Virus record (IMG/VR): IMGVR_UViG_3300015360_000006 | Location: 1-52,003 of that record | Strand: one strand, 5' to 3' | DNA length: 52,003 nucleotides | Origin: a virus | Lineage: Duplodnaviria > Caudoviricetes | Notes under the pieces: model-generated | Database searches by the model: none | Seen by the model: only the letters and a program-made list of their open reading frames with translations | Told to the model about the DNA's origin: nothing | Shown here: positions 1 to 52,003 of the stretch, in pieces | How the letters are laid out: each line of letters starts with the position of its first letter | How positions within the stretch are numbered: position 1 is the first letter of the stretch | Translations under genes and position numbers: made by a program

Positions 1-123
1 ATGTTCGCCGCTTGTACGCTTGCATTCAACTTCGCGAACTCGGCCTTCAATGGGATGAGATCGCCGAACAATGGGACTGGAGTGCTAATGCCTAAGACCA
101 TTCACAAGGCTGCAATGGCAGCA
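1..123. repeat. Terminal direct repeat (circular assembly overlap), copy 1
   Basis: 1-123 is identical to 51881-52003. It falls inside the bEBP coding sequence, so it is an assembly overlap rather than a biological DTR. Confidence 0.95.
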
Positions 124-684
124 CATTCTATCAGCGCCGCCGGACACAACGGCTACAACGCACGCGATGCCGCGGCACTGACGCGACTGGCGGCGCGATG
201 GCGCGCGAACAAGCAGAAGCCAATGCTTATCTCGGGTGAGACCTTTATGGTTACGCCTAGGTCCATGCAGATTTATTTGTACCGTGCGCGGTCGTACGTT
301 CGAGACAACCTGAATAACTATCCAGCGGATCTCATCACACTTACTGAGATGATGACATTCAAATTGGTGAAAGGTGATGTCATTATCTATGTTGCACCGC
401 GCAACAGATTGTCAGTCATTGCGGACACCACTGTGAGTGCCTTGGGCAAGGCAACAGGTCACGACTACAACGCCAAGCAATTGTTTGTGCACTGGATCAC
501 AAAGCCACACGATGCCGGCGAGTACCTAGACATCCCGGGCGATTACTCGCCCGACGATTTCACTTGGTTCGCCGATCAGGCGAGAGAGTACCGCGGCATT
601 ATCCACATCGTACAAGATGCTCAGAACCTTAGGGTTATCTGGGATAGCGAAAGAGTAGGAGGGTCAGATGAAAGTCCTTGGTAA
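88..684 (+). CDS. Hypothetical protein (198 aa) coupled to the bEBP gene
   Basis: On the circle, ATG at 88 overlaps the bEBP stop (ATGCCTAA). The ORF-track start at 1 is an artefact of the cut. Confidence 0.75.
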   Translation: MPKTIHKAAMAAHSISAAGHNGYNARDAAALTRLAARWRANKQKPMLISGETFMVTPRSMQIYLYRARSYVRDNLNNYPADLITLTEMMTFKLVKGDVIIYVAPRNRLSVIADTTVSALGKATGHDYNAKQLFVHWITKPHDAGEYLDIPGDYSPDDFTWFADQAREYRGIIHIVQDAQNLRVIWDSERVGGSDESPW

Positions 685-934
685 AATCCCATCCACTATA
701 GAGGAGTTGCTAGAGTATCCGGCCGACGCAGCGCAGCTGTCGGATGCGGATCTTCGCAAGATCCTCGCACCATATTTCCCACATACACGACCGACAGTAA
801 CCGCCAGTGCCGTTGAAGCTTTGATCGAACGCGCAGATAAAGTGATATCGGACGAAGCACTGTTGGCATTAGTACGTGCGCGTCAGAAAACTAGGTTGGA
901 AGCAGAAGCAAAAGCAGAGAAAGAAAAACTATGA
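668..934 (+). CDS. Hypothetical protein
   Basis: 88-aa ORF with GGAGG upstream, overlapping its neighbours in the operon. Confidence 0.7.
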   Translation: MKVLGKIPSTIEELLEYPADAAQLSDADLRKILAPYFPHTRPTVTASAVEALIERADKVISDEALLALVRARQKTRLEAEAKAEKEKL

Positions 935-1833
935 CATTCGAATACGAGCCACAGATCTTACCCGGTTCACGATTCTTACTCGTGAACGCGTCGTCACTCA
1001 AGCTACTGGATTGCGATCTCAAGTATTCGCTAACAGTGCGAGGGTATCACGGTGACAAGGGTGACACCTCCATTCCGGACATCGGGTCTGCGCTGCACAA
1101 ATATGCAGAGACTTACACACGCAACGCCGGCGACCACCTTGAGGCGCTCATGGCCGCGCGTAAAGATTACCCGAACGTGCCCGTCAAGACTCTCGTCGCC
1201 GCCACCGCGCGCCGAACTTCTGTCGTGCTGCCGCCGGCCATCGAAGTGGACGGCGAAATGCTGCTGGAGGCTAAGTTCTCGCAGCCTTGGCTGCGCACTG
1301 TAATCAATGGCGAAGTGATTCAGATCGTATTGTGCGGTACGATGGATCACGTAGGCTACGGCGAGGGAGGCGTGCGCATCATTGACTATAAGTCGACGCA
1401 CTACGTTGCGATGAAGTCGGCACTGGATAAGTACGCGCACGAGTCGCAGTTCAAGTTCTACATGTGGGTCTTGTGGAAGTTTGGCGCAGCGATGCTACCG
1501 CTGAACCTGTACAACGACGTGCGGGAAGGTAAGTTCTCATCTCAGGTGTGCATCATTCAAGTCAATGGTACCGATCCTAGGTGGTACCTTGACAAGAAGC
1601 GGTACATGACTGACTACCAATTCGGGACGTACGAAAAAGCGCTGGCAGCTATGCTGCCTCGCATGGTAGAGAGCTTCACCTTAGACAGGCCTAACGCTAA
1701 CGGCATGCTATGCAATGCGTGTCAGTACTGCGAGTACAAGAAGGTCTGCTTTGCCGAGTCAGTCATGGAACGGACGGCAGAATTTGACCTGCTAACCCAA
1801 GGCAGGTACGATCCTTTGAACAGAACAAATTAA
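931..1833 (+). CDS. PD-(D/E)XK Cas4/AddB-like exonuclease
   Basis: NASSLKLLDC, IGSALH, GTMD...IIDYKS, and a C-terminal CNACQYCEYKKVC Fe-S cysteine cluster. Confidence 0.85.
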   Translation: MTFEYEPQILPGSRFLLVNASSLKLLDCDLKYSLTVRGYHGDKGDTSIPDIGSALHKYAETYTRNAGDHLEALMAARKDYPNVPVKTLVAATARRTSVVLPPAIEVDGEMLLEAKFSQPWLRTVINGEVIQIVLCGTMDHVGYGEGGVRIIDYKSTHYVAMKSALDKYAHESQFKFYMWVLWKFGAAMLPLNLYNDVREGKFSSQVCIIQVNGTDPRWYLDKKRYMTDYQFGTYEKALAAMLPRMVESFTLDRPNANGMLCNACQYCEYKKVCFAESVMERTAEFDLLTQGRYDPLNRTN

Positions 1834-1840
1834 TATTGAT

Positions 1841-2671
1841 ATGTCATTCTTATCTAGAAAAACAACGGGGCCCGCTGACACGGAATTGTCGGCGGCCGGC
1901 GCCAACATGATGGCGACCGCGATGCCAGCCGTCGCCGCCTCACCACAACCTGCCTCGCACGGAATCTTTCTGCTGCCACTCAGTGCAAAGACTGGTGCAA
2001 GGCCAGTGGCAAACATCATTGTCGTGGCCGAGAGCGGCCATGGCAAAACCACATCGCTTGAGAATCTTGACTGGGCCAGCGGCAAGATTGCGTTCATCGA
2101 TACTGAGCTTAAGGGATTTGATTGGCAGCACAAGATCCCCGAAGACTGTTACTTCAAGGCAACGTCCGGCGAGAACTGCTTGGCCATCATGCGCCACGTG
2201 GAGAGCAATCCGAAGTTTGAGATTGCAGTCGTTGACTCGTTCACGGACTACGGCATCACTGCAAATGAGGATTGCAAGTCTAAGGCTGCGGGTTACGAAG
2301 CGTATAAGCTGAACACGACTGCCATTGTCAAGTTCCTCAAAGCCGCGCGCTCTTCACGTGTGCGCTGGATTGTGCTGGCAGTGCCGGAGTTGCTTACGAT
2401 GGAGTCGACGGGCAACACATCAGGCGTGGTGATCAAGCGCGCATCTGTGATGGGTCGCGAGATGGAGGGCAAGGTCGAGGCAGCATTTGCCTACGCGGTC
2501 TACATCAAGATTGTTTCCGAGCCCGGCAAGCGGAACCAATACTTCTTCGTGCTGCAATCGGATGGGAAGTCGCAGGCTAAGATCCCGCGCGGTGTGACGG
2601 AGGCGCTTCAAATTCCGTCCGATATGAACGGGCTTCTCAAGCTCATTGAAAAGTCTGAGGCTAAGGTTTAG
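1841..2671 (+). CDS. Sak4-like / AAA_24 P-loop ATPase (recombinase)
   Basis: Walker A AESGHGKTT, FIDTE, Walker B VVDS; sits next to the exonuclease and SSB. Confidence 0.8.
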   Translation: MSFLSRKTTGPADTELSAAGANMMATAMPAVAASPQPASHGIFLLPLSAKTGARPVANIIVVAESGHGKTTSLENLDWASGKIAFIDTELKGFDWQHKIPEDCYFKATSGENCLAIMRHVESNPKFEIAVVDSFTDYGITANEDCKSKAAGYEAYKLNTTAIVKFLKAARSSRVRWIVLAVPELLTMESTGNTSGVVIKRASVMGREMEGKVEAAFAYAVYIKIVSEPGKRNQYFFVLQSDGKSQAKIPRGVTEALQIPSDMNGLLKLIEKSEAKV

Positions 2672-2718
2672 TTACAGACATGCAGCCTATCTGCGGGTAG
2701 GCTGTAGTTTGCAACTAA
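2668..2718 (+). promoter_or_regulatory. Long imperfect hairpin upstream of rpoN (RNase III-type processing or stability element)
   Basis: TTAGTTACAGAC-A-TGCAGCCTATC-tgcg-GGTAGGCTGTA-GTTTGCAACTAA, followed by GAAAG and the ATG. Confidence 0.55.
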
Positions 2719-2729
2719 GAAAGTAAATT

Positions 2730-4196
2730 ATGAATACAGCATTGACACAAAAATTAGGGCAGACGTTAGTCTTGTCGCCGCAACTTCAACAGTCGCTGGC
2801 GGTCCTTGCGGCACCCGTACTGGAGTTGCGCGCGTTAGTCTCGAAAGAGTTAGAAAGCAATCCACTGCTCGAGTCGGTCAGCGATGTCGAGGAATCTGTG
2901 GAGGCGCGCGAGACTCGCGAAGATATGGAGGCCGCCATGGCCGATCCGCACGAGCCGCCGTTGGATGTGCAGTACGACCCGGCGAAGGAACCTGCGGCCG
3001 AAGACTCTGACTTCGACAAGGAGTTGCGCAGCTTATTAGAACTTGACCGCGACCTGTACGATTCACAATCGCTAGGCTCACTGAACACTTCATCGGATGC
3101 CGACGAGGAGCGCAGGCAATTCATGCTTGACTCGGCCAAGGCACCGCACACTTTGCAAGAGGAACTTGAGCAGCAGGTTCAAGGTATGCTCAATCTGACA
3201 TACGACGCTCGAGACGAGGCAATGGTATTTACACAGAACATTGATGAGCGCGGGTACTTGAATGTCCCATCAGATTTGTTCACTGAACATTTCATCGTGA
3301 GCATGCAGATGGTGCTTGAACCGCCGGGCATTGGCGCACGTAGCTTGCGCGAATCATTGAGGATTCAAACGATGCGCCATGCAAATCCCAACACGTTAGC
3401 GCTGTCTATCTTGGATTGGCACTTTGAGTTATTAAGTAAGCGCAAGTTTAATACAATTGCGGAGATTCTTGGTCTGGATTATGACGAGGTGTGCGATGCG
3501 TGCGCGTGGATTGCCAAGTTAAATCCCTATCCGGCGGCGCAATTCTACAACGCTGACAGCTCAGTTGTGACGCCAGAGCTTGATGTCGTTGCCGTCGCTG
3601 GTGTCATGGAAGTTCACCAACGCTCGGATTACTTACCCAATCTGCGCATAAGCAGTGGCGTCGCGCGCTTGGTAACTCATGCGGCGACCGACGCGACGAC
3701 GCGTGACTACATTCGCGAGAAGATCAGAGCGGGTAAGTTCTTCATCCGTAGTATTCATCAGCGACAGAATACAATTCTCCGCGTGGCAACTGAAATTGTA
3801 CGGCGGCAACATAATTTCTTTGCAAGTGGCAACGTCCTTGAATTACTACCGCTGACCATGTCGCAAGTTGCCGATGCCGTCGGCGTGCACGAGACCACCG
3901 TGAGCCGTGCGGTTTCCGGTAAGTACATGAGCACACCGCATGGAGTTCTTGAGTTGCGTTACTTCTTCTCATGCGGTGTGGCGAACGCGAGCGGAGTCGA
4001 CACGTCGAATCGCTCAGTCAAGTTGATGCTGGTGGAGATCATCGCGGGCGAGGACAAGAAGAATCCTTACTCGGATGAAGCCTTGGTTGCAGTATTGAAC
4101 TCCCGCGGCATGTGCATCGCCCGGCGCACGGCGGCCAAGTATCGCGCAGAGCATAACATTCTGCCGCGTCACTTGCGTGTAATTCATGGCACGTAG
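2730..4196 (+). CDS. rpoN: RNA polymerase sigma-54 factor
   Basis: Region I QxL...LSPQLQQSLAVL, NPLLE, IDERGYL, EPPGIGARSLRESL, HTH region PLTMSQVADAVGVHETTVSRAVSGKY, RpoN box ARRTAAKYR. Confidence 0.97.
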   Translation: MNTALTQKLGQTLVLSPQLQQSLAVLAAPVLELRALVSKELESNPLLESVSDVEESVEARETREDMEAAMADPHEPPLDVQYDPAKEPAAEDSDFDKELRSLLELDRDLYDSQSLGSLNTSSDADEERRQFMLDSAKAPHTLQEELEQQVQGMLNLTYDARDEAMVFTQNIDERGYLNVPSDLFTEHFIVSMQMVLEPPGIGARSLRESLRIQTMRHANPNTLALSILDWHFELLSKRKFNTIAEILGLDYDEVCDACAWIAKLNPYPAAQFYNADSSVVTPELDVVAVAGVMEVHQRSDYLPNLRISSGVARLVTHAATDATTRDYIREKIRAGKFFIRSIHQRQNTILRVATEIVRRQHNFFASGNVLELLPLTMSQVADAVGVHETTVSRAVSGKYMSTPHGVLELRYFFSCGVANASGVDTSNRSVKLMLVEIIAGEDKKNPYSDEALVAVLNSRGMCIARRTAAKYRAEHNILPRHLRVIHGT

Positions 4197-4202
4197 GCAG
4201 CT
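4187..4202 (+). promoter_or_regulatory. Sigma54 (-24/-12) promoter overlapping the rpoN stop codon
   Basis: TGGCACG-TAGG-CAGC-T with exact GG-N10-GC spacing, pointing into the SSB/replication genes. Confidence 0.7.
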
Positions 4203-4212
4203 TACCTATTTT

Positions 4213-4462
4213 GCGAGCGGTCGGATGGGCCGTTAGCTCTGTATCTTGTGATACGGATAACAGTACATTACATAAATAGGGATCAGTAATGTACTGCCAA
4301 TTTTGCTGAGCCCTGAAAGCCAGCGACTAGTGAGCTATGATTTCGTAGGAGATCTACGAATGGGGTACGCCAGAACGGGAGTGGCGGAGGTTGCAAGGCC
4401 TTGTGTTTTCCTCCATGAAACACTCACTAGGTAATTTCCAAGCACGTTAAGTGACTGGAATT
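4213..4462 (+). ncRNA. Structured 5' leader or candidate ncRNA
   Basis: About 290 nt with no + strand ORF. Several hairpins, including a perfect 11-bp stem CAGTACATTAC/GTAATGTACTG (4261-4296) and TTCGTAG/CTACGAA (4342-4360). Confidence 0.45.
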
Positions 4463-4492
4463 CAAAACAAAACAAAACAAAACAAAACAAAA
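4463..4492 (+). repeat. (CAAAA)6 tandem repeat directly before the SSB start codon
   Basis: Six CAAAA units ending in the A of ATG; no Shine-Dalgarno. Confidence 0.9.
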
Positions 4493-4995
4493 TGGGACTC
4501 ATCCGTAAAGCAGCACTGCCTGACAATAGCTGCGGTATTCCGCAGGAGTATTACAACGTGGCTATTGTGGAAGCCAAAGCCCAGAAGTCCAAGCGCACGG
4601 GCGCAGACATGATCGTTCTGAAGCTGGAGATCCTCTCTCCCAAAGAGGTTCCTGTCGAGGGAAAGCTCGTCCGCACTCAAGGACGCAAGTTCGACCACTA
4701 CATCGTGGCTTCGGAGAACGACAACCGATGGGTCAAGGAGATCGAGACCCTGCTGGGCGATGAGCTGCCGGCAGAAGTTGACAGCACCGAGCTGGCCATT
4801 GGGGCCGCTGCTGACTTGCAAGGTATGGTTCTGATGAACGTCTCGCTCAAAGCCGAGGAGCGTTACAAGAACCAGCCCGGGACCTACGAGCCGGAGATCG
4901 TCAACGGCCAGAAGATCGTCATCGGGTATGGCATTAGGTTCGCCGATGCCAACCGCCCGCGTGCGATCTCCGCCGAGGCCGCCGGTCTGGCCTAA
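4492..4995 (+). CDS. Single-stranded DNA-binding protein (DUF669-like)
   Basis: IPQEYYNVAIVEAKAQKSKRTGADMIVLKLEI fits the phage SSB pattern; completes the exonuclease-Sak4-SSB triad. Confidence 0.7.
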   Translation: MGLIRKAALPDNSCGIPQEYYNVAIVEAKAQKSKRTGADMIVLKLEILSPKEVPVEGKLVRTQGRKFDHYIVASENDNRWVKEIETLLGDELPAEVDSTELAIGAAADLQGMVLMNVSLKAEERYKNQPGTYEPEIVNGQKIVIGYGIRFADANRPRAISAEAAGLA

Positions 4996-5017
4996 GCCAG
5001 CAAGACACAGACAGTAT

Positions 5018-5056
5018 GAGGCGCGAGCTCCACAAGGGCTCGCGCCTTTCTCTTTT
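5018..5056 (+). terminator. Intrinsic terminator-like hairpin after SSB
   Basis: GAGGCGCGAGCTC-cacaa-GGGCTCGCGCCTT followed by TCTCTTTT. Confidence 0.7.
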
Positions 5057-5060
5057 CAAT

Positions 5061-6416
5061 ATGAATGTACATTATGTTTTAGGACATAGGTCGCGTTATG
5101 ATTTAGTTAACAAGGCATTCTCAGGACCTGCTCAAGTCTTTCTTGAAGACATATCGCTAGAGCTTAGCATTACGCACACTGTGTCTTGGTCCGACATGCC
5201 TATACCGCAGGTTAGTCATTGTGTTCTGGCCGGACCCAAAGCTTGGGCGCTGTGCGGATTCACTGAACGCGATGTGGGTGTGGTGATTGAGCGTGGCAAT
5301 GTAACTTACGTGTGCTCTTACCATCCGCAAGACGCCGTAGACGTGCGCAAGATTGACGAGTTGTTCACCGGGGTTGAAGACAGCGAACCCGACGAGGACG
5401 ATGCAGGTTCGGCCAAAGATGGCGCAACCACTCAGCGTATTAATTATCGCTTCTGGATACAGATCCACACTGAGAAACTGATTGCGCCCATACAGAAGCA
5501 TCGTCCGTTTAGCATGCGGATGGAGTCGTTGGTAAATTGTGGGTTTCCAAACTCAACGTATCTTTACCTAGACATTGAGACACACCCGCCTACCAATACA
5601 TTGCAGTGCATTACTGTAGGGTTTGACGAAGGCGCGGTGTTCTCCATTACGATCTACAATTACAAAGGAGAGTTGCAACCCGACGCACTGGACAGCATGG
5701 TCTGGCTGGTGCGAGCGCTCAAACGCTACACAGTTGTGATCCACAACGCCGCGTTCGACTTGCCATTCTTGGCAATGTTCCATGGCTTGGCGCACGGAGA
5801 TAAGATACACGATACCATGCTTATCTGGCATCGCATGTTTCCCGAGGCTGACAAGTCTTTGGCCCATGTGATTCAAGCGCTTACCAATCTACCTTATCAC
5901 AAGGATGAGGCTGGCACATTCTGTCCTCACAACCACAAGCAGCAGCAGACTTTGCTGGTGTACAATGCGCGTGATGTGTACGCATTGCGCGAGGTTCACA
6001 AGATGATGTTGCCCTTGAGTGCCAGCGCCCAATCAGTTTGCGATAGCATCCCTGATTATCTTTTCACTGGCTTGCTCGGGTTCTACATCAATGATCGCAG
6101 GTTGGCGCATCATCGGAAGCGCTTGTCTGTCGCCGCCCAGCAGCTTGAACGCATCATGCGCTTGCTAGTTGGTGTCAGTGATTTCAATCCTAACTCCGGC
6201 AAGCAGGTACAGATTTGGTTGTACGACAAACTCAAATACAAACCTCCTACGCTTACCGACAGCGGCGCGCCGGCGACGGATGCTACTACGTTGTACAAGT
6301 TACTGATCACACATCCTAAGAATGTGGCTTTGCAAGTGCTGCTTGAGATCAAGGAAAATTCCAAGCGACTATCGTCCATCAATTATAAACCATACACTCA
6401 ACTCAACGAGCGATGA
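5061..6416 (+). CDS. polA: DNA polymerase A, N-terminal subunit (UDG-like domain, 3'-5' exonuclease, thumb)
   Basis: UDG-like FSGPA...LAG...SYHP; Exo I YLDIET, Exo II HNAAFD, DTML, Exo III YNARD; thumb FNPNSGKQV...LY; ends just before the palm. Confidence 0.88.
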   Translation: MNVHYVLGHRSRYDLVNKAFSGPAQVFLEDISLELSITHTVSWSDMPIPQVSHCVLAGPKAWALCGFTERDVGVVIERGNVTYVCSYHPQDAVDVRKIDELFTGVEDSEPDEDDAGSAKDGATTQRINYRFWIQIHTEKLIAPIQKHRPFSMRMESLVNCGFPNSTYLYLDIETHPPTNTLQCITVGFDEGAVFSITIYNYKGELQPDALDSMVWLVRALKRYTVVIHNAAFDLPFLAMFHGLAHGDKIHDTMLIWHRMFPEADKSLAHVIQALTNLPYHKDEAGTFCPHNHKQQQTLLVYNARDVYALREVHKMMLPLSASAQSVCDSIPDYLFTGLLGFYINDRRLAHHRKRLSVAAQQLERIMRLLVGVSDFNPNSGKQVQIWLYDKLKYKPPTLTDSGAPATDATTLYKLLITHPKNVALQVLLEIKENSKRLSSINYKPYTQLNER

Positions 6417-7183
6417 AACAAACACGCAATGCAGCCATTGCTGCGTCTATCTCGCGGCCGTGCGAGGTCTTCGCCGAGCCTGTCACTTCCGGTTGGGAGT
6501 GCCGCCCCAAACTTAACGGTGTCTTCGCACGCTGGGATTCGGCGTCGCAGACACTGTACTCTAAGCGTGGGATTGCATTCAAGCAGCACCTGATTCCGCT
6601 TATCTATGCCGCACTGGAGAAAACGCGCCTCGATCTAGATGGTGAGATCTGGGCTGACGATATTCCGTTGCAAGTTATTTGCGGCATGTTGAACCATGAG
6701 CGCGACGAGATGGCGCCCGATGCGCTCAAGTTAAACTACGTTGCCTTCGACGCACCCGACAAGAGTAGGATGATTCCCTACAAGTTTCGGTACAGTCAGG
6801 TGAGGGAGTCGGGCGTGTACAATTTAGATGATCTAGACAATGTCACGACAGGCAACACCGACGGTTACATCTACCGTTTCTTGAATGGTGTCTACATACC
6901 CGGCGTCAATGGCAACATCAGGAAGCTGAAATCGTGGCGCGACATGGAAGTGGATGTCATTGGCGCGGAGCTTGCGGATCCTAATTCCCTGATGCACGGT
7001 ATGCTGGGCGGATTGTTGTGCCGCATGGAGAACGGTGTTAAGTTCTCTGTAGGTTCAGGCTTCAATATCCCGGAGCGACAGGAGTTCATCAAGGATTACC
7101 CTATGCGCATCAAGGTTAAATATCTTTCACTATCAACCGCAGGTGTTCCTTTGAATCCTGTGTACATCGGTCTCGACTTGTGA
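6413..7183 (+). CDS. Minimal ATP-dependent DNA ligase
   Basis: KLNG adenylation motif, LDGEIW, YVAFD, KLK, OB-fold FSVGSGF. Confidence 0.85.
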   Translation: MKQTRNAAIAASISRPCEVFAEPVTSGWECRPKLNGVFARWDSASQTLYSKRGIAFKQHLIPLIYAALEKTRLDLDGEIWADDIPLQVICGMLNHERDEMAPDALKLNYVAFDAPDKSRMIPYKFRYSQVRESGVYNLDDLDNVTTGNTDGYIYRFLNGVYIPGVNGNIRKLKSWRDMEVDVIGAELADPNSLMHGMLGGLLCRMENGVKFSVGSGFNIPERQEFIKDYPMRIKVKYLSLSTAGVPLNPVYIGLDL

Positions 7184-7201
7184 ACCAGAAGGAAAAAACA
7201 A

Positions 7202-7846
7202 ATGATAACAGTTAAAGCAAGTGACATCCTGAATGTTATTGCTCTCGAAGGTGTGGTAATCCGTCATGACGGATGTTCCGATACTGACACAGCCCTCAGC
7301 ATCAACAGATCGGGCCGTATAATGTACATGGCATCCAAGCTGTCCGATCGTGGAGTGTGCTCAATCATTACAACCAGGCAGTGGGGGGTCTTTATGATCG
7401 AACTCCATGATGAGTACGTACAAGCTGATAACAACAGGATGCTTGTGTGGGATGAAGAGGCAATTACGAGGTTGGAAAACTGGAAATACATTGTCAAGGA
7501 GGAAGACATCGACGGGTTTGCATCCAAAATTAAGAAGCCCAAAGCAGCTGTGGCTAACCTGAAACCCACGGAGGTTAACATCTGCGAAGCTGCACGCTTG
7601 GCACTCAACGCTCAGTACAATCTTAACATCCCAGAGCTTGGAGATCATGAAGACTGCGATGGAGGGATTGATGTATACGGATTCGATGGCGGTCAGCTTT
7701 CAGTCTGCCTTGATAAGTGCCAGATTGAGTTGTACCTCTTCACCCCGGGCGAAGGTGATGTCGTCCACAATTACACCTTCGCACTGGGCGATATCGTCAA
7801 GACCTACGACAACCGAAAGCATTTGATCTCTCCGGGTCAGGAGTAG
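7202..7846 (+). CDS. Hypothetical protein
   Basis: 214-aa ORF with AGAAGGA upstream. Confidence 0.75.
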   Translation: MITVKASDILNVIALEGVVIRHDGCSDTDTALSINRSGRIMYMASKLSDRGVCSIITTRQWGVFMIELHDEYVQADNNRMLVWDEEAITRLENWKYIVKEEDIDGFASKIKKPKAAVANLKPTEVNICEAARLALNAQYNLNIPELGDHEDCDGGIDVYGFDGGQLSVCLDKCQIELYLFTPGEGDVVHNYTFALGDIVKTYDNRKHLISPGQE

Positions 7847-7922
7847 ATCTCACAATAGGCGAACCCGCTGCGGCGGGCCTTCCGCTTAGCTACCACAAGT
7901 TGGTGGTTAAGGAGAAGGCAAC

Positions 7923-8171
7923 ATGAATTACGAATACATAGACACAAATGATCCTGTCTTGCAGTTGACCGAAGCTCAAAAAGCTAGCTGGCGAAAGAAC
8001 GACAGTTACAATGAGAAGATGGTTGTAGTATACCAGTACATCAGGTTTCTTGGTTACAGGAATAATGATTATAAGGACGAATGGTTCAATTGCGACAAAG
8101 ATCCGGTTGACATTGATGCCGTTGAGGTAGAGATCGAACATCACTTCGACAACGTATCCAAGGAAAGTTAA
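7923..8171 (+). CDS. Hypothetical acidic protein
   Basis: 82-aa ORF with an AAGGAG RBS. Confidence 0.7.
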   Translation: MNYEYIDTNDPVLQLTEAQKASWRKNDSYNEKMVVVYQYIRFLGYRNNDYKDEWFNCDKDPVDIDAVEVEIEHHFDNVSKES

Positions 8172-8181
8172 CAAACAAATT

Positions 8182-8895
8182 ATGAACGTAAGACTTATCT
8201 CGGTAACGCAACCTTGCCCGTCGGACACAGGGCCAAAGACGGCGGAAGAACTTATCGTGCACATTGCGCGAGTGTCTAATCCGGCCAACCAAAACAACTT
8301 TGAAACCTCGGCGCGCCTGCTTGGTTACTGCATTCGCAAAGGCCATTGGTCAATCTTCGAGTCAGTCTCAATGACTGTCGAGATTGAAACCTCACGCGCC
8401 ATCGGTACGCAAATCTTGCGGCACCGTAGCTTCACGTTCCAAGAGTTCAGCCAAAGGTACAGCAGTAGTGATAAGCTGTGGGAAGGCTACTATGGCAAGA
8501 CCAATGATGACTTCTTCGAAAAGGTTCAGTTGCGTGAGAAGGGCTCAACCAACAGGCAAGGTAGCCTTGACAGGCAGCACGCCGACGCCATGGAACTTAA
8601 CGCTAAAGTTCGCGAACAACTGGCTAGTTGCTTTAGCTTGTACGCATCCCTTTTGCGAGATGGTGTTGCGCTAGAGTGCGCTCGAATGGTGCTGCCTTTG
8701 TGCACCTCTACTCGCATTTACATGACAGGCTCAGTGAGATCGTGGATCCACTATCTTGCACAGCGTCTGGCCGAAGGTACGCAGCTGGAACATCGCGAAG
8801 TGGCAACGCGAGTTGCCTCCATTTTCAAGGCTCAGTTTCCGCTGGTGGGCGAAGCTTGCCGCACTGAAGTCATCCCGGCGCACACTACGTTGTAA
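8182..8895 (+). CDS. thyX: Flavin-dependent thymidylate synthase
   Basis: GHWSIFE, ThyX motif RHRSFTFQEFSQRY, ECARMVLP, TQLEHR. Confidence 0.95.
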   Translation: MNVRLISVTQPCPSDTGPKTAEELIVHIARVSNPANQNNFETSARLLGYCIRKGHWSIFESVSMTVEIETSRAIGTQILRHRSFTFQEFSQRYSSSDKLWEGYYGKTNDDFFEKVQLREKGSTNRQGSLDRQHADAMELNAKVREQLASCFSLYASLLRDGVALECARMVLPLCTSTRIYMTGSVRSWIHYLAQRLAEGTQLEHREVATRVASIFKAQFPLVGEACRTEVIPAHTTL

Positions 8896-8896
8896 T

Positions 8897-9364
8897 ATGA
8901 TTGAACTAACTAAAGGTAACTTACTGGAGGCGCGTGTGGATGCGCAAGTAAACGCAGTGAACTGCGTGGGCGTCATGGGCGCAGGCATCGCACTGCAATT
9001 CAAGCAGGCTTACCCTCAGATGTTCCACGCCTACAAGATGGTGTGCAAAGCAGGCGAGGTGAAGCTTGGCAAGATGCAGGTGTTTTACCTAGGTGGGCCA
9101 CTGTTCGGCTACCCGCACTGGATAATCAATTTCCCGACCAAGCGTCACTGGCGCGCGGTTAGTCGGTTGGATGAAATTGAGGCTGGACTCAAGGATTTGG
9201 TGGCAACCGTGAAGCAGTTGAACATCCGCTCCATCGCCATTCCGGCACTCGGTTGTGGCAACGGCGGATTGGATTGGGGCGACGTGCTTCCTCGCATTGA
9301 GTGGGCGTTTGTGGAATTGCCTGATGTTCGAGTGATGCTGTTCTCACCGGAGGCAAAGCGATGA
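8897..9364 (+). CDS. Macrodomain ADP-ribosylhydrolase, DarG/TARG1-like
   Basis: GNLL...VNAVNCVGVMGAGIALQFK, IINFPTKRHW, IPALGCGNGGLDW; true start ATG 8897. Confidence 0.9.
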   Translation: MIELTKGNLLEARVDAQVNAVNCVGVMGAGIALQFKQAYPQMFHAYKMVCKAGEVKLGKMQVFYLGGPLFGYPHWIINFPTKRHWRAVSRLDEIEAGLKDLVATVKQLNIRSIAIPALGCGNGGLDWGDVLPRIEWAFVELPDVRVMLFSPEAKR

Positions 9365-9618
9365 GTAAACTTGAGCGATGGCAGAAGCCATTCAAAAACC
9401 TACCGAAGCAGGCTAGATTCATCGCCGTGGACATCCTTTACGGCAGATGTTACTGGTACGCTCGTCGGCCTAAACCGCTTGGGTATTGCTGGGGATTTAC
9501 TAAGCCCAGCACCTTGAAGTATTCACGTCTTGGCTTTATTAAACATCTCAAAGAACCGCGTGACTGGCGAACTGCCATCCGGGCGGTGCAACCCAGTGAA
9601 CGTGTTAAAACCAAATAA
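9361..9618 (+). CDS. Hypothetical basic protein
   Basis: ATGA overlap; P..A..IAVD..G...WY...P pattern. Confidence 0.65.
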   Translation: MSKLERWQKPFKNLPKQARFIAVDILYGRCYWYARRPKPLGYCWGFTKPSTLKYSRLGFIKHLKEPRDWRTAIRAVQPSERVKTK

Positions 9619-9633
9619 ACTTACTAACTCCCT

Positions 9634-9852
9634 ATGACAATCGAACAAGAGTTTCTCCCAGGCATTCGCACTTGGCTGATGTCAAACAATGTCCCGGTAG
9701 AGTGCAAACTATATCAAGTGTGCATTGTACTCACACAAGACAAAGCCACAAGTGTGCGCTACACACAACGCCAAGTAGCTTTTCCGTCACTTGATTTCCA
9801 TGTAACCGATATTGTTTACCTCACCAAACAGGAACTCCTAAACTCCCTATGA
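9634..9852 (+). CDS. Hypothetical protein
   Basis: 72-aa ORF in the operon. Confidence 0.6.
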   Translation: MTIEQEFLPGIRTWLMSNNVPVECKLYQVCIVLTQDKATSVRYTQRQVAFPSLDFHVTDIVYLTKQELLNSL

Positions 9853-9950
9853 CATCCATGACACCTGACCCAATGTGGTACTGCGGCCTCGCCCTCCTAA
9901 CTATGATCTGCGTCATCCTCTGGCGACGCATCGCTAGGAGGGGCAAATGA
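9849..9950 (+). CDS. Small single-TM peptide (33 aa)
   Basis: ATGA overlaps at both ends; MTSMTPDPMWYCGLALLTMICVILWRRIARRGK. Confidence 0.55.
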   Translation: MTSMTPDPMWYCGLALLTMICVILWRRIARRGK

Positions 9951-10360
9951 AATGCCCTGAGTGTGGAAGCGCCGGAATGAGTATTGTGGGTCAAATTCTC
10001 TTCAGTTGCGGGTCGACCATGCGCAAGGGAGCGACCGTTATAGATGTCTACGGAACTAGGTGCCACCTAGGGGCTATGCAAAAGCTGCGGACGAAACTTG
10101 TCAAGTTGTCCGATTACAGCCGCAACCTGAGAATAAGCAATGAAACTGCCACTAGGGCTATAGCGTCATTGGAAGCTGAGCTAAACACACACCCCACAGA
10201 CCTTGTTTCAATGGTCCGAATCGCTAACGAACGACATGAGGAAATTATGGAACTAAAAGCCAAACTCACCAACGCCGGTTCACACGCAGTCTCAATGGGC
10301 CAACGCATCCATGCACTCAAAGCAGAGGTAGTCAAGTTAAAGCAATCCAAAGAAATCTAA
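9947..10360 (+). CDS. Zn-ribbon plus coiled-coil hypothetical protein
   Basis: MKCPECGS...FSCGS...C then a coiled coil; AGGAGG RBS. Confidence 0.7.
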   Translation: MKCPECGSAGMSIVGQILFSCGSTMRKGATVIDVYGTRCHLGAMQKLRTKLVKLSDYSRNLRISNETATRAIASLEAELNTHPTDLVSMVRIANERHEEIMELKAKLTNAGSHAVSMGQRIHALKAEVVKLKQSKEI

Positions 10361-10891
10361 ATGAAATTCAACGAATACATTAAACTCGCACTGCGCACTG
10401 AGATCAAACTCAAAGACAATAAGGAGCGCAGGTTGCACGCGGTGCTGGGTCTCGCATCCGAGATCAACGAAGTACTCCACAGTATCACGAAATCAAATCG
10501 TATTGAGGAGATTGGTGATGTTGCGTGGTTCACCGCACTGTTGTGCGACTCGATCAACTACCCTGAGAGCTCAATGGATCAGCCAATCAGCGAACACTTT
10601 ACAGTGGACGAAGGTAATCTGACGTACATTGTCAGCCATTTGTGTGACGCAGTAAAGCGTGAATACATTTACGGTAAGGTACACGATAGGTGTCCTTACT
10701 CCATTGGCTGCTCAGATCTTCTTGGCTGGTTGCGAGTTTATGCAGCATTGGCAAACACTTCGCTTGAGGCCATCTGCGATCTCAACATCGAAAAGCTCCA
10801 ACTTCGCTACCCAACTCACTTCACAAACAAGGCATCAGACCTGCGCGACACGGAAGCTGAGGGAGCAATCTTCACTAAGCATTATGAATGA
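10361..10891 (+). CDS. MazG-like nucleotide pyrophosphohydrolase
   Basis: LGLASEINEV...EEIGDVAWF, NIEKLQLRYP. Confidence 0.85.
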   Translation: MKFNEYIKLALRTEIKLKDNKERRLHAVLGLASEINEVLHSITKSNRIEEIGDVAWFTALLCDSINYPESSMDQPISEHFTVDEGNLTYIVSHLCDAVKREYIYGKVHDRCPYSIGCSDLLGWLRVYAALANTSLEAICDLNIEKLQLRYPTHFTNKASDLRDTEAEGAIFTKHYE

Positions 10892-11066
10892 GCAAATGAG
10901 TTTGTTCGGAGGAGATGACAATCTACCTCCGGGTGTAACGCAGAAGGATCTGGACAACCACGGCGACGGGAAGGTTACCTGCACAGGTTGTCTTCGCTCG
11001 CGCTATCAGCACGATATGTTCGACGGACTGTGCCGCTGGTGTATCCCAATGTCAGAAAGGGACTAA
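10884..11066 (+). CDS. Small Zn-finger protein (60 aa)
   Basis: NLPPGVT..D..., CTGC...CRWC; coupled to both neighbours. Confidence 0.65.
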   Translation: MNEQMSLFGGDDNLPPGVTQKDLDNHGDGKVTCTGCLRSRYQHDMFDGLCRWCIPMSERD

Positions 11067-12052
11067 TGCACACTAATAGATTAAGGGCCATCACATGTTA
11101 CAAGCAAGCTGGCACACGCAGCTTCCGCCTCAGCGCGACGCAGTACTTCAATACCTACGGACTTAATCTACAAAATCCGGACAAAGAAACTCTGGATCAT
11201 CTGGAAGCCCCGGCCGGCCACGTCATAGTGCAAGCAGATCAAAGCGGCGCCGAAGCTTTGATTGTAGCTTATGACTCCGCGCCGGGGCGTTATCGTGCTC
11301 TGTTTGAAAACGGAGTCAAGCCGCACACTTACCTAGCGATGCAAATCTTTGCATCCTATTTTGGTCTGGCCGCCGACTCTCCGTTCTTGAACGAAGAAGT
11401 GGCAGAGTTTACTAAGCTGCCAAACTGGGCCGAGTTGCACAAGCGCATCAAAAAGTCGGGCAAGCCTTACGACATTGGCAAGCGGACGGCACACGGATCT
11501 TCTTACAAGATGGGTCCAATCACATTCCGTAATGCAAACATAAAGCAATCAAAGGGCAAGCTTGTATTGTCCATTGCAGAATGTCGTGCATTTCTGGATA
11601 TGTTCAAGCGTTTGTTTCCGGAAGTAGTTGCTTGGCAGGACAGTGTTGAAACTACACTTAGACGCGAGCGAAAGCTTGTCAACCACTTCGGCTACACAAG
11701 ATTGTTTACACGCGAGCTTACTGATTCTTATGTTCGCGAGGCAATCTCTTGGCGCCCGCAGTCCACGGTGGGTTGCATAACCCATCAAGCCATTCGTCGC
11801 GCACGCGTAGCGGGATATGCCACGTGCTCCAACAAGCATGATTCGGCCGCCGTAATGGTAACTTGCGAAGATGCAAGCACGGCAGCTGCTTTCATGCAGA
11901 ACGCTATGAGGGTAAAACTTCAAGGCCACGATTGCGAATTCACCATGAACTCAGAAGTACAGATTGGCTCGAATTGGGGAGCATACGATGCTGACACCAA
12001 TCCAACTGGTATGAGGGACTCTAATGAGTGGATCAAGGCATCCAATGAGTAA
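11066..12052 (+). CDS. polA: DNA polymerase A, C-terminal catalytic subunit (palm/fingers)
   Basis: QAGTRSFRLS, NLQNP, motif A ADQSGAE, motif B KRTAHGSSY, PQSTVG, motif C HDS; TAATG coupling. Confidence 0.9.
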   Translation: MHTNRLRAITCYKQAGTRSFRLSATQYFNTYGLNLQNPDKETLDHLEAPAGHVIVQADQSGAEALIVAYDSAPGRYRALFENGVKPHTYLAMQIFASYFGLAADSPFLNEEVAEFTKLPNWAELHKRIKKSGKPYDIGKRTAHGSSYKMGPITFRNANIKQSKGKLVLSIAECRAFLDMFKRLFPEVVAWQDSVETTLRRERKLVNHFGYTRLFTRELTDSYVREAISWRPQSTVGCITHQAIRRARVAGYATCSNKHDSAAVMVTCEDASTAAAFMQNAMRVKLQGHDCEFTMNSEVQIGSNWGAYDADTNPTGMRDSNEWIKASNE

Positions 12053-12269
12053 CCAACGAATTAAGCTGTCCATCACTACCGACTACTACGCCTTCATTGC
12101 GCGTTACGGATTGAAGCCCAATGGACTCTTAGTTTCCAGCAACGCCGAGCTAGCTCTCAATTCATTGGGACTAAAGCCCGGTGACATTTACATCGGCATG
12201 CGCATCGTCTCTGCGGAATTCGCAGAGGGTGATACAATCGTGGCTCTCCTTTCTACGAGTAATGAGTAA
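12045..12269 (+). CDS. Hypothetical protein
   Basis: ATGAGTAA overlaps at both ends; 74 aa. Confidence 0.65.
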   Translation: MSNQRIKLSITTDYYAFIARYGLKPNGLLVSSNAELALNSLGLKPGDIYIGMRIVSAEFAEGDTIVALLSTSNE

Positions 12270-13449
12270 CTTGGATCTATGGAAACTCTACACAAAACGA
12301 CTTCATGCACCGCGGCAATTTCTTGATGCAGCATTTTACTACACGATAGGCGCCGCACTTGAGCGCCGTGTATGGCTGGGCGCCGGCGGTGGCACAGTGT
12401 ATCCGAATCAATACATACTATTTTGCGCAGACGCGGGCGTCGGCAAAGGCTTGGCAACCGGTGCCGCCGAGCATGTCCTAGATTCTCTTGTCGATCCAAA
12501 GAATCCAACGCGTCCATTCATTACCAAAGGTCCGGACTCTGGATCTTATGAGGCACTGATTCATCGTCTGGCAGATTCGACCAGAAGCACTCGCTACATG
12601 AATGGCACTGTTGTAATGCCCTACATGTATGCGAGTTTGCGTTTGGAGCTAGACGAGCTAATGAGCTTCTTCCATGTAGAAGCTAACAACGCTGTTAAGT
12701 TCTTCTGCTCGATGTGGAGTGGCGTAGATTTTGACCGCGACACATTAAGCCGCGGCCACAAGCCACTCAGCCATCCGCTGCTTAACTTTCTGGCGGGCAC
12801 AACGCCGCAAGATATGAAGAAGCTACAACGATGCGACATCATGGGCACAGGCTTCGATCGTCGCATCATAATCATTTACGCAGACAAGAACGAGTTCGAG
12901 CAATTCTTGGTTCGAGACTTCTTGCCTGAGGAATTAGAAGCCGGATTGAAACTATGCAATCATGTGGAAAGGTTGAGCAAGGTATGCGGTAAACTAACAT
13001 TCTCCAGCGAAGCCAAGATTCTCGGCGAGCAGACTTGGATGAACTTGGCCAAGCGCAACGTGAATAATCACAAGTCGCTGCAATCATACAATGCCAACAA
13101 ATCACCTCAGTGGCAGAAGTATGCGATTGCAATGCACTTTGCAGAAGGTGATCCGGAAGAGCGGTTGCGCACGCCGATCGCAGCCAGCACATTAGAGCAA
13201 GCCATTACCAAGCTTCAATCGTACGAGCTATTCCGGCACTTCGCGTACGACCAGACGGACATCAATGAGTTGGCTATCGTGGCCCGCGAACTTAATAAGT
13301 GGTTGTCACGTGAAGGATCAAAAACACAGGCAGAGATTGCAAAAGCGTACTACGGTGCAGTAACACTGAAGCAACTCGACGAGGTGCTTCAATACTTGAT
13401 ACTGTCAGGCGGGATCAGTCAAAAGGAAGAAACATTCACAGCAATATAA
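12262..13449 (+). CDS. P-loop/AAA+ putative replicative helicase (DUF3987-like) with C-terminal winged helix
   Basis: Walker A ADAGVGKG, Walker B LELDEL, LAGTTP, GFDRR; C-terminal helix-turn-helix-like end. Confidence 0.65.
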   Translation: MSNLDLWKLYTKRLHAPRQFLDAAFYYTIGAALERRVWLGAGGGTVYPNQYILFCADAGVGKGLATGAAEHVLDSLVDPKNPTRPFITKGPDSGSYEALIHRLADSTRSTRYMNGTVVMPYMYASLRLELDELMSFFHVEANNAVKFFCSMWSGVDFDRDTLSRGHKPLSHPLLNFLAGTTPQDMKKLQRCDIMGTGFDRRIIIIYADKNEFEQFLVRDFLPEELEAGLKLCNHVERLSKVCGKLTFSSEAKILGEQTWMNLAKRNVNNHKSLQSYNANKSPQWQKYAIAMHFAEGDPEERLRTPIAASTLEQAITKLQSYELFRHFAYDQTDINELAIVARELNKWLSREGSKTQAEIAKAYYGAVTLKQLDEVLQYLILSGGISQKEETFTAI

Positions 13450-13452
13450 ATC

Positions 13453-13908
13453 ATGAGTAAAGTACTATCAAATAACAACGCGCAAAGGCGTAAGGAGCTC
13501 TTACGTCAAGCTGAGCAGTGCGTGTGCACTGATCGCAATTTAACTTACGGCGACGCGGAAGATAACTTCACAAGCATCGCCAAGTATTGGTCAGTGTATC
13601 TTGGCGTGCCAGTTACTGCCTTGGATGTAGGATCGTTGATGATCCTGTTCAAACTTGCACGCACTCAAAATATCCCAACACATCAAGACAGTTGGGTAGA
13701 CTTGATCGGTTATGCAACTTGTGCGGCAGGGATTGTTTTGAAACCTGTAATTTCTACAACGGGCCTTTTACATCAAGAGCCGCCGGGGCCGTCGTCGCCA
13801 GGCAGTTCAGGTACAACCAATCCCTTTTTAAATACACCCGGTTCAACGGGACTTTGGGGGCACGGCTCAATGCTAAATCAAGATCCGCGCCTTTTGCCCA
13901 CAAAATGA
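13453..13908 (+). CDS. DUF6378-type all-alpha nucleotide hydrolase-like protein
   Basis: DRNLTYGDAEDNFTSIAKYW...DV..MILFKLAR...DSWVDLIGYA. Confidence 0.75.
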   Translation: MSKVLSNNNAQRRKELLRQAEQCVCTDRNLTYGDAEDNFTSIAKYWSVYLGVPVTALDVGSLMILFKLARTQNIPTHQDSWVDLIGYATCAAGIVLKPVISTTGLLHQEPPGPSSPGSSGTTNPFLNTPGSTGLWGHGSMLNQDPRLLPTK

Positions 13909-14024
13909 CTGAACTATCATTGTCCGTCACACTGCGCTACGCAGTGATTGCACTGCTTCCACTGATCGGAGTGGTCATTGGAGCTTGGGTAGTTTTGGTA
14001 GCAAGCAAACGAAACAAGGAATAG
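13905..14024 (+). CDS. Small single-TM protein (39 aa)
   Basis: ATGA overlap; hydrophobic helix with a basic tail. Confidence 0.55.
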   Translation: MTELSLSVTLRYAVIALLPLIGVVIGAWVVLVASKRNKE

Positions 14025-14037
14025 AGTAGATAAAACG

Positions 14038-14065
14038 AAGCCCACCTTATGGTGGGCTTTTTTTT
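14038..14065. terminator. Terminator between the convergent arms
   Basis: AAGCCCACC-ttat-GGTGGGCTT followed by a T-run. Confidence 0.9.
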
Positions 14066-14077
14066 ATGTCGATTTAC

Positions 14078-17000
14078 TTATTGTTTGAAGTACGCTCGGC
14101 GTCTCTCGGCCAACACCAGATCGCGCAAGTAGCGCTCACGCAAAGCTTTCACACTATCTTTGCCTTGCGTAGCTTCTACAAACTTCATGTGATCCCTGAA
14201 CTCCTTAGGATCATTATCCTTGGATGGCACATAGCTTATCCGGCTTGCGGCCGCGCTTGCAAATGCCTTTGTGCGATCACCACTGTTAGGCATCTTGCGG
14301 ATCTTGGACTTCAACTCACTAGCCTTTTCCATCATCTCAGGCTTTTTGCGTGTGCGCTCCATGTCGCGCTCCTCTGCCTTGCTGTAATCAATAGGCATGT
14401 CAGGCGCCTCACGAATATCCTGATCGCGCAAACGCTTGCTAACACGCAGGTCACGGCGCGAGTTGGCGTCTTTCAGATCCTCGCCAGCACCTTCGAGTAA
14501 ACCTGTACGACCTCCCACACCCTTCACGAAACGTGCGAAGCTAACCTGCCCGTCAGCCAGATCATTGGCAAATGCCGAAACCACAGTCAGCGGATCTTGG
14601 CCCTCTGCGATAGCTCTGGCCGCCGCGATTGCGCGCGGAATAACCTCGGACCCAAGCTCATAGGCTGGCATCGTAGGCGTTTGCGGTTTGTCCTTGGCTG
14701 CAACTTGAAGGGCCATGTTACCAATCTCCATCATGATGCCGCCCGTACCTGTGAGTTGCGCAAGATTACCGAGATAGCGCACACCTTCTTGATACTTAGC
14801 CGAACCTTCCGGCGCGGCGAGCATCTCGTCAATGTTAGCAATCCGAGACTTGCGACCGCTCATCGATTCGCGAATCTCTTTCACGGCAACGCCGCCAATC
14901 ATGCCCGACACAATCATCGTGATCAGCGGTGCGTAGTTTCCGGTGCGCGCAGGCTTAATTGCGAACTCTCGGAAGTTATTCCACTGCTCAATGTTCCAAC
15001 GCGACAGCGAGAAGAACGGCGCCGCCGGCGAATCGCTGAGCCATTTAGGCAAGTTGGTCGCATCATACTTACCCTGAAACAGCTGACCGATGCGTGTTCC
15101 CATTTCAGCCTCGGGCAACTTGCGCCAATTAGATGCAACGCGATCGAGGAAAGCCGTGGACTTCACGTCGCCCGCAAGAGCCAACGCATTGTTAACACGG
15201 AAGATATACTCTCCGCTGTTCTGCGCCAGCCCGCGCCCAAGATGCTCAAGCTTCTCGGAGCCGGTGTACTTGGTAATCGTGCGGGAAGTTTTGTCCAGCC
15301 AATTTGTAAATGACTCGCCCGCGCCAAGGACTTCGCCAACAACAGTGTTGCCGCCAGACTTAACCCAACCAGTGTCGTGCGCGCGACTGATTGACGAATT
15401 AAGGTTCCTAAGATTGCCGATCAATCCGGCAATCTGCGTAGGCTTAACATAACCAAGAGCCTTGAAAGGGCTAGTGGCAACGTCAACCATACGTGTGATA
15501 GGATTGGCCAGCCACAACGTGGAAGCCAATCGGCCAACAGATCTCGTAATAGTATCCTGCTTCTGCGCACCGACGCCAGAAGCCTCGTTCAACAAGAACT
15601 TGATATTGTCATCACCTGCGACTGGAACATCCTTGAATGTCACGGGTGTGGATTTGCCCTTGGTGAAATACTCCGACTGGCCCAGAGCAGTCATGGCGCG
15701 ATCGTCAGAGCGGATCGTATCAAAGAACGTGCGCGACTTAGACCAACTGCGCACATACTGATTCATCGCCGCCACAACGTCAGAGTGCATCCAGTGTCCG
15801 GGCAACTTGGATCCGGAGGGCAATCCAACTGAGCCGAAGTTGAACTTGTCGTCAACTGCCGTGCGCCCGATGTCCGTCACATAGCGCTCAAACAATTGCG
15901 TCGCCTCACCTTCAGCAACAGTTTTGGTCAGCTTGCGCGAACGCATGAGCGAACGCGTGTTGTAATCAATGAACTCATCGCGCAATGCCTTATAGCGTGG
16001 CGAGTCGATCTCACTGTTAAGCGTCTTGCGCACAGAAGGATCGATCACATTGGGGAAGTAAAACGGATCCATCCTGGGCATGGAGCCATCTTCGCGAGGA
16101 TGATTGGCGGCAAGCTGATCGACGCGCATTTGCTTCAACGTAACGCGTACATCATTGTACGCCCCACGCAAACGCGCCGGAACGGTGGCCGCTCCAGAGA
16201 CTGAATTGAAATCCTCGTCGACCATGATTCGATTCAGGACATCACGATCCTTGGTGTTGAGCTTCTCAAATGTGTCAGGCAACGTGCGGTACTTACCTTG
16301 CATTGCGCGCTGCGCAGGGAAAAGCTCGGAAAGCTTATCGCCGACGTAGCGCACGGTAGGATTAGAAGAACGCGCAGCAGCTTGAGTGGCCGATTCAAAC
16401 ACAGAAGTGCTGATACGCGAAGGTGCTTCAGGCAAATCGCCATAGGTTTTGTCAGAGCGATTGGGTCCAAACTCTTGGTATTTGGGGCGCTCTTCGCCGG
16501 CGAGCTTTGCCTCAATGCGGCGATTCTCCAAGTCTGCCGGAGATTCGGCTGCGGCAGCTTTGTTAGCCTTGGCAATACGTGCATTGGCAGGAATTGACTC
16601 ACCACTATACTTAAGCAGATCATCGCGCTCACGTTTAACTTGAGCAAGCTCTTCACGAGCACGCTGCAAGTCACCACCGCGATCGGGCTCGCTGCGATTC
16701 AGTGGCTCATGGCCAAGCAACTTGCGCTCTGCGGCGGCGGGCTTGGCTAACTTTTTGCCCACACTGAATGGCTCCACATCAGGGTAAAAGTATGGATCTG
16801 GCTCCCCTACTCTAACTGGAGCTTCCTCTTCCGCAACGGATGGAGCTTTCTCTTCTGCAATAGGCAAAGCTTTTCGCTCTGGCGGCTCCGCCGCGGGGAC
16901 AGCCTCGGGAACGATAGTATCCGCCTGTGCGGGTTGCTCTGGCGTCGTGGCTTCGAGGCGAGTCGAACCGTCCGGTGCCGCTGGCACCGGATCGTCGGTT

Positions 17001-18853
17001 CGCTCTTCTCCCTGTTCCGGCCGCGCGGGCGGGCGCGCGTTAAACTTGTCGACAATCTTGCTGGATCCACCGCCGCGCAACATGACGTTTGACATGATGC
17101 GCCGAGCATCCTGTGCCGACGCCCGGCCCATCTTATAGCGCATGAACGAGCCGAAGTCATCTCGCCAAGAATCAGTGGTCTTGTCCAAGAAACGCTTGAC
17201 TACATCCTCGCCAACTCCCTGCACAAACTGCTCTTCCGGCACATTTGCAGCCTGCAACAGCGAGCGCATCTTGCGCTGCTCACCATAGTTTCCGTGATCC
17301 AGAACATCCAGGATCAGTGCGTGCGTCAGCTCGTGCGGCGCAGTATCGGTGTACGCATCGGTTGCCACATCAATGTTGCGTGCATTATTGCCAACACGTT
17401 TGACATCCGTGCGACCCGCGACCTGCGCGCCACTCTCATTGCGCGGCGTGCCGAAGCGCATCAGCGAACGAAAGTTCTCGCTAGCGTTGTCAGCCCACCA
17501 CTTATTCCAATTGCTGGAAGACTTCAAATTGCGGGTTGCATCCAGATGCCCCGGAGAGCTTTCGTCAGGAATCACAGGAGGCCGCTCAACTGAGGGAGCC
17601 TCTTGCGGCGGGCGCAGATTTTGCGCAGGCCGCTGATCTGGCGTATTGTCAAACGGTCTAGTGCCGGCAACACGTTGCTCAACTGTGCGCAGATCCCTAG
17701 GAATTCTGGAACCATCTGCGGCAAAGCCAGACTGCGTAGGAACTCCGCGTTCGAAAGTTCCAGTGGGTTCAAACGCACCGTGCATGGGCGCGCCCGATTG
17801 ATCCGCAAAAGGTTGCTCGCCGCGAATGGTGAATTGCTCGCCAGACTCGGCACTTTCAACCAAATTCTCAACCACGCGCGCACGAGGCGGCATGTTGTTA
17901 ACTTGATCAAAGGCAGGCGGCATTGTGCCTTCGGGCATAACTTCGCCAGTCGGCCCGCGCTTAGCCATACCTTCCATTACACCAAGCCTGCGCGCTTCTG
18001 CAAGATCGTTCTCGGTCCGACGTGCGATATCTTCACGCAGCTTGGCCGCCTGCTTGTCAAGCACAAATCGCCTAAGCAATGCCTCATTGGCGGCAGTTGC
18101 TTCCGGAGAAATACCAGCAGGTTCCGCAGGCGCCTGAGGAGGCGGTGCATTTAGATCGGCAGGATTGACTGCGCTATCCAGCGGAGTGTCCCTGACATGC
18201 CGTGTAATTCCGGGCAACCGCGCGCCCAGCCGCGTGGGCTGGTGCTGCGCTGCGCCAAGAAGCGCCGAGGTCAAAACAGACTGCACGTCGCCACCGCGCG
18301 CCATGTCGGTGCCGGCGCCAAGACCTCCGCCAATGACGATATTGTTAAACGCGGCCGACTGCGCCGGGCGCATGCCGAACGTACCGGCGCCAGAAGTAAG
18401 TGAGCGCAAACCAGCGAGCGCATCTTTGGTGACTCCAACGCTGGGGCGCATAAGCGCAAGCGACGAACCAACCTCGCCAACGGTTGACGCCGTTGGATTG
18501 CGAACCTGCCGCGCCTCTTGCCCAAGCTGCCACGACTTAGGATACAAAGCCTCTTCGATCTTATCTCCAATCCAACCGCCACCTGCACCGCCTGCAACAG
18601 AGCCAGTGATGGCACCCGCCACAGCTCCGGGTCCGCTAGGCGCCGTCACCAAGCCAGCGCCAAGTGCGCCGAGTCCTGCGCCCGCGACACCCATGACAGT
18701 GCTGGGAATATTGTACGCGGCAGCTTTGATTCCCGCCATCGTACTGCCATCCTGCGGCGAGTCGATGACATTGCCCTCGTCGTCGATCCAGTTCTTCGAT
18801 GGATCGTAGCCGTTGTCAACAAGGATCTTATACTTTTGTTGTGGTGTAATCAT
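14078..18853 (-). CDS. Large internal virion / DNA ejection protein (1591 aa)
   Basis: Last gene of the late arm; Gly/Ala-rich N-terminal hydrophobic hairpin, HELTH zincin-like motif, helical C-terminus. Confidence 0.75.
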   Translation of the reverse strand: MITPQQKYKILVDNGYDPSKNWIDDEGNVIDSPQDGSTMAGIKAAAYNIPSTVMGVAGAGLGALGAGLVTAPSGPGAVAGAITGSVAGGAGGGWIGDKIEEALYPKSWQLGQEARQVRNPTASTVGEVGSSLALMRPSVGVTKDALAGLRSLTSGAGTFGMRPAQSAAFNNIVIGGGLGAGTDMARGGDVQSVLTSALLGAAQHQPTRLGARLPGITRHVRDTPLDSAVNPADLNAPPPQAPAEPAGISPEATAANEALLRRFVLDKQAAKLREDIARRTENDLAEARRLGVMEGMAKRGPTGEVMPEGTMPPAFDQVNNMPPRARVVENLVESAESGEQFTIRGEQPFADQSGAPMHGAFEPTGTFERGVPTQSGFAADGSRIPRDLRTVEQRVAGTRPFDNTPDQRPAQNLRPPQEAPSVERPPVIPDESSPGHLDATRNLKSSSNWNKWWADNASENFRSLMRFGTPRNESGAQVAGRTDVKRVGNNARNIDVATDAYTDTAPHELTHALILDVLDHGNYGEQRKMRSLLQAANVPEEQFVQGVGEDVVKRFLDKTTDSWRDDFGSFMRYKMGRASAQDARRIMSNVMLRGGGSSKIVDKFNARPPARPEQGEERTDDPVPAAPDGSTRLEATTPEQPAQADTIVPEAVPAAEPPERKALPIAEEKAPSVAEEEAPVRVGEPDPYFYPDVEPFSVGKKLAKPAAAERKLLGHEPLNRSEPDRGGDLQRAREELAQVKRERDDLLKYSGESIPANARIAKANKAAAAESPADLENRRIEAKLAGEERPKYQEFGPNRSDKTYGDLPEAPSRISTSVFESATQAAARSSNPTVRYVGDKLSELFPAQRAMQGKYRTLPDTFEKLNTKDRDVLNRIMVDEDFNSVSGAATVPARLRGAYNDVRVTLKQMRVDQLAANHPREDGSMPRMDPFYFPNVIDPSVRKTLNSEIDSPRYKALRDEFIDYNTRSLMRSRKLTKTVAEGEATQLFERYVTDIGRTAVDDKFNFGSVGLPSGSKLPGHWMHSDVVAAMNQYVRSWSKSRTFFDTIRSDDRAMTALGQSEYFTKGKSTPVTFKDVPVAGDDNIKFLLNEASGVGAQKQDTITRSVGRLASTLWLANPITRMVDVATSPFKALGYVKPTQIAGLIGNLRNLNSSISRAHDTGWVKSGGNTVVGEVLGAGESFTNWLDKTSRTITKYTGSEKLEHLGRGLAQNSGEYIFRVNNALALAGDVKSTAFLDRVASNWRKLPEAEMGTRIGQLFQGKYDATNLPKWLSDSPAAPFFSLSRWNIEQWNNFREFAIKPARTGNYAPLITMIVSGMIGGVAVKEIRESMSGRKSRIANIDEMLAAPEGSAKYQEGVRYLGNLAQLTGTGGIMMEIGNMALQVAAKDKPQTPTMPAYELGSEVIPRAIAAARAIAEGQDPLTVVSAFANDLADGQVSFARFVKGVGGRTGLLEGAGEDLKDANSRRDLRVSKRLRDQDIREAPDMPIDYSKAEERDMERTRKKPEMMEKASELKSKIRKMPNSGDRTKAFASAAASRISYVPSKDNDPKEFRDHMKFVEATQGKDSVKALRERYLRDLVLAERRRAYFKQ

Positions 18854-18867
18854 GATTATTTGTGAGG

Positions 18868-20136
18868 TTAGTTGGCACTAGCCTTCTTCTTCTTCGATCG
18901 CTTATTCAGAATGTACTTCTCACGCAACTCATGGTTTTCCGACATCTTTGCATTCTGATCATCAAGCTTCAACTGGTCTACAAATGGCTGTACGTTCTTG
19001 TCGTATACCTTTCGGATGCTGTTAACAGGGCCTCCGAATTGCTGTTCAGCCATGGCAGAGATCAAACTTTTAATGCCCCTAACACCTCCCTGAAAGGCAT
19101 TACCTTCGGGCTCTTGTGTAAGTCCAGCTTGTGTAGCTGCCTCAACGTCTCTCCTGACTCCGTCAGGATCTCCGGCCGCGGCAGGATTTGCAGGTTGCGT
19201 GAGATCCGTGATATGTTCGGTAGTCACCGCGCCCGTGTCAGGATTCACCCGTGTGATAGTGCCATTAGGATTAAACCTTACACCTGGGATATTTCCAATA
19301 CTGCCATCACCACTAGCCGCGCCACGGCCACCACCACGGCCACTTGTACCATTAATAGGCAGGCCATAAATGTCAAGCCTCCCCTGTTCAAAATCGCGTT
19401 GATCATCAATACGTTGGCCCTGATCATCAATACGTCGGCCTTGATTGTCATTCCTCTCTTGACCAAGCTTATTAAGAAACTCATTGCGTTGCCTGTTCGT
19501 CGCATCGGTCTGAGTGGCAATATTCAATGCCTGCGTTCGGTCAAGATCAGCTGTGTCCACGCGACCTTTAACTTCTTCACGCACTTGTGCCAATCGAGCA
19601 GCATTATTGCTTGTAGCAAGCTCCATTGCTCTGCCATGATCGGCAGCTTGAAGACCTTGCTGCATCATATTACTCTCCCGGGCTCCAGATCGCGCATTGT
19701 TCAGCGCATTGGACTGGTCACCCAGAAACGTGCGCCACCAACCGGCAGTCTTGTACTTGTCAACATTGGCCATAGGATCGCTGGCAAGGGTTGCCAACGA
19801 AGCCTCATTCACACGAGGCCTAAGAAACGATGGGACATCGATGTTGCCCCTTGCAGGGTTACCGATCTTAATACGTGAAGCTCCATCGACAACACCTTCG
19901 GCTTGCTGCATGGTGCGCGGGCCAGCGGCCGCCGCCGGACTACCCATCGCCAACGATGCAAGGCCGCCCATGTCCGCACGCTGCTGGGGCTTTGAATCAA
20001 ACGCAATCTTTTGCGCTTGGGCAAGAGTTTGCGCCGACTGCTGGCCACCATTGGTCGACATCCAGTTAAAAATTTGCTCCCAGCTAGGCTGATTTTCAAC
20101 TGGAGCCTGTTTTCGTTTTGAATACTGAGCACTCAT
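18868..20136 (-). CDS. Putative internal virion / ejection protein
   Basis: Q/A/G-rich coiled protein located between the pilot and the large ejection protein. Confidence 0.6.
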   Translation of the reverse strand: MSAQYSKRKQAPVENQPSWEQIFNWMSTNGGQQSAQTLAQAQKIAFDSKPQQRADMGGLASLAMGSPAAAAGPRTMQQAEGVVDGASRIKIGNPARGNIDVPSFLRPRVNEASLATLASDPMANVDKYKTAGWWRTFLGDQSNALNNARSGARESNMMQQGLQAADHGRAMELATSNNAARLAQVREEVKGRVDTADLDRTQALNIATQTDATNRQRNEFLNKLGQERNDNQGRRIDDQGQRIDDQRDFEQGRLDIYGLPINGTSGRGGGRGAASGDGSIGNIPGVRFNPNGTITRVNPDTGAVTTEHITDLTQPANPAAAGDPDGVRRDVEAATQAGLTQEPEGNAFQGGVRGIKSLISAMAEQQFGGPVNSIRKVYDKNVQPFVDQLKLDDQNAKMSENHELREKYILNKRSKKKKASAN

Positions 20137-20477
20137 ACGTGAATAAAGTCTTCCGATGCACTAACAGGTGTATCATCATGTGACTGAAATGATACGAAAA
20201 TCAAAGGTTTAACCGTGCTTAACCAATGCGGAGCATGTGCCGGCACTTTGTGCACGCGGAACATGCGCCAAGAAATGGTTTTACCGGCACAGTGCACAGT
20301 GGCACCGTAGCCGGCAAGCAACACAAACCAACTGGAAAATCCGTGAGTGTGTGCCGGCACTTCAGTGCGCGCCGGCATATACCAGAACTCTAGGGATTTA
20401 CCGAAGCCCAACCTTAATTGAGCCCCTCGACAGGTTCGCCATTGCGTGAACCTAGCAAACTGAAAAAGCCAAGCCAT
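20133..20477 (-). CDS. Cupin-domain protein
   Basis: Cupin motif 1 (EVPAHTH) and motif 2 (VPAHAPHW); ATGA overlap with the next gene. Confidence 0.65.
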   Translation of the reverse strand: MAWLFQFARFTQWRTCRGAQLRLGFGKSLEFWYMPARTEVPAHTHGFSSWFVLLAGYGATVHCAGKTISWRMFRVHKVPAHAPHWLSTVKPLIFVSFQSHDDTPVSASEDFIHV

Positions 20478-21577
20478 AATTTTTGTAGCGGATGGAACAC
20501 CCATCCGTATGTGTTGAGCTTTGCAAGCCAAGCCGCGTGACGCGTCATGGGATCTACGAATGTAAGATCTACAAGCTTTCTAATGACTCTTGACTTCTGC
20601 ATCAAGGGTACCATAACGCAGGAAAACTGTCGATACCCTTCGTAGCGCGCAGGCGTGTAGTGCGCATCGCGTGACGCACGAATGTACCAAGGCAAACCGT
20701 CCGGGAACTTTTCAGTGAACTCACGGAAAGTCCAACAGCAACTTGGCAGAGATCCCATGACCTGACTAAAGTTATCAATGAAGCTCTTCTTCGTAGCCAG
20801 ATTGTTCTGCTTGTTGCCTGCAAAAGTACCAGCTTGCTGCAAGAGCTGGCCACCCATTCCCATGGTCTTATCGCCCACTCCGGTCACGCCGCCAAACTGC
20901 CCAAGCCCTGCGTTGGGCTGCGAGGCGCGGCCAGTGGTCAATTGTAACGCATCGATCCCAGTGCGGAATGCAGGCATCGCTCCGGCCGCACTGCCTACGG
21001 CTTGGCCAATTGCGTTCTGCTTCTGTTGCTTGCGCGCTTGGCCTGCGCTGCCCATTTTCATCGCAGCCTCAAGTGTGGACTGCTGCGTGGCGTCGGCATT
21101 GCCGCGCGAGAAATTGTCGCGCGCCAGCGAGCGCGTAGTCTCTTCGCGTTCGGCGCCAGACAAGCCAGTGGTTGGACTATCGAGTGACGCAAACAACTTG
21201 GTGAGCGCATCGCCTGACTGCTCACGCGATTTGAAGAACTCAGGATCAAGTTCCTTTTGAGTAAGCAGAGTCTCGCGCGCAAGATCCCGCCCAGTGCCCG
21301 ACATGAGACTGAGATCGCTCTCAGCTTGCCCTTGCGCTTGCTGCCTATTTTGATCGATGCCAAGTCTAGTAAACTTGGGCATGAACTCATCGGAGAGATC
21401 ATAGCTAAGCTTCGCCTGACCGGGCGCAATCTCTCGCTGAGCATCCAACTGCGAACGCTCCATAGGCAGAATGTTCTGTCCCATGATACGAGTTAGCTCA
21501 GGCATGTGCTTAGCCCACGCCTGCATCATATCGTCCGTTGTCTCCCCTGAGCCCTTGTATTCTGGTCCTCCTCCCAT
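20414..21577 (-). CDS. Putative pilot/ejection protein with C-terminal CCW...RD...GY domain
   Basis: Starts MGGG, Q/G/A-rich; position after the tail genes. Confidence 0.6.
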   Translation of the reverse strand: MGGGPEYKGSGETTDDMMQAWAKHMPELTRIMGQNILPMERSQLDAQREIAPGQAKLSYDLSDEFMPKFTRLGIDQNRQQAQGQAESDLSLMSGTGRDLARETLLTQKELDPEFFKSREQSGDALTKLFASLDSPTTGLSGAEREETTRSLARDNFSRGNADATQQSTLEAAMKMGSAGQARKQQKQNAIGQAVGSAAGAMPAFRTGIDALQLTTGRASQPNAGLGQFGGVTGVGDKTMGMGGQLLQQAGTFAGNKQNNLATKKSFIDNFSQVMGSLPSCCWTFREFTEKFPDGLPWYIRASRDAHYTPARYEGYRQFSCVMVPLMQKSRVIRKLVDLTFVDPMTRHAAWLAKLNTYGWVFHPLQKLWLGFFSLLGSRNGEPVEGLN

Positions 21578-21578
21578 A

Positions 21579-22022
21579 TTAGTTCTGGTTAAAATTTTGT
21601 TGGTTGTGCCTACGCTTTAGAACTCCATTACGATAATAGCTCAACGCATAGAACGGATACTTATCCTTCCACTCATTAAGCATTATGTACATAAAATCTT
21701 TTGTTCCGACAATTCCAATTAGATGAACTGCCCGATCTTCGTGCCTGACTTCCCACGTTGCGACACTTGTTATCGCAAACGGAGGTGCACTGTAAATGAA
21801 TCTGATCTGCCCTGAAAAAGATGCCTCTATCAGGTGCGCTTTAAGTTGTACATCGTTGAGCTGATTGTAAGCTTTCTTATCATTAGCTTTGATAAACGCC
21901 ACACAACCTTCGATCAGCGCCTTAGGTGAGGTAACGATCTCGTACTGTACCTCCTGAATTAACGAATTCCCATGTACACCGAAGGGGTCCAGCAGCGACT
22001 CTGAGATAGCCATATTCAGCAA
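21579..22022 (-). CDS. Hypothetical virion-assembly protein (start uncertain)
   Basis: Fills the gap between nozzle and pilot genes; overlaps the 3' end of the nozzle gene. Confidence 0.55.
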   Translation of the reverse strand: MLNMAISESLLDPFGVHGNSLIQEVQYEIVTSPKALIEGCVAFIKANDKKAYNQLNDVQLKAHLIEASFSGQIRFIYSAPPFAITSVATWEVRHEDRAVHLIGIVGTKDFMYIMLNEWKDKYPFYALSYYRNGVLKRRHNQQNFNQN

Positions 22023-24354
22023 TTTGTTTCATTGATCCATCTGCTAGGACCGTGCTAATGGAGTGTAATGCTTGACCGCCAGATCCCACAATAAAGATTG
22101 GCAGATGCTTGTTAAGTCGTTCGTACAGGTGCGCGTGACCGCAAACCAGCGCAGACGCTCCGGCGTCGGCAATCGCTTCAGTAAGCGGTTGCATTGTGGT
22201 AATGCCCGGATAATAGGCCGCCGATGAAGTATAGGGCGGATGATGCCAGACTACAATCTTGTTGCGTGCGGTAGAGGCGCGCAGATCGGCCAACAATTCC
22301 CTAGCTTGGGATGACTCAAGATATGTCGCACCGTCCGAATTGCGCGGATCTGTCTGGGCGCCACTGGTTTTAATACCCGTGTTGAACAGAAAGATCTCCG
22401 TGTGCGCATCAAGCATTACAGTTGAATAACGCTCTGGCGTTTGGCGGACATACTGAAAGAATGGCGCACCATCACTGGTATCTAGGTCATGATTACCCGG
22501 TGCGGCATACAACTTACCGGCAAGCTTCTCTGTATTCCAGTAAGCTTTGAATCGCAAGTCAAGTTCGGCCTGCGTGCCCGAGTTGTAAATGTGATCGCCT
22601 GCGCCCACGTAAGCGTCTACATTACGTTCGGCGCGCATCGCCATATTCACAAGTGTGCGATTTGTATTCACCACACCGTCATCTGCGAAGAACAAAATCT
22701 TCAATGGATCGATAGTCTCGCCTGAACCGTAGGACGATCCTTCATTGCTTACGCCGGGGTAAGTTTCCACTTCAAATCTGATTGTCGAAAGTCTAGCGGA
22801 ACCCGACCAACGAATGACAGGCGTGGTGCGATATGCGCGTTCGGGAACACCGAAAGTAAAGTTCAGCGTCGTAGCGTCGGGAACCAAAGTGCCCGGAGTA
22901 ATTGGCCGCGCAGACGGATCCTCGACGACGTTGGCGGCCTTGAGTAATTCGGTTTGCGACGAGATCAATTTGCGATCTGCATAGATGTCTACCGTGATGT
23001 GACCTGCCGTGTCGCCATTCAACATTGCGATCGACACGCCGCGCACACTGGTCAAGACATCGGCATCTGTAAGTGTTACATCCTGTAAAGTTATCTGCTG
23101 CTCACCATAGTCGCCAGCAAAAGCCTTGAACAGGAAGCCATCGTCTGTGCGGAAGTAGAGTTCGTTGACAGTTGCGGAGATAACTGTGGCAAACTCTACG
23201 ATTTTGCTCACACCGGGCCAGATGTCCACTGCGACAAACACTTCAAGTGTTTGATCCCACCAAACAACACCGGGTCCATACTTGGTGTCTACCGCAAATC
23301 CGGTGTAGTTGTCAAATTGACAGGTCGCACCAGTGGTTTGCAGTCCATTGGTTGTAAGATTCTGGATCTGCTTGTTGAGTGGTGAGTTGCGGCCTTGAAA
23401 CTTCAACTGCTGCACACCATTGTAGGTGCGAATACCGCCGGGATACACCACGGCCGTGTCACCGTTGATGTCAGTGATAGATTCGGGACCAAAGGCGCCC
23501 ACGTCAAACAAAGGTTGACGAGTGTGCACAGGTTCACCTGCGATCAGGATGTCAAAGACAGGAATAACTAGCGTGGAAGCTTTGGCAGAAGTAACCAAAA
23601 ATGCTCCGTCGGCCGCGGCAGGTTGCACGATCGCAGTGATTGGATCATAGCCTGTGTGGAACCGGAGCGCGGGCGCCCCAAATTCAGGTTCAGTGCTGCC
23701 TGCCTTGTCGCCGGCATCATTTACCAGCAGGACAAAATCCAGCGGCCGACCGGACACCGAATGCGCAATCTGAGTAAGCCTGCCATCTGAATCCTTAATG
23801 GCAACATACAGCTTACTGCCAATCATCTTAGGCAGATCGCAAACCGGAACATACTCACGATTAGTTGGCGTCCACTCAGACCAATTATTCGTGGCACGCA
23901 CCGAGCCATCAGGAAAGATAACAAGCGGCTGAGAGATGCCGTCTGTACAGATAACCGCCGACCGGGTCGAGCCGACAGGTGAACTGAAATTCAAAGATGC
24001 GTTTGACAGGACACGCTTGAAATTTACAGAACTTCCCGGAATTGCTTCAACCCTTACACGCTCTGCGGTAGGAGAGAGGCTTCCACCGACGGCGCGTGTC
24101 CAAGATGTTCCGGACGCGGGACGATACCAAGGTTCGCCTTCGACAAAGATTAGGAGATTTGAATCGAATGCTGACAAGTTTTGGATCGTCCCGGCCGGAA
24201 AAGTTAGACGCAGAGGCGAGCGCACAGGCTCAACTACATTCAATCGCACACGAGCATTCGTCAGCAATTGAAACGTGTTATCAAAATCAGACTTCTCCGA
24301 AGAGAACTGAGTTTGAATGCCTCCGAGAAAGTTAGTCTTCGATTTGATTACCAT
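21922..24354 (-). CDS. Tail nozzle/stabilisation-like protein fused to a C-terminal calcineurin-like metallophosphoesterase
   Basis: N-terminal NFLGG.....L.NAR beta-rich region in the tail-tube-B position; C-terminal ADDG, GDHIY, GNHD, HHPPY, GHAHLYER, VGSGG. Confidence 0.8.
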   Translation of the reverse strand: MVIKSKTNFLGGIQTQFSSEKSDFDNTFQLLTNARVRLNVVEPVRSPLRLTFPAGTIQNLSAFDSNLLIFVEGEPWYRPASGTSWTRAVGGSLSPTAERVRVEAIPGSSVNFKRVLSNASLNFSSPVGSTRSAVICTDGISQPLVIFPDGSVRATNNWSEWTPTNREYVPVCDLPKMIGSKLYVAIKDSDGRLTQIAHSVSGRPLDFVLLVNDAGDKAGSTEPEFGAPALRFHTGYDPITAIVQPAAADGAFLVTSAKASTLVIPVFDILIAGEPVHTRQPLFDVGAFGPESITDINGDTAVVYPGGIRTYNGVQQLKFQGRNSPLNKQIQNLTTNGLQTTGATCQFDNYTGFAVDTKYGPGVVWWDQTLEVFVAVDIWPGVSKIVEFATVISATVNELYFRTDDGFLFKAFAGDYGEQQITLQDVTLTDADVLTSVRGVSIAMLNGDTAGHITVDIYADRKLISSQTELLKAANVVEDPSARPITPGTLVPDATTLNFTFGVPERAYRTTPVIRWSGSARLSTIRFEVETYPGVSNEGSSYGSGETIDPLKILFFADDGVVNTNRTLVNMAMRAERNVDAYVGAGDHIYNSGTQAELDLRFKAYWNTEKLAGKLYAAPGNHDLDTSDGAPFFQYVRQTPERYSTVMLDAHTEIFLFNTGIKTSGAQTDPRNSDGATYLESSQARELLADLRASTARNKIVVWHHPPYTSSAAYYPGITTMQPLTEAIADAGASALVCGHAHLYERLNKHLPIFIVGSGGQALHSISTVLADGSMKQIAEYGYLRVAAGPLRCTWEFVNSGGTVRDRYLT

Positions 24355-25337
24355 ACACGTGAGTTCTCGAAGTTTTCTTTGTAACCGCTTGACAGGAATG
24401 CATACTCGCCCGGCATCTTATCCAGGGTCATAATAGTTATCACTTCGGCCGCAGCGTTCGCCAATACGTCGGCCGCCACGCTGTTCGCTTTCGCCTCGGC
24501 AGCCATCGATTGGAGTCGCGCCTCCTCGTCCTTCGCCATCGAGTGCCCGTAGGCGCGAGCCTTCCAAAGAATTGCTGTTTCGAGCGCAGGGAAGCAAAAC
24601 TCATCTGTGTCATAAAACATTGGCGTGAACACACGCTTGTACAAAACCTCAATCTCGCTGTCAGTGTTGATATAGGTACCAATCGAATAGTCATTGGCCA
24701 TGAGCACAATGTGACTCGCACGCATGAGGCGCGCGGGAATCAAAGACACTTCAGTGCCAGAACCATCTGTCACGGATACATCACACGTAGTAATGGCATC
24801 CTTGGAAATTGCCTCTACGCCGATCGGCTCATCTTTGGCAAACTGTGCAACGGTAGTTTTAGTCAACTCACCTGCAAGAAACGTAAGCGTCTCAGAAATA
24901 CTGGACGCCGACGGCGTTTGCCCCGTGATTGTAACAGAGAATGGAACCACTTGCGCGACGGCAATGGTAGCGGTAAGCTGGGATTCGAGCGCAAGCGGCG
25001 TGTGCAACGCACGGCGCGCAGTGATGCGCAAGGTATTGTAGGGCTGCTGCCAGCGATCGGTGTGATACCTTACGGCCAAACTCTCCATCTTACTGCGCGA
25101 GCGCGAATCTGCACGCCTGACGGCGCGCACCTGATCAATGTACCAAGGCAAAGAGATCTGCTGCTGCTGTTCGTGAATCTCAAAAGATTGCTCCCAAAGC
25201 GACGAAGGAAGATCGGCAGTCGAATAGAACTCATACGCCGCGCGATTGATATAACGCAGCAGCTGAGCACGATTGCCGGCGGAGCTACTCGAAATTGAAG
25301 TAGCCTCTGAAAGTTCTGCTAGTAGATCGCGGAGCAT
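24348..25337 (-). CDS. Head-tail adaptor / tail tubular protein A-like
   Basis: LLRYINRAAYEFY N-terminus; position before the nozzle. Confidence 0.6.
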   Translation of the reverse strand: MLRDLLAELSEATSISSSSAGNRAQLLRYINRAAYEFYSTADLPSSLWEQSFEIHEQQQQISLPWYIDQVRAVRRADSRSRSKMESLAVRYHTDRWQQPYNTLRITARRALHTPLALESQLTATIAVAQVVPFSVTITGQTPSASSISETLTFLAGELTKTTVAQFAKDEPIGVEAISKDAITTCDVSVTDGSGTEVSLIPARLMRASHIVLMANDYSIGTYINTDSEIEVLYKRVFTPMFYDTDEFCFPALETAILWKARAYGHSMAKDEEARLQSMAAEAKANSVAADVLANAAAEVITIMTLDKMPGEYAFLSSGYKENFENSRVW

Positions 25338-25338
25338 A

Positions 25339-26502
25339 TTAAATGATTATGACGTTGAAATCCCAAGGCCCTGTAGATCCCGAGCTGGTTGCGTATATGT
25401 CCACATACGTTGTAGTTTTGGTCACGATAGGCTCAGTTACAATAGAACCTCCGGCTCCTACATGAGGCAAACAAGCATAGGTAGCTGTCAGCATAGCAGT
25501 AGTAAATGTCAAGCGAGCAGCATTACCAACAACCGACACTGACGCGATATTAAATCCAGCCGTAAGTGTCGCTATGGTAACGCCGCTGACATTGACATTA
25601 ATTGCAACACTGGCCGACGCTTTGACCAAACCTGCGATACTGCGAACATTAGCCGGAGCAATAGCTTTTGCCGTCTCAGTTCCAGCCTCAACCTCACTCG
25701 CATTTGCAAACGATGTCCCAACAGGTGTCGGAATAGCCAACGTCACAGCTTTCAACTCACCCGTTGCATCATACTGCAAGTACTTCCCGGTATCTCCGAC
25801 TACTTTGGCAACCTTTTGCAGGGCCAAACTATAATCCGCAATCGCACTAGTCGGCGCGGCCCAAATGACAGCAGTCCCGGCAGCATTAGTGGTAAGGACC
25901 TGATTAGCTGAACCCCTCGTGAGATAGTCAGGAGGAATCTCGTTAGTGCCGAACAGCGCAAGAAGCGTGGCAGAGTCAAGAATTTCCCACGTAACCGTAG
26001 TACCATTCGACGCGAGATACTTACTACCAACCAAACCACTGATCAGCTTGTTCGTGGCAACGGAAGCATTGGCCAGAGCATTGGCCAGCGTGGCAAACTG
26101 AAATCCAGTACCCGGTGTGTTAACCTGCAAAACTTGCAGCGGAGTGCTGCCTGCCGTGGAAAGCTTGGCAATCTGAATCGTGCCGTCAGCAATCATCGCG
26201 TTGATAATTGTGCCAGTGCCGGGCTTGGCAACACCAAGCGCCCAAGTAGTGCCATTGAATTGAAAGATCTCGCCAGTGGAAGGCTTAAACCACAGACAGC
26301 GCCGGTGCCACTGGTACCAGTTAGTGGCATAACCAGAAGGCTGTCCAGTCGAGGCGGGTGTGGTCTCGGAGTAGATCACCATTCCGCGATACGAACTCGG
26401 AAGTGCAAGCTCAATGGCTTGCTCAATTAGCGCCGCATGTGCGCCAAGCGTGGGCGTCAAATCGGCACCCGTATCGAAAGATTTTTCTTCAGCTGTAGGC
26501 AT
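25339..26502 (-). CDS. Tail fibre protein
   Basis: Repeats of I.D.SI...KL and G...QVL....G; LWFKPSTG; beta-rich tip. Confidence 0.7.
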   Translation of the reverse strand: MPTAEEKSFDTGADLTPTLGAHAALIEQAIELALPSSYRGMVIYSETTPASTGQPSGYATNWYQWHRRCLWFKPSTGEIFQFNGTTWALGVAKPGTGTIINAMIADGTIQIAKLSTAGSTPLQVLQVNTPGTGFQFATLANALANASVATNKLISGLVGSKYLASNGTTVTWEILDSATLLALFGTNEIPPDYLTRGSANQVLTTNAAGTAVIWAAPTSAIADYSLALQKVAKVVGDTGKYLQYDATGELKAVTLAIPTPVGTSFANASEVEAGTETAKAIAPANVRSIAGLVKASASVAINVNVSGVTIATLTAGFNIASVSVVGNAARLTFTTAMLTATYACLPHVGAGGSIVTEPIVTKTTTYVDIYATSSGSTGPWDFNVIII

Positions 26503-26503
26503 A

Positions 26504-27037
26504 TTAAGAGGCGCAGGTAGTTATCATCGTTGCGAAGTCTGTGTAAACAAATGGAGGCACACAAACTACAGGGGAAATCTGAGAGCCAGTTACGTCGCAC
26601 GACGTAGTCGGCTGTTCCATGATACCGATTGGAATTGTCCAATCGGAGGAAAGTGTAGAGGGATTAGAAGCGTTGGTCCAGATTTCAATTACAGTTCCAG
26701 CCGGAACTGTCTCGCCAACATAGACAGGCAAAGGCAAGATTTCCGTGGTGCCCTGCCAAAGCTTTACGCGAAACGTAACACCACTGACTACCCAGCGCAA
26801 TACGGCTGCAAATGTGCTGTAAGATCTAGCCAAAGGATAACGAATAGTCCAATGCGTTGCGATGGGCACAGTGTAAATTGCCACGATCTGCGAAGCACCC
26901 GCACCAGAGGGATAGGCATAAGAGAAAGCCGGAATAAGCAGCGTCTGATTCTTACGCTTGGCCGCGCAAGCCTTAATAGCCCCACGAGGCGCGAGCATCG
27001 TGGAGCTTTTGAATAGTAGTCCGTAAGGCTTAGCCAT
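26504..27037 (-). CDS. Hypothetical structural protein
   Basis: 177-aa beta-rich ORF in the late operon. Confidence 0.6.
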   Translation of the reverse strand: MAKPYGLLFKSSTMLAPRGAIKACAAKRKNQTLLIPAFSYAYPSGAGASQIVAIYTVPIATHWTIRYPLARSYSTFAAVLRWVVSGVTFRVKLWQGTTEILPLPVYVGETVPAGTVIEIWTNASNPSTLSSDWTIPIGIMEQPTTSCDVTGSQISPVVCVPPFVYTDFATMITTCAS

Positions 27038-28529
27038 ATTTATCTACGATTTGTCGAAGTCTTGCAGCAAATCTTGCCTCAGTGTAACTTTGCGCGTTAC
27101 GCGCAGAAGCCGCAGCTTTCTCAGCCAAGAGAATCTGATCCGAATATGCCTCACGCATTGCTTGAATCGTACCGCGTTTGCATGGAAAAGCTACCTTACC
27201 CACACCATTATAAACTTCCTTTGGCGACTGTATAAGCTTATGAGGTAGAAGCCAGGATGTTTGTTGACTAGTAAAGTCCGCCGGACCGCCGTAGGGAATG
27301 CAAATGGAGGGGCGACCAGCAGCCATGAGTTCACACAGTGGAAAGTTCCAAGCTTCCGCGCCCGAAAGAAAAATGCCGCAATGATGCTCAGCAAGTAACG
27401 CAAAGTACTTTGCACGATCGAAGTCTTCGTGAATGATAGTAATGCGCTTGTCATAGGTGTAACGCCTTACACAGTGAATAGATTGTTTAATCGTAAGGCT
27501 AACATCGGATTCAGTTGGAAAAGCTTCCGTGAACCACTTGATTAGTTCACCAATTCCTTTTCGCGTCGGAACACCGTTGTCTCTAGCCACGCAAATAAAC
27601 TTGAACGGCCTAGCTGCCGGCATGTGACTGTATGAACCGCTGCCCCATTGCGGCAACACTTCGATTGGTTTGAACCATCCAGCGCGTCTGAACACATCCG
27701 CATTGTGTTCACACGGAACAACTAAGACTGAGGAAGGTTCAACATTGACCAAGCTAGAAATCTCGGAAGATTCCCATGTGGTTAACCTGATGTGTGCACC
27801 GAGCCTAATATTGGCCGGAGCCAAACCTAGTGTAGCATTACCTTTAACAAGCCTTGGCGTTAAAGAGGCATTAACTCCGCGTGCGACGTAGGCATAACCT
27901 GAAGCATCTGTTACATAATCAAATGGATAATCAAAGGTAACACAAGGTTTTGCCTCATACAAAAAATAACCTTGTACGGGTTCGTGAGCTATCGTAATCA
28001 AACGAAATCCAGCCAGCGTAGGAAGCGGGGTAGTACCATGATACTCACCGTAGATTGATAATGCTTTCAGTGCTGAAGGTTCACGCAAGATTTCGTGCTC
28101 CGCACCTTCGCAGTCCAGCTTAAGCAGGAAATTCTTATGTTCTGCGAACACGGACTTAGCTGAAACGATTTTGACCTTCCCAAAATCCCTGATTACGACA
28201 CCGCCACCAGTGTTAGATTTACACGAACTTGCAATGAACTTGCCCTTACCAGAGGTCAGGCCCACGGCCACATTGTGTAGAATAGCTCTGCCAGATTTAA
28301 CAAAAGAATCTAGATTCCTTTGGAGAACTTTGAAGTTTTCAACCTCAGGCTCATAACAGATAACCAAAGGTGCCCCGCGCTTTAGAACTGCAAGCGCGAA
28401 GCTGCCTATATGTGATCCAACGTCAATTACAGTAGACCCTACGTAATCTGGCAAGTTGTACTCATTCTGGGTAAAGACTGATCCAAAGACTTCTTGATCA
28501 ACTGTACCGGGCCTACAGTAAACTCTCAT
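27030..28529 (-). CDS. FkbM-family methyltransferase fused to a GT-B (GT4-like) glycosyltransferase
   Basis: VIDVGSHIGSF, YEP, NVAV, LKLDCEGAE; then RKG..ELI..F, EAWNFPLCELMAAGRP. Confidence 0.88.
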   Translation of the reverse strand: MRVYCRPGTVDQEVFGSVFTQNEYNLPDYVGSTVIDVGSHIGSFALAVLKRGAPLVICYEPEVENFKVLQRNLDSFVKSGRAILHNVAVGLTSGKGKFIASSCKSNTGGGVVIRDFGKVKIVSAKSVFAEHKNFLLKLDCEGAEHEILREPSALKALSIYGEYHGTTPLPTLAGFRLITIAHEPVQGYFLYEAKPCVTFDYPFDYVTDASGYAYVARGVNASLTPRLVKGNATLGLAPANIRLGAHIRLTTWESSEISSLVNVEPSSVLVVPCEHNADVFRRAGWFKPIEVLPQWGSGSYSHMPAARPFKFICVARDNGVPTRKGIGELIKWFTEAFPTESDVSLTIKQSIHCVRRYTYDKRITIIHEDFDRAKYFALLAEHHCGIFLSGAEAWNFPLCELMAAGRPSICIPYGGPADFTSQQTSWLLPHKLIQSPKEVYNGVGKVAFPCKRGTIQAMREAYSDQILLAEKAAASARNAQSYTEARFAARLRQIVDKYG

Positions 28530-28813
28530 CGCACTTTGCCGAGGATGTTGTCGATGGCTTGGAGGGCTTGGACAATGTTGGTTCCGGTGGCGCTTTGACC
28601 AAGGTTTCCGACGCTGGCGGACTGGGAGCCTTCGGTTTGGATTGCTTTGAACTTCGCGAGATCCGACTTACTCGAGAAGAACGTGCGACTCGTGGCAATC
28701 GTGGAGATCTTGGTGTACGATCCGTCATCTAACTTCCTTTCGTCTACCTGCTTGGTGTTGAATGAAGCGCATCCAGCTAACAGCGCAATAACAAGGAGTA
28801 AAGATTTGTGCAT
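28526..28813 (-). CDS. Lipoprotein (possible spanin or exclusion protein)
   Basis: MHKSLLLVIALLAG|C lipobox. Confidence 0.7.
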   Translation of the reverse strand: MHKSLLLVIALLAGCASFNTKQVDERKLDDGSYTKISTIATSRTFFSSKSDLAKFKAIQTEGSQSASVGNLGQSATGTNIVQALQAIDNILGKVR

Positions 28814-28862
28814 AAAATAAGGCGACTTGTTAGGTCGCCTTGTTCGTAGCATTGATTGTACC

Positions 28863-29084
28863 TTATCCACCCTTCTTTTGGCCGAAGTACAAACCTATGG
28901 CCATAGTAGACAGGGTGTAGAGCGGTTCTTTCACTTCGATGCTGTACAGGTGCATGAAACAAACCGTAAGCGTGAGCATAATGGCGAGCAACGCTCTGAC
29001 TGAGACATCAATGTTAAACAGCTTAACAGATGAATCAGCAGGTTTCTCGTCGGCTTCTGGTTTGTTCTCGTCTTGTATGCTCAT
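28863..29084 (-). CDS. Holin-like two-TM protein
   Basis: SVRALLAIMLTLTVC...L...IGLYFGQK. Confidence 0.65.
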   Translation of the reverse strand: MSIQDENKPEADEKPADSSVKLFNIDVSVRALLAIMLTLTVCFMHLYSIEVKEPLYTLSTMAIGLYFGQKKGG

Positions 29085-29097
29085 GATCTTGTGAGTA

Positions 29098-29601
29098 TTA
29101 GATAACTTGTACGTTGTCGATGTACACTGTAACATCCATGAGGGTGTTTGGATTCGTAAAGATGATCCAGATCGCGCCCTTGGCCGTCACCGTGAGCGGG
29201 CCAGTGGTGACCGTCACCCACCCGGCGCTTGAAGACGCGGTGACGATGACGTCGGACGCAATCCCGATGCGCTGATTTCGGGTTACCCGCATGATTGGAG
29301 GCAATCTCGCGACGTTTGTCTGAAGCAGTCGGGCCGAGACAAACTTGGTTCCGTTGTCGATCTTGAGCCGGAACGCTTTGCTGCCGCCGGCTGGCAATCG
29401 AAAGCTTGGCGTCGGATCGCCAACGGCAAAGTCCACGGTGCCGGAGCACATACCGGCAAGCGGTCCGTCCATCGAAGACATAACACGAATCCCGCCGAAT
29501 GGCGTGGTTGGTCGGCGGAACGATCCGCCTGTGCCTGACTGCGTGTTGAACGGAGTCCGGAACCTGCCCAATGGCCCGACTGCATTGTAGGCGATGGACA
29601 T
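29098..29601 (-). CDS. Hypothetical structural protein
   Basis: Beta-rich 167-aa ORF in the fibre cluster. Confidence 0.6.
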   Translation of the reverse strand: MSIAYNAVGPLGRFRTPFNTQSGTGGSFRRPTTPFGGIRVMSSMDGPLAGMCSGTVDFAVGDPTPSFRLPAGGSKAFRLKIDNGTKFVSARLLQTNVARLPPIMRVTRNQRIGIASDVIVTASSSAGWVTVTTGPLTVTAKGAIWIIFTNPNTLMDVTVYIDNVQVI

Positions 29602-29604
29602 AGG

Positions 29605-30585
29605 CTAGACGGAGAAAGGGACAGCCGAGGTTTCAAACGCGCCAAGCCCAGTGCTAGCTACGGTGCCCGTGTTGATGTTGGTAACCCTGTGGCAAATGAA
29701 GGTTTTACCCGACAAGTCGCCAGTGCCGTTGACTTGGTCGAACTCTGCGTATGTTGGAATCGAAGCCGTATTGACGGGGATTGTGTTGATACCCCTCAGA
29801 TGTCCGCGCAATACATTCCCTGTGTCCCTCAGTACGTGAGGGCCGAGGACCCAGATCATGCCGTCCGTTGGGTTAGGGTATGCCATTGGTCCACTGAACA
29901 CAGTCTGCGATGAAGTGGCCAGCCCTGGAATGATTGCATTCAACGCTCGTGGGTCATAGACGCCTAGATGCGTCCCGCTAATGTAACCGCTACTCCAAGA
30001 CCCAGGAAGTACAGTGGAGAAATTGAACAGCCTTTCAGCGGTTTGCACAGAGTTCTCGACCTCCCGCGCCGAGATGAACGCACCCATGGCGTCGGCCGTC
30101 AGATAGCTAAAGATGTCTCCGAAGTAACATGCTGATCCGTAAGTCACACCCGCAACGAGGTCCCCGGTTTGAATGACGATGATGCACGTCTTGTCGTCGG
30201 CCAAGATCATCCACGGGCGCGCAGTAGAGTCCGCAGTGGTAGACTTGCGAATGAACAGTCCGTTCGCAAACTGGGCAACGGTCGGCACCGGCAACGTGCC
30301 AGTGTCCACATCCGTCATAGTTTTATAAAGGACGACGCGTGACTCACGGGCACCTCCAGCACCCGGACCGTCATCTTGGACGCGAAGGTACGTGCGGGCG
30401 ATAGACGCTGCACCATTACGGTACGCGGCCTTGCTTGCTCCACTGAACGCCTTGGTCCATCCAGCGGCGGCCTTGGCTCCGTATCCGTTCACCAATACGG
30501 CGTCGAGCACCGTGATTGAAGATGCCGCCGTCCCGTTCCATACCGGCGCGCTCGCGTCTGTCGATCTGTAAACATCCCAAGCCAT
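29605..30585 (-). CDS. Tail fibre-associated structural protein
   Basis: YRSTDASAP.....VLDAVLVNGYG.K.AAGW N-terminus, recalled from phage tail modules. Confidence 0.6.
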   Translation of the reverse strand: MAWDVYRSTDASAPVWNGTAASSITVLDAVLVNGYGAKAAAGWTKAFSGASKAAYRNGAASIARTYLRVQDDGPGAGGARESRVVLYKTMTDVDTGTLPVPTVAQFANGLFIRKSTTADSTARPWMILADDKTCIIVIQTGDLVAGVTYGSACYFGDIFSYLTADAMGAFISAREVENSVQTAERLFNFSTVLPGSWSSGYISGTHLGVYDPRALNAIIPGLATSSQTVFSGPMAYPNPTDGMIWVLGPHVLRDTGNVLRGHLRGINTIPVNTASIPTYAEFDQVNGTGDLSGKTFICHRVTNINTGTVASTGLGAFETSAVPFSV

Positions 30586-30597
30586 AAATAATAATTG

Positions 30598-30789
30598 TTA
30601 AACGATGTCTGGAACCGGACCCCCGGTTTCATCTGCGTAAGTGAATGTGAAAAATGATCCCGTGGTCGGGCCGCCTGATTCATCCGAGTAGTCGAACGTA
30701 AGCTGACCATCAGGCCCCGTCGGAATGGTCGTTCCGGCAATCCGCGGGCCTGCCAAAATTCCCATCAACGGCGGAAGGAGTGCAATCAT
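30598..30789 (-). CDS. Small hypothetical protein
   Basis: 63 aa; internal repeat F.Y.DE.GGP twice. Confidence 0.55.
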   Translation of the reverse strand: MIALLPPLMGILAGPRIAGTTIPTGPDGQLTFDYSDESGGPTTGSFFTFTYADETGGPVPDIV

Positions 30790-31391
30790 TGGACGTCTCC
30801 TGCCAGCACGTAGTCGGATGTCAATCCAATACGTTTGATGGTTGCGACGGCATATGCGCCTGTGGTTTTCGTCGCGCCCTGTCGGTTCACCACCGTCGCT
30901 CCACCGATACCCACAACGGTGATCTTGCCAGCGCCCATCTGATAGAGAGCAAAACTGAATCCCACCGGAAGCCCTGAGCCCGGGATTGTAATCGTGAAAT
31001 CGGAGATCTTATCACCGTTGATCCACTTGGCATTGTCACTGGATGTAACGGTGACTGCATCAGTAACGGTGCGCTCCGATGCAGCGAAGTTAAAGATAAG
31101 ACCACCAAGGAAATCGGATGGAATTCCGATAGCCAGTGTCACTGGCACCCAAGCAGTTCCATCCCATTGCGCAATTTGACCAATCGTCGCACCACTTTGC
31201 GTAAGCGTAGAAAGAGTCTGAGTTACCGCGCCAAGGGCTGTGATGGTAACAGCGCCAGTGTCCTGATCGATGGTAATGCCACTGCCGGCGACGATCGATG
31301 TGACGCCACCGAGATCAACGCCGACACTGCGCTGTTCAAGCGCAGTGATCCGCGAGTCGACTGAAACTTTTGTGAATGTGTAAGCCGTCAC
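30786..31391 (-). CDS. Fibre-like protein
   Basis: GVTSIVAGSGITI, QIAQWDGTAW, C-terminal Q.GAG.IT fibre tip. Confidence 0.65.
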   Translation of the reverse strand: MTAYTFTKVSVDSRITALEQRSVGVDLGGVTSIVAGSGITIDQDTGAVTITALGAVTQTLSTLTQSGATIGQIAQWDGTAWVPVTLAIGIPSDFLGGLIFNFAASERTVTDAVTVTSSDNAKWINGDKISDFTITIPGSGLPVGFSFALYQMGAGKITVVGIGGATVVNRQGATKTTGAYAVATIKRIGLTSDYVLAGDVQ

Positions 31392-31795
31392 AACGCCTTG
31401 CTAAGTTCTGCCGCCTGCCGAAACACACCATCCAACTCAATGTCGTTCAATCTAACAGATCCAGACAGCTCATGTTTTCGACCGATGATTTGGCCGTGCG
31501 CCCAGTACACTTTCAGATGCGTTCGCTTTGGTTGATCGAGCAGCGCAATGTATTGGTCCACTCCCTCATCAAGACCCATGGCAGTAAGCACGGCGCGGAA
31601 CGTCCAAAGTGGGACCTCACTCGGCACAGGCTCCGGAGGTACCTTGACCGGAGGGACAAGCGCAGGGTTTAACGCCTTCCACTTGTCCATGTCGGCGATG
31701 TCAACAAACGTGATGAATCCGTCCGGGACGGATCCAACGTGATCCTTGGACGTGATACGGTCAGGCCATCCGTTTAGCAGTTTCGCGAGAATCAT
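31388..31795 (-). CDS. Putative fibre assembly chaperone (135 aa)
   Basis: ATG at 31795 overlaps the fibre stop; VPSEV..W.FR...L...W......R pattern. Confidence 0.55.
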   Translation of the reverse strand: MILAKLLNGWPDRITSKDHVGSVPDGFITFVDIADMDKWKALNPALVPPVKVPPEPVPSEVPLWTFRAVLTAMGLDEGVDQYIALLDQPKRTHLKVYWAHGQIIGRKHELSGSVRLNDIELDGVFRQAAELSKAL

Positions 31796-32985
31796 GATAC
31801 TGATTGGGTTCCGGCAGTGTCGGTTGTGGTGAAGGTAACGCCTCGGAACCATTTTCGGTTCGCCACCCTGGTCGCTGTCCCAAGGTTTTTCACACCGCAA
31901 TGCACTGGCTGCAATTGCGACGTTCCCGAGAGTGTGACCAGTTCGTTTACATGGGTCACTAAGCTTGCCCCGTAATTGCCCGCAGTAGCCACGCGAGCGC
32001 GCCCATAACCAGCGGCGGCACCAAGCGGCTCCCATGTAGCAATCATGAAACCATGGCCAGTCGCAGCAGTGCCGGTGTCGACTGCCGAAATCAAAGTCGA
32101 ACTGGCTCGGACAACTGCCCACAGGTTGGAGTTATTGATTCCAAGCCCAAGGGAATTGTAGTCGTCCATGACTAGGCTGATCATGTCAGCCTGAAGATTC
32201 GCAACGGCAGTGGCTTGATAACTTTCGATCCCGACTCTCCACTGCCATTGATCGGTTGCTGTTGAATTTGCCGCTGAATTGGAGACTCGAGACAGCACAG
32301 TACCCATAGCGCGCTGCTGGGCCGTGCCAAATGACGCATTTGACCGGAAGAACGGAACCGCCCTCGCTGCCGAGTTAAGCGCAGTTACTTGCATGTTCCT
32401 AGTATTCATGGGCTCCGCTGCGCTGGCCAGACTGTCCAGCAAAGCACCGCCCGTAACCCAACCAGTCAGCCCGCTGACGTTCTGCGACGTCTCGCCAGTA
32501 GTCGTAATGAACGGACTGGTTAGCGCGCCGTAATTCCTTCGGCAGATTTCAAGCGTGTACAGCAAGAAGTCCGTTGTGATTAAAACACTGTCAGTGAGTG
32601 TGATCCATTGATTCCTGCGCGGATTCCATGTGACATAATCACCAAATCCGTACACCGCGTTCAGGTTGCTCGTGATGCAATCAGAGCACCATATCATGGC
32701 CAATCCAGCCGAATCCGAATTGGAAAGCGCTGCCAATCCCGCAACGGTCCATTGCCGGCTATGTCCAATGTTTCTGCGCACTACTATTTCCTGCGCAGAT
32801 GTCGGAGACTGAGCGGCATCAAATCGTGGAAATGCTGCGGCTTGCGCCGTAGACACCGGCTTATCTGCGTCCGCCGTGTTGTCCACGTTGCCGAGCCCTA
32901 CCTCTGACGGGATATGCGTGTGCGGGCCGCCTCCGCCACCTCCGCCGCCTGAAACTTGTGGGACCGCAAATGTTGTACGACTCAT
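31792..32985 (-). CDS. Tail fibre / receptor-binding protein
   Basis: HTH..EVGLGNVDNTADADKPVSTAQAAA fibre motif, RRNIG. Confidence 0.75.
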   Translation of the reverse strand: MSRTTFAVPQVSGGGGGGGGPHTHIPSEVGLGNVDNTADADKPVSTAQAAAFPRFDAAQSPTSAQEIVVRRNIGHSRQWTVAGLAALSNSDSAGLAMIWCSDCITSNLNAVYGFGDYVTWNPRRNQWITLTDSVLITTDFLLYTLEICRRNYGALTSPFITTTGETSQNVSGLTGWVTGGALLDSLASAAEPMNTRNMQVTALNSAARAVPFFRSNASFGTAQQRAMGTVLSRVSNSAANSTATDQWQWRVGIESYQATAVANLQADMISLVMDDYNSLGLGINNSNLWAVVRASSTLISAVDTGTAATGHGFMIATWEPLGAAAGYGRARVATAGNYGASLVTHVNELVTLSGTSQLQPVHCGVKNLGTATRVANRKWFRGVTFTTTDTAGTQSVS

Positions 32986-33293
32986 TTTGAAAATTTGTCC
33001 AGCGTCTCTTGACTACGCTTTAGTTGATATCTACTCTCGGAAAGCACCTCTGAGTTATGGCGCATGGCGGAAGTGTTAGCTTCCACAACCTCACTCAAAT
33101 GTTGCATAGACTGTTCTCGCTTAGCTGATTGCTCCCTGATTTCCTTACGCAACTCAATAGAGTCCTCTCTAACCATTTTCAGGAAATAGCAACCAACCAG
33201 AAAGACGACCAACCCTAGAAACCAAACCTGTGTAGCAATAGAAGACGCTGCTATATTTGCAGCAGCATCAAGAGGATCTGATGCAGCAAGCAT
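32982..33293 (-). CDS. Single-TM coiled-coil protein (holin-like)
   Basis: One TM helix followed by a charged coiled coil. Confidence 0.55.
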   Translation of the reverse strand: MLAASDPLDAAANIAASSIATQVWFLGLVVFLVGCYFLKMVREDSIELRKEIREQSAKREQSMQHLSEVVEANTSAMRHNSEVLSESRYQLKRSQETLDKFSK

Positions 33294-33299
33294 AATGGT

Positions 33300-33626
33300 T
33301 TAGCGGATTACATGGATGTGGAAAACACCGGACAAAGTGACAGAATTGCTAGCATGAGCGTTGGAAACAATAACAGTTGCATTTCCTGCACTAGAAAAAC
33401 CAATGGCAGTCAGAATTGGGGTGGCAAAAACAGGACGCGACAACACCATGCAATCGCCGGTCACGAGACCGGGGACAGTCACACCGATGGTGACCTCTTC
33501 GCCGGCGGCAATAACATCAGTCGGACTAAATGCCACACGACTCTTGTTGTTTGGAGCGCGCTGCTCAAGGGACAAGATCCTGGAAGCCAGAGCCTTGGCG
33601 ATCTGTAGAAATTTATAGCCAGTCAT
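33300..33626 (-). CDS. Short fibre/decoration-like protein
   Basis: SRILSLEQR coil plus VTVPGL..GD beta domain. Confidence 0.6.
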   Translation of the reverse strand: MTGYKFLQIAKALASRILSLEQRAPNNKSRVAFSPTDVIAAGEEVTIGVTVPGLVTGDCMVLSRPVFATPILTAIGFSSAGNATVIVSNAHASNSVTLSGVFHIHVIR

Positions 33627-33647
33627 ATGATTAAGTATTAATGAACC

Positions 33648-33683
33648 AAGAAACCAAAGGAAGCTTACAGTTGCCTGTAAGCT
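33648..33683 (-). terminator. Terminator-like hairpin after the capsid gene pair
   Basis: Minus strand AGCTTACAG-gcaa-CTGTAAGCT then TCCTTTGGTTTCTT. Confidence 0.6.
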
Positions 33684-33696
33684 CTTGTTTGATCGC

Positions 33697-34191
33697 TTAG
33701 TTATTGGGGATGTAGGTAGCGTTATAACTACCAGTACCGAGTGCCCTGATCACAAAGCCGAAGGTATAGCCAGCCGAGCGAGTAGGTTCCCACACAACAG
33801 TGGAGTTCGCCGGAACGGTGACAGTGTATAGACGTTTCATCTCCAAGGTGGCAGATGCAACAGTCGTGACGACAGAAGCGCGAACCGTGTTAGTAATGGA
33901 CTCAATGCGACCCAAAGCGTTGGTGACGCTGGAGACTTCATTGGTCGTGTAGAACGTGCGCCGCTGGAAAGAGGGCTTAACTCGATTGGTCGTCGAACTC
34001 GAATCCGAATCGTACACGATAAACGTGTTAGCCGCACCAGAGGTGTCAGTGAGCTGCAAATAAACCAGCTGCCCAGGGTCGGAACTGATGACGTTATTCG
34101 TAACGGCGAGATTCGCACTCGCCATGGTCTGGGCAACGGCGGTCGAAGTGAGCGCAAACAGCGCGAGAAACAATACAAAGAAGTACTTCAT
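33697..34191 (-). CDS. Signal-peptide-bearing, Thr/Ser-rich protein after the capsid gene (164 aa)
   Basis: MKYFFVLFLALFALTSTAVA|Q; true start 34191. Confidence 0.75.
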   Translation of the reverse strand: MKYFFVLFLALFALTSTAVAQTMASANLAVTNNVISSDPGQLVYLQLTDTSGAANTFIVYDSDSSSTTNRVKPSFQRRTFYTTNEVSSVTNALGRIESITNTVRASVVTTVASATLEMKRLYTVTVPANSTVVWEPTRSAGYTFGFVIRALGTGSYNATYIPNN

Positions 34192-34217
34192 AGAATTAAG
34201 TTGATTGACTTGGAGGA

Positions 34218-35510
34218 TTACCAGCTGAGCGCGGAGTTCGGATCGCGGCGATAGATGATAGGAATCACGTTGTAAGGGTTCGCAGGCATAACGCCGTGAA
34301 CGGTGGAAGCGATCAACTTGATCAGCTCGTCCCACGTGTTGGCTTCCACATTGCCAGCGGAATCCTTGATCAGGAAATTCCGCGTAGCCTGAACCTGACC
34401 ATTCCAGTTCAACGCATTGAATTTGTTTGCCGTGGAGCCTTGGCCGGTGAAGCTGGCAGGAGGAGGTCCAACGTCAATGGTCTGAATCGGATTCCAACCA
34501 ATCAGGTAAGCAACACTGACAGGAGCCTTGCGGTACGCTTCAGTGAAACGGGTGATGTAACCCTTATCACCGGAGTAGTTCGCGGCATTGTACTCCTGCT
34601 CGACCTGAATGTCAGGCATCGTACCATCTTCGTTGTAACGCTCGGGGTACGGCGTAGAGCGGAAGACGATGTTATCCGAGATGGCTCCAGAGAATCGGCT
34701 GTTGAGCAGATTCATCGCAAGGGGCCGAACGGCATTGACCGTCGGATCGTAGGTCAGGCGAGTGAGCAACTCATTGTCGCCCGCGAGAATCCACTTACCT
34801 TTGACCAACTCATTGTCGCCTGGGTTGCCCTTCTTCCAGCCGTCGCTGGGCGCAATACCCAGACTGTTCTGGGCAAGATCACGAATCGCACAGATGGTGC
34901 GAAAGTCCAGCGTACCCGTGCCGAGCTCCTGGATCTTGGCTGCCATCCAGTTAGTATCCTTGACACTGGCGGTGGGATCGCTGGGATCACCAAACGGCAC
35001 AGACTCATCATATGCCGAATCGGCGGAACCGCCGCGGCCCACGATGTAGACGTGGCGAGCAAGATTGAACAACTGATCGCGAATGAAGAAGTCGTTGCAG
35101 ATGGCAATCTGCGTAGCGAGATCCTTCATCTGGAACATGATGTTCTTGCGGAAGTCCCGGAAATCAGGCAGCCAGTGAATCTGCTGAGACATGTACTTGT
35201 GCCGCTTGACACGCGCCTGATTCTGCAGCTCACGATTGCGGTACGTGTTGATCTTCGCAACCTCAGTGATGTTGTTGGGGCGATGGGTCTGCGAAGTGAC
35301 AGGCGAGGACTGGGGCATCACACCGATGATGATGTCGCCATTGTTCTGCTTGAACTTGAGGGAGGAGAACATAGTCCCCCAGGTGGAGACATACTCGTAG
35401 GTGCTCTTCTCCTGATAAGCCATCTGAACAGGAAGCCGAGCAAACGCTGCGGTGTCCTGAACAGAATAGTTGACGTCCGTTGGAGGCGTGAGTCCGATCG
35501 TAGTAGGCAT
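34218..35510 (-). CDS. Major capsid protein
   Basis: 430 aa, directly after the scaffold, with its own promoter and strong codon bias (open antisense frame). Confidence 0.75.
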   Translation of the reverse strand: MPTTIGLTPPTDVNYSVQDTAAFARLPVQMAYQEKSTYEYVSTWGTMFSSLKFKQNNGDIIIGVMPQSSPVTSQTHRPNNITEVAKINTYRNRELQNQARVKRHKYMSQQIHWLPDFRDFRKNIMFQMKDLATQIAICNDFFIRDQLFNLARHVYIVGRGGSADSAYDESVPFGDPSDPTASVKDTNWMAAKIQELGTGTLDFRTICAIRDLAQNSLGIAPSDGWKKGNPGDNELVKGKWILAGDNELLTRLTYDPTVNAVRPLAMNLLNSRFSGAISDNIVFRSTPYPERYNEDGTMPDIQVEQEYNAANYSGDKGYITRFTEAYRKAPVSVAYLIGWNPIQTIDVGPPPASFTGQGSTANKFNALNWNGQVQATRNFLIKDSAGNVEANTWDELIKLIASTVHGVMPANPYNVIPIIYRRDPNSALSW

Positions 35511-35655
35511 ATTAGTTGAAACTTATCGGTGGAAATAAAAAAAAAACCACCGATGGATTAATTACGGGAACTTTTGAGGTTCACCGCAATATCACCATAG
35601 GTGGCTATTGCTGGTCTGCGAGAGACTCGCAGAATACTTACTCTAGGACTATTTT

Positions 35656-35672
35656 TGCTGGAAGTATGCCAA
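35656..35672 (-). promoter_or_regulatory. Sigma54 (-24/-12) promoter for the capsid gene
   Basis: Minus strand TTGGCATA-CTTC-CAGC-A (GG-N10-GC), immediately after the scaffold stop. Confidence 0.7.
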
Positions 35673-36962
35673 TCAATCGTCGTCGTCTTCCTGAAACTTA
35701 ATAAGCTCATCACCCGCGGTCGTCGGTTTGGCCACGCGCAGTGCAGGGGCGCCGGGCTTTGTGGTCAGTGCCGCAAGCTTGGACTTCAATGCGTTGATCT
35801 CCACTTGGCTTGCAGCAGCAAGTTTAAAATACTCCAAACGAGCTTTGGACAACATGCGAGTCTGTTGCGTATGGCGCAACACTTCAGGAGCTAGCGAGAA
35901 TGACTGCTCATAGATCTGACGCTCAGCCTCCGTAAGAGTCTTCTCATCGAACGTGGGAAAGAACTTCTTCTCAGCTTCGTCGAGCTGCGTATGGACCGCA
36001 CTGGTGGCTGCCTGATGTTCGGCTTGAAACTGACGGGTCATATGATTGACCTGCTGACCTTCGGATACAGCACTGTTGTACTGCTTCTGCAAATACAACT
36101 GAGCTTGAACATTGACGCGACCATCCTCATTCTTCAACGTCTGGATATTGTTATTGCTGTCAAGGAATTGGATGTCGTTGGCTTCGGCGGCGGCCAGAAT
36201 CTGGCGCTCATAGAAGGCTTCGAGTTGCCGGCACTCTTCAGACTTGGCTAGAAGTTGGCCAAACTTAGGATGCAGCACATAGCTTTCAGGATGCTCATAC
36301 AAATGCTCAGGACCTGTTGGCCGAGCCTTGAGTTCTGCAATCTCAGCAGTCTTAGCTTTGCGGTCGAGCGCAATAGCTTTAACTTTGTCGAACTGTGCAT
36401 TGGGAAGCTTCTTAAGAACTTCAACATCCTCCGGATCAAACACGGAGTAGTCGCGCCCGGCCGGCTGTCCGAACGCTGGGTTTGGTGCCTCGACTTCAGG
36501 TACAACATCAGGTGCGACCTCGGCCTCAACAGGTTCGTCGGCAGCCTTCTTCGCAATGTCGTCATGCGTGTCAGGAAAGTCATCATCCGACTCATCAAAC
36601 TTGATCTCCTCATTTCCCGGATCTGGCTCCTTGGCGACAGGCTCCTTGGCAACAGGCTTGGGCTGGGAGAATGGATCAGCTGGGGTAAGCTTACCATCCG
36701 GCCCAACCTTCATTGAAGTTGACTGAGCTTGTTGCTTAGGCGCCTGCGGCGCGGGCGCCTTCGGCGCCGGGACAACAACTTGGGACGTGAGGTTCGTCGG
36801 GGCAGGGACGGCAGGGGACGCGGCGGGTGGCGCGGGCGTCACGGCAGGCGCCTGCGGCGCTGCCGCTTGCGCGCCGGGAGATGATCTGCGGCCGGCGGAA
36901 TTAATACCTACCGGTCCGCTTGTTTCGACCGGGAGCGGAATCCTAATTGTATCATTAGACAT
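35673..36962 (-). CDS. Capsid scaffolding protein
   Basis: Pro/Ala-rich then acidic disordered N-terminus, coiled-coil C-terminus; between portal and capsid. Confidence 0.65.
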   Translation of the reverse strand: MSNDTIRIPLPVETSGPVGINSAGRRSSPGAQAAAPQAPAVTPAPPAASPAVPAPTNLTSQVVVPAPKAPAPQAPKQQAQSTSMKVGPDGKLTPADPFSQPKPVAKEPVAKEPDPGNEEIKFDESDDDFPDTHDDIAKKAADEPVEAEVAPDVVPEVEAPNPAFGQPAGRDYSVFDPEDVEVLKKLPNAQFDKVKAIALDRKAKTAEIAELKARPTGPEHLYEHPESYVLHPKFGQLLAKSEECRQLEAFYERQILAAAEANDIQFLDSNNNIQTLKNEDGRVNVQAQLYLQKQYNSAVSEGQQVNHMTRQFQAEHQAATSAVHTQLDEAEKKFFPTFDEKTLTEAERQIYEQSFSLAPEVLRHTQQTRMLSKARLEYFKLAAASQVEINALKSKLAALTTKPGAPALRVAKPTTAGDELIKFQEDDDD

Positions 36963-37200
36963 GACTGATGCTTTCTATCGCTTTAGTTAGTGTTGCTTGT
37001 TGGATTGATAAAACTCTTACGAAGCGATCGTCCTTTGACGGATCGATCGCCGCGGTCTGCAAAGCTTGAAGTAAGCCTGCGTTCTGCTCACTGAGGCGTT
37101 GGAGGATTTGCTGCGTCTCCGGGCGCTGGAGCCACGCCTCCTTGAGCGGCCGCGATACGCTGATCGACGGCCTGCTTGAGCTGTCCAAGTTGTTGCTCAT
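36955..37200 (-). CDS. Small helical head-assembly protein overlapping the portal 3' end
   Basis: EAWLQRPETQQIL...; its stop overlaps the scaffold start. Confidence 0.55.
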   Translation of the reverse strand: MSNNLDSSSRPSISVSRPLKEAWLQRPETQQILQRLSEQNAGLLQALQTAAIDPSKDDRFVRVLSIQQATLTKAIESISHV

Positions 37201-38854
37201 GTGGTTGCCATTCAGGTCTCAGTTGTCCAGTTTCATCAGTAACGGACTGCGCAACAACTGCGCCAAGTTGCTGAATCAGTTGCAAGTCAGGAGTCTGCAT
37301 CATCGCCGCAATGTACCTGTCAGAGTGCGCCGGATAGCGTTCGCGCAGATAGTCTGCCAAGAACACTTGGGCGGCCGGCGTAGTAGAAATGATTGCCCAA
37401 TCTTGTTGCATTGCGGCAATGCGTTCTTGGCGCTGCACATAATCTACGGCGCCGGCCGATTGGATAATGTACGTGGCGTCAAGCAGCGCCGGGTTGATGT
37501 CCAGCTTCAATGTTCCGCGCCACACGGCGGACTTAATAATCTCGTAAGCTTTGGTTACGATCTTACGCATTGGGATAGACAAATACAATACGGAGACGCT
37601 ATTGATTTGCGACATCGTCTGGTTAGCCGAGTTGACCTCGGTTGCCGTCTTGCGCGAATCCTGTCGATTGTTGACTGCCCAGGAGATCTGATTGTTTGCC
37701 GCAGAGTTTCCGGTGTCAAGATGATCCAATGCGCGGAACAACATGGCATCGGGCCACGGCGCCGCCCAAGCTTTCATAGGACGATCCCAAACTTTATTGG
37801 GCGAGATCGTCATGTCAGTTTGCTTGGCGACGCCGCCGGCAGTGTACGAACCTTCGGCCGGCGCCCATTGGGTCATCGACGCGGCGTAAGATCCATTGAT
37901 GCCGGCGGAAGTCAGAACGCTCAGGGCATCTTGAATGTAGAATGCCTTTGCAGCGTGTCCAGTTTGCTCGGACATCTTGCGCTCTTCGGTAATCGAAGGC
38001 GAGAACTGAACATAAGGATACTCAAACTCATGCTGCTCTTCGAATTCTACCTGCTCGACAAGTCCCATTCCGCCAGCAGGATCCACTACTTGTGAAGTAA
38101 CTTTCTTTCCGCGACCGTTGACAAATCCGATGGGCTGCGACAAAGGTTCGTTGACATCCTTTGAATACCACACCGCTTGGACAACTCCTGCAACCTTGAA
38201 CAAGCAGTGATGTATGGTGGCGAACGCCGCCGACCCGCCGCTGCACATAGACGCGACGTGAGCTTTGAGTGCCTCGATAGCTTCAATCTCAGTAAACGTC
38301 TGCGCAGCAACATAGCCATCAATGTCCACGATCGACATTGAGTATGCGCGCGCCACGATGGGTGATTGCTCAATTGATTCGCCATTTCGCGAGTAGAGCA
38401 AATTGTCGGCGCCGATGTGATTTACCGCAACGTGCCCGGGTTTCGTGGTATCGTATACGACTTCCACAAAGTCGGCACCGTGCAACAAACCGCCGTCGAC
38501 CCACCGGATGTAGTCAACTTCCCAATCTGGATACTTGAGAACTGTCGTGACAGCTTCTTCCAGAATATCAACAGGAAGATCAGATTTCACCACAGGCTGA
38601 AAAAGCCCCATGCGGCGCGAACCTGAAATGAACTGCAAGTAAGTGGGTACTTCGCGCGAGATGTTCTGGTCAATAACTCGCACGCCCACGAAAGTCTGGC
38701 CCGGCTGCAGTTTGCCAGACTTGCGCATTGCTTCGACATCAATGTCGTTCTTGCGCACGCGGCGATTGCTTTCAACCAAGCTTACGAAAGTCGTGTGATC
38801 GGCGTGCAGCTTGTTGAACTCTGTCTGGAAAGTTGACTTGTGGAGTAGATTCAT
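37088..38854 (-). CDS. Portal protein
   Basis: 588 aa after terminase; KTATEV motif, Q-rich tail. Confidence 0.8.
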   Translation of the reverse strand: MNLLHKSTFQTEFNKLHADHTTFVSLVESNRRVRKNDIDVEAMRKSGKLQPGQTFVGVRVIDQNISREVPTYLQFISGSRRMGLFQPVVKSDLPVDILEEAVTTVLKYPDWEVDYIRWVDGGLLHGADFVEVVYDTTKPGHVAVNHIGADNLLYSRNGESIEQSPIVARAYSMSIVDIDGYVAAQTFTEIEAIEALKAHVASMCSGGSAAFATIHHCLFKVAGVVQAVWYSKDVNEPLSQPIGFVNGRGKKVTSQVVDPAGGMGLVEQVEFEEQHEFEYPYVQFSPSITEERKMSEQTGHAAKAFYIQDALSVLTSAGINGSYAASMTQWAPAEGSYTAGGVAKQTDMTISPNKVWDRPMKAWAAPWPDAMLFRALDHLDTGNSAANNQISWAVNNRQDSRKTATEVNSANQTMSQINSVSVLYLSIPMRKIVTKAYEIIKSAVWRGTLKLDINPALLDATYIIQSAGAVDYVQRQERIAAMQQDWAIISTTPAAQVFLADYLRERYPAHSDRYIAAMMQTPDLQLIQQLGAVVAQSVTDETGQLRPEWQPHEQQLGQLKQAVDQRIAAAQGGVAPAPGDAANPPTPQ

Positions 38855-39033
38855 TAGTCTTCCTCTGTTTCGAACGGAATCATCTCATATCCGGGTGCTT
38901 TGGTTTCCGTAGTTTCGTCATCGGAAACTTCTCGCTCGTCGTCGATGGCGATTAAATCCGTGACGATTTCGTTTACTTCTTTCAGCTCTTCGGTGTTGAG
39001 ACCTTCAAGCATGGACTTAAGTTCAGCAATCAT
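38854..39033 (-). CDS. Small acidic protein (59 aa, not in the ORF track)
   Basis: ATGA overlap with terL and TAATG overlap with portal; MIAELKSMLEGLNTEELKEV...PFETEED. Confidence 0.7.
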   Translation of the reverse strand: MIAELKSMLEGLNTEELKEVNEIVTDLIAIDDEREVSDDETTETKAPGYEMIPFETEED

Positions 39034-40856
39034 TTGTAAATCAGGTTGTAAAATCCACTAACGATTAGTTTGCGCTCGACCATCGGATCAAAGTGTTCGG
39101 GCTCTTTGTAATTATCGAAAGCTCGATTCTCGTAATCTTGCACGAAGTGCGCCATACGTTCCTCCTTTGAGCCTTCGCTTACATTGTTTTCGGCGAGCAT
39201 TTCGGAAAGATCGTAGATAGAGTAAGCCAGAACGTAAGCGTCGGCGCAGTCTGGTGAAAATCCTAGGCGACCTTTCGCCTTCTTTTTGTCTTCCAGTTGA
39301 AGCTTCTGCTTCTCATTGGTGAAGAACTTACGCGTGGTAATTTGCTTCTTCCAGCGATCGTAGCATTCAAACTTGTGTGGCGGAATAATTTTACCCAGCT
39401 CAATCATTCGGCCAACTCGGAAGTACATCTCAGCGCCTATGTTCGCGTAATTCTCAGTGTTGAAAGCCGCCGATTGGTTGTTAACTCCGCGTATAGGATA
39501 GCCAGCTTCTTGCACGCGCCGCAAAATTGGCGCACCGATTCCGCCCATATCACCTGAGACATCTTCGTACTCGCACTTGAAATTTGACTTGCCGATCAAG
39601 AGTTGCTTGACAATCCAAGCGTGCAACTTGTTAGGAGAAGATGTAGTAATGACTGCGTGGTACAAGGGCTCATTGCCATGAACAATCCAGAACTCGGATA
39701 GATCAACGCCCAATCCAACGTCGAGCCCACCGGCCGGGCGCTGTCCCATTGTTTTCGCCGGCGGCGGAATGTAATCCAATCTCTCACCCGGAATGATGAC
39801 CTCTTCTGCGGATTCGTAGAACTCCGCCAAAATGCCTGTGCGATAGGGCGCAGAGTTCTCGCCGTGGTTCAGCCTAGTTTGCTCGATCGCCGCGGGCGAA
39901 ATGTTGGGACACTCAAACGCAGTGACACGGCGCGAGAAAGGAGTGCCCAGTTCGCACTTGGTAAACGAAGAACGCTCTACAGACTTGTAGAACTGACCGC
40001 ACCGCGCGCCGGGAGAAGATACCTGCAACCAATGAGAGTAACCATAGAAGCGCGAGAAAGCTTCGTACAGCGTATCTTTAATAGACTTAGCTTCACCGAT
40101 TACCACCATCATCTTCGATTCAGGGACTTCATAGAATGGGTGATAGCCTTCAACCTTTGATGGCTCGTCCGTACAGAATGCCCGCAATTCACTGCCCGTG
40201 TAATTGCACTTGATTGAGAATTCTTTTATGTCAAATACATCATCCTCGTGCAACGCATTGATTGTTTCGCACAGAGTTGAGATAGGCTTGAAGGTGTGCT
40301 CCTTAAGCTGGATATGCGACTCCGACGTGATGACTACGCGCGAACGCAGGTAGCGCATCATGAACCAAACTACTGTCGGCGTAATGATGTAAGTATCCTT
40401 ACCCGAAGAGTTGGCCGCCACCAGATTGTAAATGAATGGATTCTCTTTCGTCGGATCCTGCCACTCGCTGCGCGGCAGGCCTTCCAAATTCAAATCACCG
40501 CCCATGCGATGCTGTTCCTCTTGCTGCCATTCGTAGGGCTTAAGATGTGGATTGTAAGTTTTGAACAACACCAAAGGTGTCGGAAAGTCAAAGGTCTTAG
40601 GATTCGCGGGCCATGAGAATTTAGAGGACCGCGACGGCGCCGGGCGGTCCGCCCCCTCGGGTTCCCTGTCTTCCGGCGCGGCAGCGCCGGCCCGCGTCTT
40701 AAGCCCTGGAGAAGCGGGTACAGATTTGGGAAACTCGGCACCAAAGCCAGTGTCCACGCCATCGAACGCCGGATCGATTGCCGCCGAAGCGTGGGTAGAT
40801 TCCAGCGCCGCGCGCACCCGCAAAGCATTGAGCTGCTCTTCAGTAAGTTTAGGCAT
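39030..40856 (-). CDS. terL: Terminase large subunit
   Basis: PYEWQ, AANSSGKD, EGYH, VVIGEA, SSP, ILAEF, GLDVG, SPDCADA. Confidence 0.88.
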   Translation of the reverse strand: MPKLTEEQLNALRVRAALESTHASAAIDPAFDGVDTGFGAEFPKSVPASPGLKTRAGAAAPEDREPEGADRPAPSRSSKFSWPANPKTFDFPTPLVLFKTYNPHLKPYEWQQEEQHRMGGDLNLEGLPRSEWQDPTKENPFIYNLVAANSSGKDTYIITPTVVWFMMRYLRSRVVITSESHIQLKEHTFKPISTLCETINALHEDDVFDIKEFSIKCNYTGSELRAFCTDEPSKVEGYHPFYEVPESKMMVVIGEAKSIKDTLYEAFSRFYGYSHWLQVSSPGARCGQFYKSVERSSFTKCELGTPFSRRVTAFECPNISPAAIEQTRLNHGENSAPYRTGILAEFYESAEEVIIPGERLDYIPPPAKTMGQRPAGGLDVGLGVDLSEFWIVHGNEPLYHAVITTSSPNKLHAWIVKQLLIGKSNFKCEYEDVSGDMGGIGAPILRRVQEAGYPIRGVNNQSAAFNTENYANIGAEMYFRVGRMIELGKIIPPHKFECYDRWKKQITTRKFFTNEKQKLQLEDKKKAKGRLGFSPDCADAYVLAYSIYDLSEMLAENNVSEGSKEERMAHFVQDYENRAFDNYKEPEHFDPMVERKLIVSGFYNLIYK

Positions 40857-41235
40857 CGGTCGAAGGAGTTACATTCAGTGCAAGCTTGTGGCGAATGATT
40901 TTGGGCACCGCATTTTGCGCACATTCCAGCGCCGCAATTAATTGCAAAGACGCCAGCGCATTGATTTCGCGCGTCCGCGCCCGCGCATCATTGCGACCTT
41001 TTACTTCGTCCACCAACCACGTAAGGGCACTCATGCGCGTTTTGACCGCATTCTCTTTCCCAAAAGCGATGTGCTTCATTTCGAGAAGAATGGCCGGCAA
41101 GTCTTCAACGCCCGGCACGCCCAGCATCACGCGCACAGATTGCACTGATAAGTCTAAACCCGCCGCAATGTCCTCCGCCGAAAGAGAAGGGTCGCTCCGA
41201 GATAGTGCCAGAACTTGATCGTAGCCTGATGACAT
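40849..41235 (-). CDS. Terminase small subunit-like HTH protein
   Basis: N-terminal HTH LSAEDIAAGLDLSVQSVR; first late gene; start ATG 41235. Confidence 0.65.
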   Translation of the reverse strand: MSSGYDQVLALSRSDPSLSAEDIAAGLDLSVQSVRVMLGVPGVEDLPAILLEMKHIAFGKENAVKTRMSALTWLVDEVKGRNDARARTREINALASLQLIAALECAQNAVPKIIRHKLALNVTPSTDA

Positions 41236-41246
41236 GATTCGTTGGT

Positions 41247-41263
41247 TGCAGAGAGTGTGCCTT
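41247..41263 (-). promoter_or_regulatory. Sigma54 (-24/-12) late promoter
   Basis: Minus strand AAGGCACA-CTCT-CTGC-A (GG-N10-GC); predicted +1 near 41236, next to the terS ATG. Confidence 0.65.
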
Positions 41264-41377
41264 TGGATGGTTGTCAATTAGTTTATAGAGTTTCTAAAAT
41301 TTCAAAAATTTAAAAATTTAAGAGAATGTCTAGTTGTATTTCGCACTTCGTTTCTGGGGCTCCGTCATCACAAGCCT

Positions 41378-41414
41378 CTCGCCAAGCCTACCCTCGCCAT
41401 CCCATCCCTCGCCA
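41378..41414. repeat. Three CTCGCCA repeats with a 15-bp period
   Basis: Copies at 41378, 41393 and 41408. Confidence 0.8.
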
Positions 41415-41454
41415 CCCTTGTTCTCTCCCGACAGAAATGACAGGAATGATTCAA

Positions 41455-41700
41455 ATTGAACGTTCAATAGGGACTTAACGACTTAGGTTATATAGAATTG
41501 AATTATATATAGGTATAAGTGTGTTTATATATAAGTATAGGTATGTTATATTTATATAGGTATGTTTATATAAGTAAATAAATATATATATATAGGCATA
41601 TTAGTATACATTAATATATCAATTGGAAACGACATATAGATTAAAAAATACTTATATAATTCAACCTATATCCAAACTTTGAACCTATACCCTAGAATCT
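41455..41700. other. Very AT-rich non-coding region: candidate origin or packaging site
   Basis: Palindrome ATTGAACGTTCAAT (41455-41468), TA runs, repeated TATAGG(T/C)AT and inverted ACCTATA copies. Confidence 0.5.
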
Positions 41701-41809
41701 TCGACCAAGCGGCAAACCAAGGGAAAAAATCTTTTCCCCTTAAACCCTTGGTAATCAATAGCTTGGGGTGCCCAAAGGAGTGCCTTCTGAAAATAGTTCA
41801 AAGAAAGGG

Positions 41810-41838
41810 TTGCGTCCCTTGGCAGGATCTGCTAACCT
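41810..41838 (+). promoter_or_regulatory. Sigma70-type early promoter
   Basis: TTGCGT-N17-TAACCT with an extended -10 TG, 9 nt before the first early ATG. Confidence 0.6.
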
Positions 41839-41847
41839 ATAGGTGCA

Positions 41848-42033
41848 ATGAAGATCAACACTAACGAAACGGTAACGGCCAACGTGGCCGAAGATGTAAA
41901 GGAGACCCTGCGTCTCCTAAACGAAGCCATTGCGTTGCTAGACAAGGCAAAGTGTTACATGGTGACGGAAGAATCCGACCAACTGGAAGACGTGATTGAC
42001 GCACTTCGGAAAACCATTCACGAAATCAGGTAA
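41848..42033 (+). CDS. First early gene, small helical protein
   Basis: 61 aa, nearly leaderless after the sigma70 promoter. Confidence 0.7.
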   Translation: MKINTNETVTANVAEDVKETLRLLNEAIALLDKAKCYMVTEESDQLEDVIDALRKTIHEIR

Positions 42034-42043
42034 ACAAAGGGGA

Positions 42044-42330
42044 CTGGCCCCTTCTCAAGGTCCCCATGCGGGACTTTGAGAAGGTACCAGAAGGTACCTA
42101 GTGCCGTGACTCCCACGGACAAGATCGGAGGTTAGCAATCAAAGGATGCTGACTTCTACGAGCCGCAATAACGGCTCGCAACCGATCATTGAAATCTAGG
42201 AATCGGAAGTCGGAAATGATGCCTTGCTTTCGTAGCAAGATACTTTTCGGCCGAACAATTCCGAAGTAGGTGAATGGATTTCCTTCTATGCCTAGCGTTC
42301 CCATGTCGGGAGCGCGGACATAGAACAAGG
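42044..42330 (+). ncRNA. Highly structured intergenic RNA, segment 1
   Basis: Serial hairpins and a multibranch junction (GATCGG/CCGATC), CTTGCT-ttcg-TAGCAAG; no sizeable + strand ORF. Confidence 0.5.
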
Positions 42331-42838
42331 AAAAAAAAATCATGAGCAAAAACACGGAAGAAACCACGGCAGAAGAAACCACGGCCGCGGCAGAAGTTCT
42401 GGCGAGCGCGGAAGTCCGTGCCCGGCAGGCTCTGCCCCGTTTCCAAACGGAAACGGCTCTGCTAGTTGGACAGAAAGATGACGCAACCAGTGTTCAAGTG
42501 GTGAAGGCAATCGATGCCTTGCGTAGTACACTGGCAAAGGCTGCTAGTCGGTGCGCAGAGTCGGGAACGCTTTCTACAAGCCAGAAAAGCAAAGCAGGAG
42601 AGCGGAAATCGTCCCTGAAAGGGGCGAAGAGCTCCGGAGAAGATTCGGTCCCGATGGCCATTCAGGCCACAGTCACCCTCTTTGGCAAGGTTGCCAAAGA
42701 GACCGGCGGAGAGATCGACCGGATTCGGTTAGACTCCGAGTCAGCGTTGGCAATTCGGATTCAAGATTGGATCCGCGGGTTTTAAACCCAACATTCTAAC
42801 CCGCCTGAAAGGGCGGGCATAGAAGGAAATCCATTCAC
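42270..42838. repeat. 23-bp perfect inverted repeat (42270-42292 / 42816-42838) flanking one gene
   Basis: GTGAATGGATTTCCTTCTATGCC ... GGCATAGAAGGAAATCCATTCAC. Confidence 0.9.
42342..42785 (+). CDS. Early hypothetical protein (147 aa)
   Basis: AAGGA RBS; EETTA repeat at the N-terminus. Confidence 0.75.
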   Translation: MSKNTEETTAEETTAAAEVLASAEVRARQALPRFQTETALLVGQKDDATSVQVVKAIDALRSTLAKAASRCAESGTLSTSQKSKAGERKSSLKGAKSSGEDSVPMAIQATVTLFGKVAKETGGEIDRIRLDSESALAIRIQDWIRGF

Positions 42839-43100
42839 GGCGCGACAACGCAAAGTCTCCGGTTCTAGTCGCGCTTTAGAAATTCACCCTGACAAGGTGC
42901 AAGCGGAAACTCTGGGCAACGCGCCAAGAGGAAAAGCCGAAGTACTTCGGGCAACGCAGACAATATGCTATTCGCCCGGATGAAATCAGAAATGCAAGCT
43001 AAGGCTTGCAAGACTGGCTTTCCCCTTTAAGCGCATCAAATCTACCCCAGCGCGTTCTTTCTCAAGCACTTAGCCATATGCTAAGTGCTTGGGAAAGGAT
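42794..43100 (+). ncRNA. Highly structured intergenic RNA, segment 2
   Basis: Stems GCGCGAC/GTCGCGC, TGCAAGC/GCTTGCA, CGGGC/GCCCG, and a long terminal hairpin at 43054-43100. Confidence 0.5.
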
Positions 43101-43105
43101 ACGAA

Positions 43106-43312
43106 ATGACAGGCCATGAAGTGCTTGCCCGTCTTAGGGCAAGCGCGTCAATCGGCCGTCACGCTACGTTCAACCTTGAACGTAGCGTGACGGTCAGGGG
43201 CTTCGTACAGATTACGAAGCCTGTCAGTCGGCGAGCCGCCAAGTCGGTTGGCTCGCGCACCTTGACTCTCAAAGTCAAGAACTGGCAAATCACAGCCGCG
43301 CACTTTAACTAA
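43106..43312 (+). CDS. Early small basic protein
   Basis: GAAAGGA RBS before ATG 43106. Confidence 0.65.
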   Translation: MTGHEVLARLRASASIGRHATFNLERSVTVRGFVQITKPVSRRAAKSVGSRTLTLKVKNWQITAAHFN

Positions 43313-43327
43313 GTGCGCGGTCTTTTT
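43294..43327 (+). terminator. Early intrinsic terminator
   Basis: GCCGCGCACTT-taact-AAGTGCGCGGT then CTTTTT. Confidence 0.7.
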
Positions 43328-43379
43328 GCGTCCTTTCAAGTCTGCTCTCAAGTTTGAGGGCAGATAGGAAAGGAACAAA

Positions 43380-43856
43380 ATGCCCTCAAAAATCAGCACG
43401 TGGAACAATCAGCAAGGAAGCCGTGGGCGCTCGGCGCTCGCGGTGTTGGTGACTCCTGATGGAAATGTCCATCAGTTTCGTGGGGAATCGATTCCCCAAG
43501 TGTGTCACTCAGTGGTGACGGATCGCGAGAAGAAGGGCGCGTGGAGTAACTGCACGTTCGCCATCACGCATAATGACCAGACGAAATTTGTGTCGTGGCG
43601 GCAGGATTGGGACACCGGGCGCGACTGGCCCGGCTTGAGCTGGGAAACCAACATTGCGTGGCTTCAGGCGCTTGCACCGCAGGCAACCGAGGTCGGATTC
43701 CGGGCGTACATCGCACGGGAGCATCCCAAGGTTAGAACACGCTTGGACGAGTTCTATATCGCTGTAGGAGAGTTTGATCTTCCGGCGGTTCCGGTGATCC
43801 CAGAGATTCCCATGGAGATTCCGGCGGTCTCAGGATTCCGGAACACCGTCATGTAA
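43380..43856 (+). CDS. Early hypothetical protein
   Basis: GAAAGGA RBS; 158 aa. Confidence 0.75.
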   Translation: MPSKISTWNNQQGSRGRSALAVLVTPDGNVHQFRGESIPQVCHSVVTDREKKGAWSNCTFAITHNDQTKFVSWRQDWDTGRDWPGLSWETNIAWLQALAPQATEVGFRAYIAREHPKVRTRLDEFYIAVGEFDLPAVPVIPEIPMEIPAVSGFRNTVM

Positions 43857-43877
43857 AAAAAACAAACCAACAAACCA

Positions 43878-44076
43878 ATGACAGAACGGGAAGTAGTCCA
43901 AGCACTTGTCATCATGGGACGCGGCTTATAAGTCTATCGCCCGCAAAGCACCGCCTTTGCGAGCGGATGTTTTCAATGCATTCATCCACACGTACTATCC
44001 GGAACATGCTGAAAAGTTGGACTGGTACGACAATGCGGTCGCAGAGTTCGAAAACCCACTGAAAAGAAAGGAATAA
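43878..44076 (+). pseudogene. Frameshifted or TTG-started paralogue of the C-terminal half of 43380-43856
   Basis: The ATG 43878 frame stops after 17 aa; the +1 frame (43906-44076) reads SSWDAAYKSIARKAP...FNAFI...LDWYDNAVAEFENP. Confidence 0.55.
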
Positions 44077-44077
44077 A

Positions 44078-44398
44078 ATGACAGATCAATGGACGCAGGA
44101 AGAAGCGGTGCAACTTTGCACCGAAATCGAGAAAATCTGCACCAAGTATGGGTGCCACGTGGCACTGACCGGTGGACTGCTGTACAAGGCCGGTCCACGG
44201 AAGGATTGCGACCTGCTATTCTACAGGATCAGGCAATGGGATGAAATTGACATGGAAGGTCTGTGGGCTGGACTGTCAATAATTAGAATCAAACAAACAA
44301 GCGGATTTGGTTGGTGCTACAAGGCAACGTACAGAGGGAAGAAGATTGACTTCTTCTTCCCAGAGGAAGAAGGAGAAGAATATGTCAAACATGAATGA
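44078..44398 (+). CDS. Minimal nucleotidyltransferase-like protein (Pol beta fold)
   Basis: VALTGG.......KDCD plus a distal IDFF; GAAAGGA RBS. Confidence 0.65.
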   Translation: MTDQWTQEEAVQLCTEIEKICTKYGCHVALTGGLLYKAGPRKDCDLLFYRIRQWDEIDMEGLWAGLSIIRIKQTSGFGWCYKATYRGKKIDFFFPEEEGEEYVKHE

Positions 44399-44759
44399 AC
44401 AAAAAGAAAGCGTAGAATACCTGCGCGTCTACGCCCTCTTAGTCAACGCTCGCGAAAACTCACGAGAGGCCAACATCGCGCTCGCCAATTCCAATTGGAT
44501 GAGAAACGATTTGCAGAAAAGAATTGCCGAGCTCAAAACTTGTGCCGACAGTCTGCTGTCGGAATACCTACGCCTCTGTGAAATGTTAACCATGACTGAG
44601 GAACAGGTGAAAAAGGATAACAGCGCACACGTCGCCGCTCGAGCGATTGAAAACGATCTTCAAAAGAGAATTGCTGAGCTCACATCTTGTGATGAGAACG
44701 GCGAAAGCAACTACAACGACCACGAAGTGGAAAACGACAACAACAACAACAAAACATGA
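44382..44759 (+). CDS. Coiled-coil hypothetical protein
   Basis: NDLQKRIAEL occurs twice; start 44382 or 44391. Confidence 0.65.
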   Translation: MSNMNEQKESVEYLRVYALLVNARENSREANIALANSNWMRNDLQKRIAELKTCADSLLSEYLRLCEMLTMTEEQVKKDNSAHVAARAIENDLQKRIAELTSCDENGESNYNDHEVENDNNNNKT

Positions 44760-45160
44760 GTAACGTAAACAACAAAGCGGAACGCGCCCATTGGGTGGCG
44801 CGTGAACTATTGACCGGTATTGAGAATGACGGTGACTTCGCAGGAATGGATGTCGCCACGGCGCTGGCAGGGCGCGAATGCCCTCCAAAGGAACACATCG
44901 TCGAACGCTTGATTTGGAACGCCGATTGGCGGGCCAAGCTCAAGGTCATCCGCGCCGACGCCCAAATGAGGGCACTGAATGCCGTGGATTACGCGTATAC
45001 TGCCCACGCTTCGCAACCTGCTGCGCAAATTTACGACGCGCTTGCGCTCGCGGTCAGAGAGGCTAATGACCTGCGTACGCAGGTTAGTAAGCTGCATTAT
45101 GCAGCAGCCCGACTTCCACCAAAAGAGAATACTCTTTTTTGGATCAACGCAAGAAAGTAA
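44756..45160 (+). CDS. Hypothetical protein
   Basis: ATGA overlap. Confidence 0.65.
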   Translation: MSNVNNKAERAHWVARELLTGIENDGDFAGMDVATALAGRECPPKEHIVERLIWNADWRAKLKVIRADAQMRALNAVDYAYTAHASQPAAQIYDALALAVREANDLRTQVSKLHYAAARLPPKENTLFWINARK

Positions 45161-45163
45161 CAC

Positions 45164-45580
45164 ATGAAATACAAAAATGTGGATATCCGAGACTTACTCC
45201 CAGACGAACGTCCAAGGCTGCCGGAGTGGATTAAGGTCAAGTGGATTGCAGCTTTAAGGAGTGGCACCTACGAGCAAGGCATGAAGTCATTGCGCAAAGA
45301 CACCGCTTATTGTTGCCTCGGAGTGTTATCCGAGTTGCAGGGGAGGTTATTGTGCCATAGAAACGGATGGATTGACGGAGATAACGCGCTCCGCGATGGG
45401 TCGTTGGCGACAGACAACCCGCTGAATGAAATCTTGAATTACTCTGGTATACTGGCGGTGACGGTTTACCTAACAGTAGAAGGCTCTGAGTTTGTGTCGC
45501 ATTGCACAAGTTTGGCAGCACTCAACGACGCAGGTGCAACCTTTGATGAGATCGCATGGGTGATCGACAACGTATTCTGA
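45164..45580 (+). CDS. Phage hypothetical protein (WIAALRSG.Y.QG...CCLGVL family)
   Basis: Recurrent phage motif; ends LNDAGATFDEIA..I. Confidence 0.75.
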   Translation: MKYKNVDIRDLLPDERPRLPEWIKVKWIAALRSGTYEQGMKSLRKDTAYCCLGVLSELQGRLLCHRNGWIDGDNALRDGSLATDNPLNEILNYSGILAVTVYLTVEGSEFVSHCTSLAALNDAGATFDEIAWVIDNVF

Positions 45581-45581
45581 T

Positions 45582-45923
45582 ATGAACAAAGAACAAGCAA
45601 TCATGCTCATAGCGCATGAAGACTCGGTGGAAATCGATGAGCTTACCACCAACTGGCAGGATTACGGTGACAATGTTGCCACGACGCATGTCAAAGGACG
45701 CGCGTGGGTACTGGTCAACGGAGCTGTCTCACGACTCGGTCACGGCTTCTACAAGAAGGCGTTCAAATGGGTTGAGCATCCTCTGAGTTTCGAGGATTGG
45801 TGTGTCGAATCGGATGTAGCGGATAACTGTGGATACAAGCGTCAGGCATTCATCGAATACCTGACCAGGTGCAACAACCCACCTAACAGAAAATGTGTTG
45901 ACATCTGGCGTGACCAACAATAA
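45582..45923 (+). CDS. Hypothetical protein
   Basis: 113 aa in the operon. Confidence 0.65.
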   Translation: MNKEQAIMLIAHEDSVEIDELTTNWQDYGDNVATTHVKGRAWVLVNGAVSRLGHGFYKKAFKWVEHPLSFEDWCVESDVADNCGYKRQAFIEYLTRCNNPPNRKCVDIWRDQQ

Positions 45924-45927
45924 CAAT

Positions 45928-46035
45928 ATGAACAACAACGACCACGACGACAACGACAATATTCGCATTGCATTAGACTGTATTGGGGTGATCCTTTTAT
46001 TCTGCGCCGCAATCATGTTCTTTGCTGTACCCTGA
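45928..46035 (+). CDS. Small TM peptide 1 (35 aa)
   Basis: MNNNDHDDNDNIRIALDCIGVILLFCAAIMFFAVP. Confidence 0.6.
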   Translation: MNNNDHDDNDNIRIALDCIGVILLFCAAIMFFAVP

Positions 46036-46036
46036 T

Positions 46037-46174
46037 ATGAAAAACTTTAACAAGGATCCAATATGGATCATCACTTTGATCATCATGCTTATGGGATGGG
46101 GCATTAGCATTCTCACTGTCATCGCTTGCGTAGGCGGTGCGGTTTATCTAATCAGGGAATTTATCCTCAAATGA
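46037..46174 (+). CDS. Small TM peptide 2 (45 aa)
   Basis: MKNFNKDPIWIITLIIMLMGWGISILTVIACVGGAVYLIREFILK. Confidence 0.65.
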   Translation: MKNFNKDPIWIITLIIMLMGWGISILTVIACVGGAVYLIREFILK

Positions 46175-46299
46175 AAGACGATCTCAACGACCCAATGAAT
46201 ATTTTTACAATCTTTGTCATGTTCATGGCAGGTGTCTCCATAGTTTTAGGAACCGTACTTGGTGTGCTCCTTCTAGTCATTGAAATTGTCAAAGGCTAG
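46171..46299 (+). CDS. Small TM peptide 3 (42 aa)
   Basis: MKDDLNDPMNIFTIFVMFMAGVSIVLGTVLGVLLLVIEIVKG; ATGA overlap. Confidence 0.65.
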   Translation: MKDDLNDPMNIFTIFVMFMAGVSIVLGTVLGVLLLVIEIVKG

Positions 46300-46463
46300 G
46301 CTTGTGGACTTGGGACGCGCTTCGCGCGACAACTGGAAAGTAAAGTTCGTGTGGTCTGGGCTGCGTGCGTGAGTCGTGGTGCGGCTTGCTTCGCGCTGTC
46401 GCGCTCGCGCCGCATGGAACTTATCAAGTAGCACTTATCAATGGAACTTAGCAGAAAGGAAAC

Positions 46464-46763
46464 ATGACAAAAGAATATGTGTTAGTCATACTGGCTGGGC
46501 TGGTCAGAAATTATGCTCACCAAAAACTTCTCAATGGTAAATATACCGATGGCCGGACTCTACGTTACGCCGTGATCGGATCCTGCATCATTCTGGAGCA
46601 GGCACAGGCCCAGACGGTTCCAAAAACCGGTATCGCGGTCCGCAGCATGTACTTGATCGCTATGGTCACAGTATTCAGCGAGGAAATCGTGAACAAAGTG
46701 TCACAGGAGTTCGCACTTATCGTCGTGAGTATGGGATTGTTCGCTTTGAAAGAAAGTAAATGA
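46464..46763 (+). CDS. Hypothetical protein
   Basis: GAAAGGA RBS. Confidence 0.7.
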   Translation: MTKEYVLVILAGLVRNYAHQKLLNGKYTDGRTLRYAVIGSCIILEQAQAQTVPKTGIAVRSMYLIAMVTVFSEEIVNKVSQEFALIVVSMGLFALKESK

Positions 46764-46764
46764 G

Positions 46765-46941
46765 ATGAAGTACTTAGATCCAAGGGTGGGCGAGGAGCCC
46801 AAAGTCCGCACAGATGCGCATCAAATGGTCGCCAAGGCCATGCGCTCGTGGGCCGCACGGCGCGCCGCCGCCGGCCGACCACTCACAACCGATGGCCCGC
46901 GCCGCTCGCGCGGTGTCAACTATAGGAGAAGCTCCAAATGA
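46765..46941 (+). CDS. Small Arg-rich protein (58 aa)
   Basis: Fills the gap between neighbours; ATGA overlap with the next gene. Confidence 0.5.
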   Translation: MKYLDPRVGEEPKVRTDAHQMVAKAMRSWAARRAAAGRPLTTDGPRRSRGVNYRRSSK

Positions 46942-47150
46942 GTGACGAATGGAGTCCACGCGTAGGTGCAGCGCAGGCCGCCGCACTGGGTGCAATGCAC
47001 TCGGCACTGCGCATTGCCGCAACCACGGGCCGCACCACCGGCCCGGAGTTCGATCGTGTCAGCGCACTGGTGCGTGAGCGAGACGACATTATACTGGATG
47101 AAAGTGAGTTGACACCCGAATGTCTCGGGCAATTGGCTGGCGGTAATTGA
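46938..47150 (+). CDS. Hypothetical protein
   Basis: AGGAG upstream; 70 aa. Confidence 0.6.
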   Translation: MSDEWSPRVGAAQAAALGAMHSALRIAATTGRTTGPEFDRVSALVRERDDIILDESELTPECLGQLAGGN

Positions 47151-47175
47151 TAGAGTAGTCTGCTCCCATACAGGC

Positions 47176-47192
47176 TTGGCACGCACATAGCT
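47176..47192 (+). promoter_or_regulatory. Sigma54 (-24/-12) middle promoter
   Basis: Intergenic TTGGCACG-CACA-TAGC-T with a perfect -24 element and GG-N10-GC spacing. Confidence 0.75.
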
Positions 47193-47265
47193 CAGCGTGT
47201 GTTCAAGCTTGAAGGGGTTAGACAACACGACGTTGTATTCCCGACAAACACTAAAAGATAAATAA

Positions 47266-48000
47266 ATGAGTAACAAGGTTAAAGACAAGGTTCAGACGAC
47301 GGTCAGCCCCGTCCTTGACGACAACGGGCAGCCGTTGTTCATCAGCATCGGCGCGGCGCGGCTCCCCATGCTGGAGTACCACACGCCCGAGCACACCACG
47401 GTGTCGGGCGGCGTGACGAAGACGGCCGCCGCAAAGACCCTGTTCCGTGCGTCCATTCCAACGGTCGACTCGGTCCTCGCGCTCGTGGTGGCGGCGATCG
47501 CTGCTTGCGAAAACGATTCTGACCGTCTCGTTTTGACGGAGCGGATCTTTGGTCCGTGGCTCGCCACGGCCAGCGACCGGGCCTACGTGCCCGACCCCGT
47601 CAACATTGGCGAGACCCAGTGGTCCGAAGAGGCGATGGCGAAGGACCTGTCTTCGCCGCGCACCACCCGGAAGGCCGGGACCAGCATCGAAGACCTGCGC
47701 GCTGCGCACAACGATCTGAACAACCAGATCATCCCGTTGCTGGAGTTCCGTCTCCAGATGGGTGCCGGCGAGCCCATCGACTGGGACGCGGTGAGTTCCG
47801 CGGTTGGTCGTCACATTCGCGAGGAAGATGCACTCGTCGAGTATCTCATCACCCTCCGCGGCCAGCTGAAGGCCGTGAAGTGGGCCATCGCGGCTCGCGA
47901 GGAGACCCTCCAGAAGGCGGCCAAGACTCGCAGTGCGAAGGCCAAGCGCGCACCGGTCGAGGCCGTCGCCGACGCGACTGCCGAAGCAGTCCAAGCGTAA
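47266..48000 (+). CDS. Hypothetical protein, probably highly expressed
   Basis: Strong GC3 bias, A-rich leader, K/A-rich C-tail, own promoter and 3' hairpin. Confidence 0.75.
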   Translation: MSNKVKDKVQTTVSPVLDDNGQPLFISIGAARLPMLEYHTPEHTTVSGGVTKTAAAKTLFRASIPTVDSVLALVVAAIAACENDSDRLVLTERIFGPWLATASDRAYVPDPVNIGETQWSEEAMAKDLSSPRTTRKAGTSIEDLRAAHNDLNNQIIPLLEFRLQMGAGEPIDWDAVSSAVGRHIREEDALVEYLITLRGQLKAVKWAIAAREETLQKAAKTRSAKAKRAPVEAVADATAEAVQA

Positions 48001-48014
48001 GGCGTAGTCAAACG

Positions 48015-48043
48015 GAGCCCGTTGCTCACAAGGCAGCGGGCTT
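48015..48043 (+). terminator. Hairpin after the first middle gene
   Basis: GAGCCCGTTGCT-cacaa-GGCAGCGGGCTT with a weak U-tail. Confidence 0.5.
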
Positions 48044-48091
48044 AACTTTGCCTATGACAAAACCGTTTAAACTGTAACGACCATTACAGAT

Positions 48092-48670
48092 ATGATCTCC
48101 TTAACACCCCATGAATTAGGCGACCTGTTATTCTTCACCGACGACATGTCGCTGGACGAGCCGCGCGCATGGGCAATGCGCCACATCACGGACTTTCACA
48201 GCAGTGAGTGCCGTGTAATATCAGCGGCGCTTGCGCTGGCAGTCAAAGATGCGGATCCAAATGCTGACATCTTGTATGTGCAGGTAGCGGGGCCGGAGAA
48301 TAAGTTCTACATTCTCTGGCGCGCGCCGGACTGGAAGCGCTCGCGGCACCGCGCGTTCATGTTGCGCACTAGATTGGGCGCAGATCGCGCGGCATCTAAT
48401 GCGTTGCGTGAGTACACGCAGGAAGAGCTGGCCTATCGCAAGATTTGCGCAGACTGGTTGGCGCGTGTTGCCTCGGAGTTCTGCACTCTGGCGCCCGGTT
48501 ACAAGATCTCATGGACGCGCGACTCCATGCTAAAGCTGGCCTCGAAAGCCAACTATGATCTGACGCGTCTCTTCGACGTGCTAATCGACATGCTGGATGA
48601 AGACCTTCTGCGACAAGTGTGGGTCGCAGCACCTTACAGAAAAACAAACAAAGATAAATCAAATGAATAA
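48092..48670 (+). CDS. Hypothetical protein
   Basis: 192-aa ORF. Confidence 0.7.
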   Translation: MISLTPHELGDLLFFTDDMSLDEPRAWAMRHITDFHSSECRVISAALALAVKDADPNADILYVQVAGPENKFYILWRAPDWKRSRHRAFMLRTRLGADRAASNALREYTQEELAYRKICADWLARVASEFCTLAPGYKISWTRDSMLKLASKANYDLTRLFDVLIDMLDEDLLRQVWVAAPYRKTNKDKSNE

Positions 48671-48971
48671 GAAAACAAAGAAAATGTTGGCAGCATACTC
48701 AAAGTCTTGCGCCAAGCTCGAAGCACTGAGTGTCAGGTGTGCTAAGTTTATGGAGTTATACAACTCTAAGAATACCGAACATGAAGCCATGGTCGAGAAG
48801 TTCCGCGCACAACTTAGCAAGAAGCGCGCGCCGCTGAACTTGAAAGTCTCGAATGCAGGCCGAGTCTGCAAAGTGATGGAGGAGGAATGCCGCGCCATGC
48901 GTGTTGTCATGTTCCATACAGTGGATCCAGTTGACAAGGCATGCCTCTACGAACACCTGATGAAGGACTAA
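48663..48971 (+). CDS. Basic coiled-coil protein
   Basis: ATGAATAA overlap. Confidence 0.65.
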   Translation: MNKKTKKMLAAYSKSCAKLEALSVRCAKFMELYNSKNTEHEAMVEKFRAQLSKKRAPLNLKVSNAGRVCKVMEEECRAMRVVMFHTVDPVDKACLYEHLMKD

Positions 48972-48972
48972 C

Positions 48973-51117
48973 ATGCCCATCACGTTAACGAAGAAGGCAC
49001 TGGGCCTACAAGAAATGGAGAAGACACGGATTGCAAATAGCACCCGTGCAACCGCACTAGCTCAGTGCACTAGCGCCAAGGGGCGCATTGCTCTGGGAAA
49101 GGTTAAGGATTGGGCCGGACTTAGCGTCCAACTCAACTACGAAATCTCAGCGGGACTAACCTCCCTGCCATGGGAGCGTGAGAACTGGGAGATGTGCCTC
49201 GACTGGTTCGTGTCTAGCGCCGTCGCGCGCAGCACGGCGCTGTTCGACAGCAAGGCCATCGAGTCGGCCGCAGTTCTCGAAACTGTGGTGAAGAACAATG
49301 TCGCCTTTGCTAAAGTTCAACTGCGCCCGCAGCAGAAGAAAGCGCTGGACCAAATCATCGCAGCATACGAGGCCGGCAAGCGGGCCGTGCTGGTGGCAAT
49401 GGGCACTGGCCGCGGCAAGACTGTGGTCTTCGGCGCGTTCATCGAGTGGCTCAAGCGGCGCGGCACGGTCGACGGGGATAACTTCCTCTTGCCCAAGGCG
49501 TGCATCTTTACCAAGAAGCCTGCCGTCTGGTCGACGCGGTGGAAGATTGAAAACTTCTTCGACCTACATTGCACGGGTGACGTGCAAGATAAGATGGACG
49601 CAGAGGTTGGCGTGTTCCATTACAATGCACTCTCCGCCAAGAAGCACGCGTCCAAGTGGAAGCGTGATCCGAAGACTGGCGAGCTACTGCTTAACTCAGT
49701 AGAGATGTTCGGGAATGCATTCACATTCCCTGTGTCGGCACTCGTCGAGCCACTGAATCTTGTGGTGTTCGACGAATGTCACATGCTCAAGAAGCGCAGT
49801 GCCAAATGCACCAAGCGTGCGCGCGGCATCATGGCTAGCATAGCTGCCAAGAAGTGCTTCTATATTTTCACGTCTGCCACGCCGGCCGTGTGTCTGAATG
49901 ACACGATGCTGTTCAACATCGCTGCCGAATTGGCAACCGATGAGAACATGGCTACGTTTCTTGGCCGCTTCGGTGGCGATTCAAGTCAGGCAGATCCTAT
50001 TGCAATGCGCAAGTACAATGATTACTTGGGCATCCATATGGTCAAGCCGCCCGAAGACAAGCTGCCTTATAAGGTTACCAATCGCGTAGACTTGGTAGAC
50101 TTTCCATGCGCTGCCACCAAGGAGAAGTACATGGCGGCGGAGGCGGATTACATCCGTGCGGTTGAATCCTCTGGCGGCGTGGCTGGCGACACGTCTATGT
50201 CGCAGTTCATTATCTACCGACGATGCGCGGAGGTCTTGATGGCGCCTGTCTACGCAGACTACATGTGCCGCGCACGTGCTCGAGGCATCGCGCCCGTACT
50301 CGCCGTGTGCTTCATCGACACGGTCACTTCGGTGAGCGCCATCCTTGCGAAGCGTGGATGGAAACGCGAAGAGCTGTCCTATATCTGGGGCGGCGAGAAG
50401 ATCATCGAGCAGTCGGAGTGCTACACTACTGCCGAGATGGCTAAGATTCTTAGCCGTGCCGACGAGGAGATCCTCAAGTATACGGAGGCATTCGGTGAGC
50501 CTCCCGAAGATGACTACTTCTTCCTGACCCGCAAGGAGAAAGCGAAGTTCACGCGCACTAGGGCATACAACAAGGCTCGCTTGCGGCGCGGCGAGACTAA
50601 GCTTGAGCAGATCGAGCGCACGGAGATGCTCAAGGACTACAAGCTTGACAAGCAGACTGACCTCGAGCGTGAGGTGGAACTCGACAAGTTCCTTAAAGAT
50701 GTAACACTGGGTTGCATCTTCACGTTCGCCAGCGGTGGCACTGGCATCGATCTGGACAATCAGATCAAGGGTGGCCGGCCGCGCGAGTTGATCGCCACTG
50801 TCTGCTACTGGGCAGAGGAGTTCTTGCAGGCGTTCGGGCGGTGCGCCCGTGTCATGACGCAGTCAGATGTGTCGCACATCATCCTCATGTTCAAGGATAC
50901 ACTGCCTGTGCAGCATGTCCTTCCGCGATTGCTGCCCAAGTTGCGCAGCATCAAGATTCTTACGGGCATCGAGGGAGATCTCGAAGATGTTATGGCTACC
51001 GGGATTCGCAAGGGCCACAAGGCTGAGATCATCAAGGAATCCAAGGAGGTAGTGCAAGATGGTATCATCACCGACGAGGACGACGGCGATGACGACGATG
51101 ACGAAGACGAGAAATAA
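48973..51117 (+). CDS. Superfamily 2 helicase/ATPase
   Basis: LRPQQ, MGTGRGKT, DECH, SAT, GTGIDL, QAFGRCAR; acidic tail. Confidence 0.88.
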   Translation: MPITLTKKALGLQEMEKTRIANSTRATALAQCTSAKGRIALGKVKDWAGLSVQLNYEISAGLTSLPWERENWEMCLDWFVSSAVARSTALFDSKAIESAAVLETVVKNNVAFAKVQLRPQQKKALDQIIAAYEAGKRAVLVAMGTGRGKTVVFGAFIEWLKRRGTVDGDNFLLPKACIFTKKPAVWSTRWKIENFFDLHCTGDVQDKMDAEVGVFHYNALSAKKHASKWKRDPKTGELLLNSVEMFGNAFTFPVSALVEPLNLVVFDECHMLKKRSAKCTKRARGIMASIAAKKCFYIFTSATPAVCLNDTMLFNIAAELATDENMATFLGRFGGDSSQADPIAMRKYNDYLGIHMVKPPEDKLPYKVTNRVDLVDFPCAATKEKYMAAEADYIRAVESSGGVAGDTSMSQFIIYRRCAEVLMAPVYADYMCRARARGIAPVLAVCFIDTVTSVSAILAKRGWKREELSYIWGGEKIIEQSECYTTAEMAKILSRADEEILKYTEAFGEPPEDDYFFLTRKEKAKFTRTRAYNKARLRRGETKLEQIERTEMLKDYKLDKQTDLEREVELDKFLKDVTLGCIFTFASGGTGIDLDNQIKGGRPRELIATVCYWAEEFLQAFGRCARVMTQSDVSHIILMFKDTLPVQHVLPRLLPKLRSIKILTGIEGDLEDVMATGIRKGHKAEIIKESKEVVQDGIITDEDDGDDDDDEDEK

Positions 51118-51126
51118 ACATATCAT

Positions 51127-51975
51127 ATGCCCGTAACAATTAAGACTGGACACAAGCTGCCCTATGCAGTAGCAAGCGAGGCGTTCAAGACACGAGCGCG
51201 CATGACACGGGACGGCAGACTCGTTGAAAACAGTTACATCACGGACGATCCGTTCACGCTCAGCCAGCTTAGCTTGATTGATCAGGTGCGTGATCTCAAC
51301 ATGTCGGTCCTGATAACAGGTGAGTCGGGCACCGGCAAAGATATTATGGCCAAGCGACTCGGCCATCGGCACACGCTGGATGCTAGCGGGTTGCACACTA
51401 TGGCCAAGTACATCTCCGTCAACTGCGCAGGCATCACGGATTCACTGTTCGAGTCCGAGATGTTTGGCCACATCAAGGGATCATTCACCGGTGCACTGCG
51501 CGATCGCGCTGGATTCTTTCAAGCGGCGCACGGCGGCACGTTATTCCTTGACGAGATCGGCGATCTGCCTTTGCACCAGCAAGCTAAGTTGCTGCGTGTG
51601 CTAGAGAACAAAACGGTTACGCCAGTCGGCAGCACCGAGGAGATTCATGTGTCGCCTCGCATTGTGTGTGCTACCAACAAGAACTTAAGGCAAGCTATTA
51701 TTGCCGGAGAGTTTCGAGAGGACCTCTATTACCGCATCGCACAAGTTGTGGTATCAACCATCCCGTTACGCATGAGGTCGACGGATGTTGTGCTCATTGC
51801 CAACGAGATCATTGCGACGAATGACTGGACGCCGTTGGCTTCCAACGAGACCATTCCTACATGGGCCTACTCGCGCGGCAATGTTCGCCGCTTGTACGCT
51901 TGCATTCAACTTCGCGAACTCGGCCTTCAATGGGATGAGATCGCCGAACAATGGGACTGGAGTGCTAATGCCTAA
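51127..51975 (+). CDS. Sigma54-dependent transcriptional activator (bEBP), AAA+ domain only
   Basis: VLITGESGTGKD, VNCA, ESEMFGHIKGSFTGA, GGTLFLDEIG, QAKLLRVLE, ATN, FREDLYYRI, GNVR; no receiver domain and no C-terminal HTH. Confidence 0.95.
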   Translation: MPVTIKTGHKLPYAVASEAFKTRARMTRDGRLVENSYITDDPFTLSQLSLIDQVRDLNMSVLITGESGTGKDIMAKRLGHRHTLDASGLHTMAKYISVNCAGITDSLFESEMFGHIKGSFTGALRDRAGFFQAAHGGTLFLDEIGDLPLHQQAKLLRVLENKTVTPVGSTEEIHVSPRIVCATNKNLRQAIIAGEFREDLYYRIAQVVVSTIPLRMRSTDVVLIANEIIATNDWTPLASNETIPTWAYSRGNVRRLYACIQLRELGLQWDEIAEQWDWSANA

Positions 51976-52003
51976 GACCATTCACAAGGCTGCAATGGCA
52001 GCA
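51881..52003. repeat. Terminal direct repeat (circular assembly overlap), copy 2
   Basis: Identical to 1-123. Confidence 0.95.

What the first reader, a model, noticed from the sequence alone, without database searches (positions are those of the whole stretch)
2730..4196. Phage-encoded sigma54 plus its own activator: a self-contained sigma54 transcription programme
Seen: a 52-kb podovirus-type genome with no RNA polymerase encodes an intact RpoN (region I, core-binding region, HTH, RpoN box ARRTAAKYR). About 2.6 kb upstream on the circle, in the same arm, it encodes a bEBP AAA+ protein (51127-51975). Four -24/-12 promoters sit at the heads of transcription units. Established: sigma54 holoenzyme cannot open promoters without a GAFTGA-loop AAA+ activator, and the well-studied phage sigma factors (T4 gp55, SPO1 gp28/gp34) are sigma70-family. 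Inference: this phage switches host RNA polymerase from early to middle/late transcription with an ATP-dependent sigma54/bEBP pair. I do not know of a characterised example of this strategy.
Basis: partly seen in the sequence, partly recalled or inferred. Interest (0 to 1): 0.95.

Follow-up and report, generated by a model that had tools for sequence, protein, structure and literature searches.

The report
Phage with its own sigma-54 system
An uncultured lake phage carries a complete sigma-54 gene and a stripped-down activator ATPase, with matching promoters in front of its own replication, packaging and capsid genes, so it appears to run a bacterial transcription system that I could not find described as virus-encoded.

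Summary
Observation confirmed. The window is a complete circular phage genome (123-bp terminal overlap; CheckV 100%). Gene 2730-4196 is an intact RpoN: all three Pfam sigma-54 domains, and TIGR02395 above its cut-off. Gene 51127-51975 is a 282-aa sigma-54 activator with the AAA+ core only (GSFTGA loop, no sensor domain, no HTH). Three exact TGGCAY-N6-AGCW sites and one weaker site sit at operon heads.

What the relatives add:
- About 30 related phage contigs all keep the activator next to the helicase and carry the same promoter type.
- RpoN is patchy. It is present in the window's clade (inserted after Sak4) and in a second clade at another position.
- It is absent from two complete relatives and from the syntenic slot of the nearest sister clade.
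- The window's RpoN nests among Verrucomicrobiota RpoNs on a long branch.

Reading: the family is built on sigma-54 promoters plus its own activator, and rpoN was added later, probably twice (AU test p = 0.056, so one origin is not formally rejected). Function is inferred; no RNA data exist.

I found no paper describing a phage-encoded sigma-54 or GAFTGA activator. The nearest precedent is the host sigma-54 promoter of Pseudomonas phage YuA. This scan has noted sister cases on other DNA.

The parts
2730..4196 (+). rpoN: complete sigma-54 (Region I, core-binding domain, HTH, RpoN box). Its last three codons and stop overlap the -24 element of the next promoter.
   Evidence: Pfam and NCBIfam above cut-offs. 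Alignment with 8 bacterial RpoNs. 95% identical copies in L001 and L002 in the same context. dN/dS 0.21 against L001.
51127..51975 (+). Minimal bEBP: the AAA+ sigma-54 interaction domain only, GSFTGA loop, no receiver/sensor domain, no HTH. The gene runs into the 123-bp terminal overlap.
   Evidence: 99% identical copy in L007 next to the helicase. dN/dS 0.04. One side of a 100* branch together with 16 other phage/short bEBPs.
47177..47192 (+). Sigma-54-type promoter TGGCACGCACATAGCT heading the operon 47266 -> helicase -> bEBP -> (circle join) -> nuclease -> Sak4 -> rpoN.
   Evidence: Identical in L007 and L010. A matching site sits at the orthologous place in L008, L009 and L011. Best PWM hit in the window, 16.7 bits, with a matrix trained on relatives only.
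4187..4202 (+). Sigma-54-type promoter TGGCACGTAGGCAGCT, overlapping the rpoN stop and 290 nt upstream of the DUF669 SSB-like gene.
   Evidence: Identical in L001 and L002. A functionally equivalent site precedes the DUF669 gene in the rpoN-less L008, L009 and L011.
35656..35671 (-). Sigma-54-type promoter TGGCATACTTCCAGCA, starting 2 nt after the stop of the upstream gene and 146 nt before the 430-aa capsid-like gene.
   Evidence: Equivalent sites precede the homologous ~430-aa gene in G001, G004, G006 and G010.
41247..41262 (-). Weaker -24/-12 site AGGCACACTCTCTGCA at the head of the late (-) arm, 11 nt before the ATG at 41236.
   Evidence: Consensus sites at the same place, with 11-14 nt spacing to the first late ORF, in G004, G006, L013, L033 and L036. 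It does not match the strict pattern.
47266..51117 (+). Genes between the middle promoter and the bEBP: 244-aa, 192-aa and 124-aa proteins of unknown function, and a 714-aa ResIII/DEAD helicase.
   Evidence: The helicase is conserved in 32 of the 34 loci fetched with it, at 28-98% identity.
88..2671 (+). Genes between the bEBP and rpoN: an unknown ~198-aa protein, an 88-aa protein, a PD-(D/E)XK nuclease (931-1833) and a Sak4-like AAA_24 protein (1841-2671).
   Evidence: Same order in the relatives.
4492..4995 (+). DUF669 (SSB-like) gene, first target of the 4187 promoter. It is followed by a hairpin plus T run at 5018-5048.
34218..35510 (-). 430-aa probable major capsid protein, target of the 35671 promoter.
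   Evidence: Lead only: nearest ESM-Atlas clusters score 0.98 and 0.97, with Phage_capsid_3 on 41-53% of members. No Pfam or PHROG hit. The AF2 model is unusable, pLDDT 29.8.
40849..41236 (-). First gene of the late arm, followed by the large terminase subunit (39030-40856).
14037..14060 (.). Two-way terminator-like hairpin where the + arm and the - arm converge.

Best explanation
The window is a complete ~51.9-kb tailed-phage genome, probably of a freshwater Verrucomicrobiota host. It has no recognisable RNA polymerase and expresses its middle and late genes from sigma-54-type (-24/-12) promoters on host core RNA polymerase.

Proposed mechanism:
1. The phage makes a 282-aa AAA+ activator with no sensor and no DNA-binding domain. 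Like DBD-less cellular bEBPs, it should be constitutively active and act from solution through its GSFTGA loop on Region I of sigma-54. It would use ATP to open the promoters.
2. The phage also makes its own sigma-54. This was captured from the host lineage and inserted directly upstream of a pre-existing sigma-54 promoter.
3. Both genes lie in one operon that is itself headed by such a promoter (47177). Low-level seeding, by read-through from the early region or by host sigma-54, would be amplified by positive feedback.
4. The pair would then drive the SSB/replication unit (4187), the packaging arm (41262) and the capsid gene (35671).

Family view: the activator plus sigma-54 promoters are the ancestral, universal design. 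The phage-borne rpoN is a later supplement, probably raising the sigma-54 supply and competing with sigma-70 for core enzyme.

Shown here: gene identities, intact motifs, synteny, promoter-motif placement and conservation, patchy rpoN distribution, phylogenetic placement. Inferred: every functional step, including binding to core, promoter use, ATP-dependent opening, feedback and timing.
For: Gene identity.

Complete phage genome: with terminase, tail and replication PHROGs.

Not a chimera: L001 holds Sak4-rpoN-DUF669-pol at 95-100% identity, and L007 holds helicase-bEBP-nuclease-Sak4. A contig of an independent run (X3, record 19) bridges Sak4 and rpoN.

Purifying selection: dN/dS is 0.21 for rpoN and 0.04 for the bEBP.

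Family-wide activator: every one of the 29 related loci that covers the stretch just downstream of the helicase has a bEBP there. The 17 phage/short bEBPs are separated from 40 bacterial ones by a 100* branch. There is also a bit-score gap, at least 266 bits for the short forms against at most 189 for bacterial ones.

Promoters:
- 3 of 3 exact sites in the window are at operon heads (P about 8e-5 by placement).
- There are 46 matches in 544 kb of 32 family sequences, against 5.1 +/- 2.3 in shuffles with a maximum of 13. These loci are homologous, so the matches are not independent events.
- Internal control: TGGCAY-N6-CGCN sites are 7 of 7 inside genes, while the A-class is 38 of 48 intergenic even by a crude gene call.
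- In 5 whole genomes, 21 of 22 strict sites are outside co-directional genes. They recur before the first late gene, the ~430-aa capsid-like gene, the middle operon and the SSB gene.
- The rpoN-less genome G010 has 4 textbook TGGCAY-N5-TTGCT sites.

rpoN origin: it nests within Verrucomicrobiota-like RpoNs (100*), and the best 80 genome hits are mostly titled Verrucomicrobiota, Pedosphaera or Limisphaerales.

GSFTGA is a common natural loop: 40 of 91 long bacterial hits have it, against 29 with GAFTGA.
Against: - There is no expression data: no RNA run holds the phage. No transcription start, no binding and no ATPase activity is shown.
- The number of promoter matches in the window alone is only marginally above chance: 3 against 0.79 expected. 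A relatives-trained PWM at 12 bits or more gives 2 hits against 1.66 in shuffles, and the 4187 site falls below that threshold.
- The pattern was defined after seeing the sites.
- The -12 element is non-canonical (AGCW rather than TTGCW) in 3 of 4 sites, and the fourth site lacks the T of TGGCAC.
- rpoN evolves faster than its neighbours (dN/dS 0.21 against 0.01-0.15) and sits on a long branch of 1.09. This could mean partly relaxed constraint.
- Relatives manage without rpoN, so its contribution may be small.
- Sigma-70-type sites in the early region are not above chance, 11 against 8.0 +/- 2.5, so the seeding step is unsupported.
- The host is inferred only from RpoN similarity.
Confidence: 0.68

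Rival explanations
1. The promoters are read by host sigma-54 with the phage activator, as in the rpoN-less relatives. The phage rpoN would be a dispensable or decaying passenger that adds little or nothing to phage transcription.
For: Two complete relatives (G004, G010) and the sister clade's syntenic slot lack rpoN yet keep the same promoters and activator. rpoN has the highest dN/dS of the five genes compared, 0.21, and a long branch.
Against: The ORF is intact. All three domains score far above their cut-offs, and Region I, the HTH and the RpoN box sit in invariant columns. A dN/dS of 0.21 is still purifying. The gene is kept at 95% identity in separate assemblies. A second clade keeps its own rpoN in 4 of 4 complete genomes, and more than 100 protein clusters exist at 69% identity or more.
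Confidence: 0.15
2. The phage sigma-54 and activator mainly reprogramme host genes (the host sigma-54 regulon) or shut off host sigma-70 transcription by taking core RNAP. On this reading it is an auxiliary or host-takeover function, not the phage's own promoter system.
For: A DBD-less, sensor-less activator should fire every accessible sigma-54 promoter in the cell. An AAA+-only bEBP was used experimentally for exactly that purpose in Salmonella, according to the title and abstract of PMC3844500 in the listing. Extra sigma-54 would compete with sigma-70 for core enzyme; this rests on general knowledge of sigma competition.
Against: -24/-12 sites sit at the heads of the phage's own middle, SSB, packaging and capsid units and are conserved at orthologous places across clades that share only about 30% helicase identity. 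This does not exclude host effects as a side benefit.
Confidence: 0.1
3. rpoN and/or the bEBP gene are host DNA joined to a phage contig by mis-assembly, or the record is a plasmid or other non-viral element.
For: rpoN is about 50% identical to Verrucomicrobiota RpoNs. Most hits to both genes in the GenBank phage collection are mislabelled bacterial contigs.
Against: The junctions recur in independent assemblies (L001, L002, L007, L010; X3 record 19). The nearest cellular protein is only 51% identical, so this is not recent host DNA. The record has a terminal repeat and terminase, tail and replication genes. GC content is even, 0.48-0.57, with no step at either gene.
Confidence: 0.02

Closest known systems
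Bacterial sigma-54 / bEBP enhancer-dependent transcription (for example E. coli sigma-54 with PspF or NtrC; Aquifex NtrC1)
   Same: Same two protein families with all sequence hallmarks. Same GG-N10-GC promoter geometry.
   Different: Both genes are carried by a virus. The activator has neither a sensor nor a DNA-binding domain, so no enhancer or signal input is expected. The targets are phage replication, packaging and capsid genes. The -12 element is mostly AGCW rather than TTGCW.
Cellular bEBPs without a DNA-binding domain (Helicobacter pylori FlgR, Chlamydia CtcC, Rhodobacter FleT). These names are recalled and also appear in earlier scan notes; they were not retrieved by any search here.
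   Same: An AAA+ core that ends shortly after sensor II with no HTH_8. None of the short phage forms carries PF02954, unlike most of the bacterial hits.
   Different: FlgR and CtcC keep a receiver domain and are controlled by a kinase. The phage protein has only about 55 residues before Walker A and no recognised domain there.
Pseudomonas phage YuA: a host sigma-54-dependent promoter in a phage
   Same: A phage promoter read by sigma-54 holoenzyme. [quoted passage not shown] 2008.
   Different: In the passage I read, no YuA-encoded sigma-54 or bEBP is mentioned. The 2008 paper itself is not held, so I could not check it.
Phage-encoded sigma-70-family factors and T4 late transcription (gp55/gp33/gp45), recalled from general knowledge
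   Same: A phage supplies its own promoter-specificity factor, plus an activator, to redirect host core RNAP to later genes.
   Different: Those factors are sigma-70-family fragments and need no AAA+ ATPase to open the promoter. Here the factor is a full sigma-54 with an ATP-driven activator.
Htm (Gp204) of an E. coli phage, bioRxiv 10.64898/2026.10.06.757011
   Same: A phage AAA+ protein with structural likeness to RtcR, PspF and NtrC and without a DNA-binding domain (passages read).
   Different: According to those passages, Htm lacks the GAFTGA loop and motif and has a DD Walker B. The protein here has the loop (GSFTGA) and a canonical DE Walker B, and scores 196 bits on Sigma54_activat.

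Membership tests
Sigma-54 (RpoN) | N-terminal Region I (activator-interacting domain) | tested here: met
   PF00309 scores 49.2 bits against a cut-off of 23.8, residues 5-48. LSPQLQQSLA..L.APVLEL lies in invariant columns.
Sigma-54 (RpoN) | Core-RNAP-binding domain | tested here: met
   PF04963 scores 111.9 bits against 22.9, residues 136-309. There is a 9-residue deletion relative to the 8 bacterial sequences at alignment columns 202-210.
Sigma-54 (RpoN) | C-terminal DNA-binding domain with HTH and RpoN box | tested here: met
   PF04552 scores 172.2 bits against 22.8. HETTVSRAVSGKY and ARRTAAKYR are present.
Sigma-54 (RpoN) | Full-length equivalog score | tested here: met
   TIGR02395 scores 322.3 bits against a cut-off of 277.35. 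The narrower PRK05932 sub-models are below their cut-offs.
Sigma-54 (RpoN) | Binds core RNAP and -24/-12 DNA, and forms a closed complex that needs an activator | not testable with these tools
   Biochemistry was not available.
bEBP (sigma-54 activator, AAA+) | Sigma54_activat AAA+ domain with Walker A, Walker B, arginine fingers and sensor II | tested here: met
   PF00158 scores 196.5 bits. GESGTGK, LFLDEIGD, FREDLYYR and GNVRRL are aligned to the FleQ and NtrC cores.
bEBP (sigma-54 activator, AAA+) | GAFTGA L1 loop that contacts sigma-54 | tested here: met
   The loop reads GSFTGA. The same variant is in 40 of 91 long bacterial hits. Family relatives have GAFTGA, GAFTGS or GAYTGS.
bEBP (sigma-54 activator, AAA+) | C-terminal HTH (enhancer binding) | tested here: not met
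   There is no HTH_8 or other DNA-binding family, and the protein ends about 25 residues after sensor II. It is therefore an activator of the DBD-less subtype, not an 'enhancer-binding' protein in the literal sense.
bEBP (sigma-54 activator, AAA+) | N-terminal regulatory (receiver, GAF, PAS or V4R) domain | tested here: not met
   No such family was hit, and the AAA+ match starts at residue 44.
Sigma-54 promoter | GG and GC dinucleotides exactly 10 bases apart, within TGGCAC-N5-TTGCW | tested here: inconclusive
   The spacing is met in 4 of 4 sites and TGGCAY in 3 of 4. The -12 element reads AGCW in 3 sites and TGCA in 1, and none has TTGC.
Sigma-54 promoter | Placed upstream of, and co-directional with, a transcription unit; conserved in relatives | tested here: met
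Sigma-54 promoter | Transcription start about 12 nt downstream of the GC, dependent on RpoN and a bEBP | not testable with these tools
   No RNA run holds the phage.

The most novel reading that the evidence does not exclude
A whole family of ~50-kb phages of lake bacteria is obligately wired to sigma-54. It has an ancestral, always-on activator that needs no enhancer, and sigma-54 promoters in front of replication, packaging and capsid genes. Members have repeatedly captured the host's rpoN and placed it under a sigma-54 promoter. That would create a self-amplifying, portable transcription module consisting of sigma, activator and a 16-bp promoter. The module would also starve sigma-70 of core enzyme and so double as host shut-off.
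Probability: 0.35. Interest if true: 0.9.

Novelty: new variant of a known kind. Interest (0 to 1): 0.8.

Why it matters
Sigma-54 transcription is the one bacterial promoter system that is strictly off without an ATP-driven activator. In the papers I could search it is treated as a cellular system only.

A virus that carries both parts, with matching promoters on its own genes, would be a new strategy of phage gene control.

The family also offers a natural experiment. Sister genomes with and without rpoN share the same promoters, which makes it possible to ask why a phage needs its own sigma factor.

The parts are small: a 282-aa always-on activator, a 488-aa sigma and a 16-bp promoter. They are plausibly enhancer-independent, which is attractive for tightly off, orthogonal expression systems.

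The finding also points to Verrucomicrobiota, a poorly studied phylum with no phage model that I know of (from general knowledge; not searched here), as the likely host.

Tried and rejected
- The canonical pattern TGGCAC-N5-TTGC with up to 2 mismatches gave 88 matches against 68.5 expected, scattered through genes. GG-N8-type loose patterns gave 16 against 12.1. Neither was useful.
- A relatives-trained PWM at 12 bits or more is no better than chance in number: 2 hits against 1.66.
- Sigma-70 and terminator consensus scans are at chance level and do not define the early promoters.
- No shared upstream element was found. No 9-mer is common to three or more of the four 200-nt upstream regions. 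This fits a DBD-less activator but is weak evidence.
- The AF2 model of the 430-aa capsid-like protein, built from a 5-row alignment, failed with pLDDT 29.8. No fold search was run on it.
- The GenBank phage collection gave 14 records hit by RpoN and 65 hit by the bEBP. Most carry bacterial-genome features or are unannotated fragments; none is a relative of this phage, and none was followed up.
- PHROGs has no family for the RpoN. phrog_7998 (unknown function) matches the bEBP at 8e-40.
- No RNA holder is listed for the phage. Five DNA runs hold parts of it.
- Single origin of all phage RpoNs: the free tree is better by 33.7 lnL units, but p-AU is 0.0555, so a single origin is not rejected. 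Both phage groups are long branches.
- Orthogonal promoter specificity of the phage sigma-54 was considered and set aside, because rpoN-less relatives use the same AGCW -12 element.
- Complex prediction was not used. A sigma-54/bEBP pair would pass by likeness to solved complexes and would not change my odds.
- Supplementary files of papers were not consulted. The 2008 YuA paper is not held, so its details are unseen.
Full report
WHAT IS THERE

The window is a complete phage genome. Its first and last 123 bases are identical, and the record is a virus record with direct terminal repeats and 100% estimated completeness.

- A + strand arm runs from about 41.3 kb through the circle join to 13.9 kb. 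It holds small early ORFs followed by replication and recombination genes: a ResIII/DEAD helicase, a PD-(D/E)XK nuclease, a Sak4-like ATPase, DUF669, a split family-A DNA polymerase, a ligase, a thymidylate synthase and a primase.
- A - strand arm runs from 41.2 kb down to 14.1 kb. It holds the large terminase, tail genes and large virion proteins.
- The two arms converge on a two-way hairpin terminator at 14037-14060.

THE TWO GENES

Gene 2730-4196 encodes a 488-aa protein with all three sigma-54 Pfam domains far above cut-off. It also scores 322 bits on the NCBI equivalog model against a cut-off of 277. Region I, the HTH and the RpoN box fall in columns that are invariant among 8 bacterial homologues.

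Gene 51127-51975 encodes a 282-aa protein that consists of the sigma-54 interaction AAA+ domain only (196 bits). It has Walker A, a GSFTGA loop, Walker B, arginine fingers and sensor II, all aligned to solved FleQ, NtrC and PspF cores. It has no receiver or sensor domain, no HTH, and only about 25 residues after sensor II. GSFTGA is a normal variant: 40 of the 91 long bacterial hits carry it.

On the circle the activator gene ends 2.63 kb before rpoN, with four tightly packed co-directional genes between.

I found no T7-type RNA polymerase (weak because the control rang nowhere). The one very large ORF (1591 aa) looks like an internal/ejected virion protein by language-model features and has no Pfam or PDB match.

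NOT AN ARTEFACT

Independent viral contigs repeat both contexts at 94-100% protein identity. L001 and L002 hold Sak4-rpoN-DUF669-polymerase; L007 and L010 hold helicase-activator-nuclease-Sak4. A contig from an independent freshwater run bridges Sak4 and rpoN, with a ~130-nt indel in the spacer.

The nearest cellular RpoN is only about 51% identical. GC content shows no step at either gene. Both genes are under purifying selection: dN/dS is 0.21 for rpoN and 0.04 for the activator, against 0.01-0.15 for neighbouring genes.

PROMOTERS

The textbook pattern is not enriched. The pattern TGGCAY-N6-AGCW occurs exactly three times (4187+, 47177+, 35671-), against 0.79 expected.

All three sites are essentially non-coding and within 300 nt upstream of a co-directional gene. 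Only 4.4% of position/strand combinations share that property. They precede:
- the operon that contains the helicase, the activator and, across the join, rpoN;
- the DUF669 SSB-like gene and the replication genes;
- a 430-aa gene that is probably the major capsid protein (a lead only).

A fourth, weaker site (AGGCAC-N6-TGCA, 41262-41247) sits 11 nt before the first ATG of the late arm.

I chose the pattern after seeing the sites, so the test that counts is in the relatives.

THE RELATIVES CHANGE THE PICTURE

A scan of viral contigs with a helicase alignment returned 34 loci, 32 of them true relatives with 28-98% helicase identity.

The activator:
- In every one of the 29 loci that covers the stretch just downstream of the helicase, a short activator gene lies there.
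- In a tree, these 17 phage/short activators lie on one side of a fully supported branch against 40 bacterial ones.
- In the large protein database, the short forms (246-306 aa, no HTH_8) score 266-628 bits, while the best bacterial response regulators score at most 189.

The promoter motif:
- It recurs 2-4 times per locus, with 46 matches in 544 kb of 32 family sequences against 5.1 +/- 2.3 in shuffles. These loci are homologous, not independent.
- As an internal control, otherwise identical sites with C at -14 are all (7 of 7) inside genes. Those with A at -14 are 38 of 48 intergenic, even with a crude gene call.
- In five whole genomes, 21 of 22 strict sites avoid co-directional genes. They recur before the first late gene (11-14 nt from its start codon, which would give a nearly leaderless mRNA if the usual spacing holds), before the ~430-aa capsid-like gene, before the middle operon and before the SSB gene.

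rpoN, by contrast, is patchy:
- It is present in the window's clade, between Sak4 and the SSB promoter.
- It is present in a second, abundant clade as a 429-433-aa form upstream of the helicase, directly behind its own -24/-12 site. There is one copy in each of 4 complete genomes, and more than 100 protein clusters exist at 69% identity or more.
- It is absent from the whole records of the window's nearest sister clade (L008, L009, L011; 57% helicase identity; records 51-82% complete). There the Sak4-to-SSB slot holds other genes.
- It is absent from two complete, terminally repeated genomes, G004 and G010. Both still carry the activator and the promoters, and G010 has four textbook TGGCAY-N5-TTGCT sites.

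Host sigma-54 must therefore be able to serve these promoters. The AGCW -12 variant is not tied to having a phage rpoN.

ORIGIN OF rpoN

In a 70-row tree, the window's RpoN and its L001 copy nest inside the group of proteins named Verrucomicrobiota (support 100) on a branch of 1.09 changes per site. Their cellular neighbours have branches of 0.1-0.2. The second phage clade forms a separate deep group.

Forcing all phage RpoNs together costs 33.7 log-likelihood units, with p-AU 0.0555. Two captures are therefore favoured by the tree, by the different insertion sites and by the rpoN-less sister clade, but a single origin is not formally rejected.

The best 80 hits among species genomes are mostly titled Verrucomicrobiota, Pedosphaera or Limisphaerales MAGs. 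A few odd titles are probably mislabels. DNA runs that hold the phage are from freshwater and a microbial mat. The host is thus probably a freshwater verrucomicrobium; this is an inference.

The last three codons and the stop of rpoN are formed by the -24 element of the SSB promoter. An equivalent promoter exists in the rpoN-less sister clade at the end of a different gene. This fits insertion of rpoN just upstream of an existing promoter.

HOW IT MOST LIKELY WORKS (inferred)

1. Early genes are read by the host's main holoenzyme. I could not define those promoters.
2. Some transcription reaches the middle operon by read-through, or host sigma-54 is used with the first activator molecules.
3. 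The activator has no sensor and no DNA-binding domain, so it should be constitutively active. It would act from solution on Region I of sigma-54 bound at -24/-12 sites and open them with ATP.
4. The activator and rpoN both lie downstream of the 47177 promoter, so their synthesis would feed back positively.
5. The pair would then drive the SSB/replication unit, the packaging arm and the capsid gene.
6. The phage's own sigma-54 would raise the supply of this normally scarce factor and compete with sigma-70 for core enzyme.

WHAT IS KNOWN

I ran eight full-text searches. One of them used six phrases for 'phage-encoded sigma54/RpoN' and returned 0 papers. None found a description of a phage-encoded sigma-54 or of a phage GAFTGA-type activator.

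The nearest precedents are:
- Pseudomonas phage YuA, which uses a host sigma-54-type promoter. I read a passage in PMC10914365; the 2008 source paper is not held.
- A 2026 preprint on Htm, a phage AAA+ protein that resembles bEBPs but lacks the GAFTGA loop (passages read).

Earlier notes of this scan describe sister cases on other DNA, both activator-only phages and the second rpoN-bearing clade. Within this scan the phenomenon is therefore not unique to this window. What this window adds is a separate, host-like rpoN and an rpoN-less sister clade for comparison.

VERDICT

The activator plus sigma-54 promoters are the family's ancestral design, and the phage-borne sigma-54 is a later, probably repeated, addition.

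All functional steps remain inferred. No RNA data exist, and the promoter count in the window alone is only marginally above chance.

Noticed in passing
window 5016-6416 and 10988-12052 (+): The family-A DNA polymerase is split into two genes about 4.6 kb apart. Both halves hit phrog_17 at successive profile positions (658-950 and 963-1246), with other genes between them. The N-terminal half is also conserved in the relatives.
   Followed up: no
window 41247-41262 (-); G004 40606; G006 29923; L013 2384: The promoter at the head of the late arm lies only 11-14 nt from the first start codon in three clades. With the usual sigma-54 spacing, this would give a leaderless or nearly leaderless late mRNA.
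   Followed up: partly
L004 5053-5083 and the same place in about 20 related loci: In the second clade, the -24 element of the promoter directly upstream of rpoN is part of a palindrome (TGCCAA-AAC-TTGGCA). This is a possible operator or a two-way site.
   Followed up: no
window 41450-41700: An AT-rich, gene-free block full of short TATATA/GGTAT-type repeats lies just inside the early arm, next to the divergent control region. It is a candidate origin or promoter cluster.
   Followed up: no
window 21922-24354 (-): An 810-aa structural-arm protein has a C-terminal calcineurin-like metallophosphoesterase domain, 41 bits.
   Followed up: no
window 27030-28529 (-): A 499-aa protein inside the structural arm has methyltransferase-like (N-terminal) and glycosyltransferase-like (C-terminal) PHROG matches.
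   Followed up: no
window ~2660 (Sak4-rpoN spacer): Strain variants in three freshwater runs, and L001, carry about 130 extra bases between Sak4 and rpoN. The insertion junction is therefore variable.
   Followed up: no
window 4202-4492 and 5018-5048: The SSB-like gene has a 290-nt leader after its promoter and is followed by a strong hairpin plus T run (13 pairs). This looks like a separately tuned, largely monocistronic unit.
   Followed up: no
sister-clade activators (P0242-P0262): The rpoN-less sister clade's activators carry GAFTGS or GAYTGS instead of GAFTGA (18 of 21 listed). The last loop residue is changed in exactly the group that must work with host sigma-54.
   Followed up: no

What the first reader, a model, noticed from the sequence alone, without database searches (positions are those of the whole stretch)
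35656..47192. Four sigma54 promoters at operon heads share a non-canonical -12 element
Seen: 47176+ TTGGCACG-CACA-TAGC-T; 4187+ TGGCACG-TAGG-CAGC-T; 35672- TTGGCATA-CTTC-CAGC-A; 41263- AAGGCACA-CTCT-CTGC-A. All have exact GG-N10-GC spacing, lie in intergenic DNA or at gene ends, and point into the downstream genes (middle operon, SSB/replication, capsid, terminase). None has the canonical TTGC, and three have YAGC. Inference: the phage RpoN may have shifted -12 specificity, which would separate phage promoters from host promoters.
Basis: partly seen in the sequence, partly recalled or inferred. Interest (0 to 1): 0.85.

Follow-up and report, generated by a model that had tools for sequence, protein, structure and literature searches.

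The report
Phage sigma-54 promoters, variant -12 element
An uncultured 52-kb phage that carries its own sigma-54 factor and activator has four real-looking sigma-54 promoters with an unusual base next to the -12 GC, but related phages lacking the sigma gene use the same variant, so it is probably not a private phage code.

Summary
All four sites are present as described. Their total number is no higher than in shuffled sequence. Position and conservation support them instead. A matrix built only from 11 sites in relatives ranks them as the top four of about 104,000 window positions. The same promoters sit before the same genes in phages with 57-74% protein identity. The packaging and capsid promoters recur in much more distant relatives.

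The window is a complete phage genome. It encodes a full sigma-54 (rpoN) and an activator (bEBP) with no DNA-binding domain.

The odd -12 element (A at -14) is real and specific to this clade: A in 9 of 15 sites, against 1 of 16 in distant relatives.

Sister phages have the same A-type promoters but no rpoN. The phage RpoN helix that reads -12 is identical in all 118 closest bacterial homologues scored. A conserved bacterial promoter beside those rpoN genes also often lacks T at -14.

Best reading: a sigma-54 middle/late programme whose promoter dialect host sigma-54 can also read.

This scan has noted phage sigma-54 promoters and minimal activators before on other DNA.

The parts
47176..47192 (+). 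P_mid: sigma-54 promoter TTGGCACGCACATAGCT. It heads the operon 47266 -> helicase -> bEBP -> nuclease -> Sak4-like -> rpoN. Predicted start about 47203.
   Evidence: Top score (18.6 bits) with the matrix from relatives. Orthologous sites in G003, G004, G005 and L008.
4187..4203 (+). P_ssb: sigma-54 promoter TGGCACGTAGGCAGCTT overlapping the rpoN stop codon. It is followed by a roughly 290-nt conserved leader and the DUF669/SSB-like gene at 4492. Predicted start about 4213.
   Evidence: Orthologous TGGCAC-N5-TAGCTTA at the end of thyX in G003, G004 and G005.
35655..35672 (-). P_capsid: sigma-54 promoter TTGGCATACTTCCAGCAA, 147 nt before the 430-aa gene 34218-35510 (probable major capsid protein). 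Predicted start about 35645.
   Evidence: Orthologous sites 131-158 nt before the homologous gene in G001, G002, G003, G005, G011, G013 and L133, and 112 nt before it in G006. Terminator-like hairpin at 33684-33661 two genes downstream.
41246..41263 (-). P_terS: sigma-54 promoter AAGGCACACTCTCTGCAA. The GC lies 12 nt before the ATG at 41235 of the gene preceding the large terminase, so the mRNA is predicted to be leaderless or nearly so.
   Evidence: Same GC-N12/13-ATG geometry in G001, G002 and G003. Identical in L004 and L005. Large terminase assigned by PHROGs.
2730..4196 (+). rpoN: 488-aa sigma-54 with activator-interacting, core-binding and DNA-binding domains. HTH helix HETTVSR, RpoN box ARRTAAKYR.
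51127..51975 (+). bEBP: 282-aa AAA+ sigma-54 activator. Loop reads GSFTGA. No receiver domain and no DNA-binding domain.
   Evidence: no HTH family even at E <= 1; phrog_7998, function unknown.

Best explanation
The four sites are genuine sigma-54 (-24/-12) promoters. They run the middle genes (helicase-activator-recombination-rpoN operon; SSB/replication) and the late genes (packaging; capsid) of a complete 52-kb phage. RNA polymerase carrying sigma-54 docks on them as a closed complex. The phage's own activator, which has no DNA-binding domain, opens them from solution without enhancers. The phage also supplies its own sigma-54, and both that gene and the activator gene lie behind P_mid, so the circuit reinforces itself. 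The A at -14 (YAGC in place of TTGC) is a promoter dialect of this phage clade. It is shared with sister phages that have no rpoN, so host sigma-54 reads it too. It is most simply explained by weak constraint on -14 in the sigma-54 clade the phage gene came from, plus shared descent of the promoters. The captured rpoN most likely adds sigma-54 supply rather than a new specificity.

Shown: the sequences, their positions, their conservation, the gene content and the identity of the helix. Inferred: the dependence on sigma-54 and the activator, the start sites, the feedback loop and the role of rpoN.
For: - The window is a complete phage record with 123-bp terminal repeats.
- RpoN has all three Pfam domains, and the bEBP has only the sigma-54 interaction domain.
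- A matrix from 11 relatives' sites ranks the four sites 1-4.
- 5 of 22 motif hits fall in the 4.3% promoter-competent positions, P = 0.002.
- Orthologous promoters occur in G001-G005, which share 64-71% nucleotide identity with the window in the stretches that align.
- Capsid promoters recur in G006, G011 and G013, and packaging-gene promoters in G006 and G013. These share only 24-33% identity in the homologous proteins.
- No Sigma54_DBD match in 13 related records out of 17 screened. The 13 are G001-G008 and G010-G013, including G006 and G013 (100% complete) and G011 (95%), plus, by tblastn only, G... none further; the records with rpoN are the window, G009 and G014-G016.
- G001 and G005 are 99.4% identical over 30.5 kb, and together they cover about 47.8 kb without rpoN.
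- -14 base: core clade A 9, T 5, C 1 of 15; distant relatives T 15, A 1 of 16; Fisher P = 0.002.
- The HTH helix is identical in 118 of 118 homologues in which it was found.
- In 76 bacterial metagenome contigs carrying the nearest RpoN type, 50 have a divergent sigma-54-like promoter about 50 nt upstream of rpoN. Its -12 reads TCGC in 25, TTGC in 11, TGGC in 5 and CCGC in 3.
Against: - There are no transcription data. No RNA run holding this DNA was listed.
- The total motif count equals the shuffled expectation.
- G003-G005 are incomplete (51-82%). An rpoN in the unsequenced early region of the G001/G005 phage is not strictly excluded; only G003 covers that region.
- The sites counted for the -14 table were partly chosen by me, and orthologous sites are not independent, so the Fisher P value is indicative only.
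- A at -14 is rare (2 of 50) in the one bacterial promoter family I could sample. 'Weak constraint' therefore explains non-T better than it explains the preference for A.
- The phage RpoN sits on a very long branch (2.0 changes per site against about 0.1-0.3 for bacteria). Altered properties outside the helix cannot be ruled out.
- The host is unknown.
Confidence: 0.7

Rival explanations
1. The phage RpoN has a shifted -12 specificity (YAGC instead of TTGC), so phage promoters and host promoters are read by different sigma-54 proteins.
For: None of the four sites has TTGC and three have YAGC. The phage RpoN is highly diverged, with a branch of 2.0 changes per site. It has a unique V to A change in the RpoN box, seen in 2 of 117 sequences. 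A second rpoN-bearing viral lineage (G014-G016) also lacks T at -14 in 3 of its 4 sites.
Against: Sister phages without rpoN use the same YAGC promoters for essential operons. There is no difference in -14 use between the rpoN-bearing and rpoN-less genomes at the four shared promoters. The -12-reading helix is identical to 118 of 118 bacterial homologues. The RpoN-box change concerns the -24 reader, and the -24 elements are canonical.
Confidence: 0.08
2. Functional tuning. A at -14 weakens the tight sigma-54 contact at the -12 fork junction. This would let promoters be opened more easily by an activator that has no DNA-binding domain and acts from solution. The variant would then be selected, but it would not be a private code.
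For: The A is retained at P_mid and P_ssb in all three diverged lineages (G000, G003, G005-type), while -15 and the spacer vary. The activator lacks any DNA-binding domain. It is my recollection, from no call, that work by Wang and Gralla around 1998-1999 showed that -12-region bases set basal and activated levels.
Against: Distant relatives G006, G011, G012 and G013 have similarly short activators yet keep T at -14 in 15 of 16 sites. At the capsid and packaging promoters -14 changes freely (A/T and T/A/C) among close relatives. That looks like drift.
Confidence: 0.15
3. The four matches are chance look-alikes or some other phage signal, not sigma-54 promoters.
For: The total number of motif matches is what shuffled sequence gives. 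There is no expression evidence.
Against: They rank as the top four with an independent matrix. They are conserved at orthologous gene heads across 57-74% protein identity and beyond. They co-occur with a phage activator in every related record that covers that region, and with rpoN in this one.
Confidence: 0.05

Closest known systems
Bacterial enhancer-dependent sigma-54 promoters (consensus TGGCAC-N5-TTGCW; examples recalled from no call: glnAp2 with TCGC, nifH with CTGC)
   Same: GG at -24 and GC at -12 with exact spacing. A sigma-54 with region I, an HTH and an RpoN box. An AAA+ activator with a GAFTGA-type loop (GSFTGA).
   Different: All components are phage-borne. A is at -14 in 3 of 4 sites. 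No activator DNA-binding domain, so no enhancer is expected. One promoter abuts its ATG, which predicts a leaderless mRNA.
Pseudomonas aeruginosa phage YuA
   Same: It is a phage whose development needs sigma-54. Passages in PMC5053324 say YuA is strictly dependent on host sigma-54 and call such use rare. A passage in PMC10914365 reports one sigma-54-like YuA promoter (P015) found by cappable-seq.
   Different: In those passages YuA uses the host factor, and neither a phage rpoN nor a phage activator is mentioned. The original paper (PMC2238194) was not held, so I could not check it.
Activators without a DNA-binding domain (H. pylori FlgR, Chlamydia CtcC, Rhodobacter FleT; these names are recalled and also appear in scan notes e1-6337811 and e1-6286161)
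   Same: An AAA+ sigma-54 interaction domain only, presumed to act from solution.
   Different: The phage protein also lacks a receiver domain and is encoded by a virus. No sequence comparison with those proteins was made here.
Engineered orthogonal sigma-54/promoter pairs (PMC12096077; abstract and passages read)
   Same: The idea that a changed sigma-54 can read a changed promoter.
   Different: [quoted passage not shown] Here the RR of the RpoN box and the -12 helix are unchanged, and rpoN-less relatives share the variant promoters.

Membership tests
sigma-54 (-24/-12) promoter | GG and GC dinucleotides exactly 10 nt apart | tested here: met
   4 of 4 sites.
sigma-54 (-24/-12) promoter | Extended consensus TGGCAC at -24 and TTGCW at -12 | tested here: inconclusive
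   -24: TGGCAC in 2, TGGCAT in 1, AGGCAC in 1. -12: TTGC in 0 of 4 (TAGC, CAGC, CAGC, CTGC). The consensus is a preference and not a requirement (recalled).
sigma-54 (-24/-12) promoter | Upstream of and co-oriented with genes, in non-coding DNA or at gene ends | tested here: met
   4 of 4 sites. 5 of 22 motif hits fall in 4.3% of positions, P = 0.002.
sigma-54 (-24/-12) promoter | Conserved at orthologous positions in relatives | tested here: met
sigma-54 (-24/-12) promoter | A cognate sigma-54 and an AAA+ activator are available | tested here: met
   Both are encoded in the window.
sigma-54 (-24/-12) promoter | Transcript start 11-13 nt after the GC, dependent on sigma-54 and the activator | not testable with these tools
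   No RNA holder was listed. An experiment is needed.
Private (orthogonal) sigma-54/promoter pair | DNA-reading residues of the sigma differ from the host-type protein | tested here: not met
   The -12 helix is identical in 118 of 118 homologues. The only change found is V to A in the RpoN box.
Private (orthogonal) sigma-54/promoter pair | Variant promoters are confined to genomes that carry the variant sigma | tested here: not met
   G003, G004 and G001/G005 have YAGC promoters and no rpoN.
Private (orthogonal) sigma-54/promoter pair | Host sigma-54 cannot use the variant promoters, and the reverse | not testable with these tools
   Needs binding or reporter assays. The host is unknown.
bEBP (sigma-54 activator) | AAA+ sigma-54 interaction domain with a GAFTGA loop | tested here: met
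   PF00158 at E = 3e-58. The loop reads GSFTGA.
bEBP (sigma-54 activator) | C-terminal HTH that binds an enhancer | tested here: not met
   No HTH family even at E <= 1. It belongs with the subgroup that lacks a DNA-binding domain.

The most novel reading that the evidence does not exclude
A family of uncultured tailed phages runs its middle and late genes on sigma-54, using its own enhancer-less activator. Two of its lineages have captured and rapidly evolved their own sigma-54 genes of the HETTVSR type. This sigma-54 type, in phages and in its bacterial relatives, reads a -12 element in which -14 is free or shifted (NAGCT/TCGCT rather than TTGCT). That would give natural, compact sigma-54/activator/promoter sets partly insulated from canonical sigma-54 systems.
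Probability: 0.2. Interest if true: 0.8.

Novelty: new variant of a known kind. Interest (0 to 1): 0.66.

Why it matters
Phages are known to bring their own sigma-70-family factors. The passages I read call phage use of sigma-54 rare and name only YuA, which relies on the host factor. My searches found no report of a phage-encoded sigma-54 or activator.

Here a whole phage family appears to time its replication, packaging and capsid genes with sigma-54 promoters and a minimal activator. At least two lineages also carry rpoN.

This gives a small, self-contained, testable sigma-54 switch: factor, activator and four to seven promoters. It also gives a natural series for asking how much the base at -14 matters. 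The comparison corrects the tempting idea that the odd -12 element marks a private phage code.

Tried and rejected
- Megablast of 25 kb of the window against cultured phages found no match.
- tblastn of RpoN and of the bEBP against the phage collection gave only records that look like bacterial contigs filed as phage, or short unannotated pieces. None looked like a relative.
As a result I could not count promoter variants in whole Verrucomicrobiota genomes.
- A fifth candidate at 20241(-), CGGCAC-N5-CCGC, lies in promoter-competent DNA but is not kept in G004 or G005. That gap looks like conserved hairpins, so I rejected it as a promoter.
- The window has no counterpart to three extra sister-clade promoters (heads of the 48092 homologue, of the polymerase N-half and after the ligase).
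- The sigma-70 scan gave no more hits than shuffles (17 against 14.0 +/- 3.5), and the terminator scan gave 27 against 20.5 +/- 4.5.
- Rfam found no family and ARAGORN found no tRNA.
- The TAGC site in bacterial contig L105 lies inside a 372-aa ORF, so I dropped it.
- Sequencing runs: no RNA holder was listed. Four DNA holders were listed (one microbial mat metagenome, possibly the source, and three freshwater metagenomes), and I did not lay reads.
- RpoN tree: both phage lineages fall inside the bacterial HETTVSR clade on very long branches. The careful search did not finish, and one capture versus two cannot be decided.
- Literature: searches found no paper on a phage-encoded sigma-54 or bEBP. 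The Francke 2011 passages gave nothing on Verrucomicrobia. The YuA paper was not held. Supplements were not consulted.
- The capsid-alignment scan added only two new contigs, L132 and L133.


Full report
WHAT THE WINDOW IS. The 52,003-base window is a whole virus record with 123-bp direct terminal repeats. Genes on the + strand run from about 42342 through the end and on to 13908; these are the early, recombination and replication genes. Genes on the - strand run from 41277 down to 14078; these are the packaging, head and tail genes. The gene at 2730-4196 encodes a 488-aa sigma-54 with all three Pfam domains: activator-interacting, core-binding and DNA-binding. The gene at 51127-51975 encodes a 282-aa AAA+ sigma-54 activator. 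It has only the sigma-54 interaction domain, its loop reads GSFTGA, and no HTH family matches even at E <= 1. No cultured phage is similar. PHROGs has no family for the RpoN, and it files the activator under phrog_7998, function unknown.

THE OBSERVATION. The site at 47176-47192 lies in the gap before the gene at 47266. The site at 4187-4203 overlaps the rpoN stop codon. The site at 35672-35655 begins just after the stop of the upstream gene and lies 147 nt before the 430-aa gene that I take to be the major capsid protein. The site at 41263-41246 has its GC 12 nt before the ATG at 41235, the start of the small gene ahead of the large terminase.

Counts alone are unconvincing. GGCAY-N5-NNGC occurs 22 times against 21.5 +/- 4.6 in 200 dinucleotide-preserving shuffles. 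The tighter pattern fitted to the four sites occurs 4 times against 2.7. Bare GG-N10-GC occurs 488 times.

Placement is not random. 5 of the 22 hits fall in the 4.3% of positions that are non-coding and within 320 nt upstream of a co-oriented gene (binomial P = 0.002). Four of these are the claimed sites. The fifth, at 20241(-), is not conserved in relatives and sits in what looks like a hairpin-rich spacer.

RELATIVES. Scans of viral contigs with RpoN, the large terminase, the activator and the capsid protein gave three kinds of relatives:
- near-identical fragments (L002-L005, L008, L132; 95-99% protein identity);
- a sister group at 57-74% identity (G001-G005, L133);
- distant relatives with 24-42% identity in the activator, capsid, portal and terminase (G006, G010-G013).

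G001 and G005 are 99.4% identical over 30.5 kb and are the same phage. G004 and G002 are about 84% identical to it, and G003 is about 75% identical. The window aligns with these only in the better-conserved stretches, at 64-71%.

Gene order is shared. In every sister genome that covers the region, a GGCAY-N5-NNGC site sits at the same four heads:
- before the homologue of 47266;
- at the end of the gene preceding the SSB-like gene;
- 150-153 nt before the capsid gene;
- 12-13 nt before the ATG of the small packaging gene.

Upstream flanks are not alignable, but the GG and GC blocks are kept. The capsid and middle-operon sites also have conserved leaders downstream.

A position matrix built from 11 sister-clade sites, none of them from the window, ranks the four claimed sites first to fourth among about 104,000 window positions, with 18.6, 13.7, 12.6 and 12.4 bits against 11.5 for the next. 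The matrix sites were picked with the same loose pattern. The fair comparison is therefore that the top four of the window's 22 pattern hits are exactly the four claimed.

In the distant relatives G006, G011 and G013, sigma-54-type sites again stand 112-158 nt before the capsid gene. In G006 and G013 they also stand before the packaging genes, and they occur just after the activator gene. I conclude that these are real promoters and that sigma-54 control of packaging and head genes is old in this phage family.

THE -12 ELEMENT. In the core clade (window, G003, G001/G005) the base at -14 is A in 9 of 15 sites, T in 5 and C in 1. TTGC occurs in 2 of 15. In the distant relatives it is T in 15 of 16 sites and A in 1 (Fisher P = 0.002).

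Two cautions apply. First, I took all hits flagged intergenic, plus several at gene ends or lying over small or opposite-strand ORFs that I judged spurious. Second, orthologous sites are not independent.

P_mid and P_ssb keep the A in all three core lineages. The capsid promoter has A in the window and T in G003 and G005. The packaging promoter has T in the window, A in G003 and C in G001 and G002. So -14 also drifts.

DOES THE PHAGE RpoN EXPLAIN IT? No Sigma54_DBD match was found in G001-G008 or G010-G013. These include the complete G006 and G013 and the 95%-complete G011. Only G009, a near-copy of the window, has one. tblastn with the window's RpoN also found nothing in G001-G006.

In G003, G004 and G005 a thymidylate synthase gene lies between the Sak4-like gene and the SSB-like gene, where the window has rpoN. 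The P_ssb promoter overlaps the end of that gene, just as it overlaps the end of rpoN in the window. G001 plus G005 cover about 47.8 kb, all but the early region. G003 covers the early region and has no rpoN. The sister phages therefore almost certainly use host sigma-54 on YAGC promoters that head essential operons.

The window RpoN aligns with E. coli sigma-54 across the HTH and the RpoN box. Its recognition helix, GVHETTVSRAVSGKYM, is the same in all 118 closest homologues in which my pattern found the helix. The first HTH helix differs slightly (VADAVG against VAEVVG). The RpoN box has one unique change, ARRTAAKYR against ARRT[VI]AKYR.

Those homologues are about 50% identical to the phage protein. 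Where they are named, most are labelled Verrucomicrobiota. On a quick tree the phage protein sits inside that bacterial clade on a branch about ten times longer than the bacterial ones.

I also took 79 bacterial metagenome contigs that carry this RpoN type. Of the 76 with at least 60 nt upstream, 50 have a sigma-54-like promoter about 50 nt upstream of rpoN that points away from it. Its -12 element reads TCGC in 25, TTGC in 11, TGGC in 5 and CCGC in 3. A is at -14 in only 2. So T at -14 is not required in the sigma-54 clade that the phage gene came from, although A is not favoured there either.

A SECOND rpoN-BEARING LINEAGE. An RpoN-alignment scan of viral contigs found G014-G016. They encode a compact 429-432-aa RpoN with all three domains, followed by the helicase and a 42%-identical activator, and then the same recombination and replication gene order. 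Their sites read TGGCATCCAAGAAGCTCT, TGGCACACTTTAGGCTCT (20 nt before rpoN) and CGGCACCGATCTCGCTTC. G014 adds one TTGCT site. So -14 is A, G, C and T in turn. This fits a sigma-54 type that cares little about -14. It does not fit a specific A-reading factor.

MECHANISM PROPOSED. Early host-type transcription reads into the activator and rpoN genes. The activator then opens P_mid, which lies upstream of both, and so reinforces itself. It also opens P_ssb, P_terS and P_capsid. These steps are inferred. With no DNA-binding domain, the activator should need no enhancer. The GC-N12-ATG geometry at P_terS, kept in G001, G002 and G003, predicts a leaderless or nearly leaderless mRNA. The captured rpoN most likely raises or secures the sigma-54 supply.

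COMPARISON WITH WHAT IS KNOWN. Passages in PMC5053324 call phage use of sigma-54 rare and cite YuA as strictly dependent on host sigma-54. A passage in PMC10914365 reports one sigma-54-like YuA promoter. My searches found no paper on a phage-encoded sigma-54 or activator. That covers only the held library, and the original YuA paper was not held. Engineered orthogonal sigma-54 pairs change R456 and the -24 element (PMC12096077, passages); that is not what is seen here.

WITHIN THIS SCAN. Notes on sigma-54 promoters in phages are common: 88 findings in at least 82 genomes. One follow-up (e1-6286161) already described a 53-kb phage with a minimal activator and promoters before recombination, packaging and capsid genes. 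My look-up by RpoN sequence found only this genome.

VERDICT. The promoter reading is supported. The 'shifted specificity of the phage RpoN' reading is not supported. The finding is a new variant of a known kind, and it is of good interest mainly because the phage carries the whole sigma-54 switch.

Noticed in passing
L044-L122 (bacterial metagenome contigs); for example L058:9920-9939 (-): 50 of 76 contigs carrying HETTVSR-type rpoN have a sigma-54-like promoter about 50 nt upstream of rpoN, pointing away from it. Its consensus is roughly TTGGCACGAATCTCGCTTT. In L058 it is followed by about 270 nt of non-coding DNA and then an ECF sigma gene (Sigma70_r2/r4), a likely anti-sigma gene and a 1460-aa membrane protein.
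   Followed up: partly
L123-L125 / G014-G016 (for example L124:5102-6400): This is a second viral lineage with a compact 429-432-aa RpoN that has all three domains. The gene sits directly upstream of the helicase and a 42%-identical activator, and the replication module is syntenic with the window's. Whether rpoN was captured once or twice could not be decided.
   Followed up: partly
window 4197-4491: The roughly 295-nt non-coding leader after P_ssb is more conserved than the flanking genes (97% against 95% in L002 and L003). It has several hairpins and five or six CAAAA repeats abutting the ATG at 4492. Sister phages also have a long leader with a hairpin at this place.
   Followed up: partly
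window 35511-35645 (-): The capsid leader is strongly conserved across the core clade (AGAGTAAGTA...CGAGTCTCTCG...AGCCACCTATG) and includes a short hairpin. A terminator-like hairpin at 33684-33661 follows the capsid gene and one small gene.
   Followed up: no
window 20137-20413: This intergenic gap among the tail genes holds two copies of the palindrome GTGCCGGCAC and several GCCGGC-containing hairpins. It is partly alignable with G004 and G005, which lack the exact palindrome. Its function is unknown.
   Followed up: partly
G005:40245-40258, 27966-27979, 30123-30136 (also in G004 and G001): The sister clade has three further sigma-54-type promoters with no counterpart in the window. Two have canonical TTGC. 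One, before the homologue of 48092, again has GC-N12-ATG, the leaderless geometry.
   Followed up: partly
window 8182-8895 versus G005:31641-32351: The thymidylate synthase gene sits between the Sak4-like and SSB-like genes in the sister phages, the slot that rpoN occupies in the window. In the window it lies about 4 kb further on.
   Followed up: no
phage collection hits H2-H54: Many records filed as phage that match RpoN or the activator look like bacterial contigs. Examples are 'Acinetobacter phage MD-2021a' contigs of up to 305 kb carrying glnG, atoC and rpoN, and Salmonella whole-genome contigs.
   Followed up: no
window 41278-41330: The DNA just upstream of P_terS is AT-rich with phased A/T tracts (AAATTTTTAAATTTTTGAAATTTT). 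G003 has a similar tract. It could be bent DNA or a binding site for a host bending protein.
   Followed up: no

What the first reader, a model, noticed from the sequence alone, without database searches (positions are those of the whole stretch)
42270..42838. 23-bp perfect inverted repeat loops out an early gene and competes with local hairpins
Seen: 42270-42292 and 42816-42838 are exact reverse complements enclosing the 147-aa gene. Each arm also takes part in a local hairpin (42284-42325, next to the RBS; 42794-42824, after the stop), so the local and long-range pairings are mutually exclusive. Inference: an RNA conformational switch or RNase III stem that excises or stabilises this mRNA, or an ORF inserted into a loop of a larger RNA. 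DNA inversion is less likely because no recombinase is encoded.
Basis: partly seen in the sequence, partly recalled or inferred. Interest (0 to 1): 0.7.

Follow-up and report, generated by a model that had tools for sequence, protein, structure and literature searches.

The report
Gene-bracketing RNA stem in phage early operon
A perfect 23-base inverted repeat on either side of a small phage gene is most likely a conserved long-range RNA stem that exposes the gene's ribosome-binding site only once the whole gene has been transcribed, and that probably also marks the message for cutting by a double-strand RNase.

Summary
Bases 42270-42292 and 42816-42838 are exact reverse complements: none is expected by chance, and it is the longest perfect inverted repeat in this complete 52-kb phage genome. 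They bracket a real 147-aa gene.

A close relative (L005) keeps all 23 pairs through three substitutions: one G-C to A-U double change and one A-U to G-U change. A distant relative (L012) has an unrelated 168-aa gene at the same place. That gene is bracketed by a 22-24-nt stem of unrelated sequence with the same geometry.

In all three genomes the 5' arm can instead pair locally with the translation-initiation region, and the 3' arm carries a copy of that region. Predicted exposure of the ribosome-binding site rises from 0.32 to 0.80 in the window, and from 0.18 to 0.89 in L005, once the 3' arm is present.

The flanking leader and trailer are unusually structured (z -7.2 and -5.5), show covariation, and are better conserved than the ORF. 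The phage encodes no serine or tyrosine recombinase, the repeat has no target-site duplication, and no other copies were found.

My best reading is a cis-acting 5'/3'-UTR RNA switch that is also a likely RNase III substrate. No cleavage, RNA-end or expression data could be obtained. I rate it a new variant of a known kind, of moderate interest.

The parts
42270..42292 (+). 5' arm of the long-range stem. Bases 42279-42292 also act as the anti-RBS strand of the local hairpin.
42816..42838 (+). 3' arm of the long-range stem. It carries an RBS-like copy (GGCAUAGAAGGAAAU) that competes with the true RBS region for the 5' arm.
42279..42333 (+). Alternative local 5' hairpin (-28.5 kcal/mol). UUUCCU/UCUAUG/CC pairs with AGGAAA/CAUAGA/GG and so masks the RBS.
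   Evidence: mean unpaired probability over 42326-42332 is 0.31-0.33 without the 3' arm
42327..42333 (+). Purine-rich ribosome-binding stretch AAGGAAA of the 147-aa ORF
   Evidence: Similar motifs precede the neighbouring early genes, but only 11 of 43 gene starts in the genome have one.
42342..42785 (+). 147-aa ORF of unknown function, enclosed by the stem
42794..42824 (+). Alternative local 3' hairpin (UUCUA / CCCGCCU-GAAA-GGGCGGG / UAGAA). It has no U tract.
   Evidence: not listed among the terminator-like sites
42034..42269 (+). Structured leader with several hairpins that covary between the window and L005
   Evidence: z = -7.16; covariation; its first 107 nt are duplicated in L005
42839..43105 (+). 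Structured, highly conserved trailer (91% identity to L005, against 66% for the ORF). It ends in a 21-bp hairpin, whose core inverted repeat is 43057-43097, that contains the RBS of the next gene.
43106..43312 (+). Conserved 68-aa ORF downstream. It contains an 18-bp perfect hairpin at 43156-43193.
43295..43321 (+). Intrinsic-terminator-like hairpin with a U tract; probable end of the transcription unit
   Evidence: conserved in L005
42008..42022 (+). Partial third copy of the 3' arm (14 of 15 bases match 42825-42839) at the end of the upstream 61-aa ORF. It could pair with 42270-42283. It is absent from L005.

Best explanation
The two arms pair in the plus-strand early transcript, as a 5'-UTR/3'-UTR stem that closes the 147-aa ORF into a loop.

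While the gene is being transcribed, the 5' arm folds locally onto the purine-rich ribosome-binding stretch (hairpin 42279-42333) and masks it. Once the polymerase has made the 3' arm, about 30 nt past the stop codon, that arm can invade. It would start at the 9-nt segment 42270-42278, which the local hairpin leaves free, and form the more stable 23-bp helix. This releases the ribosome-binding site. The 3' arm therefore acts as an anti-anti-RBS and couples translation to completion of the message.

The resulting perfect helix of about two turns is a textbook substrate for host RNase III. It is therefore probably also cut. A cut would release the ORF from the structured leader and trailer, leaving its ends base-paired.

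Shown here: the repeat, its conservation and covariation, the analogous stem in L012, and the predicted thermodynamic switch. Inferred: that the region is transcribed as one RNA, the kinetic order of folding, the effect on translation, and any cleavage.
For: 1. Window against L005. Three substitutions fall in the arms and all 23 pairs survive: one G-C to A-U double change and one A-U to G-U change (helix 10). A simulation of three random substitutions keeps all 23 pairs with P = 0.009-0.047.

2. L012. This is a distant relative (68-aa protein 59% identical, small-terminase-like protein 43%). Its syntenic ORF is unrelated (BLASTP E = 9.5; hhalign probability 0.6%) and has 22 homologues of its own. 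It is bracketed by arms 1839-1860 and 2435-2456, which match at 20 of 22 positions, or over 24 nt with up to 2 mismatches. The spacing is similar: 41 nt before the AUG and 26 nt after the stop, against 49 and 30 in the window.

3. Stem stability. Duplex energies are -39.7, -37.3 and -36.1 kcal/mol. In the window, pair probability is 0.95 or more at 21 of 23 pairs (0.74 and 0.50 at the two innermost) and 23 of 23 pairs are in the MFE, in contexts of 591-1483 nt. In L005, 23 of 23 pairs are in the MFE in contexts of 571 and 1286 nt. In L012, 16 of 22 are.

4. Unmasking. In the window, mean unpaired probability over 42326-42332 is 0.31-0.33 for transcripts ending at 42400-42815 and 0.80 for those ending at 42838 or later. 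In L005 it rises from 0.18 to 0.89.

5. Same logic in L012. Without the 3' arm, the 5' arm pairs with codons 3-5 (1908-1916) at P = 0.76-0.97 in a short context and 0.31-0.40 in a long one. With the 3' arm this falls to 0.00. AGCAAACT occurs only at 1908 and 2446 in the locus.

6. The surrounding non-coding RNA is under structural selection. Twelve pairs changed on both sides keep pairing, against 0-3 in slid controls, and 97.6% of cells are paired. In the leader, 10 of 10 double changes keep the pair; in the ORF, used as a control, 6 of 14 do.

7. Unusual folding. z is -7.16 for the leader, -5.52 for the trailer and -4.81 for the ORF. Thirty-six control segments elsewhere in the genome have median -0.67 and minimum -3.78.

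8. The only helices of 18 bp or more that are perfect or near-perfect in the genome cluster here: the 23-bp stem, the 21-bp hairpin with core 43057-43097, and 43156-43193.

9. The virtual translation across the L012 5' arm and its hairpin (nt 1839-1889) is invariant at 15 of 17 residues in 4 of 4 sequences. The 18 residues before it have 2 invariant.
Against: There are no RNA data. No RNA run is listed, and the one DNA run's contigs do not cover 41730-43240. One transcript, cleavage and any translational effect are therefore all inferred.

Only three genomes could be compared, and two of them are close relatives.

In L012 the two mismatches are C.A on the plus strand; they would be G.U on the minus strand.

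Single-sided transitions in predicted helices do not favour the plus strand. By my tally, 6 give G.U on the plus strand and 5 give A.C.

The covariation structure was derived from the window's own MFE, which inflates the counts.

Only 11 of 43 gene starts have an SD-like motif. The host may rely little on SD pairing, and the A-rich spacer stays single-stranded even in the masked state, so masking may be leaky.

In L012 the gain in accessibility is modest: unpaired probability at the AUG rises from 0.27 to 0.45.

Concerted evolution of DNA repeats could also produce the one double change.

The host, and therefore its RNase III, is unknown.
Confidence: 0.6

Rival explanations
1. A processing and stability stem only. 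The 23-bp helix is an RNase III site, or an end-protecting clamp, like the stems that bracket rRNAs or the sites between T7 early genes. The overlap with the RBS-masking hairpin would then be incidental and would not regulate translation.
For: The stem length (22-24 bp, about two helical turns) is kept in both lineages. That is longer than needed merely to out-compete a 14-bp local pairing. Other long helices cluster in the same transcript. The low use of SD-like motifs (11 of 43) weakens the masking argument. The substrate rule for RNase III and the T7 and rRNA precedents are recalled knowledge, not taken from a call.
Against: The alternative pairing of the 5' arm with the initiation region recurs in L012 with a different sequence. 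The 3' arm carries a copy of the masked segment in both lineages. Neither is expected for a pure cleavage site. No cleavage data exist.
Confidence: 0.15
2. The leader and trailer are two halves of one large structured RNA, and the ORF is cargo inserted in a loop closed by the 23-bp stem, as with ORFs in peripheral loops of group I introns.
For: The non-coding flanks are better conserved than the ORF (leader 82%, trailer 91%, ORF 66%) and are strongly structured. Unrelated ORFs occupy the loop in the window and in L012.
Against: No Rfam family matches; the only 2 hits at E <= 1 lie far below their gathering scores. No leader-trailer pairing other than the 23-bp stem is supported. The L012 leader and trailer share only a short motif with the window's. 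The leader's first 107 nt occur on their own as a second copy in L005, which suggests a modular intergenic element rather than half of one RNA.
Confidence: 0.07
3. A DNA-level element: an invertible segment, the terminal inverted repeats of a small mobile cassette, or paired protein-binding sites.
For: Perfect inverted repeats flank a gene-sized segment. The enclosed gene differs between lineages, which looks cassette-like. Concerted evolution of DNA repeats could mimic the one compensatory change. The L012 mismatches are compatible with either strand.
Against: The complete genome has no serine or tyrosine recombinase: 0 matches at E <= 1, while the same searches ring in 13 of 14 and 14 of 14 control genomes. 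The orientation is the same in 3 of 3 genomes. There is no target-site duplication; the flanks are GAAGTAG and GGCGCGA. There are no further copies in the window and none in the viral contig collection (records at or very near the window's genome may be left out of that collection). The sequence on both sides of the arms is itself conserved and structured.
Confidence: 0.08
4. The structured RNA is on the minus strand (an antisense transcript), or the repeat is a functionless remnant.
For: The L012 arm mismatches would be G.U pairs on the minus strand (and sequence reading). A terminator-like hairpin lies on the minus strand at 43010-42993.
Against: The L005 A-to-G change gives G.U only on the plus strand. 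The RBS and AUG logic makes sense only on the plus strand. Conservation of the architecture with unrelated sequence in L012 argues against a remnant.
Confidence: 0.05

Closest known systems
5'-UTR/3'-UTR pairing in bacterial mRNAs: S. aureus icaR (PMC3868564, abstract read) and B. subtilis hbs (PMC5737220, abstract read)
   Same: Complementary segments in the two UTRs of one mRNA pair over the whole ORF. In icaR the duplex affects translation initiation and makes an RNase III substrate. In hbs a 14-bp 5'/3' pairing modulates RNase cleavage.
   Different: In icaR the 3'-UTR pairs with the SD itself and represses. Here the 3' arm pairs with the anti-RBS strand and is predicted to activate. The stem here is longer (23 bp, perfect), lies in a phage polycistronic early region, and recurs around an unrelated ORF in a relative.
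hok mRNA of the hok/sok system: 5'-3' fold-back pairing with metastable 5' hairpins (recalled, no call)
   Same: A long-range 5'-3' pairing competes with local hairpins that form first during transcription, and the choice governs translatability.
   Different: In hok the 3' element locks the mRNA in an inactive state until it is trimmed. The ORF is a membrane toxin of about 50 aa with an antisense RNA. Here the ORF is a 147-aa hydrophilic protein, no antisense RNA is known, and the 3' element is predicted to activate.
RNase III processing sites of T7 early mRNAs and the stems that bracket 16S and 23S rRNA (recalled, no call)
   Same: Double-stranded stems of about 20 bp or more in a polycistronic phage early transcript. 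The rRNA stems are long-range and enclose the released RNA.
   Different: T7 sites are local hairpins between genes with internal loops. A long-range stem enclosing a single protein-coding gene is the rRNA geometry, not the T7 one. Cleavage is untested here.

Membership tests
RNase III processing stem | Double-stranded RNA helix of about 20-22 bp or more | tested here: met
   23 of 23 Watson-Crick pairs in the window; 22 Watson-Crick plus 1 G.U in L005; 20 of 22 in L012
RNase III processing stem | Cleavage by RNase III with staggered ends in both strands | not testable with these tools
   No RNA run is listed. The host is unknown, and the phage encodes no RNase III of its own.
5'-UTR/3'-UTR interacting mRNA (icaR/hbs type) | Complementarity between the 5'-UTR and 3'-UTR of the same mRNA, conserved in relatives | tested here: met
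   That both arms lie on one transcript is inferred.
5'-UTR/3'-UTR interacting mRNA (icaR/hbs type) | The pairing changes access to the initiation region or to an RNase site | tested here: inconclusive
   Thermodynamic prediction only: 0.32 to 0.80 in the window, 0.18 to 0.89 in L005, and a weaker effect in L012.
hok/sok-type fold-back mRNA | Small hydrophobic toxin ORF with a cis-antisense RNA | tested here: not met
   The ORF is 147 aa and hydrophilic. No family matches and no antisense gene is evident.
Site-specific DNA inversion switch (Hin/Gin or Fim type) | A serine or tyrosine recombinase encoded with the element | tested here: not met
   PF00239 and PF00589 give 0 matches at E <= 1 in the complete genome, and the control genomes ring.
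Site-specific DNA inversion switch (Hin/Gin or Fim type) | Both orientations are observed | tested here: inconclusive
   The orientation is the same in 3 of 3 genomes. The read test was uninformative.
TIR-bounded mobile element (MITE or IS) | Target-site duplication and multiple copies | tested here: not met
   The flanks are not direct repeats. The window holds only the two arms and the viral contig collection holds 0 other copies.
Any described RNA family (Rfam 15), including group I/II introns and large ornate RNAs | A match at the family's gathering score | tested here: not met
   Across 40800-44500 there are only 2 hits at E <= 1, both far below their gathering scores.

The most novel reading that the evidence does not exclude
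The stem is a portable 'clasp' that travels with, or is re-invented around, whichever gene sits first in this phage lineage's structured early operon. It would act as a transcription-completion checkpoint: the ribosome-binding site is licensed only when the 3' arm emerges. The same helix would then be cut by a dsRNA nuclease, releasing a message with paired ends. That would be a 3'-UTR-driven activation switch that is independent of the enclosed gene's identity. My one literature search did not turn up such a mechanism for phage early genes.
Probability: 0.25. Interest if true: 0.65.

Novelty: new variant of a known kind. Interest (0 to 1): 0.45.

Why it matters
If the reading holds, this is a phage example of whole-ORF 5'/3'-UTR pairing in which the 3' end activates translation rather than repressing it. 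Comparative evidence shows the architecture is kept while both the stem sequence and the enclosed gene are replaced.

It would give a compact, testable model for co-transcriptional RNA switching by strand displacement. It would also help explain how uncultured phages time and insulate their first early genes.

It also flags a 1.35-kb early module (42034-43379). Its non-coding RNA is better conserved and far more structured than its genes, and it lies in a phage that carries its own sigma-54 and activator.

Tried and rejected
**Searches for more relatives with DNA**
- blastn of 41300-43900 against GenBank phages: no match.
- The exact arm sequence in viral contigs: 0 matches.
- The 147-aa protein and the downstream 158-aa protein in viral contigs: no relatives.
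- The terminase gave only fragments that stop short of the module.
- The small-terminase alignment gave no new loci.
- P0005 and P0006 (40% and 35% homologues): nothing in viral contigs. P0005 gave nothing in genome contigs. P0006 gave L015, a 36-residue match inside the antisense frame of an unrelated gene, which I rejected as spurious.
- tblastn and blastn against phages with P0001, P0005 and the L012 region: no match.
- The four-sequence alignment A5 was too divergent for the locus finder.
- As a result, the DNA behind P0002, P0005, P0006 and the 22 homologues of the L012 ORF could not be examined.

**Reads**
- One DNA run holds the stretch; no RNA holder is listed.
- Its contigs cover only 41693-41729 and 43240-43900, so nothing can be said about inversion, variants or RNA ends.

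**Function of the enclosed protein**
- No Pfam or PHROG family.
- No usable hit in the protein atlas.
- The AlphaFold model has pLDDT 50, so I ran no fold search.

**Other checks**
- RNAduplex energy between 80-nt flanks did not discriminate this ORF from others. I replaced it with the longest complementary run.
- The sigma-54 promoter consensus is not enriched: 32 matches against 36 expected.
- The covariance model of the leader element finds only its three training copies.

**Literature**
- One search (terms: bacteriophage, RNase III, early mRNA, long-range, translation) found 60 papers holding at least 4 of the 5 terms; I saw 12 in the listing. None describes a phage early gene bracketed this way. 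This is only a listing-level check.
- A first search was rejected for a syntax error and was not re-sent.
- Supplementary files were not consulted.

Full report
**Context.** The window is a complete virus record of 52,003 bp with direct terminal repeats. Structural genes, including a large terminase, lie on the minus strand from about 14 kb to 41.3 kb. An AT-rich repeat region follows at 41.3-41.85 kb. From 41848 onward, and continuing through bases 1-14000, small genes and replication genes lie on the plus strand. The finding therefore sits at the start of the presumed early, plus-strand arm. The phage is far from any cultured phage: the best terminase match is 27-28% identical, to Akkermansia phages, and blastn finds nothing.

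**The observation.** Arms 42270-42292 and 42816-42838 are 23/23 complementary. A search allowing up to 3 mismatches finds only these two sites, and none in 100 shuffles. No other long-range inverted repeat in the genome is perfect or longer than 18 nt. Among 235 mechanically called ORFs, this is the only one whose 100-nt flanks share a long complementary run: 23 nt, against a next best of 11 and a median of 6. The enclosed 147-aa ORF is a real gene. It has homologues at 72%, 40% and 35% identity. A fourth hit (P0007, 498 aa, matched over 34 residues) is not counted as a homologue. Substitutions against L005 are biased to the third codon position, 83 of 151. It has no Pfam or PHROG family, and its predicted structure is of low confidence (pLDDT 50). 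The 5' one is larger than stated, 42279-42333, and pairs 14 nt of the 5' arm with CAUAGA and AGGAAA, which includes the purine-rich stretch 9 nt upstream of the AUG.

**The close relative, L005.** This is a metagenome locus whose terminase is 98% identical. It carries the same module of about 1.35 kb (window 42034-43379 = L005 3700-5032) between different flanking genes. Identity by segment is leader 82%, 5' arm 91%, ORF 66%, 3' arm 96%, trailer 91% and 68-aa ORF 86.5%. The non-coding parts are therefore better conserved than the enclosed gene. The arms carry three substitutions:
- G to A at arm position 8, together with C to U at its partner. This is a compensatory double change.
- A to G at arm position 5, which gives G.U on the plus strand.
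All 23 pairs are kept. Three random substitutions would keep all pairs with P of about 0.01-0.05. On its own this is suggestive but not strong.

**The distant relative, L012.** This was found through the downstream 68-aa protein (59% identity). It has the same gene order, with a small-terminase-like protein 43% identical. At the syntenic place it has a 168-aa ORF (1902-2408). That ORF is not detectably related to the 147-aa family and has 22 homologues of its own. It is bracketed by arms 1839-1860 and 2435-2456, whose sequence is unrelated to the window's. They match at 20 of 22 positions, or over 24 nt with up to 2 mismatches, and the duplex energy is -36.1 kcal/mol. This is the longest inverted repeat in 9.4 kb of that contig. 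As in the window, the inner 6-7 nt of each arm are shared with a local hairpin (1854-1882 and 2413-2440). The arms sit at similar distances from the start and stop codons. Retention of the architecture while both the sequence and the cargo gene changed is the strongest comparative evidence that the stem itself is selected.

In three further relatives, gene callers extended the ORF upstream. In those, the virtual translation across the 5' arm and its hairpin is nearly invariant (15 of 17 residues in 4 of 4 sequences), while the 18 residues before it have only 2 invariant. This is indirect evidence that the nucleotides there are conserved.

**Folding.** At equilibrium the long stem dominates in every context tried.
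- Window: pair probability is 0.95 or more at 21 of 23 pairs (0.74 and 0.50 at the two innermost), and 23 of 23 pairs are in the MFE, in contexts of 591-1483 nt.
- L005: 23 of 23 pairs are in the MFE, in contexts of 571 and 1286 nt.
- L012: 16 of 22 pairs are in the MFE, with the inner pairs exchanging with the local hairpins.

Truncation experiments in silico show the switch.
- Window: the ribosome-binding stretch has mean unpaired probability 0.31-0.33 in transcripts ending anywhere from 42400 to 42815. It jumps to 0.80 once the transcript reaches 42838.
- L005: the same measure goes from 0.18 to 0.89.
- L012: the 5' arm pairs instead with codons 3-5 (AGCAAACUG, 1908-1916) at P = 0.76-0.97 in a short context, or 0.31-0.40 in a longer one. 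This pairing falls to 0.00 when the 3' arm is present. The octamer AGCAAACT occurs only at 1908 and in the 3' arm, at 2446.

So in both lineages the 5' arm is an anti-initiation-region strand, and the 3' arm carries a copy of the masked segment. In the local state the first 9 nt of the window's 5' arm are free. This would serve as a toehold for strand displacement; the kinetics are inferred.

**The surroundings.**
- The leader, the trailer and even the ORF fold far better than shuffles (z = -7.16, -5.52 and -4.81). Thirty-six control segments of 240 nt elsewhere in the genome have median -0.67 and minimum -3.78.
- I counted the non-ORF helices of the window's MFE on the two-sequence alignment. 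Twelve pairs changed on both sides still pair, against 0-3 when partners are slid by 1-3 columns, and 97.6% of cells are paired. In the leader 10 of 10 double changes keep the pair; in the ORF, used as a control, 6 of 14 do. The caveat is that the structure comes from one of the two sequences.
- The first 107 nt of the leader form a hairpin cluster that starts right after the upstream stop codon. It occurs twice in L005, each time after a stop codon, with covariation between the copies. A covariance model finds no further copies.
- The RBS of the downstream 68-aa gene lies inside a 21-bp hairpin. L012 has an analogous RBS-containing hairpin before its 51-aa ORF (sequence read).
- The only helices of 18 bp or more that are perfect or near-perfect in the genome all lie within 42270-43193.

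**DNA-level rivals.**
- The complete genome has no serine or tyrosine recombinase.
- The enclosed segment has the same orientation in all three genomes.
- There is no target-site duplication, and no further copy in the window or the viral collection.
- The sequences immediately outside the arms are themselves conserved structured RNA.
- The read-based inversion test was uninformative.

**Points against my reading.**
- The two L012 mismatches are C.A on the plus strand; they would be G.U on the minus strand.
- Single-sided transitions in predicted helices do not favour the plus strand: 6 against 5, by my tally.
- SD-like motifs precede only 11 of 43 genes, so RBS masking may matter less in this host.
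- No transcript, cleavage or expression data exist.

**Mechanism and comparison.** I conclude that the repeat is a cis-acting long-range RNA stem in the early transcript. It switches with local hairpins to unmask the initiation region after the ORF has been transcribed. It also forms a 23-bp duplex that is a likely RNase III substrate; the substrate length rule is recalled knowledge.

The closest described systems are the 5'/3'-UTR pairings of icaR and hbs (abstracts read). Others, recalled rather than read, are the fold-back pairing of hok mRNA, the T7 early RNase III sites and the rRNA-bracketing stems. This case differs in three ways. The 3' element is predicted to activate rather than repress. 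The perfect stem of about two turns encloses a protein-coding gene in a phage operon. The design recurs around an unrelated gene. It is not a member of any Rfam family.

I rate it a new variant of a known kind. My confidence is about 0.75 that it is a functional RNA stem and about 0.6 for the switch-plus-processing mechanism as stated.

Noticed in passing
window 2730-4196 (+) and 51127-51975 (+): The phage encodes a full-length sigma-54 factor, with its activator-interacting, core-binding and DNA-binding domains. It also encodes a 282-aa sigma-54 activator AAA+ protein with no detected DNA-binding domain. The canonical -24/-12 consensus is not enriched in the genome: 32 matches against 36 expected. 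The listing of one literature search showed no paper on phage-encoded sigma-54.
   Followed up: partly
window 41500-41700; L005 2690-2860: An AT-rich intergenic region (GC 0.42) lies between the divergent structural and early arms. It has four copies of a 30-nt direct repeat (TATAGGTATAAGTGTG...) and is conserved in L005. It could be a promoter array or an origin.
   Followed up: no
L005 3240-3345 and 3697-3800; window 42029-42135: A 107-nt cluster of four hairpins starts immediately after a stop codon (TAAACAAAGGGG...). It is present twice in L005 and once in the window, and the copies covary. It may be a processing or insulating element between early genes.
   Followed up: partly
window 43057-43097 (hairpin core) and 43156-43193: A 21-bp hairpin contains the RBS of the 68-aa gene, and an 18-bp perfect hairpin lies inside that gene. 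L012 has an analogous RBS-containing hairpin at about 2795-2844, before a 51-aa ORF (sequence read).
   Followed up: partly
window 42008-42022: A partial third copy of the 3' arm (14 of 15 bases) lies at the end of the upstream 61-aa ORF. It could pair with the first 14 nt of the 5' arm. It is absent from L005.
   Followed up: partly
window 5016-6416 and 10988-12052 (+): Family A DNA polymerase appears split into two ORFs about 4.5 kb apart: one with the exonuclease and the N-terminal polymerase part, the other with the C-terminal polymerase part. Ligase-like, ThyX and other genes lie between them.
   Followed up: no
window 42962-42971; L005 about 4620-4630; L012 about 2694-2703: The motif CGAAAUCAGA (UGAAAUCAGA in the window), followed by a GC-rich hairpin, is shared by the trailers of all three phages, although the L012 trailer is otherwise dissimilar.
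   Followed up: no
L005 3309-3701 and 5033-5374: In L005 the module is flanked by two paralogous small genes (130 and 113 aa, sharing motifs such as NP.GW.FETS.PRTV). These are absent from the window, which shows mosaic exchange around the module.
   Followed up: no
whole window: Only 11 of 43 inspected gene starts have an SD-like motif. Many have A-rich or CA-repeat leaders, which suggests a host that uses SD pairing little.
   Followed up: partly

Follow-up and report, generated by a model that had tools for sequence, protein, structure and literature searches.

The phage genome analysed here, a complete virus record in IMG/VR with 52,003 bp and 52% G+C (the whole stretch is called the window below), encodes a protein of 282 amino acids that consists of the central AAA+ domain of a sigma-54 activator and a short N-terminal tail. 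Judged from its sequence, it is close to certain that the ORF at 51127-51975 specifies a functional sigma-54 activator. It is likely that this AAA+-only protein, with its 34-residue tail, acts from solution and is timed by its own synthesis with positive feedback, and it probably switches on the replication and late genes of the phage at sigma-54-type promoters. To our knowledge, sigma-54 transcription has been treated as cellular, every promoter depending on an activator that senses a signal and is tethered to DNA. The phage family considered here appears to time its own genes with the bare motor, and nature would match the 'promiscuous, constitutive' AAA+ fragment built in the laboratory as a tool.

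The window is bounded by a direct terminal repeat of 123 bp (1-123 = 51881-52003). Plus-strand genes extend from about 41.3 kb across the record ends to 13.9 kb and include those for a helicase, a PD-(D/E)XK nuclease, an AAA_24 protein, a DUF669 protein, a family A DNA polymerase, a ligase and a thymidylate synthase. On the minus strand, a block extends from 41.3 down to 14.1 kb, with a small ORF as its first gene and the large terminase gene next. The activator gene lies in the plus-strand block, directly 3' of the helicase gene. A scan of the whole window found no Rfam family, and a tRNA gene scan found no tRNA gene. DNA of this phage is present in freshwater and microbial-mat habitats. The features around the activator and its sigma-54 are as follows:

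51127..51975, plus strand: activator gene, 282 aa, AAA+ only; the terminal repeat places a second copy of its last 95 nt at window 1-95
51127..51228, plus strand: basic N-terminal tail (codons 1-34), pLDDT below 50, with one short helix at residues 13-21
51223..51966, plus strand: complete central AAA+ domain (codons 33-280), alpha/beta subdomain and helical lid
51478..51495, plus strand: L1 loop (residues 118-123), reading GSFTGA where the usual sigma-54 contact motif is GAFTGA
88..684, plus strand: downstream gene, 198 aa; its ATG at 51968 (= window 88) gives an 8-nt overlap with the activator stop
2730..4196, plus strand: phage rpoN, 488 aa, in the activator's gene block; its product has Region I, domains for core and DNA binding, and the RpoN box ARRTAAKYR

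Architecture of the activator

The ORF is present as the initial annotation described it. Its start codon is supported by an MP(V/I/A) N-terminus in 22 of 22 aligned relatives, and an in-frame TAA lies 9 nt upstream. The protein contains Walker A (GESGTGK, residues 65-71), ESEMFGH (109-115), the previously noted GSFTGA loop, Walker B (LFLDEIG, 139-145), FREDLYYR (196-203) and GNVRRL (251-256). A GAFTGA-type L1 loop contacts Region I of sigma-54. Both ends of the protein are as short as had been claimed, although the counts differ: 64 residues rather than about 55 precede Walker A, and 26 rather than about 30 follow GNVRRL.

The Pfam sigma-54 interaction domain PF00158 matches residues 44-208 (E 3.3e-58, 196.5 bits against a cut-off of 20.2), the other Pfam matches being to generic AAA models only, and NCBIfam models of NifA, NtrC, PspF, RtcR and others match in their central parts, all far under their full-length cut-offs. 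Neither HTH_8 nor Response_reg was matched by Pfam in the activator at E ≤ 1. In the clade alignment (A1), PF00158 was matched in 22 of 22 members, and HTH_8 and Response_reg were absent from all 22 at E ≤ 0.01.

An AlphaFold2 model based on 22 relatives has a mean pLDDT of 82; residues 1-34 and 279-282 are below 50, and the remaining residues form one module of alpha/beta and helical-lid parts. Residues 33-279/280 of the model superpose on FleQ 142-393 with a Z of 25.7 and an rmsd of 2.8 Å over 239-240 aligned residues, residues 37-280 superpose on PspF 8-257 with a Z of 23.5, and NtrC1 138-384 and ZraR give Z values of 23-24. The structures compared are crystal constructs with the central domain only, and since residues 33-280 of the model fill such constructs, no residues are left for an HTH or a sensor domain. 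The residues after GNVRRL align with the lid end of these structures. The absence of a Fis-type HTH and of a sensor, asserted from the ORF at the outset, is thus borne out concordantly by Pfam, the A1 members, the model and the superposition, and neither an HTH nor a regulatory fold was detected in the terminal segments. The protein therefore lacks both accessory parts of a canonical NtrC/DctD-type activator, namely the C-terminal Fis-type HTH and the N-terminal receiver or sensor, and has those of a sigma-54 AAA+ activator: PF00158, Walker A and B, the L1 loop and the central-domain fold with the sensor II lid.

The catalytic and contact motifs are strongly conserved. Across 22 close and 24 diverse short forms there is little or no variation in Walker A and B, the L1 loop, FREDLYYR and GNVR. 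K71, D142 and E143 are invariant in both the clade alignment and a wider one (A4), and the clade shows no variation at G118, T121 and G122 of the L1 loop; within GNVR (251-254), A1 has no variation at all, and A4 keeps G251 and R254 in every sequence and N252 in nearly every one. Conservation also extends to the ends. The N-terminal tail is not a domain, but M1 and P2 are invariant in the clade and P12 nearly so, and from residues 24-26 onward the tail aligns with NtrC1-type chains from residues 126-134 onward, which is a linker region. The C-terminal end of the aligned relatives, some 25-30 residues after GNVR, is conserved and W-rich (RELG..W..I.EQW.W). These two conserved ends were weighed against the reading of the protein as a bare motor.

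Short activators and the supply of sigma-54

Comparison of the sequences indicates that the short activator is a member of a diverse family, found mostly on phage contigs, and not a one-off truncation. About 27 homologs, 208-306 aa long and 48-62% identical, were found in a large protein database, their contigs reaching about 53 kb; the next-best matches there are bacterial receiver-AAA-HTH proteins, of which the AAA part only is aligned. A profile scan of IMG/VR gave 52 loci, at 42 of which the ORF has 241-344 aa; one activator ORF is cut by a contig end, and seven loci carry long forms of 567-748 aa, six of them in records classed as provirus. In a tree of 81 AAA+ cores, 32 of the 33 short forms (eight of the 33 rows from the general protein database, not IMG/VR) fall on one side of a branch with an SH-aLRT of 99, apart from 43 bacterial long forms; the tree is unrooted, comes from a quick maximum-likelihood search, samples only the bacterial proteins nearest the query and has several long branches. 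When a profile of 24 diverse short forms was run against 1.84 billion representatives clustered at 50% identity, 77 proteins of at most 345 aa were found among the best 150 representatives, and among these 77 GSFTGA (22) is the second commonest L1 form after GAFTGA (33). The PHROGs match is phrog_7998 (E 8e-40), a family labelled 'unknown function'. In the GenBank phage collection, megablast with 48000-52003 gave no match, and tblastn with the activator, two other short viral activators and the phage RpoN gave nothing at ≥ 60% identity; the matches listed had 28-44% identity, most of them in records resembling bacterial contigs filed as phage.

Which sigma-54 does such an activator use? All three Pfam domains are matched in the phage RpoN. 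Its nearest relatives are 45-51% identical, and those with names are mostly from Verrucomicrobiota (46-48%), a kinship that gives a weak hint of the host. The same rpoN occurs elsewhere in only two IMG/VR fragments at 95% identity and one database fragment at 98%. In relatives whose activator is 57% identical, the gene order is helicase, activator, two small genes, nuclease, AAA_24, thymidylate synthase, DUF669, PolA and ligase, with no rpoN. Sigma54_DBD was found in none of the 50 viral records with an activator homolog, which cover 50 of the 52 IMG/VR activator loci and include 14 records estimated to be at least 90% complete. By these comparisons the phage rpoN is a lineage-specific gene outside the conserved module. 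Since the relatives keep the activator and the candidate promoters described below without rpoN, the activator family must normally use host sigma-54. The pairing with a phage RpoN proposed in the initial annotation could thus hold for this phage, in which rpoN is present, but not for its 57% relatives. Elsewhere in IMG/VR, a 429-aa RpoN and a 280-aa short activator occur together on three contigs that form a second set, unrelated to this one; the pairing of RpoN with a short activator has thus arisen, or been kept, at least twice.

Candidate promoters and the proposed switch

Four sites in the window are probable sigma-54-type promoters, judged by position and synteny. Their counterparts are given for G2, G3 and G4, the rebuilt contigs of three relatives with a 57% identical activator; G3 and G4 are closely related, so the independent comparisons are fewer than the count suggests.

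47178..47192, plus strand: P_A, GGCACGCACATAGCT, 73 nt upstream of gene 47266; heads the block from 47266 through helicase and activator to rpoN; counterparts at the same junction at G2 15750, G3 522 and G4 1376
4188..4202, plus strand: P_B, GGCACGTAGGCAGCT, overlapping the last rpoN codons and stop, upstream of the DUF669, PolA and ligase genes; counterparts at G2 25431, G3 10584 and G4 11025
41247..41261, minus strand: P_C, GGCACACTCTCTGCA, 11 nt upstream of ATG 41235, the first gene of the late block; counterpart at G2 9728
35656..35670, minus strand: P_D, GGCATACTTCCAGCA, 145 nt upstream of a 430-aa capsid-like gene (34218-35510); counterparts at G2 4118 and G4 41547 (TGGCACGCTCTCTGCA)

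The -24 element of P_B is made up of the last rpoN codons (..GGC ACG TAG), and the first gene behind P_C is a 128-aa ORF, followed by the large terminase gene. Upstream of the capsid-like gene, the product of which is 74% identical, the window reads TTGGCATACTTCCAGCA and G4 reads CTGGCACGCTCTCTGCA, the -24/-12 element of each genome lying just after the preceding stop. The consensus of the sites is approximately TTGGCAY-N5-YWGCW, and the -12 element of the window sites is YAGCT or CTGCA, not TTGCW.

The pattern GGCAY-N5-YWGCW has four sites in the window, all at gene junctions and oriented as the downstream genes, and 11 matches in G2, G3 and G4, all at five syntenic junctions. In alignments across these junctions the motif is a conserved island between diverged flanks. 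The count itself is not above chance (4 against 2.87 expected; at least 4 in 32 of 100 shuffles), and the pattern was drawn up after the sites had been seen; therefore the case for promoters rests on position, orientation and synteny.

There is no exact match to TGGCAC-N5-TTGC in the window, and a weight scan with a generic sigma-54 model found nothing at consensus, but three of its better matches lay at gene junctions. A canonical search allowing up to two mismatches gave 88 matches against 68.5 expected, mostly within genes, and was unusable. A sigma-70-type scan of 41200-52003 gave 11 promoter-like sites against 8.0 expected and was uninformative on the first expression of the activator; the same region has 17 terminator-like sites against 11.8 expected. 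A search of sequencing runs with 34000-42000 found no RNA runs among those listed, the five listed being DNA in the form of contigs, from which transcript starts cannot be read.

Sites closer to the consensus were found in other phage clades. At 20 of 42 loci the strand of the short activator carries a sigma-54-type site scoring ≥ 19 no more than 400 nt downstream of the gene; none of the 42 has such a site upstream, and the background expectation is about one (62 sites in 574,217 bp, two strands). The downstream site is the near-consensus TGGCACG-N4-YTGCT, 22-264 nt from the activator gene, in 20 loci that form about four groups of related sequences and are not 20 independent events. Intergenic sigma-54-type sites number at least five in G005, a complete genome, and two in each of G040, G020 and G033.

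How would a protein without sensor and DNA-binding domain work on such promoters? The central fragment of DctD gives a guide: in the available text of one study, DctD250 (DctD residues 141-390) is constitutive and promiscuous, acting from solution with no enhancer and no signal, and activates nearly all Salmonella sigma-54 promoters, about ten-fold less than the tethered cognate activator (PMC3844500). By analogy, this description backs two proposals of the initial annotation, that the phage protein would be enhancer-independent and that it may fire host sigma-54 promoters, and constitutive, enhancer-free action is plausible. Lack of a regulatory domain does not, however, guarantee activity, since in NtrC-type activators loss of the N-terminal domain leads to an inactive protein, according to the accessible part of one review (PMC10084136).

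The preferred mechanism is as follows. Without a DNA-binding domain, the activator could reach closed complexes of RNA polymerase and sigma-54 only from solution; it would meet them there, then oligomerise and open them through ATP hydrolysis and its GSFTGA loop. The targets would be at least four phage promoters of the -24/-12 type: P_A would drive the activator's own operon as positive feedback, P_B the replication genes, P_C the packaging and late operon, and P_D the capsid-like gene. The sigma-54 would be encoded by the phage itself in the window phage and supplied by the host in the relatives. The first activator molecules would be made by read-through from early promoters, followed by feedback via P_A. 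As there is no sensor domain, activity should track the concentration of the activator, which would give an ATP-dependent, low-leak switch for middle and late genes, and the weaker activation from solution would be offset by high-level phage expression. We infer, rather than observe, ATPase activity, self-assembly, activation from solution, the genes driven and the timing. The suggestion that timing is set by synthesis only does not fit P_A: because this candidate promoter heads the operon that carries both the activator and rpoN, positive feedback is predicted, and synthesis combined with feedback is the probable timer.

A wider proposal, that the phage has a self-contained system with its own sigma-54, a minimal enhancer-independent activator and variant -24/-12 promoters, latched by feedback, is made tentatively and is on balance doubtful. 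If it were true, it would be a distinct way for phages to time their genes, by a switch that is gated by ATP and hardly leaks; the short phage activators would be a widespread family dedicated to such switching, and the acquisition of rpoN in two lineages would free the phage from the host supply of sigma-54.

Is the activator really free of control? Instead, a protein of the phage or of the host may restrain or direct it in trans, or its own N-terminal tail may do so, and timing would then be the relief of inhibition; we regard this as unlikely. Sensor-less activators with partners in trans are in print, namely PspF/PspA, HrpS/HrpV and FleQ/FleN in the review text available (PMC10084136), and the 198-aa gene that overlaps the activator stop by 8 nt, kept in relatives at 36-37% identity, could be thought to encode such a partner. 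Its product belongs to no family in Pfam or PHROG, its protein-atlas scores are all low, and a complex prediction with the activator scored 0.00, which counts neither way. The neighbours and early genes scanned include no known anti-activator family; the early genes and two minus-strand ORFs upstream of P_A have no Pfam family. Moreover, other clades have a promoter in place of the gene after the activator, and thus no partner is conserved across the family. As for the tail, the conservation of M1, P2 and P12 and its alignment with the NtrC1-type linker region favour a role in control, but the shortest members (241-244 aa) are almost tail-less.

A second alternative, quite improbable, is that the protein is a co-activator like FleT, forming mixed rings with a DNA-binding host activator to redirect or boost it. 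That the phage encodes a single PF00158 protein agrees with this. However, the promoter-like sites begin 0-10 nt past the stop of the upstream gene, which leaves no dedicated upstream non-coding space, and the family spans many phage clades, each of which would need a matching host partner; DctD250, as described in the available text, indicates that a lone AAA+ domain can suffice.

Very improbable as the main role is host takeover, an indiscriminate firing of host sigma-54 promoters that would rewire the metabolism or the stress responses of the host, the phage sites being incidental. The effect of DctD250 on nearly the whole Salmonella sigma-54 regulon, in the text available, and the chance-level pattern count in the window speak for it, but relatives keep the promoter-like sites at the same junctions, and near-consensus sites lie directly after the activator gene in several other clades. 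Host takeover and a role at phage promoters are mutually compatible. Finally, an inactive remnant, or a decoy titrating sigma-54, as might be thought from the protein being shorter than its bacterial relatives and from its GSFTGA in place of GAFTGA, is hardly credible, as the catalytic and contact motifs are all preserved throughout a deep family, GSFTGA ranks second among the L1 forms of the short relatives (22 of 77, from the best 150), and the gene is kept at a fixed place in the 57% relatives.

Relation to known systems

No description of phage-encoded GAFTGA-type activators, of phage rpoN or of sigma-54-dependent phage late promoters was found in full-text searches of openly accessible articles. 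Among cellular activators, 'type Ic' proteins, in which one or both accessory domains are missing, are a recognised minority, about 4% in one survey as far as its available text goes (PMC3162934). FleT of Rhodobacter (Cereibacter) sphaeroides is described in the accessible text of two papers as being without the N-terminal signal domain and the HTH (PMC3162934, PMC10084136), and in one of them as acting with FleQ (PMC10084136). It is the only known natural bacterial precedent without both domains. The window activator resembles FleT in having the central domain only, both accessory domains being absent. By the partial description on which this comparison rests, FleT is a chromosomal flagellar regulator believed to work in mixed oligomers with FleQ, whereas the window activator is phage-borne, the sole PF00158 protein of its genome, and part of a separate radiation mostly on phage contigs.

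The precedents named in the initial annotation, Helicobacter FlgR and Chlamydia CtcC, are indeed in print as activators without a DNA-binding domain, in the text available (PMC3162934, PMC10084136). They share this with the window activator, being sigma-54 activators that lack that domain (PMC3162934), but they keep the receiver domain and control by phosphorylation, and the window activator is without a receiver.

DctD250 and PspF(1-275) also consist of the central domain only. These are laboratory truncations; the window activator, in contrast, is a natural gene with a conserved 34-residue tail, candidate promoters and a phage sigma-54. The nearest phage report found is that of Htm (Gp204) of the T4-like phage Mosigvirus AV110, which, in the part of the report available, is like a bacterial enhancer-binding protein in structure only: it has no GAFTGA loop, an altered Walker B (DD) and an extra N-terminal domain, while the window activator is a full PF00158 member with an L1 loop and an intact Walker B.

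An activator of about 250 residues with short promoters and a matching sigma-54 would make a possible compact orthogonal expression module. It also raises a question: could an unregulated activator tell phage from host sigma-54 promoters, for example via a variant -12 element? If the reading given here is true, a sigma-54-based switch joins the known modes of phage gene timing.

Phage late genes are switched on with sigma-70-family factors in well-known cases, such as gp55/gp33 of T4, gp28 of SPO1 and others. The switch proposed here is like these in being a change of promoter specificity, timed by the phage, that would serve middle and late genes. It differs in that the change would be brought about by sigma-54 and an AAA+ activator, a combination that needs ATP hydrolysis and has very low basal activity.

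The phage rpoN and the gene next to the activator

The phage carries an rpoN gene of its own, which is specific to the lineage of the window:

2730-4196, plus strand, full-length rpoN

The gene is missing from the corresponding position in the relatives whose activator is 57% identical to the AAA+-only sigma-54 activator of the window, as seen in the comparison with three of their IMG/VR loci (L004, L005 and L006), and at 95% identity the window rpoN is found in only two short IMG/VR contigs (L071 and L073). Its final codons (GGC ACG TAG) provide the -24 element of P_B, a promoter-like site at the head of the DUF669/PolA/ligase genes.

At the other end of the window, the N-terminus of the activator (51127; MPVTIK..) resembles that of the protein encoded next (51968; MPKTIHK..). 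This likeness recurs in the relatives (L004 10880, L005 5468 and L006 6318), in which the activator begins with MPVPIKR.. and the next-gene product with MPVAIPR... Every downstream-gene protein, in the window as well as in L004-L006, ends with ESPW at its C-terminus.

Leaders and intergenic stretches

The candidate promoter P_D is separated from the capsid-like gene by a leader:

35511-35655, minus strand, leader of 145 nt

The rebuilt contigs of two relatives (G2 and G4) keep this leader, for which two hairpins are predicted; its consensus fold comprises 44 pairs, five of them with both sides changed, including three within the first hairpin. A search of Rfam gave no match for the leader. P_C, the candidate promoter of the late operon, ends 11 nt 5′ of the ATG (41247-41235, minus strand), and the relatives' site after the ligase gene (G3 15063 and G4 14672) ends 14-17 nt 5′ of an ATG. 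If P_C and these post-ligase sites are real promoters, their transcripts would be almost leaderless.

Two further features lie in or beside the early plus-strand region:

41480-41700, AT-rich stretch separating the early block from the divergent late block
43295-43321, strong two-way terminator-like hairpin of 10-11 pairs (7 G-C) within the early region

The AT-rich stretch, a candidate origin or regulatory region, contains five overlapping direct repeats of the TATATAGGTAT type and two exact inverted repeats of 11-12 nt spaced 109-143 nt apart. The approximately 725 bp (46541-47265) 5′ of P_A, the candidate promoter that heads the activator block, include no plus-strand ORF of at least 45 aa. 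The minus strand there has two sigma-70-like matches and two ORFs of 105 and 122 aa, for which neither a family nor a tblastn match in G4 was found. Partial conservation between the window and G2 is seen 45-70 nt upstream of P_A.

Related proteins and a second rpoN pairing

Among the best 150 representatives matched by the short-activator profile, those with the highest scores (P0241-P0267) are long proteins (389-1885 aa), each chain of which contains two or three distinct AAA+ segments of the sigma-54-activator type. In the GenBank phage collection, many phage-labelled records resemble bacterial contigs, such as contigs as long as 305 kb under the name 'Acinetobacter phage MD-2021a' and 'phage' records for Salmonella and Listeria bearing glnG, atoC, prpR, zraR or rpoN, and these bacterial-looking records are the source of nearly all activator and RpoN matches in that collection.

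Three viral contigs unrelated to the window (L074, L075 and L076) each carry RpoN together with an AAA+-only activator, as in L074:

3860-5149, RpoN of 429 aa with Region I
8931-9776, AAA+-only activator of 280 aa with GAFTGA

In this set the activator lies about 3.8 kb downstream of the RpoN gene. The window is therefore not alone in pairing a phage rpoN with a short activator.
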